DNA of 53,417 nucleotides from a virus (taxonomy: Duplodnaviria; Caudoviricetes): positions 1 to 53,417 of the IMG/VR virus record IMGVR_UViG_3300032278_000010; one strand, 5' to 3'. Positions 1 through 53,417 of this stretch are shown here, one piece after another. Both the position numbers and the translations under genes were made by a program. The notes under the pieces were generated by a model. That model did no database searches. It worked only from the letters and a program-made list of their open reading frames with translations, and was not told where the DNA came from. How positions within the stretch are numbered: position 1 is the first letter of the stretch; the number at the start of each line of letters is the position of its first letter.

Positions 1-2
1 TT

Positions 3-3000
3 TCAAAGCCTATTCCAGATGGTAATTTTAGTATAGAACCATTAGAACCGCATCAAATTAGATTTGCTCTACCTACGCATAAAGCTAAACAAGTAATTAG
101 AGAGGCTGCTAGTAGAGGAAGAGAATATACAGATGAGAATTTTGATACACTTGCAGGTTTATTAGGAAAAGTACCAAAAAGTTTACCTGTAATGAAAAAC
201 GGAAAGAAAACTGGCAAATGGTATCAAGTATTTGAAACAAATGAAAACGTAGCTGCTGAACAAGAAGAGTCTTTAGAAGATGTTGAAATAATCGTTATTG
301 ATGAAGCTTCAATGGTAAATGAAAGCCAAACAAAAGAATTAATTTCAATGGCAAAAAGACTAAATATACGTTTATTGTTTATGGGAGACAATGTTCAATT
401 ACCTCCTATAGAAAAGGGCGGTCAAGGGACTGTAGATGTAGCTCGAGTATTCGACACTGTAATGGAAATTAACCAAAAAGAACGAGTCCCTATAAATATT
501 AAAGCCCATTACGCCATACTTAATCAACGTATGAGACAGGATGAAGGTAATCCTATTTTAGGTATTACTGATATTCTTGCTAACGTTGCAGAGTGGATTC
601 ATGAACGACATGAAAATTATAAAAAACTCTGGAATAATTCAGATCTAAATTTCATATTACCAAATATCAATAATGAAAATGTTAAATATGAAAAAACTGA
701 AGTTACAAGAATTAAAGGAATGAAGAGTTTACAGGCATTCCCGACAGATTCAACAATTGAAAGTTTTGCTAACGAATATAAAGAAGCTAAAGATAACAAT
801 AATGAAAAGAATGTTAAATTCATTCAGTACAATAATGCAGATCATCCAAGAACTAAACAGCTTCGTGCAAAAATTCGTGAAAAACTTTTTGATGATTTCT
901 TTGCTGGGGATGTAGAAACAAAGCCTTTTCTTGTAGGTGAACGAGTAGTATTAGATGATGCTATAGCTATACTTGACGGAAGTACTATTAAATTTACTAA
1001 AGATTTACATAATGGAGATGAAGTAACTGTAGTAGCTGAGCTGAAAAAAGAAACTAATACTAGTTACAAGGACGGAATATTAGACAATTCTCCTACTTAC
1101 GAAGGGATTCCTGTAAATATTTTAAAAGTTAAAACAGATAAAGGTAAACCATACAGCATAGTATTAGAACATCCTACCTCTAAAAACGCTATAAAACAGG
1201 CGATGAAAAAGGGCAAGATCTATGAAGAAGGAAGTGGAGAAGAAAATAGAATAGCTCAAGAAATGTTTACAGAGGGTATAGGTGCAGCATATTTAATTAA
1301 TGCACATAAAGCACAAGGTAGTACTTACGATACTGTATATGTTGATTACGAAAATATTATGCGTAGTGCACAAGATAGTACAGACACAAAAACAGGAGAA
1401 ATTAAAAGATGGGGTCCTGATTTTCTAACTAGAGTAAAGGCATTATATGTTGCTACTTCCCGGCCAAGAAACAGACTTGTACTAGTTGGCTCAGGTGATC
1501 TGTCATTTGGAACAGGCGAACAACTACAAGAAAATATAAAAATAAAAGAAGATATCGAAGATCTTCAAGATCCTCCATTGCAAGATAACATTAATGACGC
1601 AGCAAAAGATGATCTTAAATCAATGGATGATTTACCAAAAGTTCCAACTAAAAATCCAGAGGATCTTGGGGGCATTGAAGAAGGTAACTTCAAGAGATTA
1701 TTTAACAAATTTAAAGGATTTTCGGCGCAATACTATGCTAATGCTCAGGAAATGCTTGGGCATACTGAAACCTTGGAGACAGTTTTAGATATTTTAGGTG
1801 AGGGAATTACTGAGATAGGCGGGATTAAATTAACCTTACAGGAAGTTAACGGAATTACTCAAGGTGAATATGACATAGCTAATAAAGCTATGATAGTAAA
1901 TCTGAGTAACGGTGCACCATTTAACGTTAATCAATCCCCGCAGGAAGTTTATGTTCATGAATTACTGCATGCTACTACAGCTCTCGCTATAAGAGAAAAT
2001 CCTTTAATTGCTGATCGTGTACATAGAGTTTATCTCCAAACTAAAAGAGCTTTGAGTGCAGATCCTAAGTTTAAAGGCGAGCCGTGGAGAGTATTCTTAA
2101 CAGGAATTGATACTCCTTCTAAGAATGATGAAGCTATGGCTAAGAAGCAATACGATTATGTATTTGCGGGTAAAGAGAAGAATAGACTACATGAATTTTT
2201 AGCTTATGCTGCAACTAACCGACAAATAATTGAGTATCTCAAGACTCAGCCTAAACCTGTAAGAGAAGGAATTCTAGATAAGATACTAGGTATTATTACC
2301 TCTATAATGAATTTCTTGAAATCTTCCTTCGGTAGCAGAACTTACGTAGCTAAGAGTGAAAATGCATTTGCAGAAATACTTGCTGCTACTGAGCATCTAG
2401 TAGCTACTCAAGCTAAACATGAAAGTATGTTAGACAGGTTAAGTGCGTACACTTACAATAATGCAGATGCTGCAGATAAATTTATTAAACGAACTGGGGA
2501 GAATGTACTTCTTAAGATTAAAGGCAAGGAGGGCGAAAACGTAGGTGTTCTTAGACAAGCTGCTACTATTGTCGGTGGCGGAATTTACGGCATTATGAAC
2601 ACTAATGACGCAACTATAGCTCTTAGACAGAAAATAGATCAAGGATTAAGTAAAACAATGAGAGGTATCGCCAGTGAAATTGGAGACGGTGCTCTCACCA
2701 AAGAAATGATTGAACAACTACTCTATGTAAAAGTTAATATATCCAAAGCTCGTCAGCAAGCAGAGACATTTACAATGAGTTGGTTTAATGGAAATAAGGA
2801 AGAAGAAATAGAGGGTATCTGGAAATCAGTTAAAGAAGGTGACAAGCATGGAATAGACGCCAAAACGAAAGTAGCCTTAACTAGGGTACTATTTCAAACT
2901 GATCTATCTGTTCTTTTAAATGAAGGTAATGAGTGGGCCATGACCCCTGCTGAGATTGTGGATCTTATAGGCCATACTGGTAAAGCCAGAAGAGATACAC

Positions 3001-5156
3001 TAAAAGCTAGAATAGCTGCGGAGCTTAAACTTTCTCATAGCTCAGATCCTCTTAGTTACGCAAAGGAATTAGGATATTGGATTGCTACAGGAAATACTAG
3101 ACTAGATGATTCTCATACTAATGTACGTACTATCGCAGCAGAGTATTTCACCAATCCTACTACTGCCGAAATAAATCTATTAGATATGTATTCCACGTTA
3201 TCTGCTTTAGATTATACAGATACTACCCATAATAAAGCCGTTTTAAAGCTAGCTAAAGCCGAATTTGAGGCTGATTTTGATCGTAATGGCATAAGTGATC
3301 TTCTCAAGAGTCATCATACATATAAACAGAATGTACACGCGGAGAACTTTGAAGAGAATGAAATGCAGCTAGTTAAAGGCTATATCGTAGAACGTGTAGA
3401 TAATTTTACTCATATTAGAATGGGTAGAGCTGACCAGAAAAAGGAAATGAAACAATTAGGTTATTCTGAAAGCTACCCAGTAAAGAAGATAGATGGTAGA
3501 CAAACCATTGATACAATGTATGTTACGCGTACTACACCAGAAGTTACGGATGTATCAGGTGTAATGTCTACAACTAACCAGAGAAACATGGGTACCACGT
3601 TAACTGAGATATTAGTTAGAGATCCTGCATTCTGGCATAAAAAAGGTCCTAATGAAGGCAAACCAGACTTCTATCTAATACAAGCTAGAGTCCAGAAGTT
3701 TATTAAAGAAAAGAGTAGAGACGCTAAAGCTAATAAAAACAAAGTATGGAATGACGAATTAACCATGCGTCCTCTTAGAGACCAAGCCGGGAATATTACT
3801 GATTATCGGGTAATGATGAATCATGCAGATGTAGAGCAGATTATTCGTCCAGATTTAGAAATTGACCATGTTTTTGCTCACATGAGGTCTTCAGCTGTGG
3901 ATCGTAAAGAAACCATTGAGAGTGATAAGAAGACTGTAGAGCTTCTAGTATATGAACAAATGGATATGATGAGAGCTAATCCAGACCTACATTGGATTGA
4001 TATTATGGATCCTGACTCTCCATACATAGATCGTTATAGAAAGCTTCCTAAAGCCGTCAGAGACCATATGAACGAGTATGCAGTAGGTGGGCAGTTCTTT
4101 ATTAGGGAAGATATTATTGATAAGGTATTTGGCTATAAAGCCTTTGATCTATCTGAATTAAAGATGCTTCAAGAGGAGGATACCAGTCCTAAACGTATTG
4201 CCAAAAGAGTTGCAGGAATAACTCATCATGCAATTAAACAAACTGTTGGGTACGGTAAAAACAGAGTAGTTATTGCTATGCCTAAAGTAGTCATAGGCAA
4301 TATGATGTCTAATATCTACCAGCTTATGATGAGGAAGATCCCATTAGATTATATCTTCCATAAAATCTATGAGGGTATACATGAATATAACAAATACCGT
4401 AAAGATACGGAAAGACGTACAACGCTTAAACACGAAATTGAATCACAAAACTTAGACACTGTTACAAGTCCAGAAGCTATTGAGGTGAGTCAATTAGATG
4501 ATCGTATTCAAGGTAATCTAATTCATAGAATGAGTAAGGCTGGATTAAATTCTCTTATTGTTGAGGATATTAATGATGCTCAGACGGATGGATGGTTGAA
4601 TAAATTACAGAAGACTATTCCATATTCTTTCCCGAAAGCGCAGAAGTTTATAGATAAGATGCCTTCTGAATTAGGAGATGTGGCAAGATTTGTATTTATG
4701 ACTAAAGGCAGTAAGCCTTATCAATATGCTCGTCATGTAGTGCAGCTAACGGATTTCTTAGCTCGGTACGTAATGATTGAGCATGGTACTAAAGTAAAAG
4801 GACGACCTTTTAATGATGTAATGCACGAATCTTTAGATGGATTTGTAGTATTTGATGAAGCTCTTGTCCCAGCATTAGAAGCATTAGAAGCTGTAGGAGC
4901 CACGTCATTCCTTTCTTACTATCTTCGTAATGCCAGAGCATCTAGGAAGTTAGCTGCATCTAGTCCTACAGGAGTAGCACTAGCAGCTGCAGTTCAGCAT
5001 ACTACTGGTATATCTGTATTAGGAAATGTAAATAGTTCCTGGTTAGCAGGCAGATTTACTCCAAATCTGCTTCAAACAGATGACCTATTTGACGAAGCTA
5101 ACAATGTTACCTTGTTTGATATAGTAAAAAATGAAGGCAGAGATTTATTTAATTGA
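3..5156 (+). CDS. N4-like virion RNA polymerase (gp50-like), C-terminal part, 5'-truncated; contains an SF1B helicase domain and an HEXXH zincin-like motif
   Basis: Frame is open from nt 3 (SKPIPDG...FALPTHKAKQVI...) into the 1654-aa ORF. Giant ORF convergent with the resolvase/SSB/primase block, as N4 gp50 is. C-terminal segments IDKVFGYK, KNRVVIAMPKVVIGNMMSN and QLTDFLARY...FVVFD resemble N4-like vRNAP C-termini as I recall them. The RNAP catalytic core is not in the window. Confidence 0.8.
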   Translation, partial: SKPIPDGNFSIEPLEPHQIRFALPTHKAKQVIREAASRGREYTDENFDTLAGLLGKVPKSLPVMKNGKKTGKWYQVFETNENVAAEQEESLEDVEIIVIDEASMVNESQTKELISMAKRLNIRLLFMGDNVQLPPIEKGGQGTVDVARVFDTVMEINQKERVPINIKAHYAILNQRMRQDEGNPILGITDILANVAEWIHERHENYKKLWNNSDLNFILPNINNENVKYEKTEVTRIKGMKSLQAFPTDSTIESFANEYKEAKDNNNEKNVKFIQYNNADHPRTKQLRAKIREKLFDDFFAGDVETKPFLVGERVVLDDAIAILDGSTIKFTKDLHNGDEVTVVAELKKETNTSYKDGILDNSPTYEGIPVNILKVKTDKGKPYSIVLEHPTSKNAIKQAMKKGKIYEEGSGEENRIAQEMFTEGIGAAYLINAHKAQGSTYDTVYVDYENIMRSAQDSTDTKTGEIKRWGPDFLTRVKALYVATSRPRNRLVLVGSGDLSFGTGEQLQENIKIKEDIEDLQDPPLQDNINDAAKDDLKSMDDLPKVPTKNPEDLGGIEEGNFKRLFNKFKGFSAQYYANAQEMLGHTETLETVLDILGEGITEIGGIKLTLQEVNGITQGEYDIANKAMIVNLSNGAPFNVNQSPQEVYVHELLHATTALAIRENPLIADRVHRVYLQTKRALSADPKFKGEPWRVFLTGIDTPSKNDEAMAKKQYDYVFAGKEKNRLHEFLAYAATNRQIIEYLKTQPKPVREGILDKILGIITSIMNFLKSSFGSRTYVAKSENAFAEILAATEHLVATQAKHESMLDRLSAYTYNNADAADKFIKRTGENVLLKIKGKEGENVGVLRQAATIVGGGIYGIMNTNDATIALRQKIDQGLSKTMRGIASEIGDGALTKEMIEQLLYVKVNISKARQQAETFTMSWFNGNKEEEIEGIWKSVKEGDKHGIDAKTKVALTRVLFQTDLSVLLNEGNEWAMTPAEIVDLIGHTGKARRDTLKARIAAELKLSHSSDPLSYAKELGYWIATGNTRLDDSHTNVRTIAAEYFTNPTTAEINLLDMYSTLSALDYTDTTHNKAVLKLAKAEFEADFDRNGISDLLKSHHTYKQNVHAENFEENEMQLVKGYIVERVDNFTHIRMGRADQKKEMKQLGYSESYPVKKIDGRQTIDTMYVTRTTPEVTDVSGVMSTTNQRNMGTTLTEILVRDPAFWHKKGPNEGKPDFYLIQARVQKFIKEKSRDAKANKNKVWNDELTMRPLRDQAGNITDYRVMMNHADVEQIIRPDLEIDHVFAHMRSSAVDRKETIESDKKTVELLVYEQMDMMRANPDLHWIDIMDPDSPYIDRYRKLPKAVRDHMNEYAVGGQFFIREDIIDKVFGYKAFDLSELKMLQEEDTSPKRIAKRVAGITHHAIKQTVGYGKNRVVIAMPKVVIGNMMSNIYQLMMRKIPLDYIFHKIYEGIHEYNKYRKDTERRTTLKHEIESQNLDTVTSPEAIEVSQLDDRIQGNLIHRMSKAGLNSLIVEDINDAQTDGWLNKLQKTIPYSFPKAQKFIDKMPSELGDVARFVFMTKGSKPYQYARHVVQLTDFLARYVMIEHGTKVKGRPFNDVMHESLDGFVVFDEALVPALEALEAVGATSFLSYYLRNARASRKLAASSPTGVALAAAVQHTTGISVLGNVNSSWLAGRFTPNLLQTDDLFDEANNVTLFDIVKNEGRDLFN

Positions 5157-5456
5157 TGTCTTTGCAGCATAAAATAGTAAATAGAATATTACCATAACTA
5201 GTACAGTTGGGATAATTACTACAGAACCTGCTAAAATAATTAAGGCTACTGTTATTACTAAAGCAGCTATTAAGAAAGCCTTAAGTTTTTTTGTAAATGG
5301 TTCTTTTGGACTACTATCTGAACTAGGTAAAGATAATCCTCGTAGTATTTCGTCAGCTTCTTCAGCTTCTCTTTTTTCCTGTTCTTTTTCAGCTTTAAGT
5401 TCTTCAACTATTTTTAAAGTCTTAAAATAGGTTTCTCTACTAAATTGTTCAGTCAT
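5145..5456 (-). CDS. membrane protein
   Basis: 103 aa with a long hydrophobic C-terminal half; last gene of the minus-strand block. Confidence 0.7.
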   Translation of the reverse strand: MTEQFSRETYFKTLKIVEELKAEKEQEKREAEEADEILRGLSLPSSDSSPKEPFTKKLKAFLIAALVITVALIILAGSVVIIPTVLVMVIFYLLFYAAKTSIK

Positions 5457-5961
5457 TGGATTTAGTGAATAAAGAAGGGTTAATCATAGGTAAATCGCCA
5501 GTTTTGGGAATTTGGGCCTCGTCAGATGCCGCTGAGTCCGTTATCTCTTCCTCTTTGACCTCTACCCCTTTGGTATTTTGGGCTTCTTCAGCAAGTTCTT
5601 TATTAGCTGCAGCCATACCTTCAGCTGCTATCTTATCTATCCGTGCTTTTTTAATAGCTTCCTCTTTAGCCTCATTTTCAGCCGAGTCGTCCATATGAAG
5701 TTGAGCTTTGATTTCTCCTTTTTCCTCAGGAGTAAGTCTACGTTCAAGTATTTTCTCCTGCTTGTGTAATGCCATTTCTTCCGCGTTACGGCGTGTTTTA
5801 CCTTCGCGTGGGAATTCGTATTCATACTTAGATTCCTCAATTTGAAATACTGCAGGTTTAATGTCTTCTTTGTATTCCTTTACAGCATTGCCAATATTAA
5901 GTTGTTCTCTAATTAGATTACGTATTTCTTCACGTACAATAGCTTCTATATCTATATTCAT
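5449..5961 (-). CDS. hypothetical acidic/coiled-coil protein
   Basis: 170 aa, overlaps both neighbours, GGAGG SD upstream. Confidence 0.7.
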   Translation of the reverse strand: MNIDIEAIVREEIRNLIREQLNIGNAVKEYKEDIKPAVFQIEESKYEYEFPREGKTRRNAEEMALHKQEKILERRLTPEEKGEIKAQLHMDDSAENEAKEEAIKKARIDKIAAEGMAAANKELAEEAQNTKGVEVKEEEITDSAASDEAQIPKTGDLPMINPSLFTKSND

Positions 5962-6431
5962 TGTTCCTCCATATGTTTTAATCCATAATGGGCAATCATT
6001 AAAGCGTCAGATCTTCCATCTAATAAGCCTCCTCGTTTACCGTGTAATTCAGCCGTTGGGTATAAGCCTTGAGCTATTTTAGCCACTTGTTTCTTTATAG
6101 CTTTACCTTTAGCAGTAACACCTATGTATTTTTGCCATACTTTAGGAGTAACTGTTTTAGGTGGAATTCCTTTAAGTAATTCAGTAATAGCTAATATAGT
6201 GCCTAGATTTCTACCAAATCCAAAATTAGATTTAGCTGACATACCATACATAGAATGTATGTCTTCTACCCAGATTTCACCACTTCTAAATCTTAATTGG
6301 CTGTGCAACCAATTATAAATATTATTAATGGTAGTTTTCTTTAAATCTAACAGAGCAACGCTGTCTGGATTCTCTGAATCCAGAACAGCGATTGCTCCAT
6401 TAGCCCCCGGATCAATGCCTGCGATAAACAT
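5958..6431 (-). CDS. RuvC-like Holliday junction resolvase
   Basis: AGIDPG, VED, FGFG, vtPkvWQK and GRSDALMIA motifs. Confidence 0.9.
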   Translation of the reverse strand: MFIAGIDPGANGAIAVLDSENPDSVALLDLKKTTINNIYNWLHSQLRFRSGEIWVEDIHSMYGMSAKSNFGFGRNLGTILAITELLKGIPPKTVTPKVWQKYIGVTAKGKAIKKQVAKIAQGLYPTAELHGKRGGLLDGRSDALMIAHYGLKHMEEQ

Positions 6432-7183
6432 TAAATAGGAGGTTCTTTATCAAACAAAGAGCCTTGAGCAGGAGGAGAAGTATCACCCATTATGCCTGCA
6501 GCAGAGTCTTGTGTTTTAGCACCTTTAGTGCTTTTATCAATAACTAGGCCTGTATTCTTAGTAGCCCATCTATCCATTGCAGCAGCATCTTTTTTCTTTG
6601 TAATCTCCTCAGCAGTTTTACCAGTATCTATATTACCGAAGAATTGACATTGATTAACAGGTTTAGTGTCACCAGAGGCAACCCAATCTCCCTTGGAGTT
6701 CTGAGTTCGTTTATCCTCAATTACTTGACGAACGGCAACTTTAACTTTCTGATTAATCAAATTAGTAATTACTGGGTATTCAGAAGGCATTTCTTTTCCT
6801 TCTTTAAAATCCCAGACCTTAATTACTTTTTTCTCTACTTTGGTCATATTAGTATCGAAATCTTCTCCGGTTACAGATAAACATAAAGATTTAGCAGTTT
6901 GATACCCGGGTAAAGGTTGCTTCTTACCATCTTTACTTACATAGTAAGTTTTGTTACCTTTTTCGTCACCAGATTTAACACACCACTTGTCTCTGATACG
7001 CCCAAAATTTCCACTAGCTTTTTCAAGTTCTACATTTAAAAAATAAGCACCACCAGCGGTTTGAGTTAAATAGGCTAGTTTAATATTGGTATCATATACT
7101 CCGGATTCCCATAAAAAATTTCCTCCGCCAGCTCCTTCAATAGAAGGTTCTACTACATCATCTGGAAGTTTCCATTCACTCAT
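6431..7183 (-). CDS. single-stranded DNA-binding protein (N4 gp45-like)
   Basis: WESGVY, GDEKGNKTYY, LPGY and SLF near the C-terminus; position after the AAA ATPase as in N4. Confidence 0.8.
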   Translation of the reverse strand: MSEWKLPDDVVEPSIEGAGGGNFLWESGVYDTNIKLAYLTQTAGGAYFLNVELEKASGNFGRIRDKWCVKSGDEKGNKTYYVSKDGKKQPLPGYQTAKSLCLSVTGEDFDTNMTKVEKKVIKVWDFKEGKEMPSEYPVITNLINQKVKVAVRQVIEDKRTQNSKGDWVASGDTKPVNQCQFFGNIDTGKTAEEITKKKDAAAMDRWATKNTGLVIDKSTKGAKTQDSAAGIMGDTSPPAQGSLFDKEPPI

Positions 7184-7218
7184 AAGTCTTTCCTTTCATT
7201 TAAATTAATTAGCTAAAA

Positions 7219-7467
7219 CTATTCATTAGTATTAGCTTGGTTGTTTCGCTGTTCTAGGTATTGATCTAGAATTTTCATAAGCTCTTTAACAGTACACCCT
7301 GGTTTTCTTTTAAGGGTTTCTTCTGCAATTTCTTGCACTACTCCAATGCCCATTTTAGTAGCATGATGTACCATCTCATCAATTAATGCATATCGTTTTG
7401 GATCTAGTGGATTAGTTTGACTATCTCGCTTAATATCTATAATTTCATCGTTACCTGGATGGCTCAT
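7219..7467 (-). CDS. hypothetical protein
   Basis: 82 aa ORF with AGGAG SD. Confidence 0.65.
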   Translation of the reverse strand: MSHPGNDEIIDIKRDSQTNPLDPKRYALIDEMVHHATKMGIGVVQEIAEETLKRKPGCTVKELMKILDQYLEQRNNQANTNE

Positions 7468-7475
7468 AAATCTCC

Positions 7476-8207
7476 TTATTTATAATATTCATGAAGTCGA
7501 TTAATTACATGTCGTAAATCATTATCAATATATGTTTCTGTTGCTTTCCACATATCCATAGGAGCTCGCATACGTTCATGTATAGTGTCTTTAGTTATCC
7601 TAGTCTGAAATACATATTTAAATCCTAAATCTTTTTCTTCAGGTGTAACATTATATAATTTAGATTTGGCATTCTTATCGTTTAGTTTCTCTAAAGACAT
7701 TTTCTTAGTAGAGATAACAGTACTAAAGAAACTTTCTATGCCTACATTCTTTAAGGCACCTTTAACTTTAACTATAGTTTCGTTAATCATTTCAGATTCG
7801 TTTAAAACGTCTGCAGTATGAGCTAGAAAAACTACATTTTTAGTAGACTTAGCTACTATCTGTGACATTAATCGTCTCATATATTGACCGTATTCTTGCC
7901 AAGCTGCTCTAGAATCAGTAGCAGTTAGTACTCTAGTACTTTCAAACATATCCATTAAATATGTAAGACTATCTATTACTATGGTATGTACATCTTTGTG
8001 TTCAGGTTTTTCTGCTTCGGCAAATGCTTGATATACTTGGTTAGTATCTGTAACTACTAATTCTTTAAATTTTGTTTTAAAAGGTAATTTCTTACCATTT
8101 TCACAATTTAAATACATAACTCCTTCAGGTTTATCAAGAGCTCTTAAACTAGCACTTTTACCTGAAGCAGATTTACCTGATACTAATACTAGATGGTCGT
8201 TAATCAT
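7476..8207 (-). CDS. AAA_24/Sak4-like ATPase (N4 gp44-like)
   Basis: Walker A SGKSASGKS, YLNCE, IVIDSLT, FLAH. Confidence 0.85.
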   Translation of the reverse strand: MINDHLVLVSGKSASGKSASLRALDKPEGVMYLNCENGKKLPFKTKFKELVVTDTNQVYQAFAEAEKPEHKDVHTIVIDSLTYLMDMFESTRVLTATDSRAAWQEYGQYMRRLMSQIVAKSTKNVVFLAHTADVLNESEMINETIVKVKGALKNVGIESFFSTVISTKKMSLEKLNDKNAKSKLYNVTPEEKDLGFKYVFQTRITKDTIHERMRAPMDMWKATETYIDNDLRHVINRLHEYYK

Positions 8208-10369
8208 GTGATGTTTTCTCCTCGTTTAGTTAGTTCTTTACTAATAGACTTAACAGTACTATTTCTAAATTGATCCTCAGGTAATGGAGTTTCCAGTTTA
8301 CTGTTAAAATTTTCTAATTTTTCTACAATTTCTCCTAAACCTAAGCCAGCATCTATTAATACCATCCCATATCTGTAGAGATGATTAGCTCGATTACCTG
8401 TTGTAGTATGGTTTATAAACCAACGCTCAATATTACCAACGCCAGTAGCTGTAAGCTTAGCTTTGATTTCATCGGATTTCTTAGTTTCTGGTATAAATAG
8501 TGTCGCGTCTAATACATTCCCCTGGTTATATTCGTATTTACCAGGATGTGAAGCCCACTTTCTAGAGATATCTTTAGCTGCTTCGTCTACAGGAAATGGT
8601 AACCAATCAAGTATATTACGCATGAATCTAGAATAATCATGAGTACCTAGTTTAAGTCTATGTGATAAAGGCAATATTAATCTAAATCGATTTACCTCTT
8701 CAGTATGTCTTTTAGTGGTAGACATTAAAAAAGTATAGTCTTCCAGCAATACTTTAACTGTACTCATCTTAACGTCACCATCACAATCTAATATAAGTAG
8801 ATCGAATCCAGGAATAATATTTTCACTTTTACGATGGCCATTTATAAATGAATGGGCAGTATAGTGATAACCATCAGCTGTAGTAAGTTTATAAAATTGG
8901 TCGAAAGGCGGGTGATCAATTTGATAATCGTAAGCTATGTCTTTACTAATAGCTACGGTTAAACTATTTAAATCTGTTTCAATTAAAGTTTCACCTTTAA
9001 AAAATTCTATATTGTCTATCTCTCGTTTTTTAATAATTATATTATTACGATAGCCAAAAGACATAGCTAAGCTCATTAATTCTGCTCGTTGAACTTCACT
9101 TCCTTTATAAAATTGTAATTCTTCCATTAGTTCATGTTGAGTTACTTCAGTATCCATGTCAGCTAAATAATGAGCTAAACGTTCATAAGAGCCCTGTTTT
9201 CTCATAAGCTTATGAAAAGCTTCTCCTGAATCTTCGACTACACTAATTGCGTAATCTAGATGATCTGTAGTAATTTCTGTTTCATTGTCTACAAAAGCGT
9301 AGGCTCCTGCTAATTTTAATGCTTTATAGTGACGATGATTTAATTCATTTTTTTGAATAGTCATATGATCTTTCATATCGTCTGCTGCTTCTTCAGATCT
9401 CATTTGATATTCAAGTAAATGAATATGGTTTTCTTTTGACATTTGAAGAATTGAATTAACTGGTCTTTTTGCAAAGCTTGCGAATGTTTCTTGGATATCT
9501 TCCATTTCATTAGCTATATCTGGATCAGTCATCTGTTGATAACGTTCTTCTGCTGATGCATATTTAGTTCTATGAGTCTCTGTCGTATATCCAAATAACA
9601 ATCTACGAGCATATCCTATGTCCAACCATTCTTTAAATTCTTCTTCTATCTTTCCACCATCTAATAACTTAGTTGGTGTACCAAACATCATTAAATTAGT
9701 GGGAGTACTACCAGGTAGTTCTTCTGATCGAATACTTTCTTGAGTATTCTTAATAAGTTTCTGCTTAATTAAGCCTACATCGTATAATTCTAGAAATGCA
9801 TTAAGTACGTCTGTATTCGCGGATAGGTTAGAACCTACTTCATCTAGTTCTAGATTCATAGAACCTGCTGCAGCTAATAGAAGTTTCTCTCGCATTTGTT
9901 TAACTGCGGGAGCTGTACCACTGTCGAAGCTAAAAGCTAATTCTCCTAATTTATCAAAAGTTTTTTGAAGTTCTTCTAATTGATAATCACATTCTTCTGG
10001 GAGAGTTCTTTGAGTTTGGCCAATATTAACTCGCCAAGAGGCTTTCTCTTGAGCTAGAAACTGTAAATTTTTATCTGCTTCTTTAGGAAATACATTATTA
10101 AGAAAATCTTTTTTAAAGAAAGCTACGAATTCTCTTTCTAGAATATTAGTAGAGTGTCCTTTACCTGTACCTGATACCATCAAATTGAGTACATAAGTAT
10201 TAACTGGAATTATATCTCTATCATTTGTCTGAATTCTGCATCGCATCATTGAAGCGATTTTAGATAGATAATAACAGGTTAAAATTCTAAAGAAATGTCG
10301 ATTGTCGCTGTTAACTTTCTTAGTTAAAATATCGACTATTCTTTCTGAAAATGGATGGTATTTTTTCAT
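8204..10369 (-). CDS. DNA primase (N4 gp43-like)
   Basis: P-loop SGTGKGHS, FDSGT, LELDEVG, primase-like LILDCDG, RFRLILP and GNRAN; synteny. Confidence 0.85.
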   Translation of the reverse strand: MKKYHPFSERIVDILTKKVNSDNRHFFRILTCYYLSKIASMMRCRIQTNDRDIIPVNTYVLNLMVSGTGKGHSTNILEREFVAFFKKDFLNNVFPKEADKNLQFLAQEKASWRVNIGQTQRTLPEECDYQLEELQKTFDKLGELAFSFDSGTAPAVKQMREKLLLAAAGSMNLELDEVGSNLSANTDVLNAFLELYDVGLIKQKLIKNTQESIRSEELPGSTPTNLMMFGTPTKLLDGGKIEEEFKEWLDIGYARRLLFGYTTETHRTKYASAEERYQQMTDPDIANEMEDIQETFASFAKRPVNSILQMSKENHIHLLEYQMRSEEAADDMKDHMTIQKNELNHRHYKALKLAGAYAFVDNETEITTDHLDYAISVVEDSGEAFHKLMRKQGSYERLAHYLADMDTEVTQHELMEELQFYKGSEVQRAELMSLAMSFGYRNNIIIKKREIDNIEFFKGETLIETDLNSLTVAISKDIAYDYQIDHPPFDQFYKLTTADGYHYTAHSFINGHRKSENIIPGFDLLILDCDGDVKMSTVKVLLEDYTFLMSTTKRHTEEVNRFRLILPLSHRLKLGTHDYSRFMRNILDWLPFPVDEAAKDISRKWASHPGKYEYNQGNVLDATLFIPETKKSDEIKAKLTATGVGNIERWFINHTTTGNRANHLYRYGMVLIDAGLGLGEIVEKLENFNSKLETPLPEDQFRNSTVKSISKELTKRGENIT

Positions 10370-10372
10370 GTA

Positions 10373-10657
10373 TTATTGACCTTTCTTTTCTTCAGTACAT
10401 TGATGTGCAATTGTGAGATAGTTTCTTCCATCTTTATAATTGTCTTCAATCTTTGGGTTCCATGCGGATCTTACAATTTTTAATAAATTCATTTTTAGAG
10501 CATACAAATGTGCAGGATTTATATTGCCTGATTCTTTAGCATATTGATTAAGTGTTTCACACATAGTTGCCCATGTTTCAAAACAACGTTTAGCTGGACC
10601 ATATTTATTAGCTCTATCTTTTATGATTTCTTCATCTGTCATTTCATTATCAGTCAT
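10373..10657 (-). CDS. DUF6378-like protein
   Basis: DRANKYG...F...W...MNLLKIVR...DNYKDGRNY; start moved to MTDNE at 10657. Confidence 0.65.
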   Translation of the reverse strand: MTDNEMTDEEIIKDRANKYGPAKRCFETWATMCETLNQYAKESGNINPAHLYALKMNLLKIVRSAWNPKIEDNYKDGRNYLTIAHQCTEEKKGQ

Positions 10658-10658
10658 A

Positions 10659-10868
10659 TTATCTTCCTGGTGACATGTATCTACTTGCAATCCATAAGCC
10701 AGCATAAAACATGGATATAGCGACAATACAATAAAGTGTGAATATTCCCAGCATTTCGTACCATGCTGGTAAGTTAGAAACTGAATATGTAGTTGATTGT
10801 GTTCCTTGTCGTATATTTAACAGGAGAGTTAATTTATCGCTACTATCACAAGAGTTAAGTACCTTCAT
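10659..10868 (-). CDS. small membrane protein
   Basis: 69 aa, hydrophobic C-terminus, GGGAG SD. Confidence 0.5.
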   Translation of the reverse strand: MKVLNSCDSSDKLTLLLNIRQGTQSTTYSVSNLPAWYEMLGIFTLYCIVAISMFYAGLWIASRYMSPGR

Positions 10869-10999
10869 CTAAACTCCCTTCTTTTATGTCATTAACAAAT
10901 TCAAGAGCTACTTCGATTAGAATTGAATCTTCTTTACTATCTACAGAACCATTCTGAACTTCTTCTAATATTTGTTCTATGTATTCTAGTTTTTTCTGT

Positions 11000-11464
11000 T
11001 TATTCAGAGCCATCTTCCTCCTCCTCTTCCTCCTCTACTTCAATATTTTCAGTAACTAGTTTGATGTAACCATTAGTAGGTACGAGATCTACAATAGCTT
11101 TCTGACTAGCTTGACCTAAAGTAGAGATCCATACTGGAGCGTTAATTTGCATAACATGATCTTTGTAGAATTCATCAAAATGATCTGCAGTTATAAATGA
11201 TTTTCCTACGGCGTCTTCACATTCCTTAAGGAATTCAGCAACAGTAACTGGTTCTTCAACTGGTTCAAATGCTAAATCAGTATGATACCCAAAGTAACTA
11301 TGAGATTTACCTGGGTAATGCTTATCAGTTATTTTTACAAGTAGCCCAACGCGTTCTCTCTGTAACGCTTTTATTAGACCACTTAGAGACATTTGATATT
11401 TTGCACGATGTTTATATCTAGGTATGCTTTTTTTTATTTCGTCCATTATTTTTTTAGAATCCAT
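11000..11464 (-). CDS. phage hypothetical protein
   Basis: HSYFGYHTDLAFEP motif, acidic tail, AGGAG SD. Confidence 0.7.
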   Translation of the reverse strand: MDSKKIMDEIKKSIPRYKHRAKYQMSLSGLIKALQRERVGLLVKITDKHYPGKSHSYFGYHTDLAFEPVEEPVTVAEFLKECEDAVGKSFITADHFDEFYKDHVMQINAPVWISTLGQASQKAIVDLVPTNGYIKLVTENIEVEEEEEEEDGSE

Positions 11465-11621
11465 ATTTTTTCTCCTTTTTAGCTTTATTTATTGATTTCC
11501 CCCAAACTGTCTTTGCAATACTTTTAGCTATTTGTTCATACTTGGCGTCCATCGTCTTCTGTCCATTAATGACATTAGTCAATTCGCCTTTTGAATTAAA
11601 TACTCTAATATCATGAATCAT
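11454..11621 (-). CDS. small protein similar to 45972..46190 (not in ORF track)
   Basis: Manual translation MIHDIRVFNSKGELTNVIN... (55 aa), AGGAG SD. Confidence 0.6.
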   Translation of the reverse strand: MIHDIRVFNSKGELTNVINGQKTMDAKYEQIAKSIAKTVWGKSINKAKKEKKYGF

Positions 11622-11770
11622 AATTTCTCCTTTTTAGATTGAAAATGCTTATATTCTTTTATCATTTCTGCTACTAGATCGAAAATTTCATCTAAGTCCT
11701 TTGGGTCTTGTTCTTCTAGTAATTTAGTTAATTCCTCAATTAGAGTATTCTTATGTTTACGCATATAGTG

Positions 11771-11855
11771 TGCCCTTGGGTGGCCTCGAACCACCGACTT
11801 ACCGTTTCTTCTCCTCAGAAGAATACAGTTGCTTTACCAGCTAAGCTACAAGGGC
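11771..11855 (-). tRNA. tRNA-like gene with 12-nt expansion of the anticodon arm (no canonical anticodon loop)
   Basis: Acceptor GCCCTTG/CAAGGGC+A; D-arm GCTT-AGCTGGTA-AAGC; T-arm GGTGG-TTCGAGG-CCACC; anticodon stem ACTGT/ACGGT encloses 19 nt; no encoded CCA. Confidence 0.8.
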
Positions 11856-11860
11856 ATTAA

Positions 11861-12154
11861 TTATTTGTTTGATTCGTACCCTTGACTTTTTCTTATTCGT
11901 TCAAGTCCTGCTTCGGGAATTCGTCTTTCTTGAGGTTCTAATTTATCGGGGCATTCAAGATAGTCTTGAAATATATCTTTGAATATACTATTAATCATTT
12001 CTTTATAATCATTTTGACCATAATGCTTAATTGTTATTTCACTAACTACTTCCTGACATCTAAGGATGTCCTGTGCTAATTTAAGTACATTCATATATTC
12101 TCCTTTTAAATGAATGGCGGATAGTGAGCTACGCAAATGTATCGCTACCGCTTT
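11861..12154 (-). CDS. hypothetical protein
   Basis: Start likely MNVLKL after AGGAG SD rather than 12193. Confidence 0.6.
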   Translation of the reverse strand, partial: KAVAIHLRSSLSAIHLKGEYMNVLKLAQDILRCQEVVSEITIKHYGQNDYKEMINSIFKDIFQDYLECPDKLEPQERRIPEAGLERIRKSQGYESNK

Positions 12155-12164
12155 AATGACCCAT

Positions 12165-12431
12165 AAAACTAGTATTAGCTCCTGGCCAACCAATTAGTAA
12201 GAGGAGTAGCAATGCATATCCTAGTGTCGACTAGCGTCTATGTACAGACCACGTTGGCCAGAATACACACCGCTCAACAATCTTAAGAATCTACCGCCTC
12301 CACTTTCGGCTTCGCAGGCCATAAACCCTTTACTTCCAGAGTATCAGTTTTACAGGGTACGGAGCGACCGCAACTCCCAACTCCTACGGGCTAAGCTTCT
12401 AAGGCTCCTCATTAAGACTATTGTCCCCCTA
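12165..12431 (-). ncRNA. candidate structured ncRNA
   Basis: GC-richer intergenic gap with nested inverted repeats (CTGGCCAAC/GTTGGCCAG, CTAGT/ACTAG, AGTCTTAA/TTAAGATT). Confidence 0.45.
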
Positions 12432-12434
12432 ATT

Positions 12435-13460
12435 TTATAAATCTAACCTTCCTTCTATTAACATACTTGCAGCTTGTGAACAGATAGGCTGAACTGAGCA
12501 GTATTTACATCGTATAGCCATAGCTGGAAAGTGTTTAACTATTCCAGTTCCTTTTTCAGCTAGATGTACCTGAGCCTCAGTTTCTGGATGTTCATATTTA
12601 TCATATCCAAACACTTTACTGGCTCTATCTGTTTTAGCTGGATTAGCATAATATTTATATTTTTCAGTATTTCTTCTAATCCAAAGATCTTCATTAGTAC
12701 ATTCTGGTAATGATTCTTGAGGTAATGCTATTGCATTAGTAATAGCCTGCAATCTTTGTTTAATAAAATTTTCAGTTTCTTCAATACTCCATAATGGATA
12801 AGATTTAGTTGCTACTTTTAAAGAGGGGTAGTCTTCTTTATTATAGCTTTCTTTTTTAAATTTGCGTTTCTCTGCAATACTCCAGTCTGTAAATAAATAA
12901 TGAATTTGTATATAATCATTAGTAATTTTATCTGGATTTAACCATCTATAAATACTTCCTTGTTTAATATAGTCTTCTTTATTACTTTGATTAACATAAG
13001 CCCATGTGCTTGTAGATTTATAGTCATGAACAGTTCCTTCCATAACTAGATCGTATTTACCAGAAATGATAAATCCGTCGAGTTCTTTTTCAGCTCGTTG
13101 TTCTATATAAATTGGTATTTCCCCGGGGTTTACTTCTTCTGGGTTAACTCTGAGAGTATCTATAACATTGTCAGAAGCCCCAAATAATTCCAAAGCTTTT
13201 ACTACGTTATTTCGATTTGACCATGCAGCTTCACATGCTGAATGTAAAGCATTACCCATAGTTGAGGCTATTAAGTCTGAGACTTCTACAGTTTTCTGTG
13301 ACTCAGGATTTTGCTTTCGTAATACTATTTCACGTAAGGGTTTAAGTAAACCTGTAGCGCTGATTGAATTAGATCTATTATCATAGTCATAATTGTCATG
13401 CATTAGAAATACAGCTAATGGTAATGACACATTATTCTTATTTGTAAATTCAAATGCCAT
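12435..13460 (-). CDS. PD-(D/E)XK (Cas4-like) nuclease (N4 gp42-like)
   Basis: ISATGLLKP, EQR, SGKYD, DYKSTS, QGSIY and C-terminal CKYC...C. Confidence 0.85.
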   Translation of the reverse strand: MAFEFTNKNNVSLPLAVFLMHDNYDYDNRSNSISATGLLKPLREIVLRKQNPESQKTVEVSDLIASTMGNALHSACEAAWSNRNNVVKALELFGASDNVIDTLRVNPEEVNPGEIPIYIEQRAEKELDGFIISGKYDLVMEGTVHDYKSTSTWAYVNQSNKEDYIKQGSIYRWLNPDKITNDYIQIHYLFTDWSIAEKRKFKKESYNKEDYPSLKVATKSYPLWSIEETENFIKQRLQAITNAIALPQESLPECTNEDLWIRRNTEKYKYYANPAKTDRASKVFGYDKYEHPETEAQVHLAEKGTGIVKHFPAMAIRCKYCSVQPICSQAASMLIEGRLDL

Positions 13461-13710
13461 ATATTAACCTTTCTGTTTTAAGGATATTTAAATGTTGTTT
13501 ATAATTAGTACCTTTAGGCAGATCTGTTAATAACATTACGCAGTCTGCTTCAGCTGCTTTTTTCCAATCTTTTATTGTACCGCTAGAATCCACCCAATCT
13601 CTTCTGAATAAACATTCGTCAAATGGTATATCGTACCATCTAGGAAGCCATTGATCTTTTATATTAGGATTAATGATTCCACCTATACATAAATACTTAT
13701 ATTTTTTCAT
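13450..13710 (-). CDS. hypothetical protein
   Basis: 86 aa, overlaps both neighbours. Confidence 0.6.
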   Translation of the reverse strand: MKKYKYLCIGGIINPNIKDQWLPRWYDIPFDECLFRRDWVDSSGTIKDWKKAAEADCVMLLTDLPKGTNYKQHLNILKTERLIYGI

Positions 13711-15011
13711 GAGTTTATATACACGTTTTCGCTGGCTCTAGTTAAAGCAACATAGAATAGCCGTGCTTTAGTAATTTTATCTCTACATTTATCTATATTT
13801 GTTTTGTCAATAAATACAGCTGGGAATGTTCCACCTTGAGCTTTATGAGTCGTACCTGCAAAAGGTGGGCGTAAATCTGCTAAAGCATTTTTAATATCAT
13901 AATAGTGTACCCAATGTGATTTATCTTTTTCTTTGATAGCTTGTTTCTTATATTCAGCTAAAACTTTATTAGCGGCTGTAGGCGTGATAGGTGAGAATAC
14001 TTTTTTAACATCAGTTTTAAGATACTCACAAAAGTCTCCTCGTACTGTTACTAAATAGCCAGGAATACCCATATATTCTGCATCTTCATATTGCATAACG
14101 CGGATTGTTTCATTATTAGTTAATATTATTTTTTCGGATTCCATCACTACGCTATTAGCAATTAGTATTTCCCCGGGATAAAAAGGTTGCACTACATCTT
14201 CTAAAAAATATGAAGCTTTACGAATCATAGCATTATAATTAATTGCGGATTCGTTAGTATATGTACATAGAGGCACATCCACATAAGTTCCTACAGTATA
14301 GTTCATATATTTACTAACAAATTTCGATACAAAATCTGTATGTGGTAATACATGAATACCGTTTCCATTATTATTAACTAAGCTTTCCAGTGTAGGTTCG
14401 ACACTAATATTTCCTTTTATATATTCACGAAATTCGGTAGCTTTAGCTAGAATTGGATTATCTTTAAGTTGTCTGTGAATTGTAGTAAGGGTAAAGGTAG
14501 GTAATGAACCATCGAAGATACAACATTTATCTTTTGGAGGAGGAAGTTGATAGTTATCTCCTACAAATAGTAATTTTAAATTCTTTTTCTTAACTATATC
14601 TACGATAGCTTTTAAAAATGAATTACCAATCATAGAAGCTTCGTCAATAATAACTAAAGATCCTGGTTTAATTTTACAACTGCCAGAAGATGTAATTAAT
14701 TCTTTACCTGAAGCACTAACAGTAGGACGTAGTTTAAATAATTTATGCGCAGTGGTAGTTTGGTCCTTTCCAATTAATACTATAGTATCGGCTAGTACAC
14801 GAGCTGCTCTATGAGTGCTTGCACACAAAGCTACTGGGATCATATCGTTAATATCTTTAGCTCGTTCTATAATTTCTCCTATTACGGTAGTCTTACCAGT
14901 ACCCGCCGATCCGGTAAGAACAGCTATTTTATGCGTATAAGATATTAGGTGAAGTTGTAACGTGTCACATATACCACTTATCGCATCAAGCTGATCTTGT
15001 GAAAAGTTCAT
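13707..15011 (-). CDS. Dda/RecD-like SF1B DNA helicase (N4 gp37-like)
   Basis: GSAGTGKT, ASTHRAA, IIDEASM, GDNYQLPP, THKAQG, YVALTRA. Confidence 0.95.
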   Translation of the reverse strand: MNFSQDQLDAISGICDTLQLHLISYTHKIAVLTGSAGTGKTTVIGEIIERAKDINDMIPVALCASTHRAARVLADTIVLIGKDQTTTAHKLFKLRPTVSASGKELITSSGSCKIKPGSLVIIDEASMIGNSFLKAIVDIVKKKNLKLLFVGDNYQLPPPKDKCCIFDGSLPTFTLTTIHRQLKDNPILAKATEFREYIKGNISVEPTLESLVNNNGNGIHVLPHTDFVSKFVSKYMNYTVGTYVDVPLCTYTNESAINYNAMIRKASYFLEDVVQPFYPGEILIANSVVMESEKIILTNNETIRVMQYEDAEYMGIPGYLVTVRGDFCEYLKTDVKKVFSPITPTAANKVLAEYKKQAIKEKDKSHWVHYYDIKNALADLRPPFAGTTHKAQGGTFPAVFIDKTNIDKCRDKITKARLFYVALTRASENVYINS

Positions 15012-17436
15012 AAATCTCCTTTAGTGTTGCATTATTATTTAATGGAACTAATGTATCCCAAGATTTACCTATTTCTAGCGTAGCTTTCATAGGAACATCT
15101 ACAGATTTAATCACTTTATGATCGTTCCATTCCATTTCTTCGATAAGTATATCGTTTAAAAATTTAATATAATGTGGGTCATTTCTAACTATGAAATAAC
15201 CAGCATCGTGGATCATATTACATGGAAGAATATCCTGGCTATGGCCAGCTTCTTCTATACGCCGGTTAGTTGCATTCATAGCTCTATTAAGTAGCATCCC
15301 CCAGGATTGAGTTATTGCATTATTAGCACTACGAGCTTCTTTATCTGCTTCGTGTGGTGTTCTAGAATTGCCTAGAATACACTGCGATATTATTGGAGTC
15401 CTTAGTTTTAAACCAAATGCGCACTCTACGTATCCATGTTCTTCCATAAATTGTGTATTCTTTTTATTGAATTCTTTAGATACTTTATATAATTCATGAA
15501 ATGCTTTCTCAATTTTAGTAGCTTGATTCATCGGAAATCCGGTTCTCTTATGAAGAGTATAAGCTGTGCCCATATATTGTAGAGCAAAGGTAGGTCCTTT
15601 AGATCTACGTCTTAGTTCTGGGTATTTATTTTGAATAGAATTGATACTATCTACATCTGTTGGATCTATATCAGGCATTTGATCTGCGAAATATGTTTGA
15701 GCTCTTAGTGAATGCCCATCATAGCCGTCGGTGTATACCTTAATTCGATTGGGGTCCTTACTTAGAATAGCTCCTATACGTTCTTCTAGAGCTGAGAAAT
15801 CTGCACCTGCAAACAACCAACCATCTGGGGCTACTATACAACTTTTAATAAGTTTTCCCATAGAGCCATGGGCTGGAAGGTTTGTTAGATTAGGAGAATT
15901 ACTGGATAGTCTTCCTGATTGAGTTCCTCCTAATTTTAGATTGCCATGAAGGACATCAGTTTCTTTCATAAAAGCTTTAATAAATGTCCCATCAATTTTG
16001 TCTACTTCAGATAATTCCTGAATAAATTCTAATAAATCTAGAATATCCTGGTCTGTAGTATGATTTGCTAAATCTTTAAGTGTCTGTCCTCCTGTAGCAG
16101 GTGCTCCGGATTTAGTTTTATCTAATATTGGTAATTTTAAATGACCAAATAATAAAAGAGCTAATTGTTGATGACTACTTGGATTAAACTGAACGTCATA
16201 AAATTCTTTTATAGTTTTAACTAATTTCTTTAATTTAGAATTAGCTGTTGTACACGCTACTCTTTGTAAAGTTTTAGTGAATTTTTTAACATGTTTGTTT
16301 TCTTGAATTTGTTCATGTAGTACTTTATTTTTAGCTTCCAAAATATTATGAACATCCATTACTCGTTCTGAGCTCATTGGTAATCCAATCAGCATCATCT
16401 TGGTTAAAGTATATAAACTAGGTTTAAATATTTCTAGATAAGCTTCAGAAGATAATTGTTCTATATAAGTTTCGTAGGCATAGAAAGTAGCTAATGCGTC
16501 AATTAAATTATATTGTAGTATTTCTTTTTTTGTATGTTTGGTGATATCGGTGAGTTCGATAGCGTAATTGCCTACGTACTCTAATGCTATCTCTTTTAAT
16601 CCTAAGGATATTGGAGTAGTAGCATTTTTAGCTAAATAAGCTAGTATCATGGTGTCGTCAAAAGTTTTGAAATTATGCAATCCCCGCATCATCCCTTCAT
16701 AATCTTTATCATGTTCCATCCATAAACTATGAACTAACATTTTTACGTCAAATAAACCATTATGGAATATGAGTTGGCCTCTGTATTTTTCAAAGAAATC
16801 CTTAAGCCAATAGATACCAGTAATTGAAATATCAATTGCTGCACCATCATGCTTAGTCCATGCAAATGCAATAGATATTAAATTGTCATGTAAATCCAAT
16901 CCTGTAGTTTCAATATCTACTGTGAGTACTTGGTGTTGGTACAGATGATCCAAAATATCTCTGTCAGATCCATGAGCAAAACCATATTCAGCAGAATTTA
17001 TGAGTTGAGTATTACCATTAGAAGTGATTGCTTTAATACCTGCATCAATTAATCGAATATTTTCTGGTTGTTTAAATAAAGATTTATAATTTGGAATATA
17101 TACACAGCTGTATTTTTCATAACCGGGATAAGCGCCATTAAGCACTGCACCGTAATAGTCAGAAACTTTAGCTTTTTTAGTAATAACCTTAAAGTAATTA
17201 CTATCAGCTATAATCATGTTAGTAACTGTTTCAGGAATCTTTATGATAAGCTTATCTAAGTAAGCTTTAGCAGTTTTGGCTACTATCTTTGTATCTGTAT
17301 TATATATAAGCGGTAAAGGCAGGACGTCTCCTTTACTTATACCTGCTGCTTCTAATTTGTCTAAATATTGTGATGAGATTTCTGCATAGTTATCTAATGC
17401 ATTTTCTTTACACAGTAGGACAGTAGTGATCGACAT
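14986..17436 (-). CDS. family A DNA polymerase (N4 gp39-like)
   Basis: Exonuclease motifs DIETTG, HNGLFD and YNLID; GTQSGRLSS; motif A DFSALE; motif B RRRSKGPTFALQY; motif C IHDA. Confidence 0.95.
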   Translation of the reverse strand: MSITTVLLCKENALDNYAEISSQYLDKLEAAGISKGDVLPLPLIYNTDTKIVAKTAKAYLDKLIIKIPETVTNMIIADSNYFKVITKKAKVSDYYGAVLNGAYPGYEKYSCVYIPNYKSLFKQPENIRLIDAGIKAITSNGNTQLINSAEYGFAHGSDRDILDHLYQHQVLTVDIETTGLDLHDNLISIAFAWTKHDGAAIDISITGIYWLKDFFEKYRGQLIFHNGLFDVKMLVHSLWMEHDKDYEGMMRGLHNFKTFDDTMILAYLAKNATTPISLGLKEIALEYVGNYAIELTDITKHTKKEILQYNLIDALATFYAYETYIEQLSSEAYLEIFKPSLYTLTKMMLIGLPMSSERVMDVHNILEAKNKVLHEQIQENKHVKKFTKTLQRVACTTANSKLKKLVKTIKEFYDVQFNPSSHQQLALLLFGHLKLPILDKTKSGAPATGGQTLKDLANHTTDQDILDLLEFIQELSEVDKIDGTFIKAFMKETDVLHGNLKLGGTQSGRLSSNSPNLTNLPAHGSMGKLIKSCIVAPDGWLFAGADFSALEERIGAILSKDPNRIKVYTDGYDGHSLRAQTYFADQMPDIDPTDVDSINSIQNKYPELRRRSKGPTFALQYMGTAYTLHKRTGFPMNQATKIEKAFHELYKVSKEFNKKNTQFMEEHGYVECAFGLKLRTPIISQCILGNSRTPHEADKEARSANNAITQSWGMLLNRAMNATNRRIEEAGHSQDILPCNMIHDAGYFIVRNDPHYIKFLNDILIEEMEWNDHKVIKSVDVPMKATLEIGKSWDTLVPLNNNATLKEIYELFTRSA

Positions 17437-18523
17437 AAACAGTTTCCCCTATAGTAGCCGGTGGATGATCAGAATTGCATATCCATAAAACAGGATAATC
17501 TACAGGATCCATCTCTTCTTCTCCATATAAATCAGTAAAGTAAATAAGTGCATGAGTAGGATGCTTATCTACATAATTTAATACAGGTAGAAATGATGTA
17601 CCTCCCCCTCCATGAAAATCTAAATCTAAAATATCCATTCCCTGAGTTACTTCATATACTTCATGGATTTCAGCATCACAATCAATAATCCGCATACTTT
17701 CTGGATTAAATGTTTGTTGTATTCCTTTAATTTCACTTAACATTTCTTGCAGCTCTTCTTCTGAAACACTTGAACTAGTATCAATAGCAAAAGTTAAATT
17801 TCCTAAACCATGACTATGTAGACTAGGCATGTAGGCACTATGGTATCTTCTATTTTTACGTGCCCAGGAATATTCTTCTTTAACTCTTGTATCTAGAAAT
17901 TTATGCAGGATAACCTGCCAAGGTAATTTCGGATTTAGTAGCTCATCAATAGTCCTTAATATTTCATCTGGGATATCTCCCTTAATATTTTTCCCTGATG
18001 CTAAAGATTGTGTTCTAGCTCTAACAATAATGTTAGTAATTTCAGAATCTATAGATAATTTTTGGTCTTCTTGTCCACTGTCATTTAGATCTAGCATTAT
18101 ATTGCTATAATCTTGTTTATCTTTCATGAGATCTTCGTAAACTGTATCAGTGGTCCATTCTTCATCGTATTTAGGATCTATTAATCCTCCTTTAGGGATT
18201 TCAAATCCTGCTTTAGTAAGCATAAAATTAATAACGTAATCGGCAGCTGCATTCCAAACTAGTGGATCCCTGTTTCCTCTACGAGCAAGATGTTGAAATG
18301 CTACATGCCAACATTCGTGGGCCATAAGTCCAGCAAATTGTATTACTGATTGTTTTTCTAGAAATGTAGGATTGTATCGAATAGTAGTTCCACAAACGTC
18401 AGCTGTAGTGCACTTGTCAGTGATAATATGACGTAAGCTTAATGCTATTGTAGAAATGAAAGGAGACCTAGACATTAGCTCTATCTTAGCTTTAAGTAAT
18501 TTACCTTCTAGATCCGTTGTCAT
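17408..18523 (-). CDS. metallopeptidase-VWA protein (N4 gp25-like)
   Basis: HECWH, WNAAADYVIN, MIDAS-like DTSSS, GGGGT, YFTDL. Confidence 0.9.
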   Translation of the reverse strand: MTTDLEGKLLKAKIELMSRSPFISTIALSLRHIITDKCTTADVCGTTIRYNPTFLEKQSVIQFAGLMAHECWHVAFQHLARRGNRDPLVWNAAADYVINFMLTKAGFEIPKGGLIDPKYDEEWTTDTVYEDLMKDKQDYSNIMLDLNDSGQEDQKLSIDSEITNIIVRARTQSLASGKNIKGDIPDEILRTIDELLNPKLPWQVILHKFLDTRVKEEYSWARKNRRYHSAYMPSLHSHGLGNLTFAIDTSSSVSEEELQEMLSEIKGIQQTFNPESMRIIDCDAEIHEVYEVTQGMDILDLDFHGGGGTSFLPVLNYVDKHPTHALIYFTDLYGEEEMDPVDYPVLWICNSDHPPATIGETVYVDHYCPTV

Positions 18524-18837
18524 ACTTTCTCCTTTTTATAGTCTACTCTTGCTCCTCTGTTCACTGCTGCGGCTACCTTATTCCATGTTGCTTTAGATCC
18601 TTCACCGTTAGTTTTAGCAAGTTGTAGATTGCGTGTTCTTTTGTCCCATTTAGTCTTGTACTTGCGAGTAGCACCAATAGGACGTGCCATAAGATCATCG
18701 GGAGAAACAGTTTCTATAAGATTTCCATCACCATCATATCTTTTAACTTTAAAAAATAATTTAGCTCCATAGTTAGCTCGCTTACTGTTATCTCGTCTAC
18801 GTGATCCTTTTCTCCTTTTAGCATCATGTTGTGTCAT
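18520..18837 (-). CDS. basic hypothetical protein
   Basis: 105 aa with a VKRYDGDGNLIETVS segment. Confidence 0.65.
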   Translation of the reverse strand: MTQHDAKRRKGSRRRDNSKRANYGAKLFFKVKRYDGDGNLIETVSPDDLMARPIGATRKYKTKWDKRTRNLQLAKTNGEGSKATWNKVAAAVNRGARVDYKKEKV

Positions 18838-18846
18838 AATAATCTC

Positions 18847-19764
18847 CTAAGACATATCAGAATCATCCCGCATACCCAGATATACTGGATGTCTTGGTGC
18901 ATCTTTAACACCAATTTTAAATGATTTATACTTAACGGTTTGACCTATTAAACCATTTTTGTATTTCCATAATTGATTTCTTGTAGCATCATCAAAACCT
19001 GTACCAATATTAAATTGAATACCAGTGGTTCTGTCTTTGCACACAAGAGCGCCTAATGTTCCCTTAGGAGTTTTGTTTTCCTTATGAGAAGATCGTTGGC
19101 CTCTTCCAAGTTCGTTAACTTTCTTTTCGTTATTGTTTTTCATTTGCTCTTCCATACCAAGTATCGTAGCTTCAGAGTCTTCAAATCGTTTTACTTTTAT
19201 TAATCCACCTTCTTTTGCTGTAGATCTGCCATGTTTATACGCACCATTAGGATCACGAAGAATTACCCCCTCGTATCCTTGACCTAAACAGTATTGTTCA
19301 TATGCTTGTAGTTCTTCCATATTAAAAATACTTACTGATTTAAGAATTTTAATATTAGGGTGTATGCCTGTGGGGTCAATATGATATAGTTCATGTTGTC
19401 TGCCCATGTAAGAATAAGGATGTAAGAAATTATCAAACACCCAAAATGTAAATTCAGGAGTACCTGTTTCTCTCATTACGTTACCGTTAGTAATACGATA
19501 AACATCATGAGCTGTAGGATCTCCTGAAATTATTTCTCCGTCCAATCCATTAAATTCTTCTCGTCCCAAAATATATTGAATATGTTTATTACGTATTGGT
19601 TTTAGAGATCTAGATAATGCTATTCCATCCTGGATCATACAACGTATGCCATCTAATTTAGGAGATGCGTACATTTCACCAAACTTATTACTAATTGTTC
19701 TGTTAAATAATTTAGAAATTTGTTCATCTGTAGCTTTACCAGCTAGCATAGGTTTTAAATGCAT
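18847..19764 (-). CDS. ATP-dependent DNA ligase
   Basis: KPMLA, motif I PKLDGIR, LDGEI, YEGVILR, YKHGRS, IGTGF, PRHPVY. Confidence 0.95.
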   Translation of the reverse strand: MHLKPMLAGKATDEQISKLFNRTISNKFGEMYASPKLDGIRCMIQDGIALSRSLKPIRNKHIQYILGREEFNGLDGEIISGDPTAHDVYRITNGNVMRETGTPEFTFWVFDNFLHPYSYMGRQHELYHIDPTGIHPNIKILKSVSIFNMEELQAYEQYCLGQGYEGVILRDPNGAYKHGRSTAKEGGLIKVKRFEDSEATILGMEEQMKNNNEKKVNELGRGQRSSHKENKTPKGTLGALVCKDRTTGIQFNIGTGFDDATRNQLWKYKNGLIGQTVKYKSFKIGVKDAPRHPVYLGMRDDSDMS

Positions 19765-19930
19765 ATTTACTCCTCCTTTTTAGATGGAACTTCTAATTCG
19801 TCTAACCAAAATTTGACATGTATAAAGCTGCCTTGCATTGAAGAAATAGTACATTTAAATGGGCAGCTCTTTAACCATGTTAAAAATGTTTCAATTATTT
19901 TCACTTGATTTAGTGACATAATTCTCCTTA

Positions 19931-20956
19931 TTAATTTCCAAAGAAATTAGCTGCATTTTTAGCAATCCAATCTTTAATTAAGGGATGATCGCGTAATTCA
20001 GGACGTCTTCTATATACGTCCTTGAGAGTTATAGGTTGGAATTCTTTTGGAAGTCTGCCATTTGCAATTAGGATTTCTTCAAGAATTTGTTCGGTACAAT
20101 TGTGAGCTAGCATTGTAGTTACTGCATACCTTTCGCTAGGTTCTTTAGGCACTTTCCATCCAGTTTTAGGATTCTTAAGTATTTCTTCAATAGTCGGTAG
20201 GCTTTGGTAGATATCACAATAAGTAGCTAATTCTACGGCTGCGCCTTCACCTACGGTTCCGGCTAGCCTAATTTTTGTTACATGATCTACATTATCTTTA
20301 CCTACTAGAATCTTTGAAGCAAACTCCCATGTACGAGGACAAGGGAATGTTAGCTCATTAGTTTGAGGATCGAATTTATGTAGAATTTCTGGTTTAAATT
20401 TAATTAATGAAATAATTCTATGATCGATATTATGTTCATTAGCCCAGCCAATCCATACCTTATGGTCTACCTGCATTCGATAGTGAGTTAGCCTGGATGT
20501 AGTAGCTGTGCTTTGAGTATTTACAATTGCTCTATCTGTAGTTAAATTTCCAGCAGCTGCTATTAAACATCTGTCATGTAGCTTATATTTATATACTTCT
20601 CTATCTAAAATTAGCTTATAAGCTGCAGCTTCAGTTTGTTTATTTCCTGAATTAAATTCGTCAAGAAATAGTAACCAACCGTCTCTTCCCTCAGGAATTG
20701 GATCTCCTTCAATTGGGAAATATTCTGGTATATGGAAAGTCATTCTTCCATCAACTACTCCTGGGTAGCCTTGCATATCCACAGGTTCACATTGGGATAC
20801 CCTGAAATCTATAACCTTAAGGTTAAATTCTTTAGCTATAGATCGAATAATATCTGATTTGCCCATACCTGGGCTAGAAGCTACCATCGGAGTAAGACCT
20901 ACTTTAAGGTCTTCGATAAGGCATGTTTTAAGTTGATCTGCGTTTACTTCAAACAT
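19931..20956 (-). CDS. MoxR-like AAA+ ATPase (N4 gp24-like)
   Basis: SSPGMGKS, LFLDEFN, AAGN, FPCPRTWE; partner of the VWA protein. Confidence 0.9.
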   Translation of the reverse strand: MFEVNADQLKTCLIEDLKVGLTPMVASSPGMGKSDIIRSIAKEFNLKVIDFRVSQCEPVDMQGYPGVVDGRMTFHIPEYFPIEGDPIPEGRDGWLLFLDEFNSGNKQTEAAAYKLILDREVYKYKLHDRCLIAAAGNLTTDRAIVNTQSTATTSRLTHYRMQVDHKVWIGWANEHNIDHRIISLIKFKPEILHKFDPQTNELTFPCPRTWEFASKILVGKDNVDHVTKIRLAGTVGEGAAVELATYCDIYQSLPTIEEILKNPKTGWKVPKEPSERYAVTTMLAHNCTEQILEEILIANGRLPKEFQPITLKDVYRRRPELRDHPLIKDWIAKNAANFFGN

Positions 20957-21621
20957 TAGTTATCCTCCAATAAATTAATTGTTTGGCGTTCTCCTAGGAA
21001 ATCTGGGACTTCTACATGTCTTGCTTCTTTTTTAATAGCTTTTCTTTTTACTGTTTCTGCAGGTAGATATCGATGAAAACTGGAAGGAAGTACTTCTCGT
21101 AATTGTTTATGAGTCCTATTTTTAGCAGTTAAATCTTGTAAATAATTTTGCATACGTGATTTTTCTCGTATTAATTTTATTTTTTCTTTACAAAGTTTCT
21201 CAGCATCTTCACGTACATTAGAATGTAATTGTTGAGTTTCTGCTTCTGTATTGCCATAAGTATTAATAGCTAAAGGATTAACTGTTGGTGTAGAAAATGT
21301 AACTTGCCATTTTTCTTGTATATAATCTAGATTTTCCCAAGTATTATCAGCAAATCTTGGTACTTGCGAAGTTTGTAGATCTTCTTTGTTAAATGTTCTG
21401 TCCCAGGGATATTGAATATTTACATGATAACTTGGGTATTTAGCAATTAATGAATCTGGTAATTGATTTAATAGAGGCTCATATGGGCTAAGCCAACATT
21501 GTCGAGAATTTTTAGCTATTTCTACGGCTCTATCTGCTAACCTTTTTTCTGTAGCTGTATATAAATCTTTTAGTATTTCTTGTCTCATTTGCATTAATCT
21601 TCCATCACTGATTCTGCTCAT
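20956..21621 (-). CDS. hypothetical protein
   Basis: 221 aa, coupled to the ATPase. Confidence 0.7.
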   Translation of the reverse strand: MSRISDGRLMQMRQEILKDLYTATEKRLADRAVEIAKNSRQCWLSPYEPLLNQLPDSLIAKYPSYHVNIQYPWDRTFNKEDLQTSQVPRFADNTWENLDYIQEKWQVTFSTPTVNPLAINTYGNTEAETQQLHSNVREDAEKLCKEKIKLIREKSRMQNYLQDLTAKNRTHKQLREVLPSSFHRYLPAETVKRKAIKKEARHVEVPDFLGERQTINLLEDN

Positions 21622-21814
21622 TGTTATCCTCCAGTAGATTTTTTAGACGATATTGATCAATTTGGCGTCTCACTTCACAAATTGAGGAATCATGCATATT
21701 AGCTACATATTGCATATTTTTGGCTATATCGAATCCATGAAGGCTACATTTATTCCCTAATCGCCATTGCTGGCAAGCTTTCATAGGGCAATATTGTACC
21801 ACAAAATTCGACAT
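21605..21814 (-). CDS. small Cys-containing hypothetical protein
   Basis: 69 aa, AGGAG SD. Confidence 0.6.
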   Translation of the reverse strand: MSNFVVQYCPMKACQQWRLGNKCSLHGFDIAKNMQYVANMHDSSICEVRRQIDQYRLKNLLEDNNEQNQ

Positions 21815-21874
21815 TAAACTTCTCCTTATTCTTAGTAATATTAAGTAATTTGGGTATTAGAATCTTAAGTATGA

Positions 21875-22090
21875 GAACTGTCCCCCTAGCCTCGTTGACG
21901 ACCTCGGACTAGCCAAGTAGTGGTACCATCCAGATAGTTCAAGTAGTTACTTGGGTTGATATAATCAACGTACGGGTATCAAGTATGTCTGATATAGACC
22001 CTCAAGGTATCCATAACCACTGCTTTAAGCATCAAACGATGCCTGATAATTGTGGAATTCGCCTGGTCTCCTTAGGACAATTCCAAATAC
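21875..22090 (-). ncRNA. candidate multibranch structured RNA or leader
   Basis: AGTGGT/ACCACT closing helix encloses three hairpins, flanked by further hairpins; no ORF in track. Confidence 0.45.
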
Positions 22091-22150
22091 AAACGGGTTT
22101 ATCTTGACTATTTTTTGACCAACTTAAACCCTTCTTGTATTTTTTTGGGT

Positions 22151-22191
22151 AAAAAAAAATGGACTCCCCTCCTGACCGTTAAGGGAGTCCA
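22151..22191 (-). terminator. intrinsic terminator after RNAP II gene
   Basis: TGGACTCCC/GGGAGTCCA stem followed by T9 on the minus strand. Confidence 0.8.
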
Positions 22192-22225
22192 CATGTTGCA
22201 CTGTTCGAGAATCTCGAACAATGTA

Positions 22226-23977
22226 CTACGAAAGCATATAGCTACTATTTAATATCTTAGTATCAAGATTGTAAGACATCTTTGTAAACTGCCATGCAGA
22301 ATTTCCAGTAATCTGACGTAAGATATCTTCCATTAGGTCACTACTAGCTATTTCAGCCATTATTTCCCTATAAGTCATTGTAACATGCTGCAAGTGATTA
22401 GGGTTAAACACAAAGCAATCATGAACATGGCTTAATTGGAAATTACAACGTCTAATCATTTCTCTAGCCACATAGCCATCCACTGAATGGATAATATTAG
22501 GGCAAAGAGACCTATAATTGTCAGATTTAGTTTGATGGAGCCACCTCAAAGGTATATCACCGAATTGTTCATCTGAGTATACACCATTAATCGGTTCTAC
22601 AACAGGTACATATACGTGATGATCATCTGGCATAATCCATTCGTGAGATGTTGCTTGTGGGTCCCAACACTCATTAATGGCGTCCATCACTTGTTCAGCT
22701 CCTGGCAGGAATCCGTCAATAACTGTATAGAATACTTTCAGTTCTTCTGCAGATAATAACTTCTTAGGCTCAGCTCTAGAATTATAGAAGTGAGTCATTG
22801 CAACTTGTTTTACGATCTTTCTAGATACAGGCTTAGATAGCTGTAGGTTCATTTCATTAGCTATCGTGTTATACACATCTACTCGTTGATCAGGATCTAC
22901 CATGTTTACTTGAGTAGCTGTAGCTTCGCATCCTGACAATGCAGCCATGACCTGAAGCCCTGAGGAGGTCGCATCTAGGCTCATTACATATCCCGTAGCC
23001 TTACACTCCTCTGTATCTTTAAGTGCTCTAATAGCTTTACGTCCTAGAATAGGCTCCTTCCAGTTAATGGAATCTGGATGCATTGCTTTAGCCCATTTAT
23101 ATCTATCCTGCCAAGTCAGGTTATCCATGCCTGCATGATTAGCAATTGCTATATACAAGTTTGGTAAACCAATTTCAGTGACAACTTCTTTTTTATGCAA
23201 CGATAACAAGGCTTTACCATATTCATTAGTTTGAAGATTAAGATCATAACCAGAAGAATAACTTCTTCCTCTACAATCATATCTCCATACAAAATGAAAA
23301 GGGATCCCTAAGTAGTCTTTAATAACTCTTAAGAATTTCTGTTTGTTCATTGCACGGTTAGTTTGCTTTTCATGCTTATAAGTTTCGGAATCGATTTCCC
23401 ACTCGGTTTCCTGTAATTTATTAATTACATCATAAGCTAAAGGCAAACTATGTTTCTTAAATTTGTTACCTAATACCAGATGTTTTGTTTCAAACAGCCA
23501 TCCGCCATTAGTATTATTTGTCCAAGGAATAGGCAGGGATTTCATAGGCGGTAAATACTGTAGCCTATCAATCTTCTGCTTTATTTTCTTAGTTAATGTG
23601 AGATTAGGATAAACATACCAATCTTCTTCCATTTCTTGGAATTGATACAATCCAGATTCAACACATTCTTTAAGAAGTATTATTCCCCACTCGAAAGCTT
23701 CTGCAGTATCATGAATACCCGCAATATGACCTAATTGAGCTGCTATAGCTTGTATCGGTCTTGCAACCTTATCTTTAAGCATAAGACTAAAGAATTTAAT
23801 AAAGATTTCTTTATTAGGAACTGGCCCTCTATTGAGTTCTGTAATATTATCCAATATAGCTAACTCCATAGAAAATGGAATGTTACCTTGGATAGCCTCC
23901 AATACTATTTCATCAGTAATTCTTGTAGACCACGATGTTTCCATCTGGTATTGCTCCATTTCCTTTTCGTTTTCCAT
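22226..23977 (-). CDS. T7-type RNA polymerase II with N4 gp15- and gp16-like halves in one ORF
   Basis: gp15-like QYLPPM and YDCRGRSY; gp16-like IANHAGMD; motif A LDATSSGLQ; motif B RKIVKQVAMTHFY; motif C VHDCF. Confidence 0.9.
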   Translation of the reverse strand: MENEKEMEQYQMETSWSTRITDEIVLEAIQGNIPFSMELAILDNITELNRGPVPNKEIFIKFFSLMLKDKVARPIQAIAAQLGHIAGIHDTAEAFEWGIILLKECVESGLYQFQEMEEDWYVYPNLTLTKKIKQKIDRLQYLPPMKSLPIPWTNNTNGGWLFETKHLVLGNKFKKHSLPLAYDVINKLQETEWEIDSETYKHEKQTNRAMNKQKFLRVIKDYLGIPFHFVWRYDCRGRSYSSGYDLNLQTNEYGKALLSLHKKEVVTEIGLPNLYIAIANHAGMDNLTWQDRYKWAKAMHPDSINWKEPILGRKAIRALKDTEECKATGYVMSLDATSSGLQVMAALSGCEATATQVNMVDPDQRVDVYNTIANEMNLQLSKPVSRKIVKQVAMTHFYNSRAEPKKLLSAEELKVFYTVIDGFLPGAEQVMDAINECWDPQATSHEWIMPDDHHVYVPVVEPINGVYSDEQFGDIPLRWLHQTKSDNYRSLCPNIIHSVDGYVAREMIRRCNFQLSHVHDCFVFNPNHLQHVTMTYREIMAEIASSDLMEDILRQITGNSAWQFTKMSYNLDTKILNSSYMLS

Positions 23978-24047
23978 AGAATACTCCGCGCTAAGAGTGA
24001 ACAGAAAAACCCCTTAAACCTGAATAGTCTAAGGGGCGTTTGAAAGA

Positions 24048-24065
24048 TCTAATCGGCGTAGCCGA
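24048..24065 (-). promoter_or_regulatory. vRNAP hairpin promoter for the RNAP II gene
   Basis: Template-strand TCGGC-GTA-GCCGA, 5-bp stem with GNA triloop. Confidence 0.75.
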
Positions 24066-24206
24066 CCTAAAGGAATGTAAGTTTATTAATTTAGTAATTA
24101 GCTAGTTAATGCTACTATAAGATGGCCTCCTATATAAAAGACCGCAAAACAAAGAGTTACTATAGCAAAATAATTTAAATATCTGTCTATTTCCATTATA
24201 TTTCTC

Positions 24207-24470
24207 CTATAATTCACGGTAACCTGCTTTACCGAGTTTTACCTCAGCTTCAGTACGCAGTTCTTCAGTGATATCTAAGGTTTGTTCTAAATCTTTAATT
24301 TTAAGTCTTAATTTACAGATTTCAGCTTTTTTATCATGTAAAGCATTTTCTTGGTCTTTAATTATTCCTAATAAACCGGAGTCGGATTCATTATTAATCG
24401 GTAAGATGTCTTTAACTAGCGGTACCATTCTCACAACTCTTTCTATGTTACGTAGTGATGGTAATTTCAT
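24207..24470 (-). CDS. hypothetical coiled-coil protein
   Basis: Start likely MKLPSL after GGAGG SD. Confidence 0.6.
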   Translation of the reverse strand: MKLPSLRNIERVVRMVPLVKDILPINNESDSGLLGIIKDQENALHDKKAEICKLRLKIKDLEQTLDITEELRTEAEVKLGKAGYREL

Positions 24471-24490
24471 TGCTCCTCCTTTGTTAGTAA

Positions 24491-24685
24491 TCAACAAATA
24501 GTCTCCATTTCGGGTATTGCTCTTATTTCTTCTGGATCCTCCCTGATACATGGCGTTAATTCGTGTTCTTGTATATACTTTTCTGCTTCATGTCGTGAAT
24601 CAAACTTAATAGTGCGTCCTTCTTCATCTCCCATTACTGCTGGAACATAATTAATTGGGATATTTTGAACTAGAACCCATTTCAT
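24491..24685 (-). CDS. hypothetical early protein
   Basis: 64 aa, GGAGG SD. Confidence 0.6.
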   Translation of the reverse strand: MKWVLVQNIPINYVPAVMGDEEGRTIKFDSRHEAEKYIQEHELTPCIREDPEEIRAIPEMETIC

Positions 24686-24699
24686 TAGAACCTCCAGGA

Positions 24700-24921
24700 T
24701 TAAGAATATGTTGGTTTATTTTTAAGAAAATCAGAAATAGGAACGCATCCGAAGGCTGAATAACTAGCACCTACTTCATTAAGTATTTTTATAGCTCTGT
24801 CTCTTTCTTCTATGCATGTTTGTTGTGCATGATACTCTCCAATATTATGGATGTATTCTACACTATAAGGTTGACTAAATACTATCATCAGAAGGATATA
24901 AGCGCTCATGTTAGTTTCCAT
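24700..24921 (-). CDS. hypothetical early protein
   Basis: 73 aa, hydrophobic N-terminus, two Cys. Confidence 0.55.
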   Translation of the reverse strand: METNMSAYILLMIVFSQPYSVEYIHNIGEYHAQQTCIEERDRAIKILNEVGASYSAFGCVPISDFLKNKPTYS

Positions 24922-25204
24922 TTCTTGGGGGTTTGTCTAAACTGTCTTTAAATTCTGCGTCTTCTTGAGCTAATCTATCCGCATTTTTTTCTAACCATTC
25001 ATGATAAGCATCAGCTACTTTATGCTTATCTGCCTGAACTTCAATACAATGATTGTATGAAGCTCTTTTTGATATATGTAACATACTTTCAATCAAAGAT
25101 TTTCTAGTATAAGTATCTGTATAATTTGTTGCTTTGTATTTACATTTAAAATACTCTTGTAATAGTAATGCTAATAGCTTATCAAATTCGTTACTAAAGG
25201 TCAT
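24911..25204 (-). CDS. hypothetical early protein
   Basis: 97 aa, GGAGG SD. Confidence 0.6.
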   Translation of the reverse strand: MTFSNEFDKLLALLLQEYFKCKYKATNYTDTYTRKSLIESMLHISKRASYNHCIEVQADKHKVADAYHEWLEKNADRLAQEDAEFKDSLDKPPRNGN

Positions 25205-25386
25205 CGAATTTTCCTCCTTTTAATCATGAACTGAGAAATATTTCTTCTTTGGGTCTCGTTTCTTACCAATCAAAGCTTTTTTAATAGCAATATCACTATT
25301 AGTAGCTTTGACTCTATCTATCTTAATTAGTTCACTTTTTGTAACTTCATAAATAGTATATCGCATTGGCACTATCCTCGAAAGAC

Positions 25387-25419
25387 GCGCCTTGCTCACC
25401 TAACGGTGAGCGCAGGCGC
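25387..25419 (-). terminator. stem-loop after HNH gene
   Basis: GCGCCT..GCTCACC-TAAC-GGTGAGC..AGGCGC hairpin; weak U-tract. Confidence 0.45.
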
Positions 25420-25441
25420 TGATTAATATCAGTAATAATAG

Positions 25442-26095
25442 CTATGCTGCCTTTCTTTTCTTTTTAGGTTTATAAAGTTTACCGCCATTCAACTTCTTTG
25501 CTTGGTTACAGTTTGCACATAATAGTTGGTATCTTTTCTTACGATCTGGATCTCTTAGATAATGCCTTAGTTCTATACTACCTAAACTTCCGCCAGATTT
25601 TATAACAGGATTTTCTATATGACCGTCATTGTAAACGTGGTCAATTTGAAAATACATAGGATCATTTTCTCCACAACCTTTGCATTTACCGCCTAACAGT
25701 CTATGCAATTCTTTTTTATTTACTTCTCTTTGGTCTTTGTACTTCTTTGCCATACGGTCAAAGTGTTTTCTCCTATAGTTTTTAGCCATAACTGCTGCTC
25801 GGACTGGGCATTTCTTACAGTACTTTTTAGTCCAAGAACGCATGCTTACTAGCTCATTACATCCTTTTGAAGAACAAACAATATCTGATTTGCTCTTGTT
25901 TGCTTTATTTAAACATTTCATATTACAAAAGTGTGTCTTTCTCTTACCTTTTACTTCCCATGGACATCTTATAAACTGATTACCACACATATTGCATTGT
26001 ATTAACCATTTCACTCGTTTTCTGGTATTTAATACACGAACGAATCCTGTGTAGTCGCCTTTCTTTACAACGTATGGTATAGATTTAATAATCAT
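25442..26095 (-). CDS. zinc-finger HNH endonuclease
   Basis: Several CxxC pairs; CKGCG...QIDHVYNDG...YQLLCANCN. Confidence 0.8.
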   Translation of the reverse strand: MIIKSIPYVVKKGDYTGFVRVLNTRKRVKWLIQCNMCGNQFIRCPWEVKGKRKTHFCNMKCLNKANKSKSDIVCSSKGCNELVSMRSWTKKYCKKCPVRAAVMAKNYRRKHFDRMAKKYKDQREVNKKELHRLLGGKCKGCGENDPMYFQIDHVYNDGHIENPVIKSGGSLGSIELRHYLRDPDRKKRYQLLCANCNQAKKLNGGKLYKPKKKRKAA

Positions 26096-26127
26096 TAGAT
26101 CTCCTTTAAAGTTACTATCTTATTCCT

Positions 26128-26162
26128 AAAAAAGGAAACTGGGAGCAGTACCCCCAGTTTCC
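26128..26162 (-). terminator. intrinsic terminator
   Basis: GGAAACTGGG/CCCAGTTTCC 10-bp stem followed by a T-tract on the minus strand. Confidence 0.75.
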
Positions 26163-26168
26163 AAATGA

Positions 26169-26543
26169 TTAGAACTCGGCAATAAGTTCATCACCATTAA
26201 TAGCTCTCTTAACATTACCAGTACGAGCGGCTTCCAATACTTCGTCTACGTCTGAAGAATCCAAACTAAGAGAAGCATCACCTGCAGTTACAAACCCGCA
26301 GAATTTAACTTCGGTATCAGTCTTATACATTACCTTAAGACTTTTACCCTCTGTTTCTAACAACGACATATTGCCATTGCTAAACAGGGACTTAACTTTC
26401 TCAGGCGTTAAGCCTTTAGAAGAGCTAAGATACTGAGCAGGTTCAAAATAACGCTCGGACTCGCCCAAAGTAAACCTAAGCTTAGGAGCTCTAGATTTGT
26501 CTTCGGTTTTAACTTTGTTATAAGTATTAGTTTTAACACTCAT
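26169..26543 (-). CDS. early protein with its own promoter and terminator (possible gp2-like RNAP II cofactor, by position only)
   Basis: MSVKTN start after GGAGG SD; monocistronic unit. Confidence 0.55.
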   Translation of the reverse strand: MSVKTNTYNKVKTEDKSRAPKLRFTLGESERYFEPAQYLSSSKGLTPEKVKSLFSNGNMSLLETEGKSLKVMYKTDTEVKFCGFVTAGDASLSLDSSDVDEVLEAARTGNVKRAINGDELIAEF

Positions 26544-26608
26544 AATACTAATTCCTCCAAATGGAATAGAATTTGGATATGCTGTGCCCTTGTTTGGGTT
26601 CACAACAA

Positions 26609-26624
26609 CCTACTAGGCGTAGCC
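26609..26624 (-). promoter_or_regulatory. vRNAP hairpin promoter
   Basis: CCTACTAGGCGTAGCC. Confidence 0.75.
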
Positions 26625-26721
26625 AGAACTTAATTAGATGTGAGATTAAACAGAAAGCAGGGTTTCATACTAAGGAGGGTTTTAGGCAGTAACGGCTCTC
26701 TCAAGCCGTTCTGCCCTGCAT

Positions 26722-27084
26722 TTACCACCAAGAAGAGTAATACACTTTATTACCCTCATTGATATAACCTAGAGCTTTAACACAAAACTCTAAGTCTTGT
26801 AATCTATAATGCTTATCTGCATTACCACCATAGAAGCATCCTGTTGTTTCAGGGAGTTTTCCTTCAATGATAGTACTAGCTAAATCATGAACATCCTGCC
26901 AAGATAGTTCAACAGGTGCACAATTGAATTCTCCTTTCCCGCCTCTCTTTCTCCAGAGAGCTTCCATATAACCTTGGAGGTTCGGGTGTTTCCTCCAAGT
27001 AGCAATATCTACCTGAACTTCCTGCGGTTCTCCATCTATCTCCCCGCCGTTCTCTTTAAAATAAGCAACTTGGTCTAATCCCAT
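26722..27084 (-). CDS. phage hypothetical protein
   Basis: MGLDQ...WRKHPNLQGYME...FNC...YYSSWW pattern, GGAGG SD. Confidence 0.75.
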   Translation of the reverse strand: MGLDQVAYFKENGGEIDGEPQEVQVDIATWRKHPNLQGYMEALWRKRGGKGEFNCAPVELSWQDVHDLASTIIEGKLPETTGCFYGGNADKHYRLQDLEFCVKALGYINEGNKVYYSSWW

Positions 27085-27115
27085 GATCTATCCTCCATGT
27101 TTAGGGTTTTAATTA

Positions 27116-27131
27116 TCTAATAGGCGTAGCC
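27116..27131 (-). promoter_or_regulatory. vRNAP hairpin promoter
   Basis: TCTAATAGGCGTAGCC; upstream ACCTGCC/GGCAGGT hairpin. Confidence 0.75.
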
Positions 27132-27472
27132 AACCTAACCTGCCCGTTAAGGCAGGTCAGTATGGTTGTTAGGATCGTCAAAGATGGTGTAATCACAACT
27201 TTGGTCATGTTCGGAGCAACCATTACAAATATCAGGTTCTCCTTTATAACTTTCATACTCGAGCTCTTTACCGCAAGATGAACATTTAAACGTATCAGGA
27301 CTCATTGTTATTCTCCTAAGTAAGGATCTTTCTTTAATTCAATGATTGTACGCTCAGCTTGTCTAGCTAAGGATTCTATTTTAGCTTTATGCCATTCATA
27401 AACCCAAATGGCTTTAATCTCGTCACAGCCCTCTTTCCAAATCTGTTTAAGTGCATCAAACATAATTACCTC

Positions 27473-27703
27473 CTAAAAGTTTATGTATTCTAGTTTAATT
27501 ATTACAGGATTTTGATAAATGGATAAAGTAATGGGATTGTCTAATGTTGCTGCCGCTTCTTCAGCTGTATTATATTCCCTGGTCGTAAGTACCAGTACTG
27601 GAATTTTTTGGTCTTGTCCGTTTTCATCTGGTCCAAGACTTATAGGTTTGTACATTGGATTGTCATGTTGATAAGCTATTTGGTATTTCCATGTTATAGG
27701 CAT
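27473..27703 (-). CDS. hypothetical early protein
   Basis: 76 aa, AGGAG SD. Confidence 0.6.
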   Translation of the reverse strand: MPITWKYQIAYQHDNPMYKPISLGPDENGQDQKIPVLVLTTREYNTAEEAAATLDNPITLSIYQNPVIIKLEYINF

Positions 27704-27752
27704 GGTTTCTCCTTCTAGGTTAAAGTTTATAGGTAATAGAGTAGAGTAAGGT

Positions 27753-28240
27753 CAGTGGTCGTACGCATCCACCTCACCCTAAAACGGGTGTGTTCCCATT
27801 TACTCTTAAAAGGCACCGCTCGCTAACTACCACTGGCTTGATGCAGTGTTCCGTAAATCTGGGGAGACGCTCACACCTACCTCTATTCAAATTAAGTAGA
27901 GGCAGCACCCGTATCGGAACTAGCCTAGTTGTCCTCTGCAATAGAGCACCTCGACCCTGAACTTGCGGTATACTGCCTCTTATATTAAGTGGTACGAGCT
28001 GCCCATTACATGAAGTCATCGTTAGATTGTTAGGCGTGTATAGCCTCTCTTATCTCGATGTCAACATGGGTCGTTAGTCTCTCTGCCACTTTATAGAATT
28101 TGTTAAGGCAATCAAGCCTACCGCCTTTGATAATGGAGAACGGTCTCCCTTTCACCTCTTGGGCTAGCTATCGGATTCTAGCTAGCTTGCATCACGCAAT
28201 CGGTAAGCCCCATAGTTACAGCACACGTGACCACTGTAAC
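27753..28240 (-). ncRNA. candidate large (about 490 nt) structured ncRNA
   Basis: Ends pair (CAGTGGTC/GACCACTG); many nested helices; GC-richer than flanks; no credible ORF; lies just downstream of a vRNAP promoter. Confidence 0.65.
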
Positions 28241-28361
28241 GCTTTAACTGAGGCTAAATTCAATCTTCCATAATAACCAATCTCCTAATTAAAGGGTGGC
28301 TAGAGACTATAGCCGTATGCTCAGGCTTATAGTCTCTAGTCTTGGGGTAAGTTTCTGAATC

Positions 28362-28377
28362 TCTGCTAGGCGTAGCC
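28362..28377 (-). promoter_or_regulatory. vRNAP hairpin promoter
   Basis: TCTGCTAGGCGTAGCC. Confidence 0.7.
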
Positions 28378-28699
28378 CAGTTTTAGCAGTTGTTGTAAAG
28401 ATCACATAACTTACCATAAGGGTAGTTATTAGCTGTTTCCCATTCATTAATACGGTGCGCTACTGTAAACATACTGCTTGTAAAAACAGTCAGAATAATG
28501 ATCCAAATTGCTAAATGTATTAGACTACGCATGTTACCTCCAGTGTTTTAAGAAGATTATGGCTCCTGTTAAGCCAATAGAGGCAATTATTCCTACCAAT
28601 GTATAAATAATTGTCCAAGTAGTTTCTATAGTCATGATGTCTCCTTCTTTTAAGATTAGACCCTACGACCAGCTAGCGCTGGTCTCGGGTCTTTAAAGA

Positions 28700-28948
28700 T
28701 TAATAATTATTTGCATGTGGATCGTTGATAACTGCGTTTATAGTTGCATGAGGATTCTTAACCTCAGAATCTAATATAAACGCGTATTCAGCATCCGTAG
28801 CATTCAAGCTATAAGACGCAATTTCAGGATGCCCTTCAACGTATCTATGCAGTTCCTGCTTGGATGGTGTTCCAGTAACCCAAGAAGGAACAAAACCTTT
28901 ACTCTTTAACTCAGTTGTTAAATGGATAATGATTTCTTTTAAAGTCAT
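28700..28948 (-). CDS. hypothetical early protein
   Basis: Start likely MTLKEII after AGGAG SD; followed by hairpin at about 28658-28692. Confidence 0.6.
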   Translation of the reverse strand: MTLKEIIIHLTTELKSKGFVPSWVTGTPSKQELHRYVEGHPEIASYSLNATDAEYAFILDSEVKNPHATINAVINDPHANNY

Positions 28949-28974
28949 TAGATATCTCCTATAGTTAATTAAGT

Positions 28975-29160
28975 AAGCAGTTTCACGCATGCTCAGGCGT
29001 TGGGATAACCACTGAACTACTAAGATACCTAACTATGGTCATCCTGTTCGTTAGGTAAATGCAAGGAGTGACCTTGCAGTAATGACCGTGAGTACTACCT
29101 CACAGCCCTAGCAACCACGCTAGTAATAGCTTAGCCCTTTCTAAAGGGGCTAAAGATCAG
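28975..29160 (-). ncRNA. candidate structured leader RNA
   Basis: Five consecutive hairpins and two possible pseudoknots between promoter 29176 and the SD of 28948. Confidence 0.5.
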
Positions 29161-29175
29161 AATGGTTAGATCCGA

Positions 29176-29191
29176 CCTAATAGGCGTAGCC
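29176..29191 (-). promoter_or_regulatory. vRNAP hairpin promoter
   Basis: CCTAATAGGCGTAGCC; upstream ATCTGCCC/GGGCAGAT hairpin. Confidence 0.75.
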
Positions 29192-29532
29192 CATACCTGA
29201 TCTGCCCATTAGGGCAGATGATCTTTGTTAACAGGTATAGGCTTCTGGATCATTACCCATACCAACAGTATAAGAACTGATGGTAGGGCAATGATCATGC
29301 CTATAGTCAAACTGAAGTAGTACCCAATTTGTTTAAGCATTTTTCCTCCCAGAGTAAATGACCATATCTCCAACACAACCCATGTATGATGGGCAGCTTT
29401 CTTCTCCTACAACACCATAGCCGTCATCCAATTCCTTGACTTCTTCCTCGGTGATTATTTCTAGATAACCACAAGTATCACACATAATATCCACATACTT
29501 AGTCATGTTAGTCTCCTAAATAAGTTAATAAC

Positions 29533-29548
29533 CCTAATAGGCGTAGCT
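29533..29548 (-). promoter_or_regulatory. vRNAP hairpin promoter
   Basis: CCTAATAGGCGTAGCT; SD and ATG at 29506 follow. Confidence 0.7.
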
Positions 29549-29721
29549 AAAGGTTTTTAAGGTTTTAAAGGTCTCTTAACAAACAACAAATCTCTCTGTG
29601 CACTCTCTTATTGTATTATCTTATGTGTGGCTTTTAATTCGCCTTTGACCTTTGTTGGTTTCCAAACGAAACGCTGGAGACCCTGTACGGTCAGGTATTA
29701 GAATCTCCAGTGGCGTTAGGT

Positions 29722-29961
29722 TTAGATTTCCGCGTCTATAGCGGCACATTCAGCAATAGCGATATCTCGGTCGATACCAGATGCGACTGCTTCTTCAACC
29801 GTTCGGTTGGTTTTGATTTTGCACTTAAGCTTTTGAACTTTACGCTCTTCGATTATGGTATCGGTAAGCATGGAAGTTCCGTGGTATGTACCTTTGAATA
29901 CCACTGTTACGGTTTTACAACCTGTTTCTACTGCTGTTGAAGCTGCGTCAAGTACTTGCAT
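29722..29961 (-). CDS. first early gene (N4 gp1 position)
   Basis: 79 aa, AAGGAG SD, directly after the first hairpin promoter. Confidence 0.6.
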   Translation of the reverse strand: MQVLDAASTAVETGCKTVTVVFKGTYHGTSMLTDTIIEERKVQKLKCKIKTNRTVEEAVASGIDRDIAIAECAAIDAEI

Positions 29962-29994
29962 TTGATTCTCCTTATTATAAGGGTTAGTTTGACG

Positions 29995-30010
29995 TCTACT
30001 AGGCGTAGCC
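29995..30010 (-). promoter_or_regulatory. first vRNAP hairpin promoter
   Basis: TCTACTAGGCGTAGCC. Confidence 0.75.
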
Positions 30011-30299
30011 CTTCGCCTTGTGTAAAAAGATCGTTTTTTACCTTATGCGGGGGGGTTGACTCTGTCTGGTCTTTGCCAGCCAGTTAGTATTGCATCCGTA
30101 CCTAAAAATAAAAAATTTCACGCGGGCTGAGACCATCTTAATGGTTACGTCCCACCACACTGCGACCAAAGCGAGAACGCGCCTGTGGCGCGGGCGAAGC
30201 TTTGGGAGTCTAATAATATTTATATAATAAGAGCAGCGCTGTGCTTCTTATTCTTAGAGGTGGATTACTCTTTTAGTTAGAGGGACTTACAGGATCTAC

Positions 30300-30355
30300 A
30301 ATCTCATATCTGAGATTAAACAGGGCAGTTAACTCTCACATCTGAGATTAAACAG
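30300..30355. repeat. two 22-bp direct repeats with an internal palindrome
   Basis: TCTCAYATCTGAGATTAAACAG at 30302-30323 and 30334-30355; partial copy TGAGATTAAACAG at 26641-26653. Confidence 0.85.
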
Positions 30356-30394
30356 AAGTTAAGTGTTGCATTATGTAGTTTTTTAGGTATTATC

Positions 30395-30616
30395 GTGCTT
30401 GCTATGAGGAGGTATACGGAGGTGCACAAACACAGAAATTACTTGTACACAATCGAGAAGAAAGAAAAAAATAAATGGATACTGGATTGGGACTGCGGAG
30501 CATACATAAGTTATGATGTTGCAGAGCAGATCATGCAGGATTTTGAAAAATATAATAAACATCCTGGTAAATACAGGATTGTCATGTATATCAGTGAAAA
30601 GCCCCACGACGAGTAG
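30395..30616 (+). CDS. hypothetical protein
   Basis: ORF after a TTGCAT-N16-TATTAT sigma70-like promoter; start may be the GTG at 30422 after GGAGG. Confidence 0.5.
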   Translation: MLAMRRYTEVHKHRNYLYTIEKKEKNKWILDWDCGAYISYDVAEQIMQDFEKYNKHPGKYRIVMYISEKPHDE

Positions 30617-30850
30617 CAGATGCTTATTGTCCTTTTTATGATCTTCGTATTTAGTATTTATTGTTTGACATTTTATTATAGCGAACTTGCTGAATGTGAG
30701 GAAGAAAGACAGGTATTAATAGCAAGTATCGAAAAACTGAAAACAAAGAAAAAACCTGCACACCCCTAAGGATGCACAGGCTTTCCTTTTTCAACAAGGT
30801 TAAACAGTTTTCCGACAATAGAAGTATATTAAGAAAGGAAATAATAGTCA

Positions 30851-31204
30851 ATGTTTAATAAATTTCAACTGGGCACGGCGCCCGCTACACTTTTAGCTAA
30901 TAATAAATTGTCAAGTGATGCTGCACTGGTATTACTGAAAATCATGTATAAGATCAATAGGGTAAATATGGTTATAGGGACCCCGGCTACGATATCAGAA
31001 TCCGCCGGGATAACCCTGCATGATTTCCATCGTGGGCTGAGGGCCCTGAAGAAGTGCGATTTTATCAGAAAATTTACTAAGAAAGAATATATGCTGAATC
31101 CTGATATTATGTTTAATGGCAATGATCGTCAGTATTTCATAGTTAAGCATATGTGGGATACCCAGACTAGCCGAGGTTTACGTAAGCATATATTATTCAG
31201 ATGA
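30851..31204 (+). CDS. RepL-like winged-helix DNA-binding protein
   Basis: ISESAGITLHDFHRGLRALKKCDFI...YMLNPDIMFNG pattern. Confidence 0.7.
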   Translation: MFNKFQLGTAPATLLANNKLSSDAALVLLKIMYKINRVNMVIGTPATISESAGITLHDFHRGLRALKKCDFIRKFTKKEYMLNPDIMFNGNDRQYFIVKHMWDTQTSRGLRKHILFR

Positions 31205-31515
31205 ATAAAAATATAAACTTGGAAATAGCAGGAAATAATACCTTATCGCGTACGGCGTGTGCTTTATTACTCCCACTTACTTTATTATCTAATAAAAACA
31301 ATGAGATAGATAAAGAGGAGTTTATGAATTCCGTTAGTTGGATTAAGGATTATCGAACCTGGGATAAATATTGGAGTGAATTGGAGGAGAATAACGTTTT
31401 AGTTCAATTAGATACAAAAAAATGGATGGTTTGCCCTCATGTATGTTACTCCGATGGGGCATCCCATAATGAATTAATTACTAAATGGAACGAGGTTTCT
31501 AATGCAATTAACTAA
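31201..31515 (+). CDS. second RepL-like winged-helix protein (divergent paralogue)
   Basis: NNTLS...WSELEENNVL...WMVCPHVCYSDG...W parallels the upstream protein. Confidence 0.5.
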   Translation: MNKNINLEIAGNNTLSRTACALLLPLTLLSNKNNEIDKEEFMNSVSWIKDYRTWDKYWSELEENNVLVQLDTKKWMVCPHVCYSDGASHNELITKWNEVSNAIN

Positions 31516-32260
31516 TTTACCTGATCTTAATACTGATATTGAAACTACTGACCACTTGACTAAAGATCAGTTGGCGGGCGCCTTACCGGATAAACGGTTT
31601 AGAAGGCATTTAACAGATGAGATCGTGGATATGATTAATTCTGAGCCGGATTCGGAGTTACGAAGAGTATTCCGCGATAACACGTTAACATATAGTTCTG
31701 TTTTAGCTACCGGAAGATACTCGTTAGCTGCATATATACATGCCATTAAGTTCACTTCTCTGAAGCTAATGGGAGATAAGGCTTCTACTGCTTATAGTAA
31801 GGTCTTTCCGGACCGTTATCAGAACTTAATCGATAAAGGGGCTTCTTCTAGCTATATTGCCAGCTTTGCAGACAACTATGGGAATAACGCTTTAGTTACG
31901 AAGATTATGGAGCAGACTCTTGTACCCACGCATATATTGAATGCCGGTGTGTACCAAGAAGCTATTAATACTCAAGCAGAATTGATGCGTACAGCTAAGT
32001 CCGAAATGGTTAGGCAAAAAGCAGCTGAAAGCTTGATTACTAATCTAACAGCTCCGACCGCTGCAAAATTAGAAATTGACATTGGTTATAGTAATGATCT
32101 AGTAGATGACCTACGTGCAACTACTAAAGCTCTTGCTCAGCAACAATTAAAGATGATCCTAAATGGCCAGTCAAGTGCTAAAGAGATAGCGCACAGTGAA
32201 ATACTTGCTAGAAAAGTTGAGCCAGTAGAAACAACTTACGAGGTAATTGATGAAAAATAA
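31502..32260 (+). CDS. N4 gp69-like protein (putative small terminase)
   Basis: FRDNTLTY, YIHAIKF, VFPDRY, YQEAINTQAELM, SEMVRQKAA; upstream of TerL. Confidence 0.8.
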   Translation: MQLTNLPDLNTDIETTDHLTKDQLAGALPDKRFRRHLTDEIVDMINSEPDSELRRVFRDNTLTYSSVLATGRYSLAAYIHAIKFTSLKLMGDKASTAYSKVFPDRYQNLIDKGASSSYIASFADNYGNNALVTKIMEQTLVPTHILNAGVYQEAINTQAELMRTAKSEMVRQKAAESLITNLTAPTAAKLEIDIGYSNDLVDDLRATTKALAQQQLKMILNGQSSAKEIAHSEILARKVEPVETTYEVIDEK

Positions 32261-32687
32261 CGTTTCAGATATACTTAAGGTACTTCCGCACAAATACCCG
32301 TTTCTTATGGTGGATAAGGTTATAAGTAAAACTGACACGAATATAATTACTTTAAAAAATGTATCACATAACGAGCCTTATTTTAGCGGGCATTTCCCCG
32401 ATTTTCCTATTATGCCAGGAGTACTTATACTAGAGGGGATGTTTCAATCTGGAGGGCTGCTATTTGGTTGTGCTGGTTTAGCTAAAGGACAATTAGCTTA
32501 TGTAACTACAATAGATAAGGTTAAATTCATTAAACCTGCACTTCCTGGGGATCAAATAAAATTTGATACAAACATCACTACTAACTTATCTAAATATGCT
32601 AAATTTTCTGGTAAAGCATATGTCGATGATGCATTAATAGCTCAAGGTATATGGACATCCTTAATAATAAATAACACAAAGGAGTAA
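32247..32687 (+). CDS. fabZ: 3-hydroxyacyl-ACP dehydratase FabZ
   Basis: LPHKYPFLMVD, KNVSHNEPYFSGHFP, PIMPGVLILEG and KFIKPALPGD; catalytic His and Glu present. Confidence 0.92.
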   Translation: MMKNNVSDILKVLPHKYPFLMVDKVISKTDTNIITLKNVSHNEPYFSGHFPDFPIMPGVLILEGMFQSGGLLFGCAGLAKGQLAYVTTIDKVKFIKPALPGDQIKFDTNITTNLSKYAKFSGKAYVDDALIAQGIWTSLIINNTKE

Positions 32688-32688
32688 T

Positions 32689-32826
32689 ATGAAAAAAGAA
32701 GGAATACGTATAGCGGTCCCCATGATTTTCTATTGGCTAGTTTTTGTGTTATGCATAAATTCAATAGCATTAATACTTAATAATTATTTAATGTTTGCGT
32801 TGCTAGGATGGACAGGGCCAGAATAG
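32689..32826 (+). CDS. small membrane protein (not in track)
   Basis: MKKEGIRIAVPMIFYWLVFVLC... 45 aa, AAGGAG SD. Confidence 0.55.
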   Translation: MKKEGIRIAVPMIFYWLVFVLCINSIALILNNYLMFALLGWTGPE

Positions 32827-32828
32827 AT

Positions 32829-34430
32829 ATGACTTTAGTTAAAAAAACAGTAGATGAATGGCTCAATGATATCGATTACGACGATGATCCTACTTACGCG
32901 CCCAGTGAGTTTGCTCTGGAATTTATTTCGTTTATCAAGTTAGTTAATGGTGAAAAAGGAGAAGAAAACAAGACTCCTATAATCCATTATAAAATGCTCG
33001 ATAAAATCGCGGGTAAGAACCAGAATACTGCTAACATGTGTGCTCGTGGATTAGCTAAAACTACTATTTTTGCTGAGTATTTATTCCTGTATCTAGCTGT
33101 TTATGGGTCGATTCCGGGATTTGGGAAAGTAGACTATGCTTTATACCTTTCAGATAGTATTGAAAATGGTGTAAAGAAAATGAGGCTTCGTATAGAAAGA
33201 CGCTGTGATAATAGCGAATTTTTAAAAAAATATATTAGTGAAACTAGATTTACTGATATCAGGTGGTACTTTAAAAATGCTGAAGGTAAGGAATTTGTTG
33301 TTACTGGTCATGGTGCAAAAACAGGTGTTCGTGGTACAGTTGAATTAAATACAAGACCGCACCTTGCAGTGCTGGACGATTTACTAGGAGATGAAGATGC
33401 TAGGTCTGCGACGATTATTGAAAACGTGGAAAATACTGTCTACTCGGCCATTGACTATGCGTTACATCCTAATAAGAGGAAAGTTATTTGGTCTGGAACT
33501 CCGTTTAATGCTAAAGACCCTTTATACAAAGCGATTGAGTCGGGCGTGTGGTATGTTAATGTATACCCGGTTTGTGAGGCGTTTCCGTGCTCTCGTAAAG
33601 AGTTTAAGGGTGCTTGGGAGGATAGGTTTGGTTATGACTATGTAAATAATCAATACCTTAAAGCAAAGGGTGCCGGGCAATTAGATTCCTTTAACCAGGA
33701 GTTAATGTTACGTATTACATCAGAAGAAGATAGATTAATTCAGGATTCAGATCTAATCTGGTATAAACGCAGCAATGTTTTGAAAAATAAGGGTGCTTAT
33801 AATTTTTATGTAACTACTGATTTTGCAACCAGTGATAGAGAACATGCTGATTTTAGCGTAATTAACGTATGGGCATATAACAACAATGGCGATTGGCTTT
33901 GGGTAGATGGGTTTTGTAAGCGAGCCCTAATGAATGACACCATTGATAACTTATTTCGTTTAGTTCAGGAATATAGTCCTCAGGAAGTAGGGATTGAGGT
34001 AACAGGACAACAAGGAGGTTTTATCAGTTGGATTCAAAATGAAATGGGTCAACGTAATATTTATTTTACTTTGTCTAAAGGAAAAAATAGTAATACAATA
34101 GGAATCAGGCCAACTAAAGATAAGATGAGCAGATTTCAACAGAATGCGGTTCCTTTATTTAAATCTAAAAAAATATGGTTACCGGAAGAATTAAAAAATA
34201 GTGAAGAACTTACGGAGTTGCTTTTTGAGTTATCTTTAGCTACTCTAAAAGGGTTTAAAAGCAAACATGATGATCACATAGATACGATCACTATGTTGGC
34301 AGAATTAAATGCATGGAAACCGAGTGAAGTAGCTACTCAAAAAGATGACGAAGAAGAATTAAGAGATTCAATTATGTGGGGTGATGATGGCAGTACCAAG
34401 AAAGCAGGAGATAGTTCCTATTTTGTTTAA
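32829..34430 (+). CDS. terL: terminase large subunit (N4 gp68-like)
   Basis: CARGLAKTT, GAKTGVRG, AVLDDL, SGTPFN, FNQELM, TTDFATS, HDDHID; start likely MTLVKK. Confidence 0.95.
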   Translation: MTLVKKTVDEWLNDIDYDDDPTYAPSEFALEFISFIKLVNGEKGEENKTPIIHYKMLDKIAGKNQNTANMCARGLAKTTIFAEYLFLYLAVYGSIPGFGKVDYALYLSDSIENGVKKMRLRIERRCDNSEFLKKYISETRFTDIRWYFKNAEGKEFVVTGHGAKTGVRGTVELNTRPHLAVLDDLLGDEDARSATIIENVENTVYSAIDYALHPNKRKVIWSGTPFNAKDPLYKAIESGVWYVNVYPVCEAFPCSRKEFKGAWEDRFGYDYVNNQYLKAKGAGQLDSFNQELMLRITSEEDRLIQDSDLIWYKRSNVLKNKGAYNFYVTTDFATSDREHADFSVINVWAYNNNGDWLWVDGFCKRALMNDTIDNLFRLVQEYSPQEVGIEVTGQQGGFISWIQNEMGQRNIYFTLSKGKNSNTIGIRPTKDKMSRFQQNAVPLFKSKKIWLPEELKNSEELTELLFELSLATLKGFKSKHDDHIDTITMLAELNAWKPSEVATQKDDEEELRDSIMWGDDGSTKKAGDSSYFV

Positions 34431-34465
34431 CTCAACTCGTCTTCTCAACGAGTTGGGCTCCTCCC

Positions 34466-34508
34466 CGGATAGGTAGGGGCCAAAAGCCCCTACCTATCCG
34501 CCTTCTTT
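34466..34508 (+). terminator. perfect 15-bp stem-loop after terL
   Basis: CGGATAGGTAGGGGC-CAAAA-GCCCCTACCTATCCG then CCTTCTTT. Confidence 0.6.
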
Positions 34509-34518
34509 AAGGAATGAT

Positions 34519-35199
34519 ATGAAAGTTTCTGAATATATTGATTACTTAACTACCGGAGAATGCAGCAAACTTGCTATTGCTAGTGTTGGAGATATGGGCG
34601 CTAATCCGGATATAGTTCCAACTGCAGTACAAGTAACTAATCAAAATAAATTTATCAATTATGTAAATTTAGCTAATTTAGCATTGCATAAACGATTTAA
34701 TTTACTGGTAAAAACATATGAAATGGATAGTCCATTAGATGGAGAAGAATATACTTTACCTTCTAATTTTCTTGTTCCTATTTATGCATACTATGCTTCA
34801 GATTTTGTACAAGTACCTATTAAAGATGATTCGGTAAAATTAGTATCTGATGTTGATCAACATGTGTCTATTCTTATACCTGAACCGTTCAAAGCAGTTA
34901 TTAAAGGTACTGATGCAGAAGATCCTAAACGTACTCAAATTCTCTTAAAATACGCAGCAGCTCCTAACAAAGCTAAAACAACTTATGCAGATTTAAAAAT
35001 TAATGAGGTATACACAGAAGCATTGCTAAATTACTCCGCGTATAAAGCACATGTTACTACTAGTGGTGGAATGCAGGATGAAAACAATACATATTACATG
35101 AGATATGAAGCTTCTTGTAAACAACTTATTAATTCCGGTATGTGGGGGAATAATGAAATTGAAATTAATACTAAATTAGAGGATAACGGATTTGTATAA
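34519..35199 (+). CDS. N4 gp67-like head-tail adaptor
   Basis: NLALHKRFNL, EALLNYSAYK, RYEASC and C-terminal KLEDNGFV; follows TerL. Confidence 0.75.
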   Translation: MKVSEYIDYLTTGECSKLAIASVGDMGANPDIVPTAVQVTNQNKFINYVNLANLALHKRFNLLVKTYEMDSPLDGEEYTLPSNFLVPIYAYYASDFVQVPIKDDSVKLVSDVDQHVSILIPEPFKAVIKGTDAEDPKRTQILLKYAAAPNKAKTTYADLKINEVYTEALLNYSAYKAHVTTSGGMQDENNTYYMRYEASCKQLINSGMWGNNEIEINTKLEDNGFV

Positions 35200-35204
35200 T
35201 TAAT

Positions 35205-35232
35205 TTGACATCTTAAAATATTGTATTATTCT
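35205..35232 (+). promoter_or_regulatory. sigma70-like late promoter
   Basis: TTGACA-N16-TATTCT. Confidence 0.45.
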
Positions 35233-35282
35233 ATACCCGCAACCATTGCCAATGCTGAGAACAACCTCCTTAGGAGTTAATA

Positions 35283-35660
35283 ATGGCATATTATCCAGAT
35301 ATTAATCTCGTGGCTAATGATACAAAGCCAGAGATTAACCTAACATTAAAAGATAACAATACCGCCGCAGCTGGTCTTACTCTAGACCCTGATGATTCAT
35401 CTACCTGGGCTTTAATTGATATTTCTGATCCCACCATTGTAGTAAAATTCCGTGCCTTAGGTACCTCAACTATTTTAGATACGCTGACTTGTACGAAAGT
35501 TGGTCCATATACAAATGGGGCTTGTTTTATGACATGGAACGCTGATACGTTAGCTGTTAGCGCTGGTACTTATGAAGGTGAGATTGAATTAACTTATAGT
35601 GATGGAGGAATTTTAACTTTATTTGACAGACTTAAGTTTAAAGTAAGGGATGATTTTTAA
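35283..35660 (+). CDS. BppU N-terminal-like tail protein
   Basis: LVANDTKP...AGTYEGEIELTY...TL...KFKVRDDF. Confidence 0.7.
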   Translation: MAYYPDINLVANDTKPEINLTLKDNNTAAAGLTLDPDDSSTWALIDISDPTIVVKFRALGTSTILDTLTCTKVGPYTNGACFMTWNADTLAVSAGTYEGEIELTYSDGGILTLFDRLKFKVRDDF

Positions 35661-36163
35661 TGATTACTGCGGATGTTAATCATGTTGATGCTGATGTAGT
35701 AATTGTAACAGACTATAACAGTAAGAATAAATTACTTACTGAGACTGTAACAACTAGTGATGTTATTTCAACTACTACAATTTACAGTAGAACATTTACT
35801 GATAGTGTAACAGTTGTTGATACACCAGAGATCGGGCAGATACATAAAGAAAATCCTGCTCATTCAGTTAGTATCGGAGATGAATTAGCAATACAATTTA
35901 ATTTGTCACTTACTGATTCTATCTCTAGCAGCGAAACATTTACTTGGACTGTTAGTAAAAACGTTACAGAATCTATTAGTACGGGCGATACACCAAGTAT
36001 TGGAGACATACACCGTGTTAGTCCAACAGATAGTATAAGCGCCTCTGATCTACTGACAACTTATCATGACGGCATGCTTAATACTAACATGTTGAATACA
36101 CGTCTGATATCTACAGGTGACTTAGAAGTACTTGTTTCGGATATTAGCGTTACATTATCGTAA
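35660..36163 (+). CDS. Thr/Ser-rich virion protein
   Basis: Repeated T[DE]S[IV] segments; coupled to the upstream gene. Confidence 0.6.
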   Translation: MITADVNHVDADVVIVTDYNSKNKLLTETVTTSDVISTTTIYSRTFTDSVTVVDTPEIGQIHKENPAHSVSIGDELAIQFNLSLTDSISSSETFTWTVSKNVTESISTGDTPSIGDIHRVSPTDSISASDLLTTYHDGMLNTNMLNTRLISTGDLEVLVSDISVTLS

Positions 36164-36179
36164 TTAAAAGGGGTTTATT

Positions 36180-36617
36180 ATGACTACACAAGATGGAATT
36201 GCTCTTACAGGCAAATTAATAATTTCTCTCAATGATGAGGTTGTACAAGAAGCTGATAATCTTGTTGTTACTGCTGGTAAAGCATGGGTAGCTCAAAGAA
36301 TGGAAGGTGTTACTCTTGGGGTTATGACTCATATGGGTATTGGTACTAGTAGTACTGCAGCAGCTGCGGGACAAACTGATCTAGTAGCAGTTACTGGCGC
36401 TCGACTTGCTTTGTCTGATTCTGGGGGTATAGTAGCAGGCGCTGTTATTACATTTGCAGCTACTTTCCCTGCAGGTGCCCATACAGCCGCAATAACAGAA
36501 GCAGGTATCTTTACTGCTAGTACATCAGGTACTATGTTAGCTCGAACGGTATTTACTGTTGTTAACAAAGGTGCACTTGATAGTATGACAATTAGTTGGG
36601 CAGTAACTATTTCTTAG
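36180..36617 (+). CDS. tail protein
   Basis: NLVVTAGK, MGIGT, ITEAGIF, MLARTVF...VNKG...D...ISW. Confidence 0.75.
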   Translation: MTTQDGIALTGKLIISLNDEVVQEADNLVVTAGKAWVAQRMEGVTLGVMTHMGIGTSSTAAAAGQTDLVAVTGARLALSDSGGIVAGAVITFAATFPAGAHTAAITEAGIFTASTSGTMLARTVFTVVNKGALDSMTISWAVTIS

Positions 36618-36627
36618 GAGAAGACTC

Positions 36628-37122
36628 GTGGGAGTTAAATTTTCAAATAATGCTTTTTCAACATTAAGTGCTGGTATTAATGACAGCCAAACGACTTTTG
36701 ATGTAGCTAGTGTAGCCCTATTTCCTGATGTTAGTGGTGGTAGTGACTACATGTATTTGAGTATAATCGGTGGTAGCTATACTGAAATTGTTAAAGTAAC
36801 TGGCGTATCAGGCACTACACTCACATGCGTACGCGACCAGGATGGTACAACAGGAACCGCTGCTGATGGTGGAGATCGTGTTGAATTAAGAGTTACGACA
36901 GCAATGATAACGGATGCAATTGCTGATTCAAATGTTGATGTATTTAAAACTATAGTAATAGCCGGTCAAACAGACGTAGTAGCAGACTCTGGTACTGATA
37001 CACTTACATTAGTTGCTACTGGAGGAACTACACTTACTACAACTGCAGATCAAATTACTATTGATACACCAACTGCGGGAGTATCAGCAGGGTTTTCAAT
37101 AGCAATGGCAATTGCGCTATGA
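36628..37122 (+). CDS. tail/tail-fibre protein
   Basis: FSNNA, EIVKVT, RDQDGT and VELRVT; C-terminal IAMAIAL. Confidence 0.7.
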   Translation: MGVKFSNNAFSTLSAGINDSQTTFDVASVALFPDVSGGSDYMYLSIIGGSYTEIVKVTGVSGTTLTCVRDQDGTTGTAADGGDRVELRVTTAMITDAIADSNVDVFKTIVIAGQTDVVADSGTDTLTLVATGGTTLTTTADQITIDTPTAGVSAGFSIAMAIAL

Positions 37123-37188
37123 ATTTTAGGTTAATTTGTTATATAGTTTTAGTTTTATTAGGATGTTATTTAATATGGGAGATTTGAA

Positions 37189-37518
37189 ATGGCACAGGAT
37201 TTTGAACGACATATAGATCGTAATACTGGAACTGGTGCGGTGACGGCCGTTGCAGCCGCAAATTCAGATGATGCGATTGTTGGAATTCGATGTGCCAACG
37301 TACACGCATCAAGTCCAATTAGTGTTGATGTTTATATAGTTAATGGTGGGAATAATTACTACATCATTAAGGGAGCTCCAATACCAGTTGGCAGTAGCCT
37401 GGAATTGATAGATGGGGGAAGTAAAATAGTACTGCAATCAGGTGATGCGATAGCAGTTAAGTCTAGTGTTGCTAGTTCACTGGATACTGTTATTAGTCTC
37501 GTTGATGCAATTAGTTAA
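37189..37518 (+). CDS. small virion beta-sandwich protein
   Basis: IIKGAPIPVGSSLELIDGGSKIVLQSGD pattern. Confidence 0.65.
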   Translation: MAQDFERHIDRNTGTGAVTAVAAANSDDAIVGIRCANVHASSPISVDVYIVNGGNNYYIIKGAPIPVGSSLELIDGGSKIVLQSGDAIAVKSSVASSLDTVISLVDAIS

Positions 37519-37530
37519 TAAGGAGTAAAA

Positions 37531-39078
37531 ATGGCTTACATAGGAAACACGCCAGCTGAGAAATATATCAGTTTATCAACACAGCATTTTTCTGTCAGTG
37601 CTACAGCTAGTTATACATTAACTAGTTCAGTAACAAATGAAGATGAAATAGCTCTGTTTATTAATAATGTCAGACAGGAACCTGGATCAAGCTACGCCTA
37701 TACTGCAACTGGTACCGCGTTAACCCTGAGTGCAGCTACGGCAGGTACTGATACCATGTACTGCGTGTATTTAGGTAAAGCGAGAGAAACTGTAACACCA
37801 CCTGCTGATTCTGTAGACGGAACCAAGATTACAGATAATGCAATTAATTCGGAACATTATGTGGATGGAAGTATTGATTTAGTTCATCTTCAAACAGGAA
37901 CAGATGGTGAGTTAATTACTTGGGATGCAAGTGGTGATCCTGCTGCTGTTGCAGTAGGCGCAGCAACTCACGTTTTAACCAGTAACGGCGCAGGGGCAGC
38001 ACCTACTTTTCAAGCAGCTAGTGGTGGTGATGTACGGAACTTCATCATAGACGGTGGCATGACCCAGAGTCCAGAGGGGAACAAAACAGCTAATGCTCAC
38101 GGAGCATATACAGCCGCCGCTTTATGGGAATTAAATGAAACTGGTGGTGATGTTGTGGTAGATACTAAATTGACCGCTGATGCCCCTACTATTGCTGAGT
38201 CTGGTTACTCAGGAACTAATTGCTTGCATGTTGATGTTACTACAGCAGAATCAGCAGTAGGAGCGGCAGAAAGTTTAGGAGTGCAATATTTTATGACAGG
38301 GTCAGATTTTGCACACTTACACCAACAACAAATAACTATATCATTTTGGCATAAACATACTAAGACAGGGATTTATTGTGTTGCTTTTGCTAATAATGCT
38401 TTTGATAGGCATTACATATTTGAGTACACACAATCATCAACAAATACTTGGGAGAAGCACACAGAAACAGTCACTATGGACAGTAGTGGTACTTGGTTGC
38501 TGACTGAGGCAGACATTGGACTTAAATTGTATTTTACTATCTTTGCTGGAACAGACAGACACGCTACAGCAGACACTTGGGCGGCGGGAGCAGATTGGGC
38601 TACATCTAGTCAGGTTGCTGGTGCTGACAGTACTAGCAATGACTTTAAGATAACACAAGTAATGCTTACACTTGGCTCTTCCGCACCAACAGCTTTCTTG
38701 GGTGAGCCTATTAGTACGGTAAGAGATCAAGTTTTATATTATGTAGAGATGCTCCCTGGCGATGTTGGTGATACAACCAACAGTGGATTTTTTGCAAATG
38801 GTCATTGTGACAGTGCTAATGTTTTACGGGCAATGATTATCTATCGACCCAAGCGTGTAGTACCTAGTCTTTCTTCTGTTTCAGCTACAACTGGCGATTA
38901 TAGTGTAAGAACAGCTGGGGCAGCCGATGCAGTAACACAAGTACCAGAATATTCAACCACAATGAAATCTAACAGCAGAGCAAATTTTACTTCAACTGGT
39001 AATTTTACTGCTGGACAAGGTGGATATGGGTATGCGTCTGCTGAAACAGGTTTAATCTTAATAGATGCGAGGCATTAA
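37531..39078 (+). CDS. tail fibre / receptor-binding protein
   Basis: MAYIGNTP N-terminus, NNVRQEP, HYVDGSID, RNFIIDG and carbohydrate-binding-like ISFW...TWEK. Confidence 0.75.
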   Translation: MAYIGNTPAEKYISLSTQHFSVSATASYTLTSSVTNEDEIALFINNVRQEPGSSYAYTATGTALTLSAATAGTDTMYCVYLGKARETVTPPADSVDGTKITDNAINSEHYVDGSIDLVHLQTGTDGELITWDASGDPAAVAVGAATHVLTSNGAGAAPTFQAASGGDVRNFIIDGGMTQSPEGNKTANAHGAYTAAALWELNETGGDVVVDTKLTADAPTIAESGYSGTNCLHVDVTTAESAVGAAESLGVQYFMTGSDFAHLHQQQITISFWHKHTKTGIYCVAFANNAFDRHYIFEYTQSSTNTWEKHTETVTMDSSGTWLLTEADIGLKLYFTIFAGTDRHATADTWAAGADWATSSQVAGADSTSNDFKITQVMLTLGSSAPTAFLGEPISTVRDQVLYYVEMLPGDVGDTTNSGFFANGHCDSANVLRAMIIYRPKRVVPSLSSVSATTGDYSVRTAGAADAVTQVPEYSTTMKSNSRANFTSTGNFTAGQGGYGYASAETGLILIDARH

Positions 39079-39256
39079 TATGTTCAAATATGTTGTTAAA
39101 CAAACCGAAGATGGTGAATTTGCCGCTTATAAATGTACTACAGAAGATGAGAGGGTTTTGTGGGTTCCTGATGATATGGGCAATAGTGATCGTCAAGTAA
39201 TAGACCAGTTCGTAGCAGACGGTGGAACAATCACAGAAGAGGAAATGGGAAAATGA
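39065..39256 (+). CDS. tail-fibre chaperone-like small protein
   Basis: VPDDMGNSDRQ...VADGGTI; follows fibre gene. Confidence 0.6.
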   Translation: MRGINMFKYVVKQTEDGEFAAYKCTTEDERVLWVPDDMGNSDRQVIDQFVADGGTITEEEMGK

Positions 39257-39294
39257 GTGTTACTAAAGTAAAATCAGATATACCAAAGGAATAA
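39253..39294 (+). pseudogene. 13-aa deletion remnant of a fibre+chaperone cassette
   Basis: MSVTKVKSDIPKE*: start like MSITKV (42795), end like KYPKE (40411, 42791). Confidence 0.55.
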
Positions 39295-39297
39295 ACT

Positions 39298-40062
39298 ATG
39301 GCACTTAGTAAAATAAAATCAAGTATGTTAGACGGTGCATTACCAGCTGTTGATGGATCAGCAATAACAGGTATAACTCATACACCAGCAAATAATTCAG
39401 TTGATGAAACAAAAGTAAAGGATGCTTTCGTAGCGGATTTCACGGAAGTTACAGTTGCTACTGGAGACAGTATTCTTTTGGGAGATGCAACTGATAGTGG
39501 TAATACAAAGAGAGATACAGTACAGGGAATTTTAGATTTAGCAGGTGGAGGTGAAGATGGTTTAACCAATAACTCCAATACAACTTGGATGGAAGTTAGT
39601 GCTGATGAAGAAGTTACTACTCCGTTGCAACCATCTTTTTCAGCATATTTAACAAGTAATGGTACTGGTGTTATTGGCGGTGCAACTACTTATCATATAA
39701 CTCAGGCGTTTACAGAACACTTTGATATTGGTAGTAATTTTGATGCTTCTAGTGGCACATTTACTGCACCAGTTACAGGAAAATATTTATTAGCTACTTG
39801 GATACATGCAAGCGGTATTGATGCCGCACATAGTTATTATGAAGCGATGTTTACTACTTCAAATTTTCAATATAGATTCGATCATAATGAATTAGATAGT
39901 GGATTCGCAGGGACATGGTATGCAAAAGGAACAATTGTAGCTGATATGGATGCGAGTGATACAGCTTATTTGACTTATAGATTATCTGGTGGATCAACAG
40001 GAACAGCAAACATATCAGGTGGTACTACTGGAGTTTGGTTTAGTGGAATGTTAATAGGATAA
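39298..40062 (+). CDS. tail fibre with C-terminal C1q-like domain
   Basis: PSFSAY, FDIGSNFD...GTFTAPVTGKY, WFSGMLIG. Confidence 0.75.
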   Translation: MALSKIKSSMLDGALPAVDGSAITGITHTPANNSVDETKVKDAFVADFTEVTVATGDSILLGDATDSGNTKRDTVQGILDLAGGGEDGLTNNSNTTWMEVSADEEVTTPLQPSFSAYLTSNGTGVIGGATTYHITQAFTEHFDIGSNFDASSGTFTAPVTGKYLLATWIHASGIDAAHSYYEAMFTTSNFQYRFDHNELDSGFAGTWYAKGTIVADMDASDTAYLTYRLSGGSTGTANISGGTTGVWFSGMLIG

Positions 40063-40066
40063 AAAA

Positions 40067-40411
40067 ATGCAATTAACAAAAAAACAATTAGCAGTTTTAA
40101 ATCATGTAGTAATAGATGGTCAGTTGTGGGCTGATAATGCAACAGAAGAACATATGTTAGCAAAAGTTGCAAGATGGGAAGTTGATTATGAAACAGCGTT
40201 AGCTAAAGGTGATTATAAAACTCGTAAACAAAGAGATGATGTTGATGTGCAGAGAGTACAAGACGAACGTGATAATGTTTCATATGCTGTTAAACGAAAG
40301 CGTGAATACCCATCTGAAGGCGATCAACTAGACAAAATTTACCACGATGGTATAGATGCGTGGAAAGCCGATATGATTAAACCAGTTAAAGATAAATATC
40401 CAAAGGAATAA
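40067..40411 (+). CDS. tail-fibre chaperone-like protein
   Basis: C-terminal RKREYPSEGDQLDKIYH...VKDKYPKE. Confidence 0.7.
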   Translation: MQLTKKQLAVLNHVVIDGQLWADNATEEHMLAKVARWEVDYETALAKGDYKTRKQRDDVDVQRVQDERDNVSYAVKRKREYPSEGDQLDKIYHDGIDAWKADMIKPVKDKYPKE

Positions 40412-40417
40412 ACTATG
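40322..40417 (+). repeat. near-identical copy of 42702-42797
   Basis: Both encode DQLDKIYH.GIDAWKADM.KPVKDKYPKE* plus the next ATG; mostly synonymous differences. Confidence 0.85.
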
Positions 40418-40819
40418 CCCTATATAGGAAGATCAGTAAATTATGGTAATGCCGTTACGGAACAATTCGTCGGAGATGGCTCAGCTGATTATACATTAGC
40501 TTATGAAACTATAACTGACGGAGTTGTTGTAAGCCTGGATGGTGTAGTACAGGTAAATGGTACTGACTTTAATATTTTAGGGACTGTAATTACGTTTACG
40601 AGTGTTGTTGCTTCTCCAATCGATATTAATATCATCTATCTCGGTTTAACAATTTCAATAGGAACACCTTCAGATAGTTCTATAACTCTTGCTAAAATGG
40701 CTGCTAATAGTGTGGATTCTGACCAGTATGTAGATGGAAGTATAGATGGTGAACATTTGACGGCTGTTATGAACCCCTCATTAACCAGTACAGGCAAGGC
40801 ATTAGTTCTTGGATTTTAA
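40415..40819 (+). CDS. short tail-fibre-like protein
   Basis: MPYIG N-terminus, LDGVVQ and QYVDGSID shared with 37531. Confidence 0.7.
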   Translation: MPYIGRSVNYGNAVTEQFVGDGSADYTLAYETITDGVVVSLDGVVQVNGTDFNILGTVITFTSVVASPIDINIIYLGLTISIGTPSDSSITLAKMAANSVDSDQYVDGSIDGEHLTAVMNPSLTSTGKALVLGF

Positions 40820-40831
40820 CGGAGATCAATT

Positions 40832-41161
40832 ATGGCAAGTGAAGTTTTAGGAGTTAAATTAGAGGCGACATTATCAAATGTTGAAAGAGTCCTTATCAAC
40901 GGTGTGAGCGGTCACACCTATACCATTTTATCCATTACATTTTGCGAAGAGGCAGCGGCGGCTGAAACATTCGATCTTTACATAGACGATGATGGTGGAG
41001 GAACTGACTACTATATTTACAAGGCTCAAGCAATAGGAGCAAACCAGACCTTTGAACATACAGGAAGAATTGTTCTTGTGGACGAGGATCATCTTTGTGC
41101 AATACTTACAGGTACAGGCAATGTTGATGTGGTGGTTAGCTATCTCGATCAGACTAGATAG
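40832..41161 (+). CDS. small virion beta-sandwich protein (similar to 37189)
   Basis: Same length (109 aa) and YYI...I......RIVL...D layout. Confidence 0.6.
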   Translation: MASEVLGVKLEATLSNVERVLINGVSGHTYTILSITFCEEAAAAETFDLYIDDDGGGTDYYIYKAQAIGANQTFEHTGRIVLVDEDHLCAILTGTGNVDVVVSYLDQTR

Positions 41162-41173
41162 GAGATATAAATT

Positions 41174-41692
41174 ATGAGTGGAATTGTAGGTGGTAAAAAC
41201 CATAGAGGATCTGGACTGATTGCGGACTTAGGTACTGATGGTCAAATCCTAACAAGTGCCGGGGCTGGAGTGCGCCAGATATTTGAAGCTGCTGCTGGTG
41301 GAACAGGTAAGTCTTACTACACACGTATCCAATATGATGCTACTGCTTCTACAGCAACAACCGCTTATACTGGCTTTGGTTTTGCTCCTAAAAGTCTAGT
41401 AGCTTTTAACGGTAATTATCCGATAGATGAAGCTTACTCCCTAGGATTCGCTGAAAAAACAGACGGCAATGGTGGTGGAAAAGAAACAGGTAATTGCTGG
41501 CATGCTAATGTGCATGGTGACGCTGACGATGCTCGATCCAACGATAACACCAGATTTCTTGTGCATTCACAAGATGATGGCCAATCCTATGCTAATATTG
41601 CGGCTTGGGGTACAGATGGAATAACAATAACAACTACTAAAGTTAGCTCACCAACTGGAACTGTTATTATGGATATTCAATTTTACGGATAA
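41174..41692 (+). CDS. tail-fibre tip-like protein
   Basis: GTDGQILTSAGAG linker, TGFGFAP. Confidence 0.65.
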   Translation: MSGIVGGKNHRGSGLIADLGTDGQILTSAGAGVRQIFEAAAGGTGKSYYTRIQYDATASTATTAYTGFGFAPKSLVAFNGNYPIDEAYSLGFAEKTDGNGGGKETGNCWHANVHGDADDARSNDNTRFLVHSQDDGQSYANIAAWGTDGITITTTKVSSPTGTVIMDIQFYG

Positions 41693-41719
41693 GATAAAGA
41701 ATGAAAATAATATAAAAAA

Positions 41720-42349
41720 ATGCCTTATATTCAACATAATTGGGGGCCATATGTACTCGAATTTGTGGTAGATGATGACCTGATAAAAATCTTGTTGGAT
41801 GAAGGTGCTAAGAGTCGGAAGAATAATCTTGATTACAGAAATCAACTGGCTGGGCAGATTGAAGAGGAGTTTTACTATAAGGATTATGATTGGTTTCTAT
41901 CTGGCTTTCAGCGGTATCTAACCGATTATATGAACGGACTTGAACAATATGCCAAGACTACTCATATTGAGCATTGGCAACATCCATATAATTCTTGGAC
42001 GCTAGGAAACCTGTGGATTAATTACCAGAAAGCAAATGAATATAATCCTCCACATAAACACTCAGGTGATTTGTCGTTTGTAATTTATTTACAAGTACCT
42101 GATGAAATAAAACGGGAACATTCTGAAAGGCTTGATCAACATCGCAATGAAGGGCCGGGAATGATTCTCTTTGACTATGGTATGGATATGCCTTTTTCAA
42201 GAAGCAGAATCAGACACATGCCAAAAACTGGTGATGCGTTTATATTTCCTGCATGGCTGGTTCATCATGTTCATGCTTTTAAATCAGATGTTGAAAGAAT
42301 CTCTGTCTCTGGAAATATTATTTTAAATAAGAAAGCAACGAAGGAGTAA
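41720..42349 (+). CDS. 2OG-Fe(II) oxygenase
   Basis: WINYQ...YNPPHKH, LSFVIYL, FIFPAWLVHHV, RISVSGN. Confidence 0.9.
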   Translation: MPYIQHNWGPYVLEFVVDDDLIKILLDEGAKSRKNNLDYRNQLAGQIEEEFYYKDYDWFLSGFQRYLTDYMNGLEQYAKTTHIEHWQHPYNSWTLGNLWINYQKANEYNPPHKHSGDLSFVIYLQVPDEIKREHSERLDQHRNEGPGMILFDYGMDMPFSRSRIRHMPKTGDAFIFPAWLVHHVHAFKSDVERISVSGNIILNKKATKE

Positions 42350-42353
42350 AATT

Positions 42354-42791
42354 ATGGATAGAGTATGTCGTTTTGTTGGAGAGTCACATATTAGGTATAA
42401 CAAAGGTGATATTATTTCTATTCAATCAGGGGGTGATACTGAAAATTTCAGAAAACAATATAAGGCTCACCTTACAGATGATGAATGGGAGGAATATAAA
42501 GCCTCTATTCTTGATACGCTCAAACAAAACGCTTTACAAATTAGTTATAACGATAAAAATCTAACCGAAGCAGAGATTCAGGTTCAGTGGGAAGATGCTG
42601 ATGGTACACATTGGGCAGATTTGGATGCACAAGGTAAAACTTACGAAAATTCAAAAATAACTTATGATATGAAACGAAAAAAAGCATACCCTAAAGTTAG
42701 GGATCAACTTGACAAGATTTATCACGAAGGCATAGATGCGTGGAAGGCCGATATGGTTAAACCAGTGAAAGATAAATACCCAAAGGAATAA
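42354..42791 (+). CDS. tail-fibre chaperone-like protein
   Basis: C-terminus nearly identical to 40067..40411. Confidence 0.7.
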   Translation: MDRVCRFVGESHIRYNKGDIISIQSGGDTENFRKQYKAHLTDDEWEEYKASILDTLKQNALQISYNDKNLTEAEIQVQWEDADGTHWADLDAQGKTYENSKITYDMKRKKAYPKVRDQLDKIYHEGIDAWKADMVKPVKDKYPKE

Positions 42792-42794
42792 ATT

Positions 42795-43523
42795 ATGAGT
42801 ATAACCAAAGTAACAGGAATGATGCAAACAGGTACAAAAGGTGGTGACATACCATCTGCCGGTACTATGGTTATTGATACAGACGGTGATTATTTTGATA
42901 TTACTGGTACTACTGGGATTACTGGTATGACCGTAGCAGCAGGAAGACGATTCACTCTACAGTTTGATGGGGCAGTAACAATAACAGACAACGCTGCTAT
43001 TACCTTATCTGGAGCCGCTAACTTTACAACTGCTGCAGGGGATATTCTGTCATTTATTGCTGTAGCAGCTAACACAGTTGTACAGACAGGCTACTCATTA
43101 GTGGATGGCGGTAGTCCAGTAGCTCCTAGTGGTGGTGATACAGTTACTCAATTCGCAAGGAAAATATATATCCACGATCTTACTGCCGCAACTGGAACAG
43201 TAGCTCTTACTGGTGTTGGATTTGTCCCACAGTTAATTATGTTTATTTGTAATAAAGATCAAGAACTGGCAGGTGGTATTGGTTTTTCAACTGGTTCAGG
43301 GGCAAATAACTGGGGTTGGTACTTTGAAGATGATTCTACAGAAACTTCTGGTAACGCTAATAGTTATTTTAGTTATTATTGGAGCAATACTGGTGGGCAT
43401 TACAAAAGTTTTGCGGTCAATTCTCTTGATGCGGATGGTTTTACTGTTGGGTGGGCTAAAACAGGCACAACTACTGGTAGTTATTATATTGAGGCGTTAT
43501 GCTTTAGATTCATCGCTGATTGA
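42795..43523 (+). CDS. tail-fibre-like protein
   Basis: MSITKV, FDITGTTGIT, NFTTAAGD, TGVGFVP, DADGFT. Confidence 0.7.
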   Translation: MSITKVTGMMQTGTKGGDIPSAGTMVIDTDGDYFDITGTTGITGMTVAAGRRFTLQFDGAVTITDNAAITLSGAANFTTAAGDILSFIAVAANTVVQTGYSLVDGGSPVAPSGGDTVTQFARKIYIHDLTAATGTVALTGVGFVPQLIMFICNKDQELAGGIGFSTGSGANNWGWYFEDDSTETSGNANSYFSYYWSNTGGHYKSFAVNSLDADGFTVGWAKTGTTTGSYYIEALCFRFIAD

Positions 43524-43536
43524 TAAAGGATAATTT

Positions 43537-43869
43537 ATGAGATATGTAAAACAAAAATCAACAGGCAGATACTTACACGCTGAGAGTGGTGGTGATCCTA
43601 GTAAGCCTGAACATTTGCAGATTATGTTGGATGATGTTTCTCGTAACAGGAGCATTGATCTGTCTGATTTGGAGGCTGGGTATGGTGATGATGTTGAAAT
43701 AGTAGCAGAATATCAGGCACAAGATTTAGCAGTCAAAACTTACGCAGAAAAGAGAAGGATGGAATATCCATCAATTCTTGAACTGACGGTAGCCCTCTAC
43801 GACACAGACGATAAGGCAGCCATCGAGAAACGCAGGGCAGATGTGAAGGCGAAGTATCCTAAACCGTAA
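43537..43869 (+). CDS. tail-fibre chaperone-like protein
   Basis: YAEKRRMEYP...VKAKYPKP C-terminus. Confidence 0.7.
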   Translation: MRYVKQKSTGRYLHAESGGDPSKPEHLQIMLDDVSRNRSIDLSDLEAGYGDDVEIVAEYQAQDLAVKTYAEKRRMEYPSILELTVALYDTDDKAAIEKRRADVKAKYPKP

Positions 43870-44232
43870 TGAAAATATTTCTCTGGATTTTAGGTGGTGC
43901 TACAGTTGTTGGAGTTGGTTTGTTTATAGCTTATGTAATTGCAATGTCGAGAATACACTAAATGGAAGTTCTAGATATATGGAATGACTTAGGGTACATA
44001 GAGGGGTTTTTGTTTTCATTATGGATAGGACTTATGTATTACGGCAAGTGTTGGGTGGATTCTAAATTTAAATGAGATTATTATTTGGCATTATAATTAT
44101 TCTAGTTGTGGCATATTATTTATCCGGTTTCTAATGAAAGAGAGAATCTATTTCGTGTTAGTAATGGTATTAATTCAGATGGTACTTGGCTACGGCTTCG
44201 GTGGTGGGAGCTTTTGTTATGCCGCCATCTAA
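43869..44232 (+). CDS. four coupled membrane microproteins (43869-43961, 43962-44075, 44072-44134, 44134-44232)
   Basis: Manual translation; TAATG/ATGA overlaps or abutting stops and starts; each with a hydrophobic segment. Confidence 0.6.
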
Positions 44233-44491
44233 TAAAGCAATACATGAACTAAAAGAATTTATAGAAGATAAATTTAAAAGCCATGAAGATCTGGAAGCAT
44301 TAAGATTCAAGAGAATAGACGAATTAATTAATAGTTTTGGCAAGGAAATAGACTCGAATGAAGAAACAGTAAAAAGAATTCATACTCGCGTAGATAGAAT
44401 AGAACAAAGTATAAAAGTAGTTAAGGGTATGGGAACAGCCGTAGCGACTGTTTTAGGCGCGGCTGCTGCTTGGTTGGGAATGCAGAAATAA
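44219..44491 (+). CDS. coiled-coil protein with C-terminal TM helix (holin/XhlA-like)
   Basis: RIHTRVDRIE...GMGTAVATVLGAAAAWLG; start MPPSNK after GGGAG. Confidence 0.6.
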   Translation: MPPSNKAIHELKEFIEDKFKSHEDLEALRFKRIDELINSFGKEIDSNEETVKRIHTRVDRIEQSIKVVKGMGTAVATVLGAAAAWLGMQK

Positions 44492-44492
44492 C

Positions 44493-44761
44493 ATGAAAAA
44501 TAACTTTTTCTTCTTCTTCTTCTTTTTGTTAATATATATACAAGTAGGAGGTTGTGTTTTTATCAGCACAACAGCCGGAAGTTTTATAGGACATCTCGGA
44601 GCAGAGATTGTGGCAGAAGAACTGGAACATAACACGAAATGTGATAAAATAACTAAAAAGGAGCCGTAATGGGTGACAATTTTTTTACCAAACATATGGA
44701 TAAATTCATATGGTTCATGGTCGGGTGGGCTATATCGGTCATGTTTTATAAAATGATATAA
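44493..44761 (+). CDS. two coupled small proteins (44493-44669 possible lipoprotein; 44669-44761 membrane peptide)
   Basis: MKNNFFFFFFFLLIYIQVGGC lipobox-like; TAATG coupling. Confidence 0.5.
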
Positions 44762-44771
44762 AAAGGAGATA

Positions 44772-44978
44772 GTGATGGATTGGTTAATGAGCCAACCATG
44801 GTTTTTCCACTTGGCGACGATAGTGCTATGCGCCAACGTTGTAACCATGATCCTGAAGGACAGGTACGCCGAAGATTTGCCCATCGTGGGGAAACTCTGG
44901 CCTATTTTGAACTGGTTTTCATTTAATGTTTTCAACAACGCGAACGCCCCGGACGGGATGGACGGCAAAAAGAAGTAG
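44772..44978 (+). CDS. small membrane protein (possible holin)
   Basis: AAGGAG SD; TM segment then ILNWFSFNVFNN. Confidence 0.6.
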   Translation: MMDWLMSQPWFFHLATIVLCANVVTMILKDRYAEDLPIVGKLWPILNWFSFNVFNNANAPDGMDGKKK

Positions 44979-44985
44979 AAAAATC

Positions 44986-45014
44986 TTGACTTGAAACCGC
45001 CCTTCCTGTACGCT
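44986..45014 (+). promoter_or_regulatory. sigma70-like promoter
   Basis: TTGACT-N17-TACGCT. Confidence 0.55.
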
Positions 45015-45146
45015 TGGTTTAGAGAATACGTGAAAACGCGAAACCGAGATGACAGGAATGATCAAGGCGAAACAGAATATAATCGAGAAGGGAACGGTGT
45101 TTACGGGTAACGCCTTGCCCTTCCTGACATCCGCTTGCCCTTCATT

Positions 45147-45180
45147 GCCACGCGTGGATTCGTCCTCGCGTGGCTTTTTT
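45147..45180 (+). terminator. intrinsic terminator
   Basis: GCCACGCG..TTCG..CGCGTGGC followed by T6. Confidence 0.8.
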
Positions 45181-45232
45181 AATGGGGTTTTAATGTTGCG
45201 TTAATCTAATTTTAATGTTGGGATGATATACT
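45179..45232 (+). promoter_or_regulatory. four TTAA at 11-bp period plus TATACT -10
   Basis: TTAA at 45179, 45190, 45201, 45212; TATACT at 45227. Confidence 0.7.
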
Positions 45233-45239
45233 GGGTATA

Positions 45240-45539
45240 ATGAAAAAGTTAATGCGTTCAAAAATAAAAGCTTTGAAACCCGGGGAACCAGTAGTCGTGG
45301 AGTGGATGGACGCGGGGTTTGATGATAATGATCCGATCTCGTGGTCTAATATGAAACAAATATCGGATCTCAAGGAAATAATGATCAAGTCCGTGGGGTT
45401 TTTTATAAAATCAACCCAGAACACCTTATTCTTCTGCATGAGTATGGACGAGGCGGGAAAAGATGAAACCAATATAGCCAACAAGGGGCAAATCCCAATG
45501 GGCTGTATAAAAACTGTTAAAAGATGGGGGGACGAATGA
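45240..45539 (+). CDS. small phage protein
   Basis: VVVEWMDA...W...SVGF...IPMGCIKTV pattern. Confidence 0.7.
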   Translation: MKKLMRSKIKALKPGEPVVVEWMDAGFDDNDPISWSNMKQISDLKEIMIKSVGFFIKSTQNTLFFCMSMDEAGKDETNIANKGQIPMGCIKTVKRWGDE

Positions 45540-45997
45540 ACGAGATAAAGAAAATAATCATCCATTGTTCAGATTCTGACTTCGGGTCCGCCAGTATTAT
45601 TGATGAGTGGCATAAAGCCCGTGGGTGGGATGGAATCGGTTATCATTATGTGATTACCAATGGAGTACAGGAATCGTGTCGCAAGTATAAGGGGAGCGAC
45701 GATGGCATAATCCAAGAAGGACGCAATCTGGAGAAAAAAGGCGCCCATGTAAGGGGCCATAATTCGGACAGCATAGGCGTCTGCCTGATAGGAAAACATC
45801 ATTTTACAGGCAAACAAATGTTCGACGCTTTACCGACCTTATTGAGCCTTTTACTTTCCGCTTATAAACTGACCCCAGATAACATATTCGGGCATAATGA
45901 ATTCAACCCGGAAAAAACGTGTCCTAATTTTAACGTGAACGATTTGAGAAATCTCTTGAAAGGAACAACTTATGTTACACCCGGTCAAAGTGTTTGA
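45524..45997 (+). CDS. N-acetylmuramoyl-L-alanine amidase (T7 lysozyme-like endolysin)
   Basis: IIIHCS, GWDGIGYHY, GAHVRGHN, GHNE...KTCP. Confidence 0.93.
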   Translation: MGGRMNEIKKIIIHCSDSDFGSASIIDEWHKARGWDGIGYHYVITNGVQESCRKYKGSDDGIIQEGRNLEKKGAHVRGHNSDSIGVCLIGKHHFTGKQMFDALPTLLSLLLSAYKLTPDNIFGHNEFNPEKTCPNFNVNDLRNLLKGTTYVTPGQSV

Positions 45998-46190
45998 CAG
46001 CAACGGGAACTTGAAGAAAATAATTTCTACCGAAGAATTAGAAGAGCGTTTTTGGAACCCCGGGTTTCATAAACTTATTTCAAAAAAAGGCAACTCAAAC
46101 AGTCGTTTCTTTACACCCAAGGGGAAAACGCTGAAAAACGAATCTGAGAATAGTTTGAGCCATGGCACATTTCATCCGGAAATATCATAA
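45972..46190 (+). CDS. small hypothetical protein
   Basis: MLHPVKVFDSNGNLKKIIS, AAGGA SD. Confidence 0.6.
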   Translation: MLHPVKVFDSNGNLKKIISTEELEERFWNPGFHKLISKKGNSNSRFFTPKGKTLKNESENSLSHGTFHPEIS

Positions 46191-46407
46191 AATGGGGGTT
46201 TTCATTTTTTTAGCCTTGTTAAACATATGTATGGCAATCCCTATAAAAAAAGCTACCGCACAACCAGAACTGATCGCGTTGCCGGAATTCATGCAGTGTA
46301 CTTGTGATTCAGGAACTTTTTGTTTGACAGATGACGACGTTATGCGGTTACACGCATGGCATGAAAACGTAAAATATTTGGAGAATCGTCGCCTTTTCAT
46401 TCGTTGA
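46162..46407 (+). CDS. small exported/membrane protein (possible spanin)
   Basis: Hydrophobic N-terminal segment, several Cys. Confidence 0.4.
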   Translation: MAHFIRKYHKMGVFIFLALLNICMAIPIKKATAQPELIALPEFMQCTCDSGTFCLTDDDVMRLHAWHENVKYLENRRLFIR

Positions 46408-46511
46408 GTGGGCCGACGCCGTATCGGGCGACTTAAATACGGTACGGGTTTTTCGCGGTGACGGAGGGCATCGAGCCTACACCCTCCTTAACTTTTAAAT
46501 TGGAGATTAGA

Positions 46512-46874
46512 ATGGCGACAAAAAAGGATAAAAAGGCGGAAGAAGATAGGATAGCAACAGCATTTTTTATGCTTGCCAAAGTCATCGACCAGAACACCGC
46601 CATGTTTAAGGCGTTTATCGACATGATTTCGGCGAAAGAAGAAGAGGAACGAAAAGCCCCGCTCAAACAGGAAACCCCTTCCAGTAACATTTCTAAAGAC
46701 CAGATCAAAGACGTTCTCATCCAGATCAACAAAACTTGCGGAACAGAAAAAGCAAGAAAATTTCTCGACTCGTTTGACGCGAAATCCATCAGCGAAGTCG
46801 CGCCCGCCAGTTATGATATTTTTATGAAAAGTGGAACCTACATGGTGAACCATCATAAAGGGGACGTAATATGA
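46512..46874 (+). CDS. small protein typical upstream of DUF2800
   Basis: FLDSFDAKSISEVAPASY C-terminal pattern; GGAG SD before MATKK. Confidence 0.65.
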   Translation: MATKKDKKAEEDRIATAFFMLAKVIDQNTAMFKAFIDMISAKEEEERKAPLKQETPSSNISKDQIKDVLIQINKTCGTEKARKFLDSFDAKSISEVAPASYDIFMKSGTYMVNHHKGDVI

Positions 46875-48049
46875 ACGACCACAAAAAACACGCACGGCTT
46901 TCCGCCTCCGGGTCCCAAAGATGGTTGGCTTGCCCCGGATCAATTTTACTGGAAGAGTCATACCCCGAAGATGTCGTTTCCGAATTCGCAGAGTACGGAA
47001 CGGCGGGTCACCAACTGGCACAGTTGTGTCTGGAGAAAGAACGCCCCGCAACTTTGTTTGAAGGTCAGGTGTTCAACAAGTCTGAAAATTTCCCTGAAGG
47101 ATTTAAAGTTGACACGGAAATGGCAGATGCAGTTCAAACTTATCTTGACTATTGCAATTCGTTGGGGGAGGGAGAAACCCATATTGAAAAACGGGTTGAC
47201 TTTTCTTTGTATGTCAATGAAGGGTTTGGAACCGCTGATTTCATAAAAGTAAAAGATAATGAAATTCATGTAGTTGATCTGAAAATGGGCAAAGGTGTCA
47301 AGGTTAACGCTATCAACAATACACAAGGAATGTTATACGCTCTTGGCGTAGTTTGGGATTCAAAACTGGCGGATAACGATATTGTCCACATAGCAATTGT
47401 TCAGCCAAGACTAGACCATATAAGTGAATGGTCTCTAACAGTCAATGCATTATTGACATGGGGAGCCGATTCAGTTCGTCCACGGGCAGAACAAGCTTGG
47501 AATGGAGAACCCATTTTCAACCCCGGGGAAACCCAGTGCCGTTTCTGCAAGGCAAAACCTACTTGCAAGGCGTTGGCGGAACATTCGCTGAAAACGGCGA
47601 TGGATACTTTCACTGATATCCCGACCGAAGAAGATCTAAAAGAAGTTCATACGCTCACCCACGCGGAAATCGGCGCCTTGTTGCCAAGAGTCAATACGCT
47701 TGTCAACTGGGCAAAATCTCTGGAAGCTCACGCTTTCAGTGAACTGGACAAAGGTGAAAAAATACCGGGGTACAAACTGGTCATGGGCAGAAGCGGAAAC
47801 CGGAAATGGACAAACGAAGACGACATAGAAAGAAAACTGACTCAAATGGGGGTAAGGAAATCCGAAATGTTTTCCAAGAAACTTTTAACTCCCGCACAAA
47901 TGTGCAAAATTATAAAGAAGAAAGATCTATCGGTAACACAGATAGAAACCTACTGGAATTCACCAGAAGGTAAACCGACGATAGCAGTGGAATCCGATTC
48001 AAGGGATGAAATATGGCCCTCAACTGATTTTACTGATATCGAAACTTAA
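46871..48049 (+). CDS. DUF2800 Cas4-like nuclease
   Basis: HARLSAS..RWLACPGS, FGTAD, DLKMGKG, QGMLYALG, IVQPR, CRFCKAK. Confidence 0.9.
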   Translation: MNDHKKHARLSASGSQRWLACPGSILLEESYPEDVVSEFAEYGTAGHQLAQLCLEKERPATLFEGQVFNKSENFPEGFKVDTEMADAVQTYLDYCNSLGEGETHIEKRVDFSLYVNEGFGTADFIKVKDNEIHVVDLKMGKGVKVNAINNTQGMLYALGVVWDSKLADNDIVHIAIVQPRLDHISEWSLTVNALLTWGADSVRPRAEQAWNGEPIFNPGETQCRFCKAKPTCKALAEHSLKTAMDTFTDIPTEEDLKEVHTLTHAEIGALLPRVNTLVNWAKSLEAHAFSELDKGEKIPGYKLVMGRSGNRKWTNEDDIERKLTQMGVRKSEMFSKKLLTPAQMCKIIKKKDLSVTQIETYWNSPEGKPTIAVESDSRDEIWPSTDFTDIET

Positions 48050-48068
48050 AACCGTAAAGGAGTATAAG

Positions 48069-48695
48069 ATGGTTGCATTAACAAAAGACGAAAAAGATTT
48101 GTTGACCGTTGTAACAGGGGATGAAAACTCCCCGGCTAGAATTTCCTACGCCAAAATTTTCAAACCGGAAAAGAACGATCTTTCGGGAAAAGACGAGTAT
48201 TCCTGCATGATCCTGATTCCGAAATCCGACACCCAAACGGTGACTGCTATAAAGCAAGCCATCAAATTTGCTATCAAGGGAAAATGGGGAGACAAACAAC
48301 CCAACGGTGTGCGGATTCCTCTCCGGGATGGCGACAAAAGTGGCACCGGAAATGGAGGCCCCATAGGAGTCCCTTCCGGCGCCCAAGCGGGACAGGCTCC
48401 ATACGGAGACCACTACTTCCTCAACTGCAAGAATACCCAACGTTTTAAAATTGTCGATCAAAAACGTAGAGAGTTTATGGATGAAGACGGGATCGTGTCG
48501 GGAGATTACGTCCGTGTTTCAATCAACGCTTTTGCTTACGACAACAAAAGCAAAGGAGTTTCTTTCGGGTTGAACGGAGTTCAGCTTGTAAGAAAAGGCG
48601 AACCTCTCGGAAGCTCTTTCAGCGTACAGAACGTGTTTCAAGATATCCCTGAACAGAAAAACGTTGATAATACTGTTGACGATATGCTTGCGTAA
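48069..48695 (+). CDS. DUF2815 phage ssDNA-binding protein
   Basis: RISYAKIF, LIPKSD, PLRDGD, SGDYVR, GVSFGLNGVQ...GEPL; AAGGAG SD before MVALT. Confidence 0.9.
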   Translation: MVALTKDEKDLLTVVTGDENSPARISYAKIFKPEKNDLSGKDEYSCMILIPKSDTQTVTAIKQAIKFAIKGKWGDKQPNGVRIPLRDGDKSGTGNGGPIGVPSGAQAGQAPYGDHYFLNCKNTQRFKIVDQKRREFMDEDGIVSGDYVRVSINAFAYDNKSKGVSFGLNGVQLVRKGEPLGSSFSVQNVFQDIPEQKNVDNTVDDMLA

Positions 48696-48784
48696 AACAG
48701 GCCATTTTCGCCAATACCCTACTATGCCTTTGGTCGAGTTCTGGCATTGTAGGGTATCTGGCGAAGCCTTTTTTTTAGGAAAAC

Positions 48785-50839
48785 TTGAAAATGATAAAAA
48801 CATCACTAGATTTCGAAACTTATTCAGAATGCGACATTAGAAAGGCGGGGGCGTGGGCATACGCTACGCACGAATCTACGAGGGTTATATGCATGGCGTA
48901 TGCCTACAGCGAGGACGCCCCGCAACTTTGGCTACCGGATAAACCCCTCCCGGATTTTTTATCCGCCCCAAATCAATATGAAATCCACGCGTGGAATTCA
49001 TTTTTTGAATGGGTTATATGGACCCACGTACTTAAACTTCCTACACCCCCCATTACACAATGGTACGACACGGCGTCTCTTGCTTCCGCAATGGCGTTGC
49101 CAAGGTCTCTTGGAGAATGTGGGTACGTGTTAGGAATGCCGGAAGATAAAATGAAAAACAAACGCGGGTATTACCTGATAAGCAGATTGTCAAAACCACA
49201 TAAAGAAAACGACGACCCGGAACTGTTAAAAGAGATGTACGCGTACTGTAAGCAAGACGTAATAACGGAAAGAGCTATCTCTAAAAAATTGTGTGGTTTA
49301 AACGAGACCGAAAGAAAAATATGGGTGATGGATCAGGATATAAACATTCGGGGTATTAAAGTTGATACACCCATGTTAAAAGACGCTATGTCGGTGTACG
49401 AAACGATCCAAAACCAGTTGGCGGAAAAATTAAAAAAATTGACCGGGTTGGATAACCCGAACAGCCAGAAACAGTTTTTAGGTTGGCTTCTCGATCAAGG
49501 AGTAGTGGTAAACAACATTCAAAAAGCAACCCTAAAAAATATTTTGGAAACCCCGGACAAACACGGTGTCCACGAAGCAGTGAAACTAAAATTATCCTTG
49601 GCAAAAACAGCCCCTAAAAAATACATTTCAATAAAAGAACGTTTGGGGCGCGGAACCCGACTGCATGGAAACATCATGTACCACGGGGCGTCCACAGGCC
49701 GATGGGCTTCAACGGGTGTCAACCTTCAGAACATAGCTCGACCTACTCTGGACCCGGAAATGTGTATTGATATGATCCGTCAAAAAGATCTGGAACTTTT
49801 TAGGATGACGGACACCGACCCCATGGAAGCGTTGAGTAGCGCCGTCCGGGGGACACTCATTCCAAGTGAAGGAAAAAAATTTATAGTCGGGGATTACGCG
49901 TCGATAGAATCCCGCGTCCTCGCATGGTTAGCGGGTCAACAAGACAAGCTTGATATTTTTTCCGGACACGGAAAAATTTATGAACATTCAGCTTCAAAAA
50001 TTTTTAGAAAACCAATAGAAGACATAACAAAAGAGGAACGGTTTCTAGGGAAAATCGCCGAACTGGCTTGCGGGTACGGTGGGGGAGTCAGAGCATTCAG
50101 CGTGATGGCAAAAAATTACGGGGTAGATATCCCCCGCAAACAAGCTGAAAAACTGAAACAGGAATGGAGAAAATCGAATAAAGCTATTGTTGATTTCTGG
50201 TGGGCTTTAGAAGAGGCCGCAAAAGACGCCATATGGAATAACAAGATAACTACAATCACCCGTCAAGGCAAAAAAATACCCGGAGTTATTCCGGCTGAAT
50301 ACGGAGTAACATTGTGGATGCAACACAATTTCCTCTGGTGTCGTTTACCCTCGGGAAGAAACCTCGCCTATTACAGACCGCATTGCGCGATGAAAAAAAT
50401 CCTATGTTATAAAATACCGCCGACAGGGGGCGACCCGGAATTGACGTTTTTATACAACCCCATAGACTATAAATCGAAACAGCACTTTCTCGACGAGGCA
50501 GAAGAAGCAGAAGGTGAGCCGTTTGAATTCGAAGCTATGAACATAACTTTTTTCGGGACGGATTCCATAACCAGAAAATGGTGCAAACGAGATACATTCG
50601 GTGGTAAACTGGCGGAAAATGTAACCCAAGCAGTCGCTCGGGATATCATGGCGGAAGCCATGCTTGTGCTAGAAAAAGAAAGGTACGACATCGTGTTAAC
50701 TGTTCACGACGAAATAATATCGGAGGTCAAAAATGGAGATGTCAAAAGATTTAAAACAATTATGGAGAATGCACCTGAATGGGCAAAAACATTACCAATC
50801 ACCGTCGAAGCTTACGAAGCAACAAGATACCGAAAATAA
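48785..50839 (+). CDS. family A DNA polymerase (APSE/SPO2-like)
   Basis: LDFETYS, YCKQDV, GASTGRW, QNIAR, DYASIE, RFLGKIAELACGYGG, ENVTQAVARD, VHDE. Confidence 0.95.
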   Translation: MKMIKTSLDFETYSECDIRKAGAWAYATHESTRVICMAYAYSEDAPQLWLPDKPLPDFLSAPNQYEIHAWNSFFEWVIWTHVLKLPTPPITQWYDTASLASAMALPRSLGECGYVLGMPEDKMKNKRGYYLISRLSKPHKENDDPELLKEMYAYCKQDVITERAISKKLCGLNETERKIWVMDQDINIRGIKVDTPMLKDAMSVYETIQNQLAEKLKKLTGLDNPNSQKQFLGWLLDQGVVVNNIQKATLKNILETPDKHGVHEAVKLKLSLAKTAPKKYISIKERLGRGTRLHGNIMYHGASTGRWASTGVNLQNIARPTLDPEMCIDMIRQKDLELFRMTDTDPMEALSSAVRGTLIPSEGKKFIVGDYASIESRVLAWLAGQQDKLDIFSGHGKIYEHSASKIFRKPIEDITKEERFLGKIAELACGYGGGVRAFSVMAKNYGVDIPRKQAEKLKQEWRKSNKAIVDFWWALEEAAKDAIWNNKITTITRQGKKIPGVIPAEYGVTLWMQHNFLWCRLPSGRNLAYYRPHCAMKKILCYKIPPTGGDPELTFLYNPIDYKSKQHFLDEAEEAEGEPFEFEAMNITFFGTDSITRKWCKRDTFGGKLAENVTQAVARDIMAEAMLVLEKERYDIVLTVHDEIISEVKNGDVKRFKTIMENAPEWAKTLPITVEAYEATRYRK

Positions 50840-50930
50840 CTGGACGGGTGAAGACGTCGGCCCAACCTACACCCACAGAAAAATTCGTTACCATGATGGT
50901 AAAACAAAAGGGCCAAAACCTAGCTGAAAC

Positions 50931-51362
50931 ATGGCAAAAAGAGGGAAAGAAGAAATGCAAAAAATCAGTGAAGCGCAAATCGAAAAGAAAGTCACGGAAC
51001 ACGCGAAAAAAGCGGGGTGGCTGAGTTATAAATGGGTCAGCCCGTCACAACGATGGGTTCCTGACCGCTTGTATTTCAAGAATGGGCAGGTTAAAATGAT
51101 TGAATTTAAAGCTCCCGGGAAGTTTCCCACAAGAGGGCAAGCTATTATTCACAAAATACTCCGAAGAGAGGGATTAACCGTTCACGTGATCGACACCGTT
51201 GAAAAAGGAGTAGCACTATTCGAAATACAAGAAGAGTCAGACCCTTCATTGGAGAACCCGATTTCTTCATTTCCAAAGACGGAGAAATCTATTCCTTGGC
51301 AAGAAAAAACGGGCTATACAGAAGAAAATCAAGTTTCACCAGAGAAGGCTACAAAAAAATAA
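50931..51362 (+). CDS. VRR-NUC domain nuclease
   Basis: EAQIE, KWVSP, VPDRL, IEFKAPG, VHVID; likely start MQKISE at 50955; tail after about 51230 probably out of frame. Confidence 0.85.
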   Translation: MAKRGKEEMQKISEAQIEKKVTEHAKKAGWLSYKWVSPSQRWVPDRLYFKNGQVKMIEFKAPGKFPTRGQAIIHKILRREGLTVHVIDTVEKGVALFEIQEESDPSLENPISSFPKTEKSIPWQEKTGYTEENQVSPEKATKK

Positions 51363-51721
51363 GGCTGAGAAAAGATGGAGAATCGTTTAGAGTTCACAGA
51401 GAAGTTTTAAAAGCGTTTGATAGGCTTCCAGAGCCGGGAGAAATTTGTCGCCATCTGGACGGAAACCCGGCGAACAATAACATAAATAATTTAAAATGGG
51501 GAAATCACAAAGAGAACGCCCAAGACTGTATCCGCCACGGCAGAAACGCATTTTCAAGATTCGGAGAAGACTCCCCAGTTTGTAAATACACGGACAAAGT
51601 AATACAAGATGTAAGACAGATGAAAAAAGACGGCGCAACTCACAGTGAAATCGTGCAGAAATACAAGATGTCAAAATCGCACGTTTCGTATATTGTCAAC
51701 AAGAAAACCAGAACACAATAG
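51203..51721 (+). CDS. NUMOD4-like/HNH endonuclease with C-terminal HTH (start uncertain)
   Basis: VHREVLKAF, RHLDGNPANNNINNLKW...EN; in-frame upstream RPFIGEPDFFISKDGEIYS. Confidence 0.8.
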   Translation, partial: KRSSTIRNTRRVRPFIGEPDFFISKDGEIYSLARKNGLYRRKSSFTREGYKKIRLRKDGESFRVHREVLKAFDRLPEPGEICRHLDGNPANNNINNLKWGNHKENAQDCIRHGRNAFSRFGEDSPVCKYTDKVIQDVRQMKKDGATHSEIVQKYKMSKSHVSYIVNKKTRTQ

Positions 51722-51730
51722 GAGAAGAAT

Positions 51731-52129
51731 ATGTTCGGATGGGGCGACGCAGTTAAAGGAGTTACCGATTTAGTAGGTCAGTTTGTCGAAGATAAAGACA
51801 AGGCGAACGAACTTGAAACGGCGATAAAAAATAAACTTGTCAGCCTTGAACAAGAAGTGGTAAAAGCTCAACGGGATATTATAGTTGCCGAAGCAAGCAG
51901 TCAAAGTTTTATCGCAAGCAACTGGCGTCCGATTATGATGCTGACGTTTGTTTTCATCATAGCTAACAACTATATTCTGTTTCCTTATGTCCAGTTGTTT
52001 GGGGGGACGGCATTGGAATTAGAAATCCCGGAAGCTATGTGGGGGCTTCTGAAAATCGGCGTTGGGGGATATGTTGTGGGGCGAAGTGGCGAAAAAATGG
52101 TTGAGTCCTACGCTAAAAACAGGAATTGA
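51731..52129 (+). CDS. 3-TM (GTA-type) holin
   Basis: EDKDKANEL, AEA...SFIASNWRP, GGYVVGRS.EK. Confidence 0.85.
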   Translation: MFGWGDAVKGVTDLVGQFVEDKDKANELETAIKNKLVSLEQEVVKAQRDIIVAEASSQSFIASNWRPIMMLTFVFIIANNYILFPYVQLFGGTALELEIPEAMWGLLKIGVGGYVVGRSGEKMVESYAKNRN

Positions 52130-52131
52130 TT

Positions 52132-52185
52132 TTAATTTGTTTTTAATGTTCGGTTAACATGACGTTAATGTTGGTGCGCTATACT
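52132..52185 (+). promoter_or_regulatory. four TTAA at 11-bp period plus TATACT -10
   Basis: TTAA at 52132, 52143, 52154, 52165; TATACT at 52180. Confidence 0.7.
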
Positions 52186-52213
52186 GGATACAATATAAAT
52201 CGAGGGATAAAAA

Positions 52214-52405
52214 ATGAAATTTCCAAATTGTGAATTATGCGGAAAGAACCATGGGAGACACGTAGGCGAATGTGATGTTCAAGAAAGCAGTACCGATAGA
52301 TATCTCTATCGGAATAAAATATTATGTGATCCTTGTGTATCGGACTTAAATTACGAAGATTACAGAGTTAGGTCGTCGAACCCAACGACTAAAAAGATTT
52401 TCTAG
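52214..52405 (+). CDS. small zinc-finger protein
   Basis: CELC...CDPC. Confidence 0.6.
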   Translation: MKFPNCELCGKNHGRHVGECDVQESSTDRYLYRNKILCDPCVSDLNYEDYRVRSSNPTTKKIF

Positions 52406-52429
52406 GAAAGAATAAAACAGGAATTAACA

Positions 52430-52627
52430 ATGGACTCAGATCGCCCAGACCCTAATTTATGTGTTTTGTGCGAACTGGATTTCAGGTCTTCATGGACAAA
52501 AGAACGGATACAAAAAATAGAAGAAGCGGAACGAATGTTCCCGATGGTAGATATTCATCTTCCAATCTGTTTTAGCTGTTACAACAAACTGGATGCGAGA
52601 CTCCCGTATCGGGCATCAATGAACTAA
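52430..52627 (+). CDS. small zinc-finger protein
   Basis: CVLC...CFSC. Confidence 0.6.
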   Translation: MDSDRPDPNLCVLCELDFRSSWTKERIQKIEEAERMFPMVDIHLPICFSCYNKLDARLPYRASMN

Positions 52628-52640
52628 CTAGAGGGACAGG

Positions 52641-53417
52641 ATGAAAAGGCGAACGTACAAAGAACTTCACCAGTACCAGTTGGGCATGATCGACTGGATG
52701 CTGAACAATGAGAAGTGCGCTTTATGGGCGGGCGTAGGACTTGGGAAAACCGTTACCGCACTCACCGCTCTGGACAAACTTCTCAAACAGAAACAAATCC
52801 AAAAAATTCTTGTGATCGCTCCGCTCCGGGTCGCAAAATTTGTCTGGCCTAACGAACCCTCTCAATGGGAACATCTAGGCCATATCAAATGCACCGTATT
52901 ACACGGCACCCGGGCAGAACGGGAACGTCTTCTGGAGTCCCCGGTTCCCATCCATGTGGTCAACAAGGAAATGGTGCAGTGGCTGATAAAAACTATGATC
53001 GAACGGAAAACATGGCCTTACGACTGCGTAGTGATCGACGAATCCTCGGCGTTCAAAAATCCCCGCTCCAAACGGATGAAATTCCTCAAGATGGCGAACC
53101 ATAAGATCAACCGCATGATCCAGTTGACGGGAACGCCCGCCTCCAATGGATTACTGGATATCTGGTCACAGATGTACCTTCTGGATAATGGAGACCGATT
53201 GGGACGGACTTTTACCCTGTACAAAGATACTTATTTCGATTCTGACTACATGGGTTATAACTGGACTCCGAAAGAGGGGGCAAAGGAACGGATTTACCAG
53301 AGAATAGCGGATAAGTGCCTGACCCTGAAAAAAGAGGATTATCTGGAACTTCCGAAGTGCAATAAGAATATCATTTATCTGGATATGGAAGGTAGATTTT
53401 TACAGCAATACAGGGAA
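52641..53417 (+). CDS. SNF2-family helicase, 3'-truncated (not in track)
   Basis: Manual translation: LHQYQ, GVGLGKT, LVIAPLRVA, VVIDESS, LTGTPASNG. Confidence 0.92.
   Translation, partial: MKRRTYKELHQYQLGMIDWMLNNEKCALWAGVGLGKTVTALTALDKLLKQKQIQKILVIAPLRVAKFVWPNEPSQWEHLGHIKCTVLHGTRAERERLLESPVPIHVVNKEMVQWLIKTMIERKTWPYDCVVIDESSAFKNPRSKRMKFLKMANHKINRMIQLTGTPASNGLLDIWSQMYLLDNGDRLGRTFTLYKDTYFDSDYMGYNWTPKEGAKERIYQRIADKCLTLKKEDYLELPKCNKNIIYLDMEGRFLQQYRE

What the first reader, a model, noticed from the sequence alone, without database searches (positions are those of the whole stretch)
3..1490. SF1B helicase domain embedded in the giant virion RNA polymerase
Seen: the open frame carries helicase motifs Ia (ALPTHKA), II (IIVIDEASM), III (FMGDNVQLPP), IV (RMRQ), V (NAHKAQGSTY) and VI (LYVATSRP), then runs without a stop into a vRNAP-like C-terminus. 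A separate stand-alone SF1B helicase exists at 13707-15011, so this is an extra copy. Known: N4 vRNAP needs hairpin promoters presented on single-stranded template and relies on host gyrase and host SSB; I know of no helicase domain in N4 gp50. Inference: this injected enzyme may unwind its own template or pull the genome in, which would fit the very short promoter stems in this genome. Together they suggest a self-contained helicase-assisted early transcription system. Caveat: motif I and the RNAP core lie outside the window.
Basis: partly seen in the sequence, partly recalled or inferred. Interest (0 to 1): 0.82.

Follow-up and report, generated by a model that had tools for sequence, protein, structure and literature searches.

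The report
Helicase built into giant virion RNA polymerase
An uncultured marine N4-like phage carries an intact Dda-type DNA helicase inside its giant, virion-packaged RNA polymerase, an arrangement not seen in cultured N4-like phages, which suggests the injected enzyme may open its own DNA template.

Summary
ORF 3..5156 (+) is the last 1717 aa of a 5090-aa N4-like virion RNA polymerase (vRNAP). The full protein was recovered from other assemblies and is 99.9% identical over 3480 aa. Domain order is N-terminal region, T7-like Pol domain (motifs A and B aligned to N4 gp50), S/T-rich linker, SF1B helicase, acidic linker, then a CTD opening with a conserved HExxH.

The helicase looks functional. 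Walker A (GRGGTGKT) lies 15 aa upstream of the window start, and motifs I-VI are conserved in 21 of 21 divergent vRNAP-embedded copies. The AlphaFold model best matches T4 Dda (Foldseek E 9e-22).

Contigs from four other metagenome runs bridge the helicase/CTD junction without indels, so it is not a misassembly. It is only 23% identical to the phage's stand-alone helicase (13707-15011) and sits in a different clade, so it is not a recent copy.

The same helicase lineage occurs after Pol, before Pol, or as a separate gene beside Pol and CTD genes. It also occurs in giant non-RNAP polyvalent proteins. No cultured phage vRNAP showed it.

The mechanism (template opening for the injected polymerase) is inferred only. 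I rate it a new variant of a known kind.

The parts
3..5156 (+). C-terminal 1717 aa, plus stop codon, of a 5090-aa N4-like virion RNA polymerase. The gene is cut by the contig start; about 10.1 kb of it lies upstream of the window.
   Evidence: open frame. (phrog_2206, 6.1e-109). (full-length P0002 and P0183). (alignment to N4 gp50 structures 9pnq and 11gp).
3..1496 (+). SF1B (Dda/RecD2-like) helicase domain, lacking its first ~85 aa. Motif I lies just upstream of the window. Motifs in the window: Ia 66-86, II 288-314, III 378-407, IV 525-539, V 1299-1328, VI 1443-1466.
   Evidence: Motifs are conserved in 21 of 21 embedded homologues. AF2 model pLDDT 77.3, pTM 0.83. Foldseek top hit is T4 Dda 3upu_A, E 9e-22, TM(target) 0.71.
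413..592 (+). Strain-variable stretch inside the helicase, between motif III and just past motif IV. It partly overlaps a low-confidence stretch of the model.
   Evidence: loose ends at 413, 526 and 592 in four runs, and one contig joint 413->526; pLDDT below 50 at model residues 224-228.
1494..1691 (+). Acidic, probably disordered linker (GDLSFGTGE...GIEEGNF) between the helicase and the CTD.
   Evidence: coordinates. (pLDDT below 50 for model residues 586-611, which is the start of this stretch).
1692..5153 (+). vRNAP C-terminal domain, homologous to the N4 gp50 CTD.
   Evidence: phrog_2206, aa 464-1688. (P0002 2406-2853 aligns to N4 2447-2887; 3125-3431 aligns to 3141-3455). (423 cultured phage records match, 23% identity at best).
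1956..1970 (+). HELLH, a conserved HExxH motif (candidate zincin-type metallopeptidase site) near the start of the CTD.
   Evidence: HExxH present in 54 of 57 aligned CTDs; the other 3 have no residues in those columns. H87, E88 and H91 are invariant. Fold evidence is weak.
13707..15011 (-). Separate stand-alone Dda-like SF1B helicase of the replication module. It is a paralogue in a different clade.
   Evidence: phrog_325, 6e-80. (motifs). (23% identity to the embedded domain, E 1.4e-14). (different major clade, SH-aLRT 99).

Best explanation
SHOWN. The window opens inside the gene for a 5090-aa polyvalent virion RNA polymerase of an uncultured marine N4-like phage. A complete SF1B (Dda-type) helicase with all catalytic motifs is part of the same polypeptide. 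It sits between the T7-like Pol domain and the HExxH-bearing CTD, flanked by low-complexity linkers. The module recurs in N4-like vRNAPs. It is fused after Pol, fused before Pol, or encoded as a separate ~1000-aa or larger protein beside the Pol and CTD genes.

INFERRED. The helicase is packaged and injected together with the polymerase and works on the entering genome. The most likely job is that of a 5'->3' ssDNA motor travelling on the non-template strand in the same direction as the Pol domain. That would open the linear duplex, expose the short promoter elements and keep the template single-stranded. The enzyme would then depend less on host gyrase-driven supercoiling and on host SSB than N4 vRNAP does. 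The N4 requirements and the SF1B polarity are recalled textbook knowledge, not tested here.
For: Reality of the fusion:
- One continuous ORF.
- Full-length copies in other assemblies: three 5090-aa members of a 31-member cluster.
- Contigs of 4 other runs bridge the junction with no indels.

vRNAP identity:
- phrog_2206 at 6.2e-165 on P0002.
- Alignment to N4 gp50, with motif A (EIDGITNG against EADGVTNG) and motif B aligned.
- N4-like synteny of SSB, primase, exonuclease, helicase, DNA polymerase and RNAP genes.

Active helicase:
- Motifs I, Ia, II, III, IV, V and VI are kept in 21 of 21 embedded homologues that share only 25-56% identity.
- Dda/RecD2/Pif1 fold.

Functional link to the vRNAP (fusion plus conserved neighbourhood):
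- Pol-HEL-CTD order in P0003-P0006, P0008-P0014 and L002.
- HEL before Pol in P0007, P0020, P0022 and L014.
- Three-gene operon Pol | helicase (P0129, 970 aa) | CTD with overlapping TAATG in L010.
- A helicase ORF directly upstream of the vRNAP gene in L053.

Other points:
- In P0008-P0014 the helicase is 36-41% identical to ours, while Pol and CTD are only about 22-26% identical (P0010's Pol hit is a 119-aa segment at 54%).
- A 7-copy, one-strand motif CTAMTMGGCGTAGC carries only a 3-bp stem in the early region, against 0.03 copies expected.
- N4 has just a flexible linker between Pol (1008-2104) and CTD (2123-3500) (PMC13492108, passages).
Against: - No experiment exists. Packaging, injection, helicase polarity and any effect on transcription are all inferred.
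- Most vRNAPs lack the helicase. In the unbiased part, 18 of 21 representatives of at least 3000 aa with a CTD have none. None of the 40 listed helicase matches in cultured phages lies under a vRNAP, although 423 cultured records carry a vRNAP CTD. It is therefore not generally needed for vRNAP function.
- Helicases of the same broad family also sit near the C-terminus of giant ORFs that show no N4-type Pol or CTD. These carry ART-PolyVal, NADAR or DUF7831 domains. That fits a general injected DNA-processing or counter-defence module as well as it fits an RNAP helper.
- Its position relative to Pol is not fixed.
- The phage still encodes its own SSB (6431-7183) and a replicative helicase.
- The GGC-GTA-GCC hairpin folds at only -1.6 kcal/mol and is no better than shuffles in 6 of 7 copies. 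The motif could serve the phage's second RNAP instead.
- A conserved HExxH just downstream might cleave the polyprotein, in which case the helicase could act apart from Pol.
Confidence: 0.45

Rival explanations
1. Generic polyvalent-protein module. The helicase is one of several interchangeable 'early-phase effector' domains carried by giant injected phage proteins. It acts on the incoming DNA independently of transcription. Possible roles are stripping host proteins or defence complexes, removing R-loops, or preparing DNA for repair or replication. The vRNAP is merely its vehicle.
For: - Helicases of this family occur in 14 of 80 IMG/VR loci inside ORFs of 1457-5362 aa that lack an N4-type Pol or CTD.
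- Of the 5 such ORFs scanned with Pfam, L044 has ART-PolyVal, L005 has NADAR after the helicase, L056 has DUF7831, L037 has a sub-threshold SprT-like hit, and L003 has nothing else.
- vRNAP relatives carry other accessory domains: SLT, 2OG-Fe(II) oxygenase, and a YbiA/NADAR-type name.
- Iyer et al. 2017 already class N4-like RNAPs as polyvalent proteins fused to a metallopeptidase, lysozyme/transglycosylase, RNase or ART domains (PMC5512222, passages).
- The position of the helicase within vRNAPs varies.
Against: - The closest clade (16 rows, SH-aLRT 100) holds 14 proteins with vRNAP parts and 2 fragments of unknown context.
- When the gene is split, the helicase gene keeps its place beside the Pol and CTD genes.
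- My Pol and CTD profiles were trained on relatives of this protein, and five of the giant ORFs run off the fetched flank. Some 'non-RNAP' giants may therefore hide a divergent polymerase.
Confidence: 0.3
2. Genome-entry motor. The injected helicase translocates on DNA to pull the rest of the genome into the cell, supplementing or replacing transcription-driven entry.
For: N4 genome entry is coupled to transcription by vRNAP (recalled; PMC13492108 has a section heading 'transcription-coupled DNA injection', seen). The helicase is a nucleic-acid motor delivered at the right time and place if it is injected. No direct computational support was found.
Against: - SF1B enzymes track single-stranded DNA (recalled), whereas the entering genome is duplex.
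- No membrane anchor or portal-binding element was identified next to the helicase.
- Most vRNAPs manage without it.
Confidence: 0.1
3. RNA-release or termination factor. The helicase moves 5'->3' on nascent RNA or on the template and strips the RNA:DNA hybrid. It would take over the template-recycling role that host SSB plays for N4 vRNAP (recalled).
For: Some SF1B helicases unwind RNA:DNA hybrids (recalled; Pif1 chains are among the fold matches). The helicase is tethered right after the Pol domain by a flexible S/T-rich linker (P0002 1660-1690).
Against: The fold and sequence are nearest to the DNA helicases Dda, RecD and RecD2. In several vRNAPs the helicase lies about 1000 aa upstream of Pol. 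There is no test.
Confidence: 0.1
4. Artefact or decayed domain. The fusion would come from misassembly, a lost stop codon, or an inactive relic.
For: The contig is a fragment. Its right end (44.8-53.4 kb) has a different composition and a second replication module, so some chimerism in the contig cannot be excluded.
Against: - Independent contigs from four runs bridge the junction.
- The same architecture is seen in a 31-member cluster and in 11 further clusters at 36-55% helicase identity.
- All seven motifs are conserved.
Confidence: 0.02

Closest known systems
Coliphage N4 gp50 virion RNA polymerase (3500 aa; PDB 9pnq, 9pnr, 11gp)
   Same: Giant single-chain enzyme with the order N-terminal region, T7-like Pol domain, CTD. 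Motif A and motif B regions and two CTD blocks align. It is the last gene of its strand block, convergent with an N4-like replication module.
   Different: N4 has only a flexible linker between Pol (1008-2104) and CTD (2123-3500) (PMC13492108, passages). Here about 570 aa of SF1B helicase plus two linkers sit there. The protein is 5090 aa, against 2842-3820 aa for reference vRNAPs (PMC10654107, passage). Our HExxH aligns to a non-HExxH stretch in N4. CTD identity to cultured phages is 23% at best.
Phage T4 Dda helicase (PDB 3upu), and RecD / RecD2 / Pif1 (SF1B)
   Same: Best structural match: Foldseek E 9e-22, TM(target) 0.71. RecD, RecD2 and Pif1 follow. All SF1 motifs are present. phrog_325 'Dda-like helicase' matches.
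   Different: Dda is a free 439-aa replication-associated protein. This one is a domain of about 570 aa inside a virion protein, only 17-18% identical to Dda over the structural alignment. It has extra loops, including a strain-variable one. It belongs to a clade distinct from the phage's own Dda-like helicase.
Polyvalent proteins of phages and conjugative elements (Iyer et al. 2017, PMC5512222), e.g. the Roseovarius Plymouth podovirus 1 vRNAP with an ART domain
   Same: The concept is the same: N4-like RNAP modules fused to a metallopeptidase and to varying accessory enzymatic domains in one injected giant protein (passages). An SLT domain is present in close relatives, and HExxH is conserved.
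   Different: In the passages I read, the helicases of polyvalent proteins are SWI2/SNF2 (SF2, with DarB-type methylases) and UvrD-like in actinomycete plasmids. A Dda/RecD-type SF1B helicase joined to an N4-like RNAP is not mentioned there. That paper's supplementary architecture lists could not be seen.
RecBCD (RecD subunit)
   Same: An SF1B 5'->3' motor tethered in one machine to an enzyme that works on the opposite strand, so both move in the same direction. RecD chains are among the top fold matches. This is a functional analogy only.
   Different: RecBCD is a repair nuclease/helicase complex built from separate subunits, not a polymerase. No homology is claimed beyond the helicase core.

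Membership tests
N4-like virion RNA polymerase (gp50 family, phrog_2206) | T7-like single-subunit Pol domain with the catalytic motif A signature ExDGxxxG and motif B | tested here: met
   EIDGITNG at P0002 1055 aligns to N4 EADGVTNG. RKTVKYPFMIYMYGGG aligns to N4 RGIAKNPLTITIYGSG. The signature is quoted from PMC10654107 (passage). These residues lie outside the window, in the full-length copies.
N4-like virion RNA polymerase (gp50 family, phrog_2206) | Large C-terminal domain homologous to the gp50 CTD | tested here: met
   phrog_2206 at 6.1e-109 on window aa 464-1688. PDB N4 vRNAP chains at E 7.7e-14 and 1.6e-9.
N4-like virion RNA polymerase (gp50 family, phrog_2206) | N4-like genome context (second phage RNAP, PolA, primase, SSB, TerL) | tested here: met
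   RNAP 22226-23977, DNA polymerase 14986-17436, primase 8204-10369, SSB 6431-7183, TerL 32808-34430.
N4-like virion RNA polymerase (gp50 family, phrog_2206) | Packaged in the virion and injected; transcribes early genes from hairpin promoters | not testable with these tools
   Only a candidate promoter motif was found: 7 copies, 24049-30012.
SF1B helicases (Dda / RecD2 / Pif1) | Helicase motifs I, Ia, II, III, IV, V and VI with catalytic residues | tested here: met
   Walker A GRGGTGKT is at P0002 1749. Motif names are assigned from my knowledge of SF1 motifs.
SF1B helicases (Dda / RecD2 / Pif1) | Two RecA-like domains with SF1B accessory domains (overall fold) | tested here: met
   AF2 pLDDT 77.3, pTM 0.83. 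Foldseek hits: 3upu_A at 9e-22, RecD 6sjb_D at 2.5e-17, RecD2 3gpl_A at 4.1e-17, Pif1 5fhd_A at 1.7e-14. The pin and 2B subdomains were not inspected individually.
SF1B helicases (Dda / RecD2 / Pif1) | ATP-driven 5'->3' translocation on single-stranded nucleic acid | not testable with these tools
   Biochemical property.
Polyvalent proteins (Iyer et al. 2017) | Zincin-like metallopeptidase (MPTase) domain fused to the N4-like RNAP | tested here: inconclusive
   HExxH is present in 54 of 57 CTDs, with H87, E88 and H91 invariant. Pfam finds no peptidase family. Foldseek has no hit at E <= 1e-3. The best VIA-align rows are LF-type zincin folds at Z 5.2-6.5, below the level the tool calls trustworthy.
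Polyvalent proteins (Iyer et al. 2017) | Several unrelated enzymatic domains in one giant polypeptide of a phage packaging or late-gene context | tested here: met
   Pol, helicase and HExxH CTD lie in one 5090-aa chain. The SLT domain was detected directly only in relative P0003 (4.7e-18). The window phage's own N-terminus is 59.7% identical to that region but was not scanned, because P0183 exceeds the 5000-aa limit.

The most novel reading that the evidence does not exclude
A lineage of marine N4-like phages injects a self-sufficient transcription machine. A mobile SF1B helicase module, swapped between distantly related vRNAPs and sometimes encoded as a separate subunit between the Pol and CTD genes, unwinds the entering linear genome for the polymerase. 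This would remove the dependence on host gyrase and SSB that defines N4 early transcription, and would allow promoters with only a 3-bp stem.
Probability: 0.3. Interest if true: 0.8.

Novelty: new variant of a known kind. Interest (0 to 1): 0.64.

Why it matters
N4 vRNAP is the textbook case of a polymerase that cannot use linear duplex DNA. It relies on host supercoiling and SSB to present hairpin promoters (recalled knowledge). A natural vRNAP with a built-in, conserved helicase offers a direct experimental handle on two questions: how injected polymerases gain access to their template, and how the first DNA enters the cell.

The finding also extends the catalogue of polyvalent injected proteins with a Dda-type helicase. 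At 5090 aa this vRNAP is far larger than the 2842-3820 aa reference range. The fused and split forms (Pol | helicase | CTD operon) give ready-made constructs for biochemistry.

The phage appears common in marine plankton metagenomes. Twenty runs held at least 93% of the sampled words, though 5 of these may be the source sample and only 2 studies are named.

Tried and rejected
Searches that found nothing or little:
- Megablast of window 1-6000 against 50,697 phage records gave no match.
- The search for related loci with the single helicase protein in viral contigs gave 19 pattern hits, none confirmed. The alignment-based scan worked.

Duplication of the phage's own helicase is rejected: 23% identity and a different clade.

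Misassembly is rejected.

- The 9-nt hairpin core is absent or single in the five vRNAP-linked relatives' records.
- It is scattered in 8 of 81 loci.
- A scan of the whole 54.8-kb record G002 for recurrent GC-rich hairpin cores found only one 4-copy core, with no clustering.
- No conclusion is possible, because the early regions of the relatives are mostly not in hand.

Hairpin stability: only 1 of 7 copies (the one with a 5-bp stem, -4.7 kcal/mol, z -2.5) beats shuffles.

Metallopeptidase fold of the CTD start: Foldseek found nothing at E <= 1e-3. VIA-align wide gave Z 5.2-6.5 for LF-type, PPEP and Certhrax N-domain folds. This is suggestive only.

Literature: five searches and term look-ups in four papers found no description of a helicase domain in a vRNAP.
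- PMC13434306 and PMC13492108: 0 occurrences of 'helicase'.
- PMC10654107: 0 occurrences.
- PMC5512222: 22 occurrences, none in the passages shown tied to the N4-like RNAP.
- Only passages were read, not whole texts. Supplements and the FTP architecture list of PMC5512222 could not be seen and may list such architectures.

Full report
WHAT IS THERE

The window is a 53,417-bp linear IMG/VR virus contig, estimated 74% complete. The frame 3..5156 (+) runs off the 5' end and is open for 1717 codons.
- Pfam finds P-loop helicase families at aa 18-141 (AAA_30 at 1.6e-11, AAA_19 at 2.1e-9) and the start of UvrD_C_2 at aa 429-449.
- PHROGs splits the protein into 'Dda-like helicase' (phrog_325, aa 18-503, 4.7e-34) and 'virion RNA polymerase' (phrog_2206, aa 464-1688, aligned to profile positions 2201-3382 of 3406, 6.1e-109).

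THE MISSING UPSTREAM PART

A search restricted to proteins longer than 3005 aa returned P0002 (3480 aa), which is 100% identical to the window part.
- Its 90%-identity cluster has 31 members. Three are 5090 aa long and come from contigs of 23-51 kb.
- P0183 residues 1611-5090 equal P0002 at 3478 of 3480 positions. The real protein is therefore 5090 aa, and P0002 starts at an internal Met.

In P0002 numbering (add 1610 for full length):
- Pol motif A EIDGITNG at 1055, motif B RKTVKYPF at 1189, LHDAF at 1550.
- An S/T/Q-rich linker at 1660-1690.
- Walker A GRGGTGKT at 1749; the window starts at 1764.
- The helicase ends at about 2260, followed by an acidic linker at 2261-2326.
- HELLH at 2415.

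phmmer against PDB sequences aligns P0002 to full-length N4 gp50 in four colinear blocks:
- 875-1068 to N4 1379-1569
- 1178-1227 to N4 1648-1701
- 2406-2853 to N4 2447-2887
- 3125-3431 to N4 3141-3455

Between the second and third blocks P0002 has 1178 residues where N4 has 745. According to passages of PMC13492108, N4 is NTD 1-919, Pol 1008-2104 and CTD 2123-3500, with flexible linkers between them. The helicase therefore occupies the Pol-CTD junction.

IS THE JUNCTION REAL?

Twenty marine (plankton) metagenome runs hold at least 93% of the sampled words of window 1-3000. Five may be the source, and only two studies are named.

I laid contigs of four other runs on window 1-6000.
- All 30 bins are covered in all four runs.
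- No insertions or deletions are listed.
- Single contigs span 1307-1771, 1409-1763, 1307-2053 and 1307-1763 with no differing letters.
- Contigs run beyond base 1.
- The only structural variation is a variable spot at 413-592 inside the helicase.

Together with the independent protein clusters described below, this excludes misassembly.

IS THE HELICASE FUNCTIONAL?

I aligned 22 vRNAP-embedded helicase segments plus the window's stand-alone helicase. One segment, P0026, is N-terminally truncated. In the other 21, motifs I, Ia, II, III, IV, V and VI are all present. The signature is near-invariant (GRGGTGKT, DEaSM, FMGDNVQLPP, RQ, HKAQGSTY, YVATSRP), although overall identity to the query is only 25-56%.

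An AlphaFold2 model of P0002 1680-2290, built on a 30-sequence alignment, has mean pLDDT 77.3 and pTM 0.83, with disordered ends. Foldseek against the PDB ranks the following:
- T4 Dda first (3upu_A, E 9e-22, TM normalised to target 0.71)
- DSH9
- RecD of RecBCD
- RecD2
- Pif1 helicases

This is an SF1B helicase under purifying selection.

RELATION TO THE PHAGE'S OTHER HELICASE

The gene at 13707-15011 (-) is a typical stand-alone Dda-like helicase (phrog_325, 6e-80). It lies in an N4-like replication block that also holds SSB, primase, exonuclease, DNA polymerase, an ATPase and a second RNAP. It is 23% identical to the embedded domain.

I built a tree of 95 helicase domains.
- Method: IQ-TREE quick search, LG+G4, SH-aLRT support only.
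- Left out: rows covering less than 380 aa of the domain or lacking the Walker A region, plus P0001 and the cluster members P0174-P0187.
- The embedded domain lies in a 16-row clade (support 100). Thirteen rows are Pol-HEL-CTD proteins, one has the helicase before Pol, and two are fragments.
- The stand-alone helicase lies in a different 20-row clade (support 99).

The embedded domain is therefore not a recent duplicate.

HOW WIDESPREAD, AND IN WHAT ARRANGEMENTS?

I ran BLASTP of four parts of P0002 against the 172 fetched proteins.
- P0003-P0006 (4901-4994 aa) have the same order. Pol is 67-81% identical, the CTD 81-91%, and the helicase only 48-56%.
- P0008-P0014 (3296-4790 aa) have the same order, but the helicase (36-41%) is better conserved than Pol and CTD (about 22-26%).
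- P0007, P0020 and P0022 have the helicase upstream of Pol. In P0112, P0120, P0083 and P0071 it lies upstream of the CTD, with no Pol hit.
- Many vRNAPs have no helicase at all.

Frequency estimates:
- Among representatives of at least 3000 aa with a CTD in the exhaustive HMMER search, 3 of 21 have a helicase.
- In cultured phages, 423 records match the CTD, at 23% identity or less. The helicase query hit 64 records, and all 40 listed matches lie under stand-alone helicase, nuclease or unannotated features.

An alignment-based scan of IMG/VR kept 80 loci, out of 286 confirmed relatives. Using my own HMMs of Pol (36 sequences) and CTD (57 sequences), 5 of the 80 are linked to a vRNAP:
- L002: fused, 4709 aa.
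- L014: helicase before Pol, 3902 aa.
- L012: Pol-HEL-CTD broken inside the CTD.
- L010: three tightly coupled genes. Pol-bearing ORF (2350 aa) | helicase protein (P0129, 970 aa, start overlapping the previous stop as TAATG) | CTD (1272 aa, starting 9 nt after the previous stop).
- L053: a 1704-aa helicase ORF directly upstream of a 2749-aa Pol+CTD ORF.

At least one member of the ~1000-aa helicase family that fills much of the tree (P0129) is thus a split-off middle piece of a vRNAP.

THE WIDER CONTEXT: POLYVALENT PROTEINS

Fourteen further loci carry the helicase in ORFs of 1457-5362 aa, in most near the C-terminal end, with no N4-type Pol or CTD by my profiles. Two caveats apply. Five of these ORFs run off the fetched flank, and my profiles are trained on relatives of this protein.

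Pfam scans of five of them gave the following:
- L044: ART-PolyVal
- L005: NADAR
- L056: DUF7831
- L037: a weak SprT-like hit
- L003: nothing beyond the helicase

Close relatives of our protein carry an SLT domain at the N-terminus (P0003, 4.7e-18). The window phage's own N-terminus is 59.7% identical to that region. Other relatives carry 2OG-Fe(II) oxygenase or YbiA-type annotations.

The CTD begins with an HExxH that is present in 54 of 57 aligned CTDs; the other 3 lack those columns. The aligned N4 stretch has no HExxH. A model of window aa 566-966 (pLDDT 69.6) gave only weak, zincin-flavoured structural matches.

All this fits the 'polyvalent protein' concept of Iyer et al. 2017 (PMC5512222). 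[quoted passage not shown] The helicases discussed in the passages I saw are SWI2/SNF2 and UvrD-like, not Dda/RecD-like, and are not tied to the RNAP.

MECHANISM

Shown: an intact SF1B helicase is covalently or genetically coupled to the vRNAP module in many uncultured N4-like phages.

Inferred: it is delivered with the polymerase and acts on the entering DNA. My preferred reading (0.45) is template opening. [quoted passage not shown] An SF1B motor moving 5'->3' on the non-template strand would travel with the Pol domain, which reads the template 3'->5'.

In its favour:
- The Rosetta-stone pattern of fusion and conserved adjacency.
- The flexible tethers on both sides of the helicase.
- The early-region motif CTAMTMGGCGTAGC. 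It has 7 copies, all in one orientation, at 24049-30012, upstream of small minus-strand ORFs and of the RNAP gene, against 0.03 expected. Its potential stem is only 3 bp.

Against it:
- The hairpin is not significantly stable.
- It is unknown which polymerase uses the motif.
- The helicase also occurs in non-RNAP giants.
- Its position varies.
- Most vRNAPs lack it.

The main rival (0.30) is a generic injected DNA-processing or counter-defence module. Genome pulling and RNA release are minor alternatives. An artefact is excluded.

NOVELTY

Five full-text searches and look-ups in four papers found no description of a helicase domain in a vRNAP. The papers were two 2026 N4 vRNAP structure papers, the 2023 metagenomic survey of N4-like viruses and the 2017 polyvalent-protein paper. 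Only passages were read, and supplements were closed.

Multidomain polyvalent vRNAPs are already known, so I class this as a new variant of a known kind, with moderately high interest.

LIMITS

- The Pol core and Walker A lie outside the window and were read from near-identical proteins of other assemblies.
- The tree is a quick search.
- The frequency estimates come from lists seeded with this protein.
- No function was tested.

Noticed in passing
window 44800-53417: The right end has higher GC (0.42-0.47, against 0.33-0.40 elsewhere). It carries a second replication module: exonuclease 46871-48049, gp2.5-like SSB 48006-48695, PolA 48785-50839 and helicase 52641-53417 (3' open). The PolA's best cultured matches are 35-36% identical and come from siphovirus-type phages. 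This is either an acquired module or a chimeric join in the contig.
   Followed up: partly
window 24049-30012: The motif CTAMTMGGCGTAGC occurs 7 times, all on the + strand, against 0.03 expected. The copies lie upstream of small minus-strand ORFs and of the RNAP gene. The motif contains a GGC-GTA-GCC mini-hairpin. It is a candidate early or middle promoter, but the hairpin is not significantly stable in 6 of 7 copies.
   Followed up: partly
window 1956-1970 (aa 652-656): A conserved HExxH lies at the start of the vRNAP CTD. It is present in 54 of 57 CTDs but absent from the aligned N4 stretch. It may be an active zincin peptidase that could process the polyprotein. Fold support is weak.
   Followed up: partly
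L010:1989-15774: A split vRNAP operon in a relative: Pol-bearing ORF (2350 aa), helicase protein (970 aa, = P0129) and CTD protein (1272 aa). The stops and starts overlap or lie 9 nt apart. The record is rated only 23% complete at 41 kb, so the phage may be large.
   Followed up: partly
window 22226-23977 (-): A single 583-aa RNAP ORF matches both phrog_2051 and phrog_2166 (N4-like RNA polymerase). The two subunits of the N4 RNAPII may be fused into one protein here.
   Followed up: no
window 413-592: Strain-level variability hot spot inside the helicase. Loose contig ends appear at 413, 526 and 592 in four runs, and one contig joint skips 112 nt. The spot partly overlaps a low-confidence stretch of the model.
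   Followed up: no
P0183 residues 1-1610 (upstream of the window): The full-length vRNAP has an extra ~1600-aa N-terminal extension that N4 lacks. It contains charged, coiled-coil-like stretches. Its start is 59.7% identical to the SLT-bearing N-terminus of P0003.
   Followed up: partly
L044:53-12619, L005:2885-11968: Giant phage ORFs (4189 and 3028 aa) combine the same kind of SF1B helicase with ART-PolyVal or NADAR domains, and show no N4-type polymerase. They are helicase-bearing polyvalent proteins of other phages.
   Followed up: partly

What the first reader, a model, noticed from the sequence alone, without database searches (positions are those of the whole stretch)
27753..28240. Large (about 490 nt) highly nested ncRNA candidate expressed from an early promoter
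Seen: the ends pair (28229-36 with 27753-60, 8 bp). Internal helices include GCTAGCTA/TAGCTAGC (28163-86), TTGCG/TGCAA (28187-99) and a GGAGA-based hairpin (28135-48). AAGTGG/CCACTT (28086-91/27987-92) encloses CCCAT/ATGGG, then CATCG/CGATG, then AGGC/GCCT. There is an imperfect 11-bp hairpin at 27877-905, AACTA/TAGTT (27918-30), CACTG/CAGTG (27831-48), CACCC/GGGTG (about 27775-90) and long-range AAAGGC/GCCTTT. The 5' strand can alternatively form GTTACAG/CTGTAAC. I found no RNase P, tmRNA or complete group I signature. Inference: a possibly new large phage ncRNA, comparable in scale to ROOL/GOLLD/OLE, made immediately on infection.
Basis: partly seen in the sequence, partly recalled or inferred. 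Interest (0 to 1): 0.82.

Follow-up and report, generated by a model that had tools for sequence, protein, structure and literature searches.

The report
Shuffled structured RNA modules in phage leader
The flagged stretch is not one big RNA but a row of four separately folding, previously undescribed RNA domains in the untranslated leader of an early operon of an uncultured marine N4-like phage, and related phages mix and match the same domains like cassettes.

Summary
The window is an N4-like phage contig. On the minus strand, 27704-28362 has stops in all six frames and no Rfam, tRNA or tmRNA match. The global picture does not hold. The 8-bp "end pairing" is perfect in 1 of 6 arrays that carry both partner modules. 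The parts also occur separately in other contigs.

The region is SD + 3-codon mini-ORF, then modules A, B, D and C, then the SD of a 76-aa ORF. Pattern scans found relatives only in marine viral and metagenome contigs, with arrays such as A-B-C, A-B-E-F-C, A-B-F, A-C, A alone and C alone.

Covariation supports the modules:
- **A:** 16 sequences, 16 of 36 pairs with double changes.
- **B:** 7 of 28 pairs.
- **C:** 4 of 48 pairs.

In all 11 class-1/2 contexts the mini-ORF stop ends exactly 4 nt before helix P1 of module A. Function is unknown. I lean towards autonomous factor-binding RNA domains carried in an early mRNA leader. These are new RNA motif families of moderate to high interest.

The parts
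28362..28377 (-). Promoter-like motif GGCTACGCCTAGCAGA (GGC-TAC-GCC mini-hairpin), likely start of the transcription unit
   Evidence: Pattern GGCTACGCCTNNTAGA gives 7 matches, all on the minus strand between 24048 and 30010, against 0.29 expected. The same motif precedes module A in L002/L035. Its role as a promoter is inferred by analogy with the hairpin promoters of N4-like phage LUZ7 (passages of PMC9163698).
28301..28340 (-). 5' leader hairpin (15-bp stem, 9-nt loop) between the promoter motif and the SD
   Evidence: Read. Present in L021 and L040, absent in L002.
28260..28286 (-). SD (AGGAG, 28286-28282) plus mini-ORF AUG GAA GAU UGA (28271-28260); the stop ends 4 nt before P1 of module A
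   Evidence: All 11 distinct class-1/2 upstream contexts have an SD, a start, 3-4 codons (MED, VED, MLED, MGH, MPEN, MPEY, MHKH) and a stop exactly 4 nt before P1. In class 3, L024 has MCDP with the stop 5 nt before P1, and L002/L040 have a 17-codon ORF that runs into the module.
28102..28255 (-). Module A: P1 28255-50/28211-06, P2 28240-32/28223-15, P3 28199-96/28190-87, P4 28186-79/28170-63 with invariant loop GAAUCCGA, P5 28148-44/28139-35, P6 28119-16/28109-06. Invariant linkers GAUGC, CCCAAG and GGCGGUA.
   Evidence: Model R3 hit at 28098-28265, 215 bits. Alignment A9: 16 distinct sequences, 36 pairs, 94.1% of cells paired, 16 pairs with changes on both sides, reached by 0 of 500 shuffles, slid controls 26-53%. 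Helix variants are listed.
27984..28093 (-). Module B: outer helix AAGUGG/CCACUU (28091-86/27992-87), inner helices, conserved core GUUGACAUCGAGAUAAGAGAGGCU...GCCUAACAAUC.AACGAUGACUUCAUGUA
   Evidence: Model R1 hit at 27984-28093, 95.6 bits. Alignment A5: 7 sequences, 28 pairs, 94.3% paired, 7 pairs with double changes, reached by 0 of 500 shuffles, slid controls 26-43%.
27898..27980 (-). Module D: closing helix AGAGGCAG/CUGCCUCU (27980-73/27905-27898) enclosing two hairpins (CUCU/AGAG, AACUA/UAGUU)
   Evidence: Also present in L048 at about 96% identity. There the closing helix changes C-G to U-A, plus two one-sided changes that keep pairing. A 151-nt contig of run X19 covers 27892-27993 with 1 difference and unrelated flanks. 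Only 2 sequences are held, so the evidence is thin.
27735..27887 (-). Module C: P1 AAUAGAG/CUCUAUU (27887-81/27741-35). Sub-domain I (AGGUGU...GUGCCU) with an extension. Sub-domain II (AGAGUAA..GG/CC.UUACUCU) encloses hairpins CACCC/GGGUG and GGUGG/CCACU.
   Evidence: Model R2 hit at 27723-27898, 196 bits. Alignment A6: 7 sequences, 48 pairs, 99.4% paired, 4 pairs with double changes, reached by 2 of 500 shuffles, slid controls 35-66%. Occurs alone in L014.
27473..27720 (-). A/U-rich spacer CUAUAAACUUUAACCUA, SD AGAAGGAG and the 76-aa ORF (27703-27473) that follows the array
   Evidence: No Pfam family for the ORF. No intrinsic terminator or sigma-70-like promoter on the minus strand inside the array.

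Best explanation
The flagged region is the untranslated leader of an early or middle operon of an uncultured marine N4-like phage. It is built from four autonomous structured RNA domains in tandem, A-B-D-C, on the minus strand at about 28255-27735. A Shine-Dalgarno site and a 3-codon mini-ORF head the array, and the mini-ORF stop lies 4 nt before the first helix of module A.

Shown here:
- Each domain has its own closing helices.
- Each recurs in related contigs, alone or in other combinations with further module types E, F and G.
- A, B and C keep their helices through compensatory changes, while loops and linkers (GAAUCCGA, CCCAAG, GGCGGUA, AUGGGAACA) stay invariant.
- None matches an Rfam family.

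Inferred mechanism:
- A phage RNA polymerase makes the array as part of the mRNA, starting at the GGCTACGCC motif.
- A ribosome loads on the mini-ORF and stops at the foot of P1, which covers the 5' end and influences folding of module A.
- Each domain then presents its invariant loops to a conserved host or phage factor.

I read the domains as portable RNA effector or binding cassettes, accessory early functions comparable to protein host-takeover or anti-defence genes, rather than regulators of the particular ORF that follows.

Odds: real modular array of structured RNAs about 0.85; factor-binding effector cassettes about 0.4.
For: Context. N4-like phage: virion RNA polymerase phrog_2206 at E 6e-109, and N4-like RNAP phrog_2166/2051, primase, DNA polymerase and terminase.

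Non-coding. Stops in all 6 frames. No Rfam hit over the window except one tRNA. Only 3 sub-threshold chance hits at E<=10. No hits in 7 related loci or in the L012 array.

Homologues. 4 loci and 3 loci in IMG/VR. 18 true of 34 in the metagenome scan. 0 true of 11 in 185,579 species genomes. None in GenBank phages.

Modularity across 41 sources. The models find A in 17, B in 8 and C in 8.
- A+B+C together: 5 (window, L010, L049, L012, L022).
- A+B without C: 3 (L021, L032, L048).
- A directly followed by C: L033.
- C, then an ORF, then A: L034.
- A alone: L011, L019, L002, L040, L024. L029 is cut at its 5' end but an ORF follows A directly there too. L027 is cut 3' of A, so its content is unknown.
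- C alone: L014.

Close relatives share the flanks at 82-88% DNA identity but carry different module sets.

Covariation.

Strand. G-U pairs fill 25 of 458 cells in A and 31 of 319 cells in C. These would be A-C mismatches on the other strand. The gene orientation and the SD/mini-ORF agree with the minus strand.

Mini-ORF geometry.

Downstream ORFs. At least 4 unrelated ORFs follow C and at least 5 follow A.

Contigs from RNA libraries. Contigs of relatives hold module C joined to a downstream SD and ATG (X18, 665 nt), part of module A (X18) and module D (X19).
Against: - No experiment shows the transcript, its ends or any binding partner.
- The RNA-library contigs are from relatives (<90% identity for C), carry no strand or end information, and may derive from DNA.
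- There is no terminator after any module, and a contig joins C to the next ORF. That fits a purely cis-acting leader at least as well as trans-acting effectors.
- Sequence sets are small and closely related: 7 sequences each for B and C, and effective sequence numbers of 0.9-1.3 in the models. Shuffle controls overstate significance for related sequences, and alignment A9 was fitted to the model's structure.
- Module D rests on 2 sequences.
- The order A<B<D<E<F<C/G is never inverted within an array, so common descent of one larger RNA with optional domains is not excluded.
- Whole-region MFE z-scores are unremarkable.
Confidence: 0.5

Rival explanations
1. General cis-acting leader. The modules are nuclease-resistant or ribosome-recruiting 5'-UTR cassettes. 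They stabilise and boost translation of whatever early ORF follows on transcripts made by a fast phage RNA polymerase. The mini-ORF acts as a ribosome-loading 5' stabiliser.
For: - The array is always on the gene strand, directly upstream of an ORF that has its own SD.
- No terminators lie inside or after the array.
- An RNA-library contig joins module C to the downstream start.
- SD plus mini-ORF sits at a fixed distance from P1.
- Other leaders in the same operon also carry hairpin runs, at 29000-29170.
Against: - A single 5' hairpin already sits at 28301-28340, and simple stabilisers need neither multi-branched folds nor invariant loops kept across classes whose stems have diverged.
- At least seven distinct module types, and differing module sets between near-identical phages, look like accessory functions rather than one housekeeping role.
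- No SD-sequestering or terminator/antiterminator alternative structure is seen.
Confidence: 0.3
2. One large ncRNA of 490 nt or more. A and C are the conserved 5' and 3' domains of a single fold, and B, D, E and F are optional central insertions, as in other large bacterial or phage ncRNAs.
For: - A is first in every array, and C is last in 6 of the 9 multi-module arrays (window, L010, L049, L012, L022, L033).
- The module order is never permuted within an array.
- In the window an 8-bp A-C pairing exists.
Against: - A alone is followed directly by an SD and ORF in 6 loci, and C stands alone in L014 with the same conservation.
- In L034, C lies upstream of A with an ORF between them.
- The A-C pairing is intact in 1 of 6 arrays.
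- Each module closes on itself.
Confidence: 0.08
3. Self-processing or ribozyme array. One or more modules are new self-cleaving or RNase-guiding elements that cut the early polycistronic RNA at the A/U-rich linkers (CUUAAU, CCUUAAC).
For: - Invariant junction nucleotides and compact multi-helix folds.
- Conserved A/U-rich linkers between modules.
- Module F of relatives contains CUGACGAG...GAAAC.
- An RNA-library contig ends inside the 5' strand of module C, next to adapter letters. This is a single contig and a weak hint.
Against: - No ribozyme family of Rfam matches, even at E<=10.
- The F segment has no stem II hairpin between the two motifs, so it is not a hammerhead. This is my reading and recalled hammerhead anatomy.
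- No evidence of cleavage.
Confidence: 0.08
4. DNA-level cassettes. The hairpins act in DNA as recombination or promoter/terminator modules, like the promoter-early stem-loops of T4-type phages, and the RNA structure is incidental.
For: - Cassette-like shuffling between relatives with short shared linkers (CTTAAT, AAATTCTA).
- N4-type polymerases use DNA hairpin promoters.
Against: - Many G-U pairs would be A-C mismatches in the complementary strand.
- Multi-branched folds with invariant loops.
- One-sided changes such as U-A to U-G and C-G to U-G keep RNA pairing.
- The GGCTACGCC motif is absent inside the array.
Confidence: 0.04

Closest known systems
ROOL, GOLLD, OLE and raiA large structured ncRNAs
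   Same: Phage- or bacteria-encoded, highly structured, of unknown or only recently emerging function, and first found by comparative genomics.
   Different: No match to any of them at gathering score or at E<=10. Here the unit is a 90-215-nt domain, not a 500-800-nt fold. The domains are shuffled between genomes and sit inside an mRNA leader headed by a mini-ORF.
Promoter-early stem-loop (PeSL) cassettes of T4-type phages
   Same: Small modular elements in the hyperplastic early regions that travel with accessory ORFs and differ between close relatives.
   Different: As I recall them, PeSLs are simple promoter-plus-stem-loop DNA or RNA elements. The modules here are multi-helix folds with covariation, invariant loops and no promoter motif inside.
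Putative sRNA cluster of N4-like phage LUZ7 (PMC9163698; passages read)
   Same: Non-coding RNAs in an N4-like phage, possibly produced by processing.
   Different: In LUZ7 they lie between orf69 and orf70 and are late transcripts under 250 nt. No sequence or structure family was defined there that I could compare. The supplements were not available.
HK022 put RNAs and other cis-acting leader RNAs just downstream of early promoters (recalled)
   Same: Structured RNA placed right after an early promoter, acting without being translated.
   Different: put RNAs are two stem-loops of about 70 nt that act on host RNA polymerase. Nothing here shows antitermination, and the polymerase is probably a phage enzyme.
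Tandem riboswitch or aptamer arrangements
   Same: Several independently folding, highly conserved aptamer-like domains in one 5' leader.
   Different: No known aptamer class matches. No expression platform, meaning no terminator or SD-sequestering helix. The downstream genes are unrelated to one another.
Ribosome-loading 5' stabilisers and minigenes (STAB-SD, lambda bar minigenes; recalled)
   Same: An SD with a start and a 2-4-codon ORF that is not a real gene, sitting at the 5' end of an RNA.
   Different: Here the stop is locked 4 nt from a conserved helix of a structured RNA in 11 of 11 class-1/2 contexts. I know of no described case of that coupling.

Membership tests
Any Rfam 15 family (includes ROOL, GOLLD, OLE, raiA, HEARO, IMES, group I/II introns, RNase P, tmRNA, 6S, ribozymes, riboswitches, pRNA) | Covariance-model score at or above the family's gathering score | tested here: not met
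   Whole window: only tRNA at 11771-11855. Region 27400-28700 at E<=10: 3 hits of 13-19 bits against cut-offs of 35-85. 7 related loci: 0 hits. L012 array at E<=10: 2 chance hits.
tRNA / tmRNA | Cloverleaf or tRNA-like domain with tag ORF, detected by ARAGORN | tested here: not met
   ARAGORN finds one gene in the window, tRNA-Gln at 11770-11855, and nothing in 27700-28400.
Group I intron | Interrupts a gene whose exons join into one ORF; P3-P9 core | tested here: not met
   No Rfam Intron_gpI hit. The downstream ORF has its own SD and start. Module A alone (168 nt) is flanked by a 3-codon ORF and an independent gene.
Protein-coding gene (81-aa ORF 27774-28019, or a gene read in another code) | Open frame conserved in relatives | tested here: not met
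   TAA, TAG and TGA all occur in every frame, so no single stop reassignment opens a frame. The ORF spans B, D and C, whose content differs among relatives.
Single large ncRNA (ROOL/GOLLD-like in kind) | Conserved long-range helices tying the 5' and 3' parts into one fold, with the parts not occurring separately | tested here: not met
   End pairing intact in 1 of 6 arrays. A alone, C alone and other combinations exist.
Conserved structured RNA motif (generic criterion) | Helices maintained by compensatory substitutions above controls | tested here: met
   A: 16 of 36 pairs with double changes, 0 of 500 shuffles reach this. B: 7 of 28, 0 of 500. C: 4 of 48, 2 of 500. Slid-partner controls give 26-66% paired against 94-99% observed. 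Caveats: few, related sequences, and A9 was fitted to the model.
Hammerhead ribozyme (module F of relatives only) | CUGANGA, then a stem II hairpin, then GAAA, in a three-way junction | tested here: not met
   No Rfam hammerhead hit on the L012 array. The 12 nt between CUGACGA and GAAAC do not form a hairpin (read). The core anatomy is recalled.
N4-like (Schitoviridae-type) early transcription unit | Virion RNAP gene present; hairpin promoters with a 3-nt loop upstream of early genes | tested here: inconclusive
   vRNAP and N4-like RNAP II are present. The GGC-TAC-GCC motif occurs 7 times on the gene strand, but its stem is only 3 bp against >=4 bp in LUZ7. Better 5-bp hairpins lie at about 30300-30355. 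No transcription start data.

The most novel reading that the evidence does not exclude
Marine N4-like phages carry a combinatorial toolkit of at least seven autonomous structured RNA domains. The domains are expressed at the onset of infection from one leader, headed by a ribosome-loaded mini-ORF locked to the first helix. They are trans-acting RNA effectors (decoys, sponges or aptamers for host proteins, nucleases or signalling molecules). That would be an RNA counterpart of the protein anti-defence or host-takeover islands in phage early regions, exchanged between phages as cassettes.
Probability: 0.2. Interest if true: 0.88.

Novelty: new variant of a known kind. Interest (0 to 1): 0.64.

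Why it matters
Structured non-coding RNAs with well-supported folds and no known family are rare, and each has historically led to new biochemistry. This locus offers several new motif families at once, A, B and C, with D-G as further candidates. They sit in a phage group known for an unusual three-polymerase transcription programme.

Two features are not ordinary for leaders or sRNAs:
- Modules are exchanged like cassettes between otherwise near-identical phages.
- The mini-ORF stop codon sits exactly 4 nt from the first helix of module A.

If the modules bind host or phage factors, they would be RNA-based accessory functions of the earliest infection phase. If they are only stabilising leaders, they still define portable expression elements for transcripts made by single-subunit RNA polymerases. 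Models R1-R3 make the question testable in viromes and at the bench.

Tried and rejected
**Known RNA families.** Rfam at gathering score and at E<=10, and ARAGORN, gave nothing.

**Coding or recoded gene.** Rejected: all three stop codons occur in every frame.

**DGR template or other repeat.** The region has no second copy in the window. The 135-nt repeat D1 is the shared C-terminus of two paralogous ORFs.

**Group I intron, tmRNA-like and T-box-like readings.** Rejected on anatomy and the lack of Rfam hits.

**Hammerhead in module F.** Rejected (see membership test).

**Thermodynamic stability as evidence.** Weak, with z of -1.9 and -2.9.

**First model of module C.** RNAalifold on 4 sequences gave a 19-bp closing helix. 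I dropped it once the short form in L022 was added.

**RNAalifold on class-1 module A alone.** It gave an alternative fold that the other classes do not support. I supplied my own structure for R3.

**MAFFT alignment A4.** It misaligns the 3' strands of P1 and P2 between classes, so it was not used for counts.

**Retrieving relatives through neighbouring proteins.**
- The 120-aa protein gave 8 loci, of which only L002 held a module.
- The RNAP gave only 2 loci.

**Wasted scan.** (module B pattern) found 0.

**Distant N4-like relatives.** 0 of 5 whole records hold A or C at E<=1. The tool warns that an empty answer shows little.

**RNA.duplexfold of A against C.** Uninformative (first part).

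**Sequencing runs.**
- X20 laid nothing.
- Outside 26425-26497, 27730-27871 and 28158-28193 (X18), and 27892-27993 and 28086-28179 (X19), the RNA-library runs gave no cover. That is no evidence of absence, because the contigs come from relatives.
- DNA run X15 covers the whole stretch.

**Literature.** Four searches found nothing on structured RNA arrays in Schitoviridae or N4-like phages within the held library (passages of PMC9163698 read). Supplements are closed, and the LUZ7 supplement might list further RNAs.

Full report
**Context.**
The window is an IMG/VR virus record of 53,417 bp, estimated 74% complete. It is an N4-like phage:
- ORF 3-5156 matches virion RNA polymerase (phrog_2206, E 6e-109).
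- ORF 22226-23977 matches N4-like RNA polymerase families (phrog_2051 at 5e-90, phrog_2166 at 6e-43).
- Primase, DNA polymerase, Dda-like helicase and large terminase are also present.

Genes from about 5.4 to 30.3 kb lie on the minus strand, and genes from 30.4 kb onward on the plus strand. The flagged region therefore sits about 2 kb into the leftward early operon, among small ORFs with no Pfam family.

A motif GGCTACGCCTNNTAGA occurs 7 times, all on the minus strand between 24048 and 30010, against 0.29 expected. One copy lies at 28362-28377, just upstream of the region. In the N4-like phage LUZ7, nine early promoters were mapped, most with a hairpin of >=4 bp and a 3-nt loop, and the start lies 13-14 nt downstream of the hairpin centre (passages of PMC9163698). 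The motif here has a GGC-TAC-GCC mini-hairpin, so a phage-polymerase promoter is a reasonable inference. Whether it is early or middle is open, because better 5-bp hairpins lie at about 30300-30355.

**The observation.**
- The stretch 27704-28362 has 9-19 stop codons in each of six frames, with all three stop types in every frame.
- GC rises to 0.45-0.485 against 0.33-0.40 in the flanks.
- Rfam gives only one tRNA in the whole window and three chance-level hits at E<=10 in 27400-28700.
- ARAGORN finds no tmRNA.
- Whole-region folding energy is only modestly better than shuffles: z -1.93 on the minus strand and -2.86 on the plus strand.

**Relatives and modularity.**
GenBank phages hold nothing similar. 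A contig whose neighbouring protein is 92% identical (L002) shares the flanks, but in place of 28348-27167 it carries about 490 nt of other sequence: a divergent ~200-nt RNA element followed by an unrelated 86-aa ORF. The first sign of structure was a hairpin there whose stem had changed on both sides (GCAAGUCA/UGACUUGC against GCUAGCUA/UAGCUAGC) around an unchanged loop.

Pattern scans built on the invariant loop and linkers gave:
- 4 IMG/VR loci.
- 3 more for the 3' part.
- 34 metagenome loci, of which 18 are true homologues and 16 are GC-rich chance or coding matches.
- 11 matches in 185,579 species genomes, none true.

Several of the true contigs are marine, by their record names and by the runs that hold the window.

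The sequences show that the region is a tandem of separable modules.
- The window has A-B-D-C.
- L010 and L049 have A-B-C.
- L012 has A-B-E-F-C.
- L022 has A-B-E-F and a short form of C.
- L032 has A-B-F.
- L048 has A-B-D-F-G.
- L021 has A-hairpin-B.
- L033 has A-C.
- L034 has C, then an ORF, then A.
- A stands alone in L011, L019, L002, L040 and L024. L029 is cut at its 5' end but also has an ORF directly after A.
- C stands alone in L014.

Covariance models confirm the inventory. Over 41 sources (305 kb), R3 finds A in exactly the 17 expected places and in none of the 16 chance loci or the 7 distant relatives. R1 finds B in 8 sources and R2 finds C in 8. Whole records of five more distant N4-like contigs hold neither A nor C (0 of 5). 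The last module is always followed by an A/U-rich spacer, an SD and an ORF, but the ORFs differ between contigs. No terminator or sigma-70-like promoter lies on the minus strand inside the array.

**Structure support.**

| Module | Alignment | Distinct sequences | Pairs | Cells paired | Pairs with double changes | Shuffles reaching this | Slid controls |
|---|---|---|---|---|---|---|---|
| A | A9 | 16 | 36 | 94.1% | 16 (64 cells) | 0 of 500 | 26-53% |
| B | A5 | 7 | 28 | 94.3% | 7 | 0 of 500 | 26-43% |
| C | A6 | 7 | 48 | 99.4% | 4 | 2 of 500 | 35-66% |

- **Module A.** Double changes occur in P1, P2, P4, P5 and P6. The alignment was fitted to the model, which favours the structure. An independent listing shows five P4 versions, two P1 versions (plus a separately anchored AGCCA/UGGCU helix in class 3) and three outer-P2 versions, all complementary.
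- **Module C.** The short form in L022 forced a revised model: a 7-bp closing helix, a variable sub-domain I, and a sub-domain II that holds two covarying hairpins and the invariant AUGGGAACA junction.
- **Module D.** It is seen in only two held sequences, with one compensatory change in its closing helix.

G-U pairs fill 25 cells in A and 31 cells in C. They would be A-C mismatches on the plus strand. Together with gene orientation, this places the RNA on the minus strand. All sets are small and closely related, so the shuffle controls overstate significance.

- The 8-bp end pairing is perfect only in the window. Three arrays have two mismatches, and two arrays have a class-2 module A that lacks the sequence.
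- The 11-bp hairpin at 27877-905 pairs strands that belong to the closing helices of D and C.
- The partners of the AAAGGC/GCCTTT pair stay conserved when the other module is absent.
- The 81-aa ORF spans B, D and C and cannot be conserved where D is missing or replaced.

**A new feature: the mini-ORF.**
Module A is always the first module. In all 11 distinct class-1/2 contexts it is preceded by an SD, a start codon and 3-4 codons of variable sequence (MED, VED, MLED, MGH, MPEN, MPEY, MHKH). The stop ends exactly 4 nt before P1. Class 3 has MCDP with the stop 5 nt before P1, or a 17-codon ORF that enters the module. From established ribosome footprints, a terminating ribosome there would cover the 5' strand of P1. 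The mini-ORF is therefore likely to be functionally coupled to folding or protection of module A. This is an inference.

**Expression.**
The window's DNA is held by 17 marine runs. In one metatranscriptome run (X18), a 665-nt contig of a relative covers module C (27730-27871, under 90% identity) and continues into an SD and ATG. Another X18 contig holds part of a class-2 module A. In X19, a 151-nt contig holds module D with one difference and foreign flanks. Contigs give no strand or ends, and DNA carry-over is possible, so this is weak support for transcription and further support for shuffling.

**Interpretation.**
The identity is well supported, at about 0.85: a co-transcribed leader made of autonomous structured RNA domains of new families, exchanged as cassettes within a narrow clade of marine N4-like phages.

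The function is not shown. Three observations point to domains that each bind their own conserved partner and act independently of the gene that follows:
- Loops and linkers stay invariant while the stems diverge.
- There are at least seven module types.
- Module sets differ between near-identical phages, and the downstream ORFs are unrelated.

I commit to portable RNA effector or binding cassettes at about 0.4. A general cis-acting stabilising or translation leader is the main rival at about 0.3; physical linkage to the mRNA and the mini-ORF favour it. A single large RNA, a ribozyme array and DNA-level cassettes are less likely.

**Comparison and novelty.**
No described family fits. The nearest known kinds are large orphan ncRNAs, T4 PeSL cassettes, put-type leader RNAs, tandem aptamers and ribosome-loading 5' stabilisers. 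Each shares one trait and differs in others. Four literature searches found no description of such arrays in N4-like phages within the held library (for LUZ7). I rate it a new variant of a known kind (phage-encoded structured leader or non-coding RNA), with a 0.2 chance of being a new class of RNA effector cassettes.

Noticed in passing
window 24048-30010, minus strand: GGCTACGCCTNNTAGA motif, 7 copies against 0.29 expected. Several copies are preceded by a terminator-like hairpin. These are probably promoters for a phage RNA polymerase that punctuate the early operon.
   Followed up: partly
window 29962-30400 (hairpins at about 30300-30355), minus strand: A 440-nt non-coding stretch at the head of the early operon, conserved at 74-90% in L040, L021, L003 and L004. 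It holds two copies of TTTAATCTCAGATRTGAGA (5-bp stem hairpins), which may be the true N4-type hairpin promoters. A GC-rich segment follows, ending in a T-run.
   Followed up: no
window 29000-29170, minus strand: Another leader. After the motif at 29176-29191 come four consecutive hairpins (about 170 nt) before the next ORF, partly conserved in L021, L003 and L004. Structured leaders seem to be a general habit of this operon.
   Followed up: no
window 11770-11855, minus strand: An 86-nt tRNA-Gln(CUG)-like gene with a normal acceptor, D and T arm. Its anticodon arm is extended to about 12 bp by a 16-nt insertion. It could be an intron, or a decoy or unusual tRNA.
   Followed up: partly
window 40283-40417 and 42663-42797, plus strand: A 135-nt direct repeat at 81% identity. 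It is the shared 42-residue C-terminus (...DQLDKIYH.GIDAWKADM.KPVKDKYPKE*) of two paralogous ORFs, 40067-40411 and 42354-42791. This is ordinary paralogy, not a DGR.
   Followed up: yes
window 3-5156, 46871-50839 and 12435-17436: A second exonuclease and a second PolA-type polymerase lie on the plus strand at the right end, duplicating those on the minus strand. The first ~500 residues of the vRNAP ORF also match a Dda-like helicase. The contig may be permuted or chimeric.
   Followed up: no
L012:6166-6392, L022:329-532, L048:1020-1246: Modules E, F and G of relatives share a hairpin flanked by AGUA...GAA, which I recall as a loop-E or sarcin-ricin-like bulged-G motif. Module F carries an invariant CCCGAAGGGCGACUGACGAGUUCCUGCCCUUGAAACCCC. 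No Rfam match.
   Followed up: partly
L024:about 400-560 and the far end of L029's printed stretch: A further shared non-coding element (…AAAACCGUGCUUCGCAUAUCGGGUGCU…) lies downstream of module A in two contigs. It is possibly another module type.
   Followed up: no
window 27871-27875 (run X18): The RNA-library contig covering module C stops inside the 5' strand of the module and runs into letters that I recognise, from recall, as Illumina adapter sequence. Fragments may end there. This is a single contig and a weak hint of an RNA 5' end.
   Followed up: no
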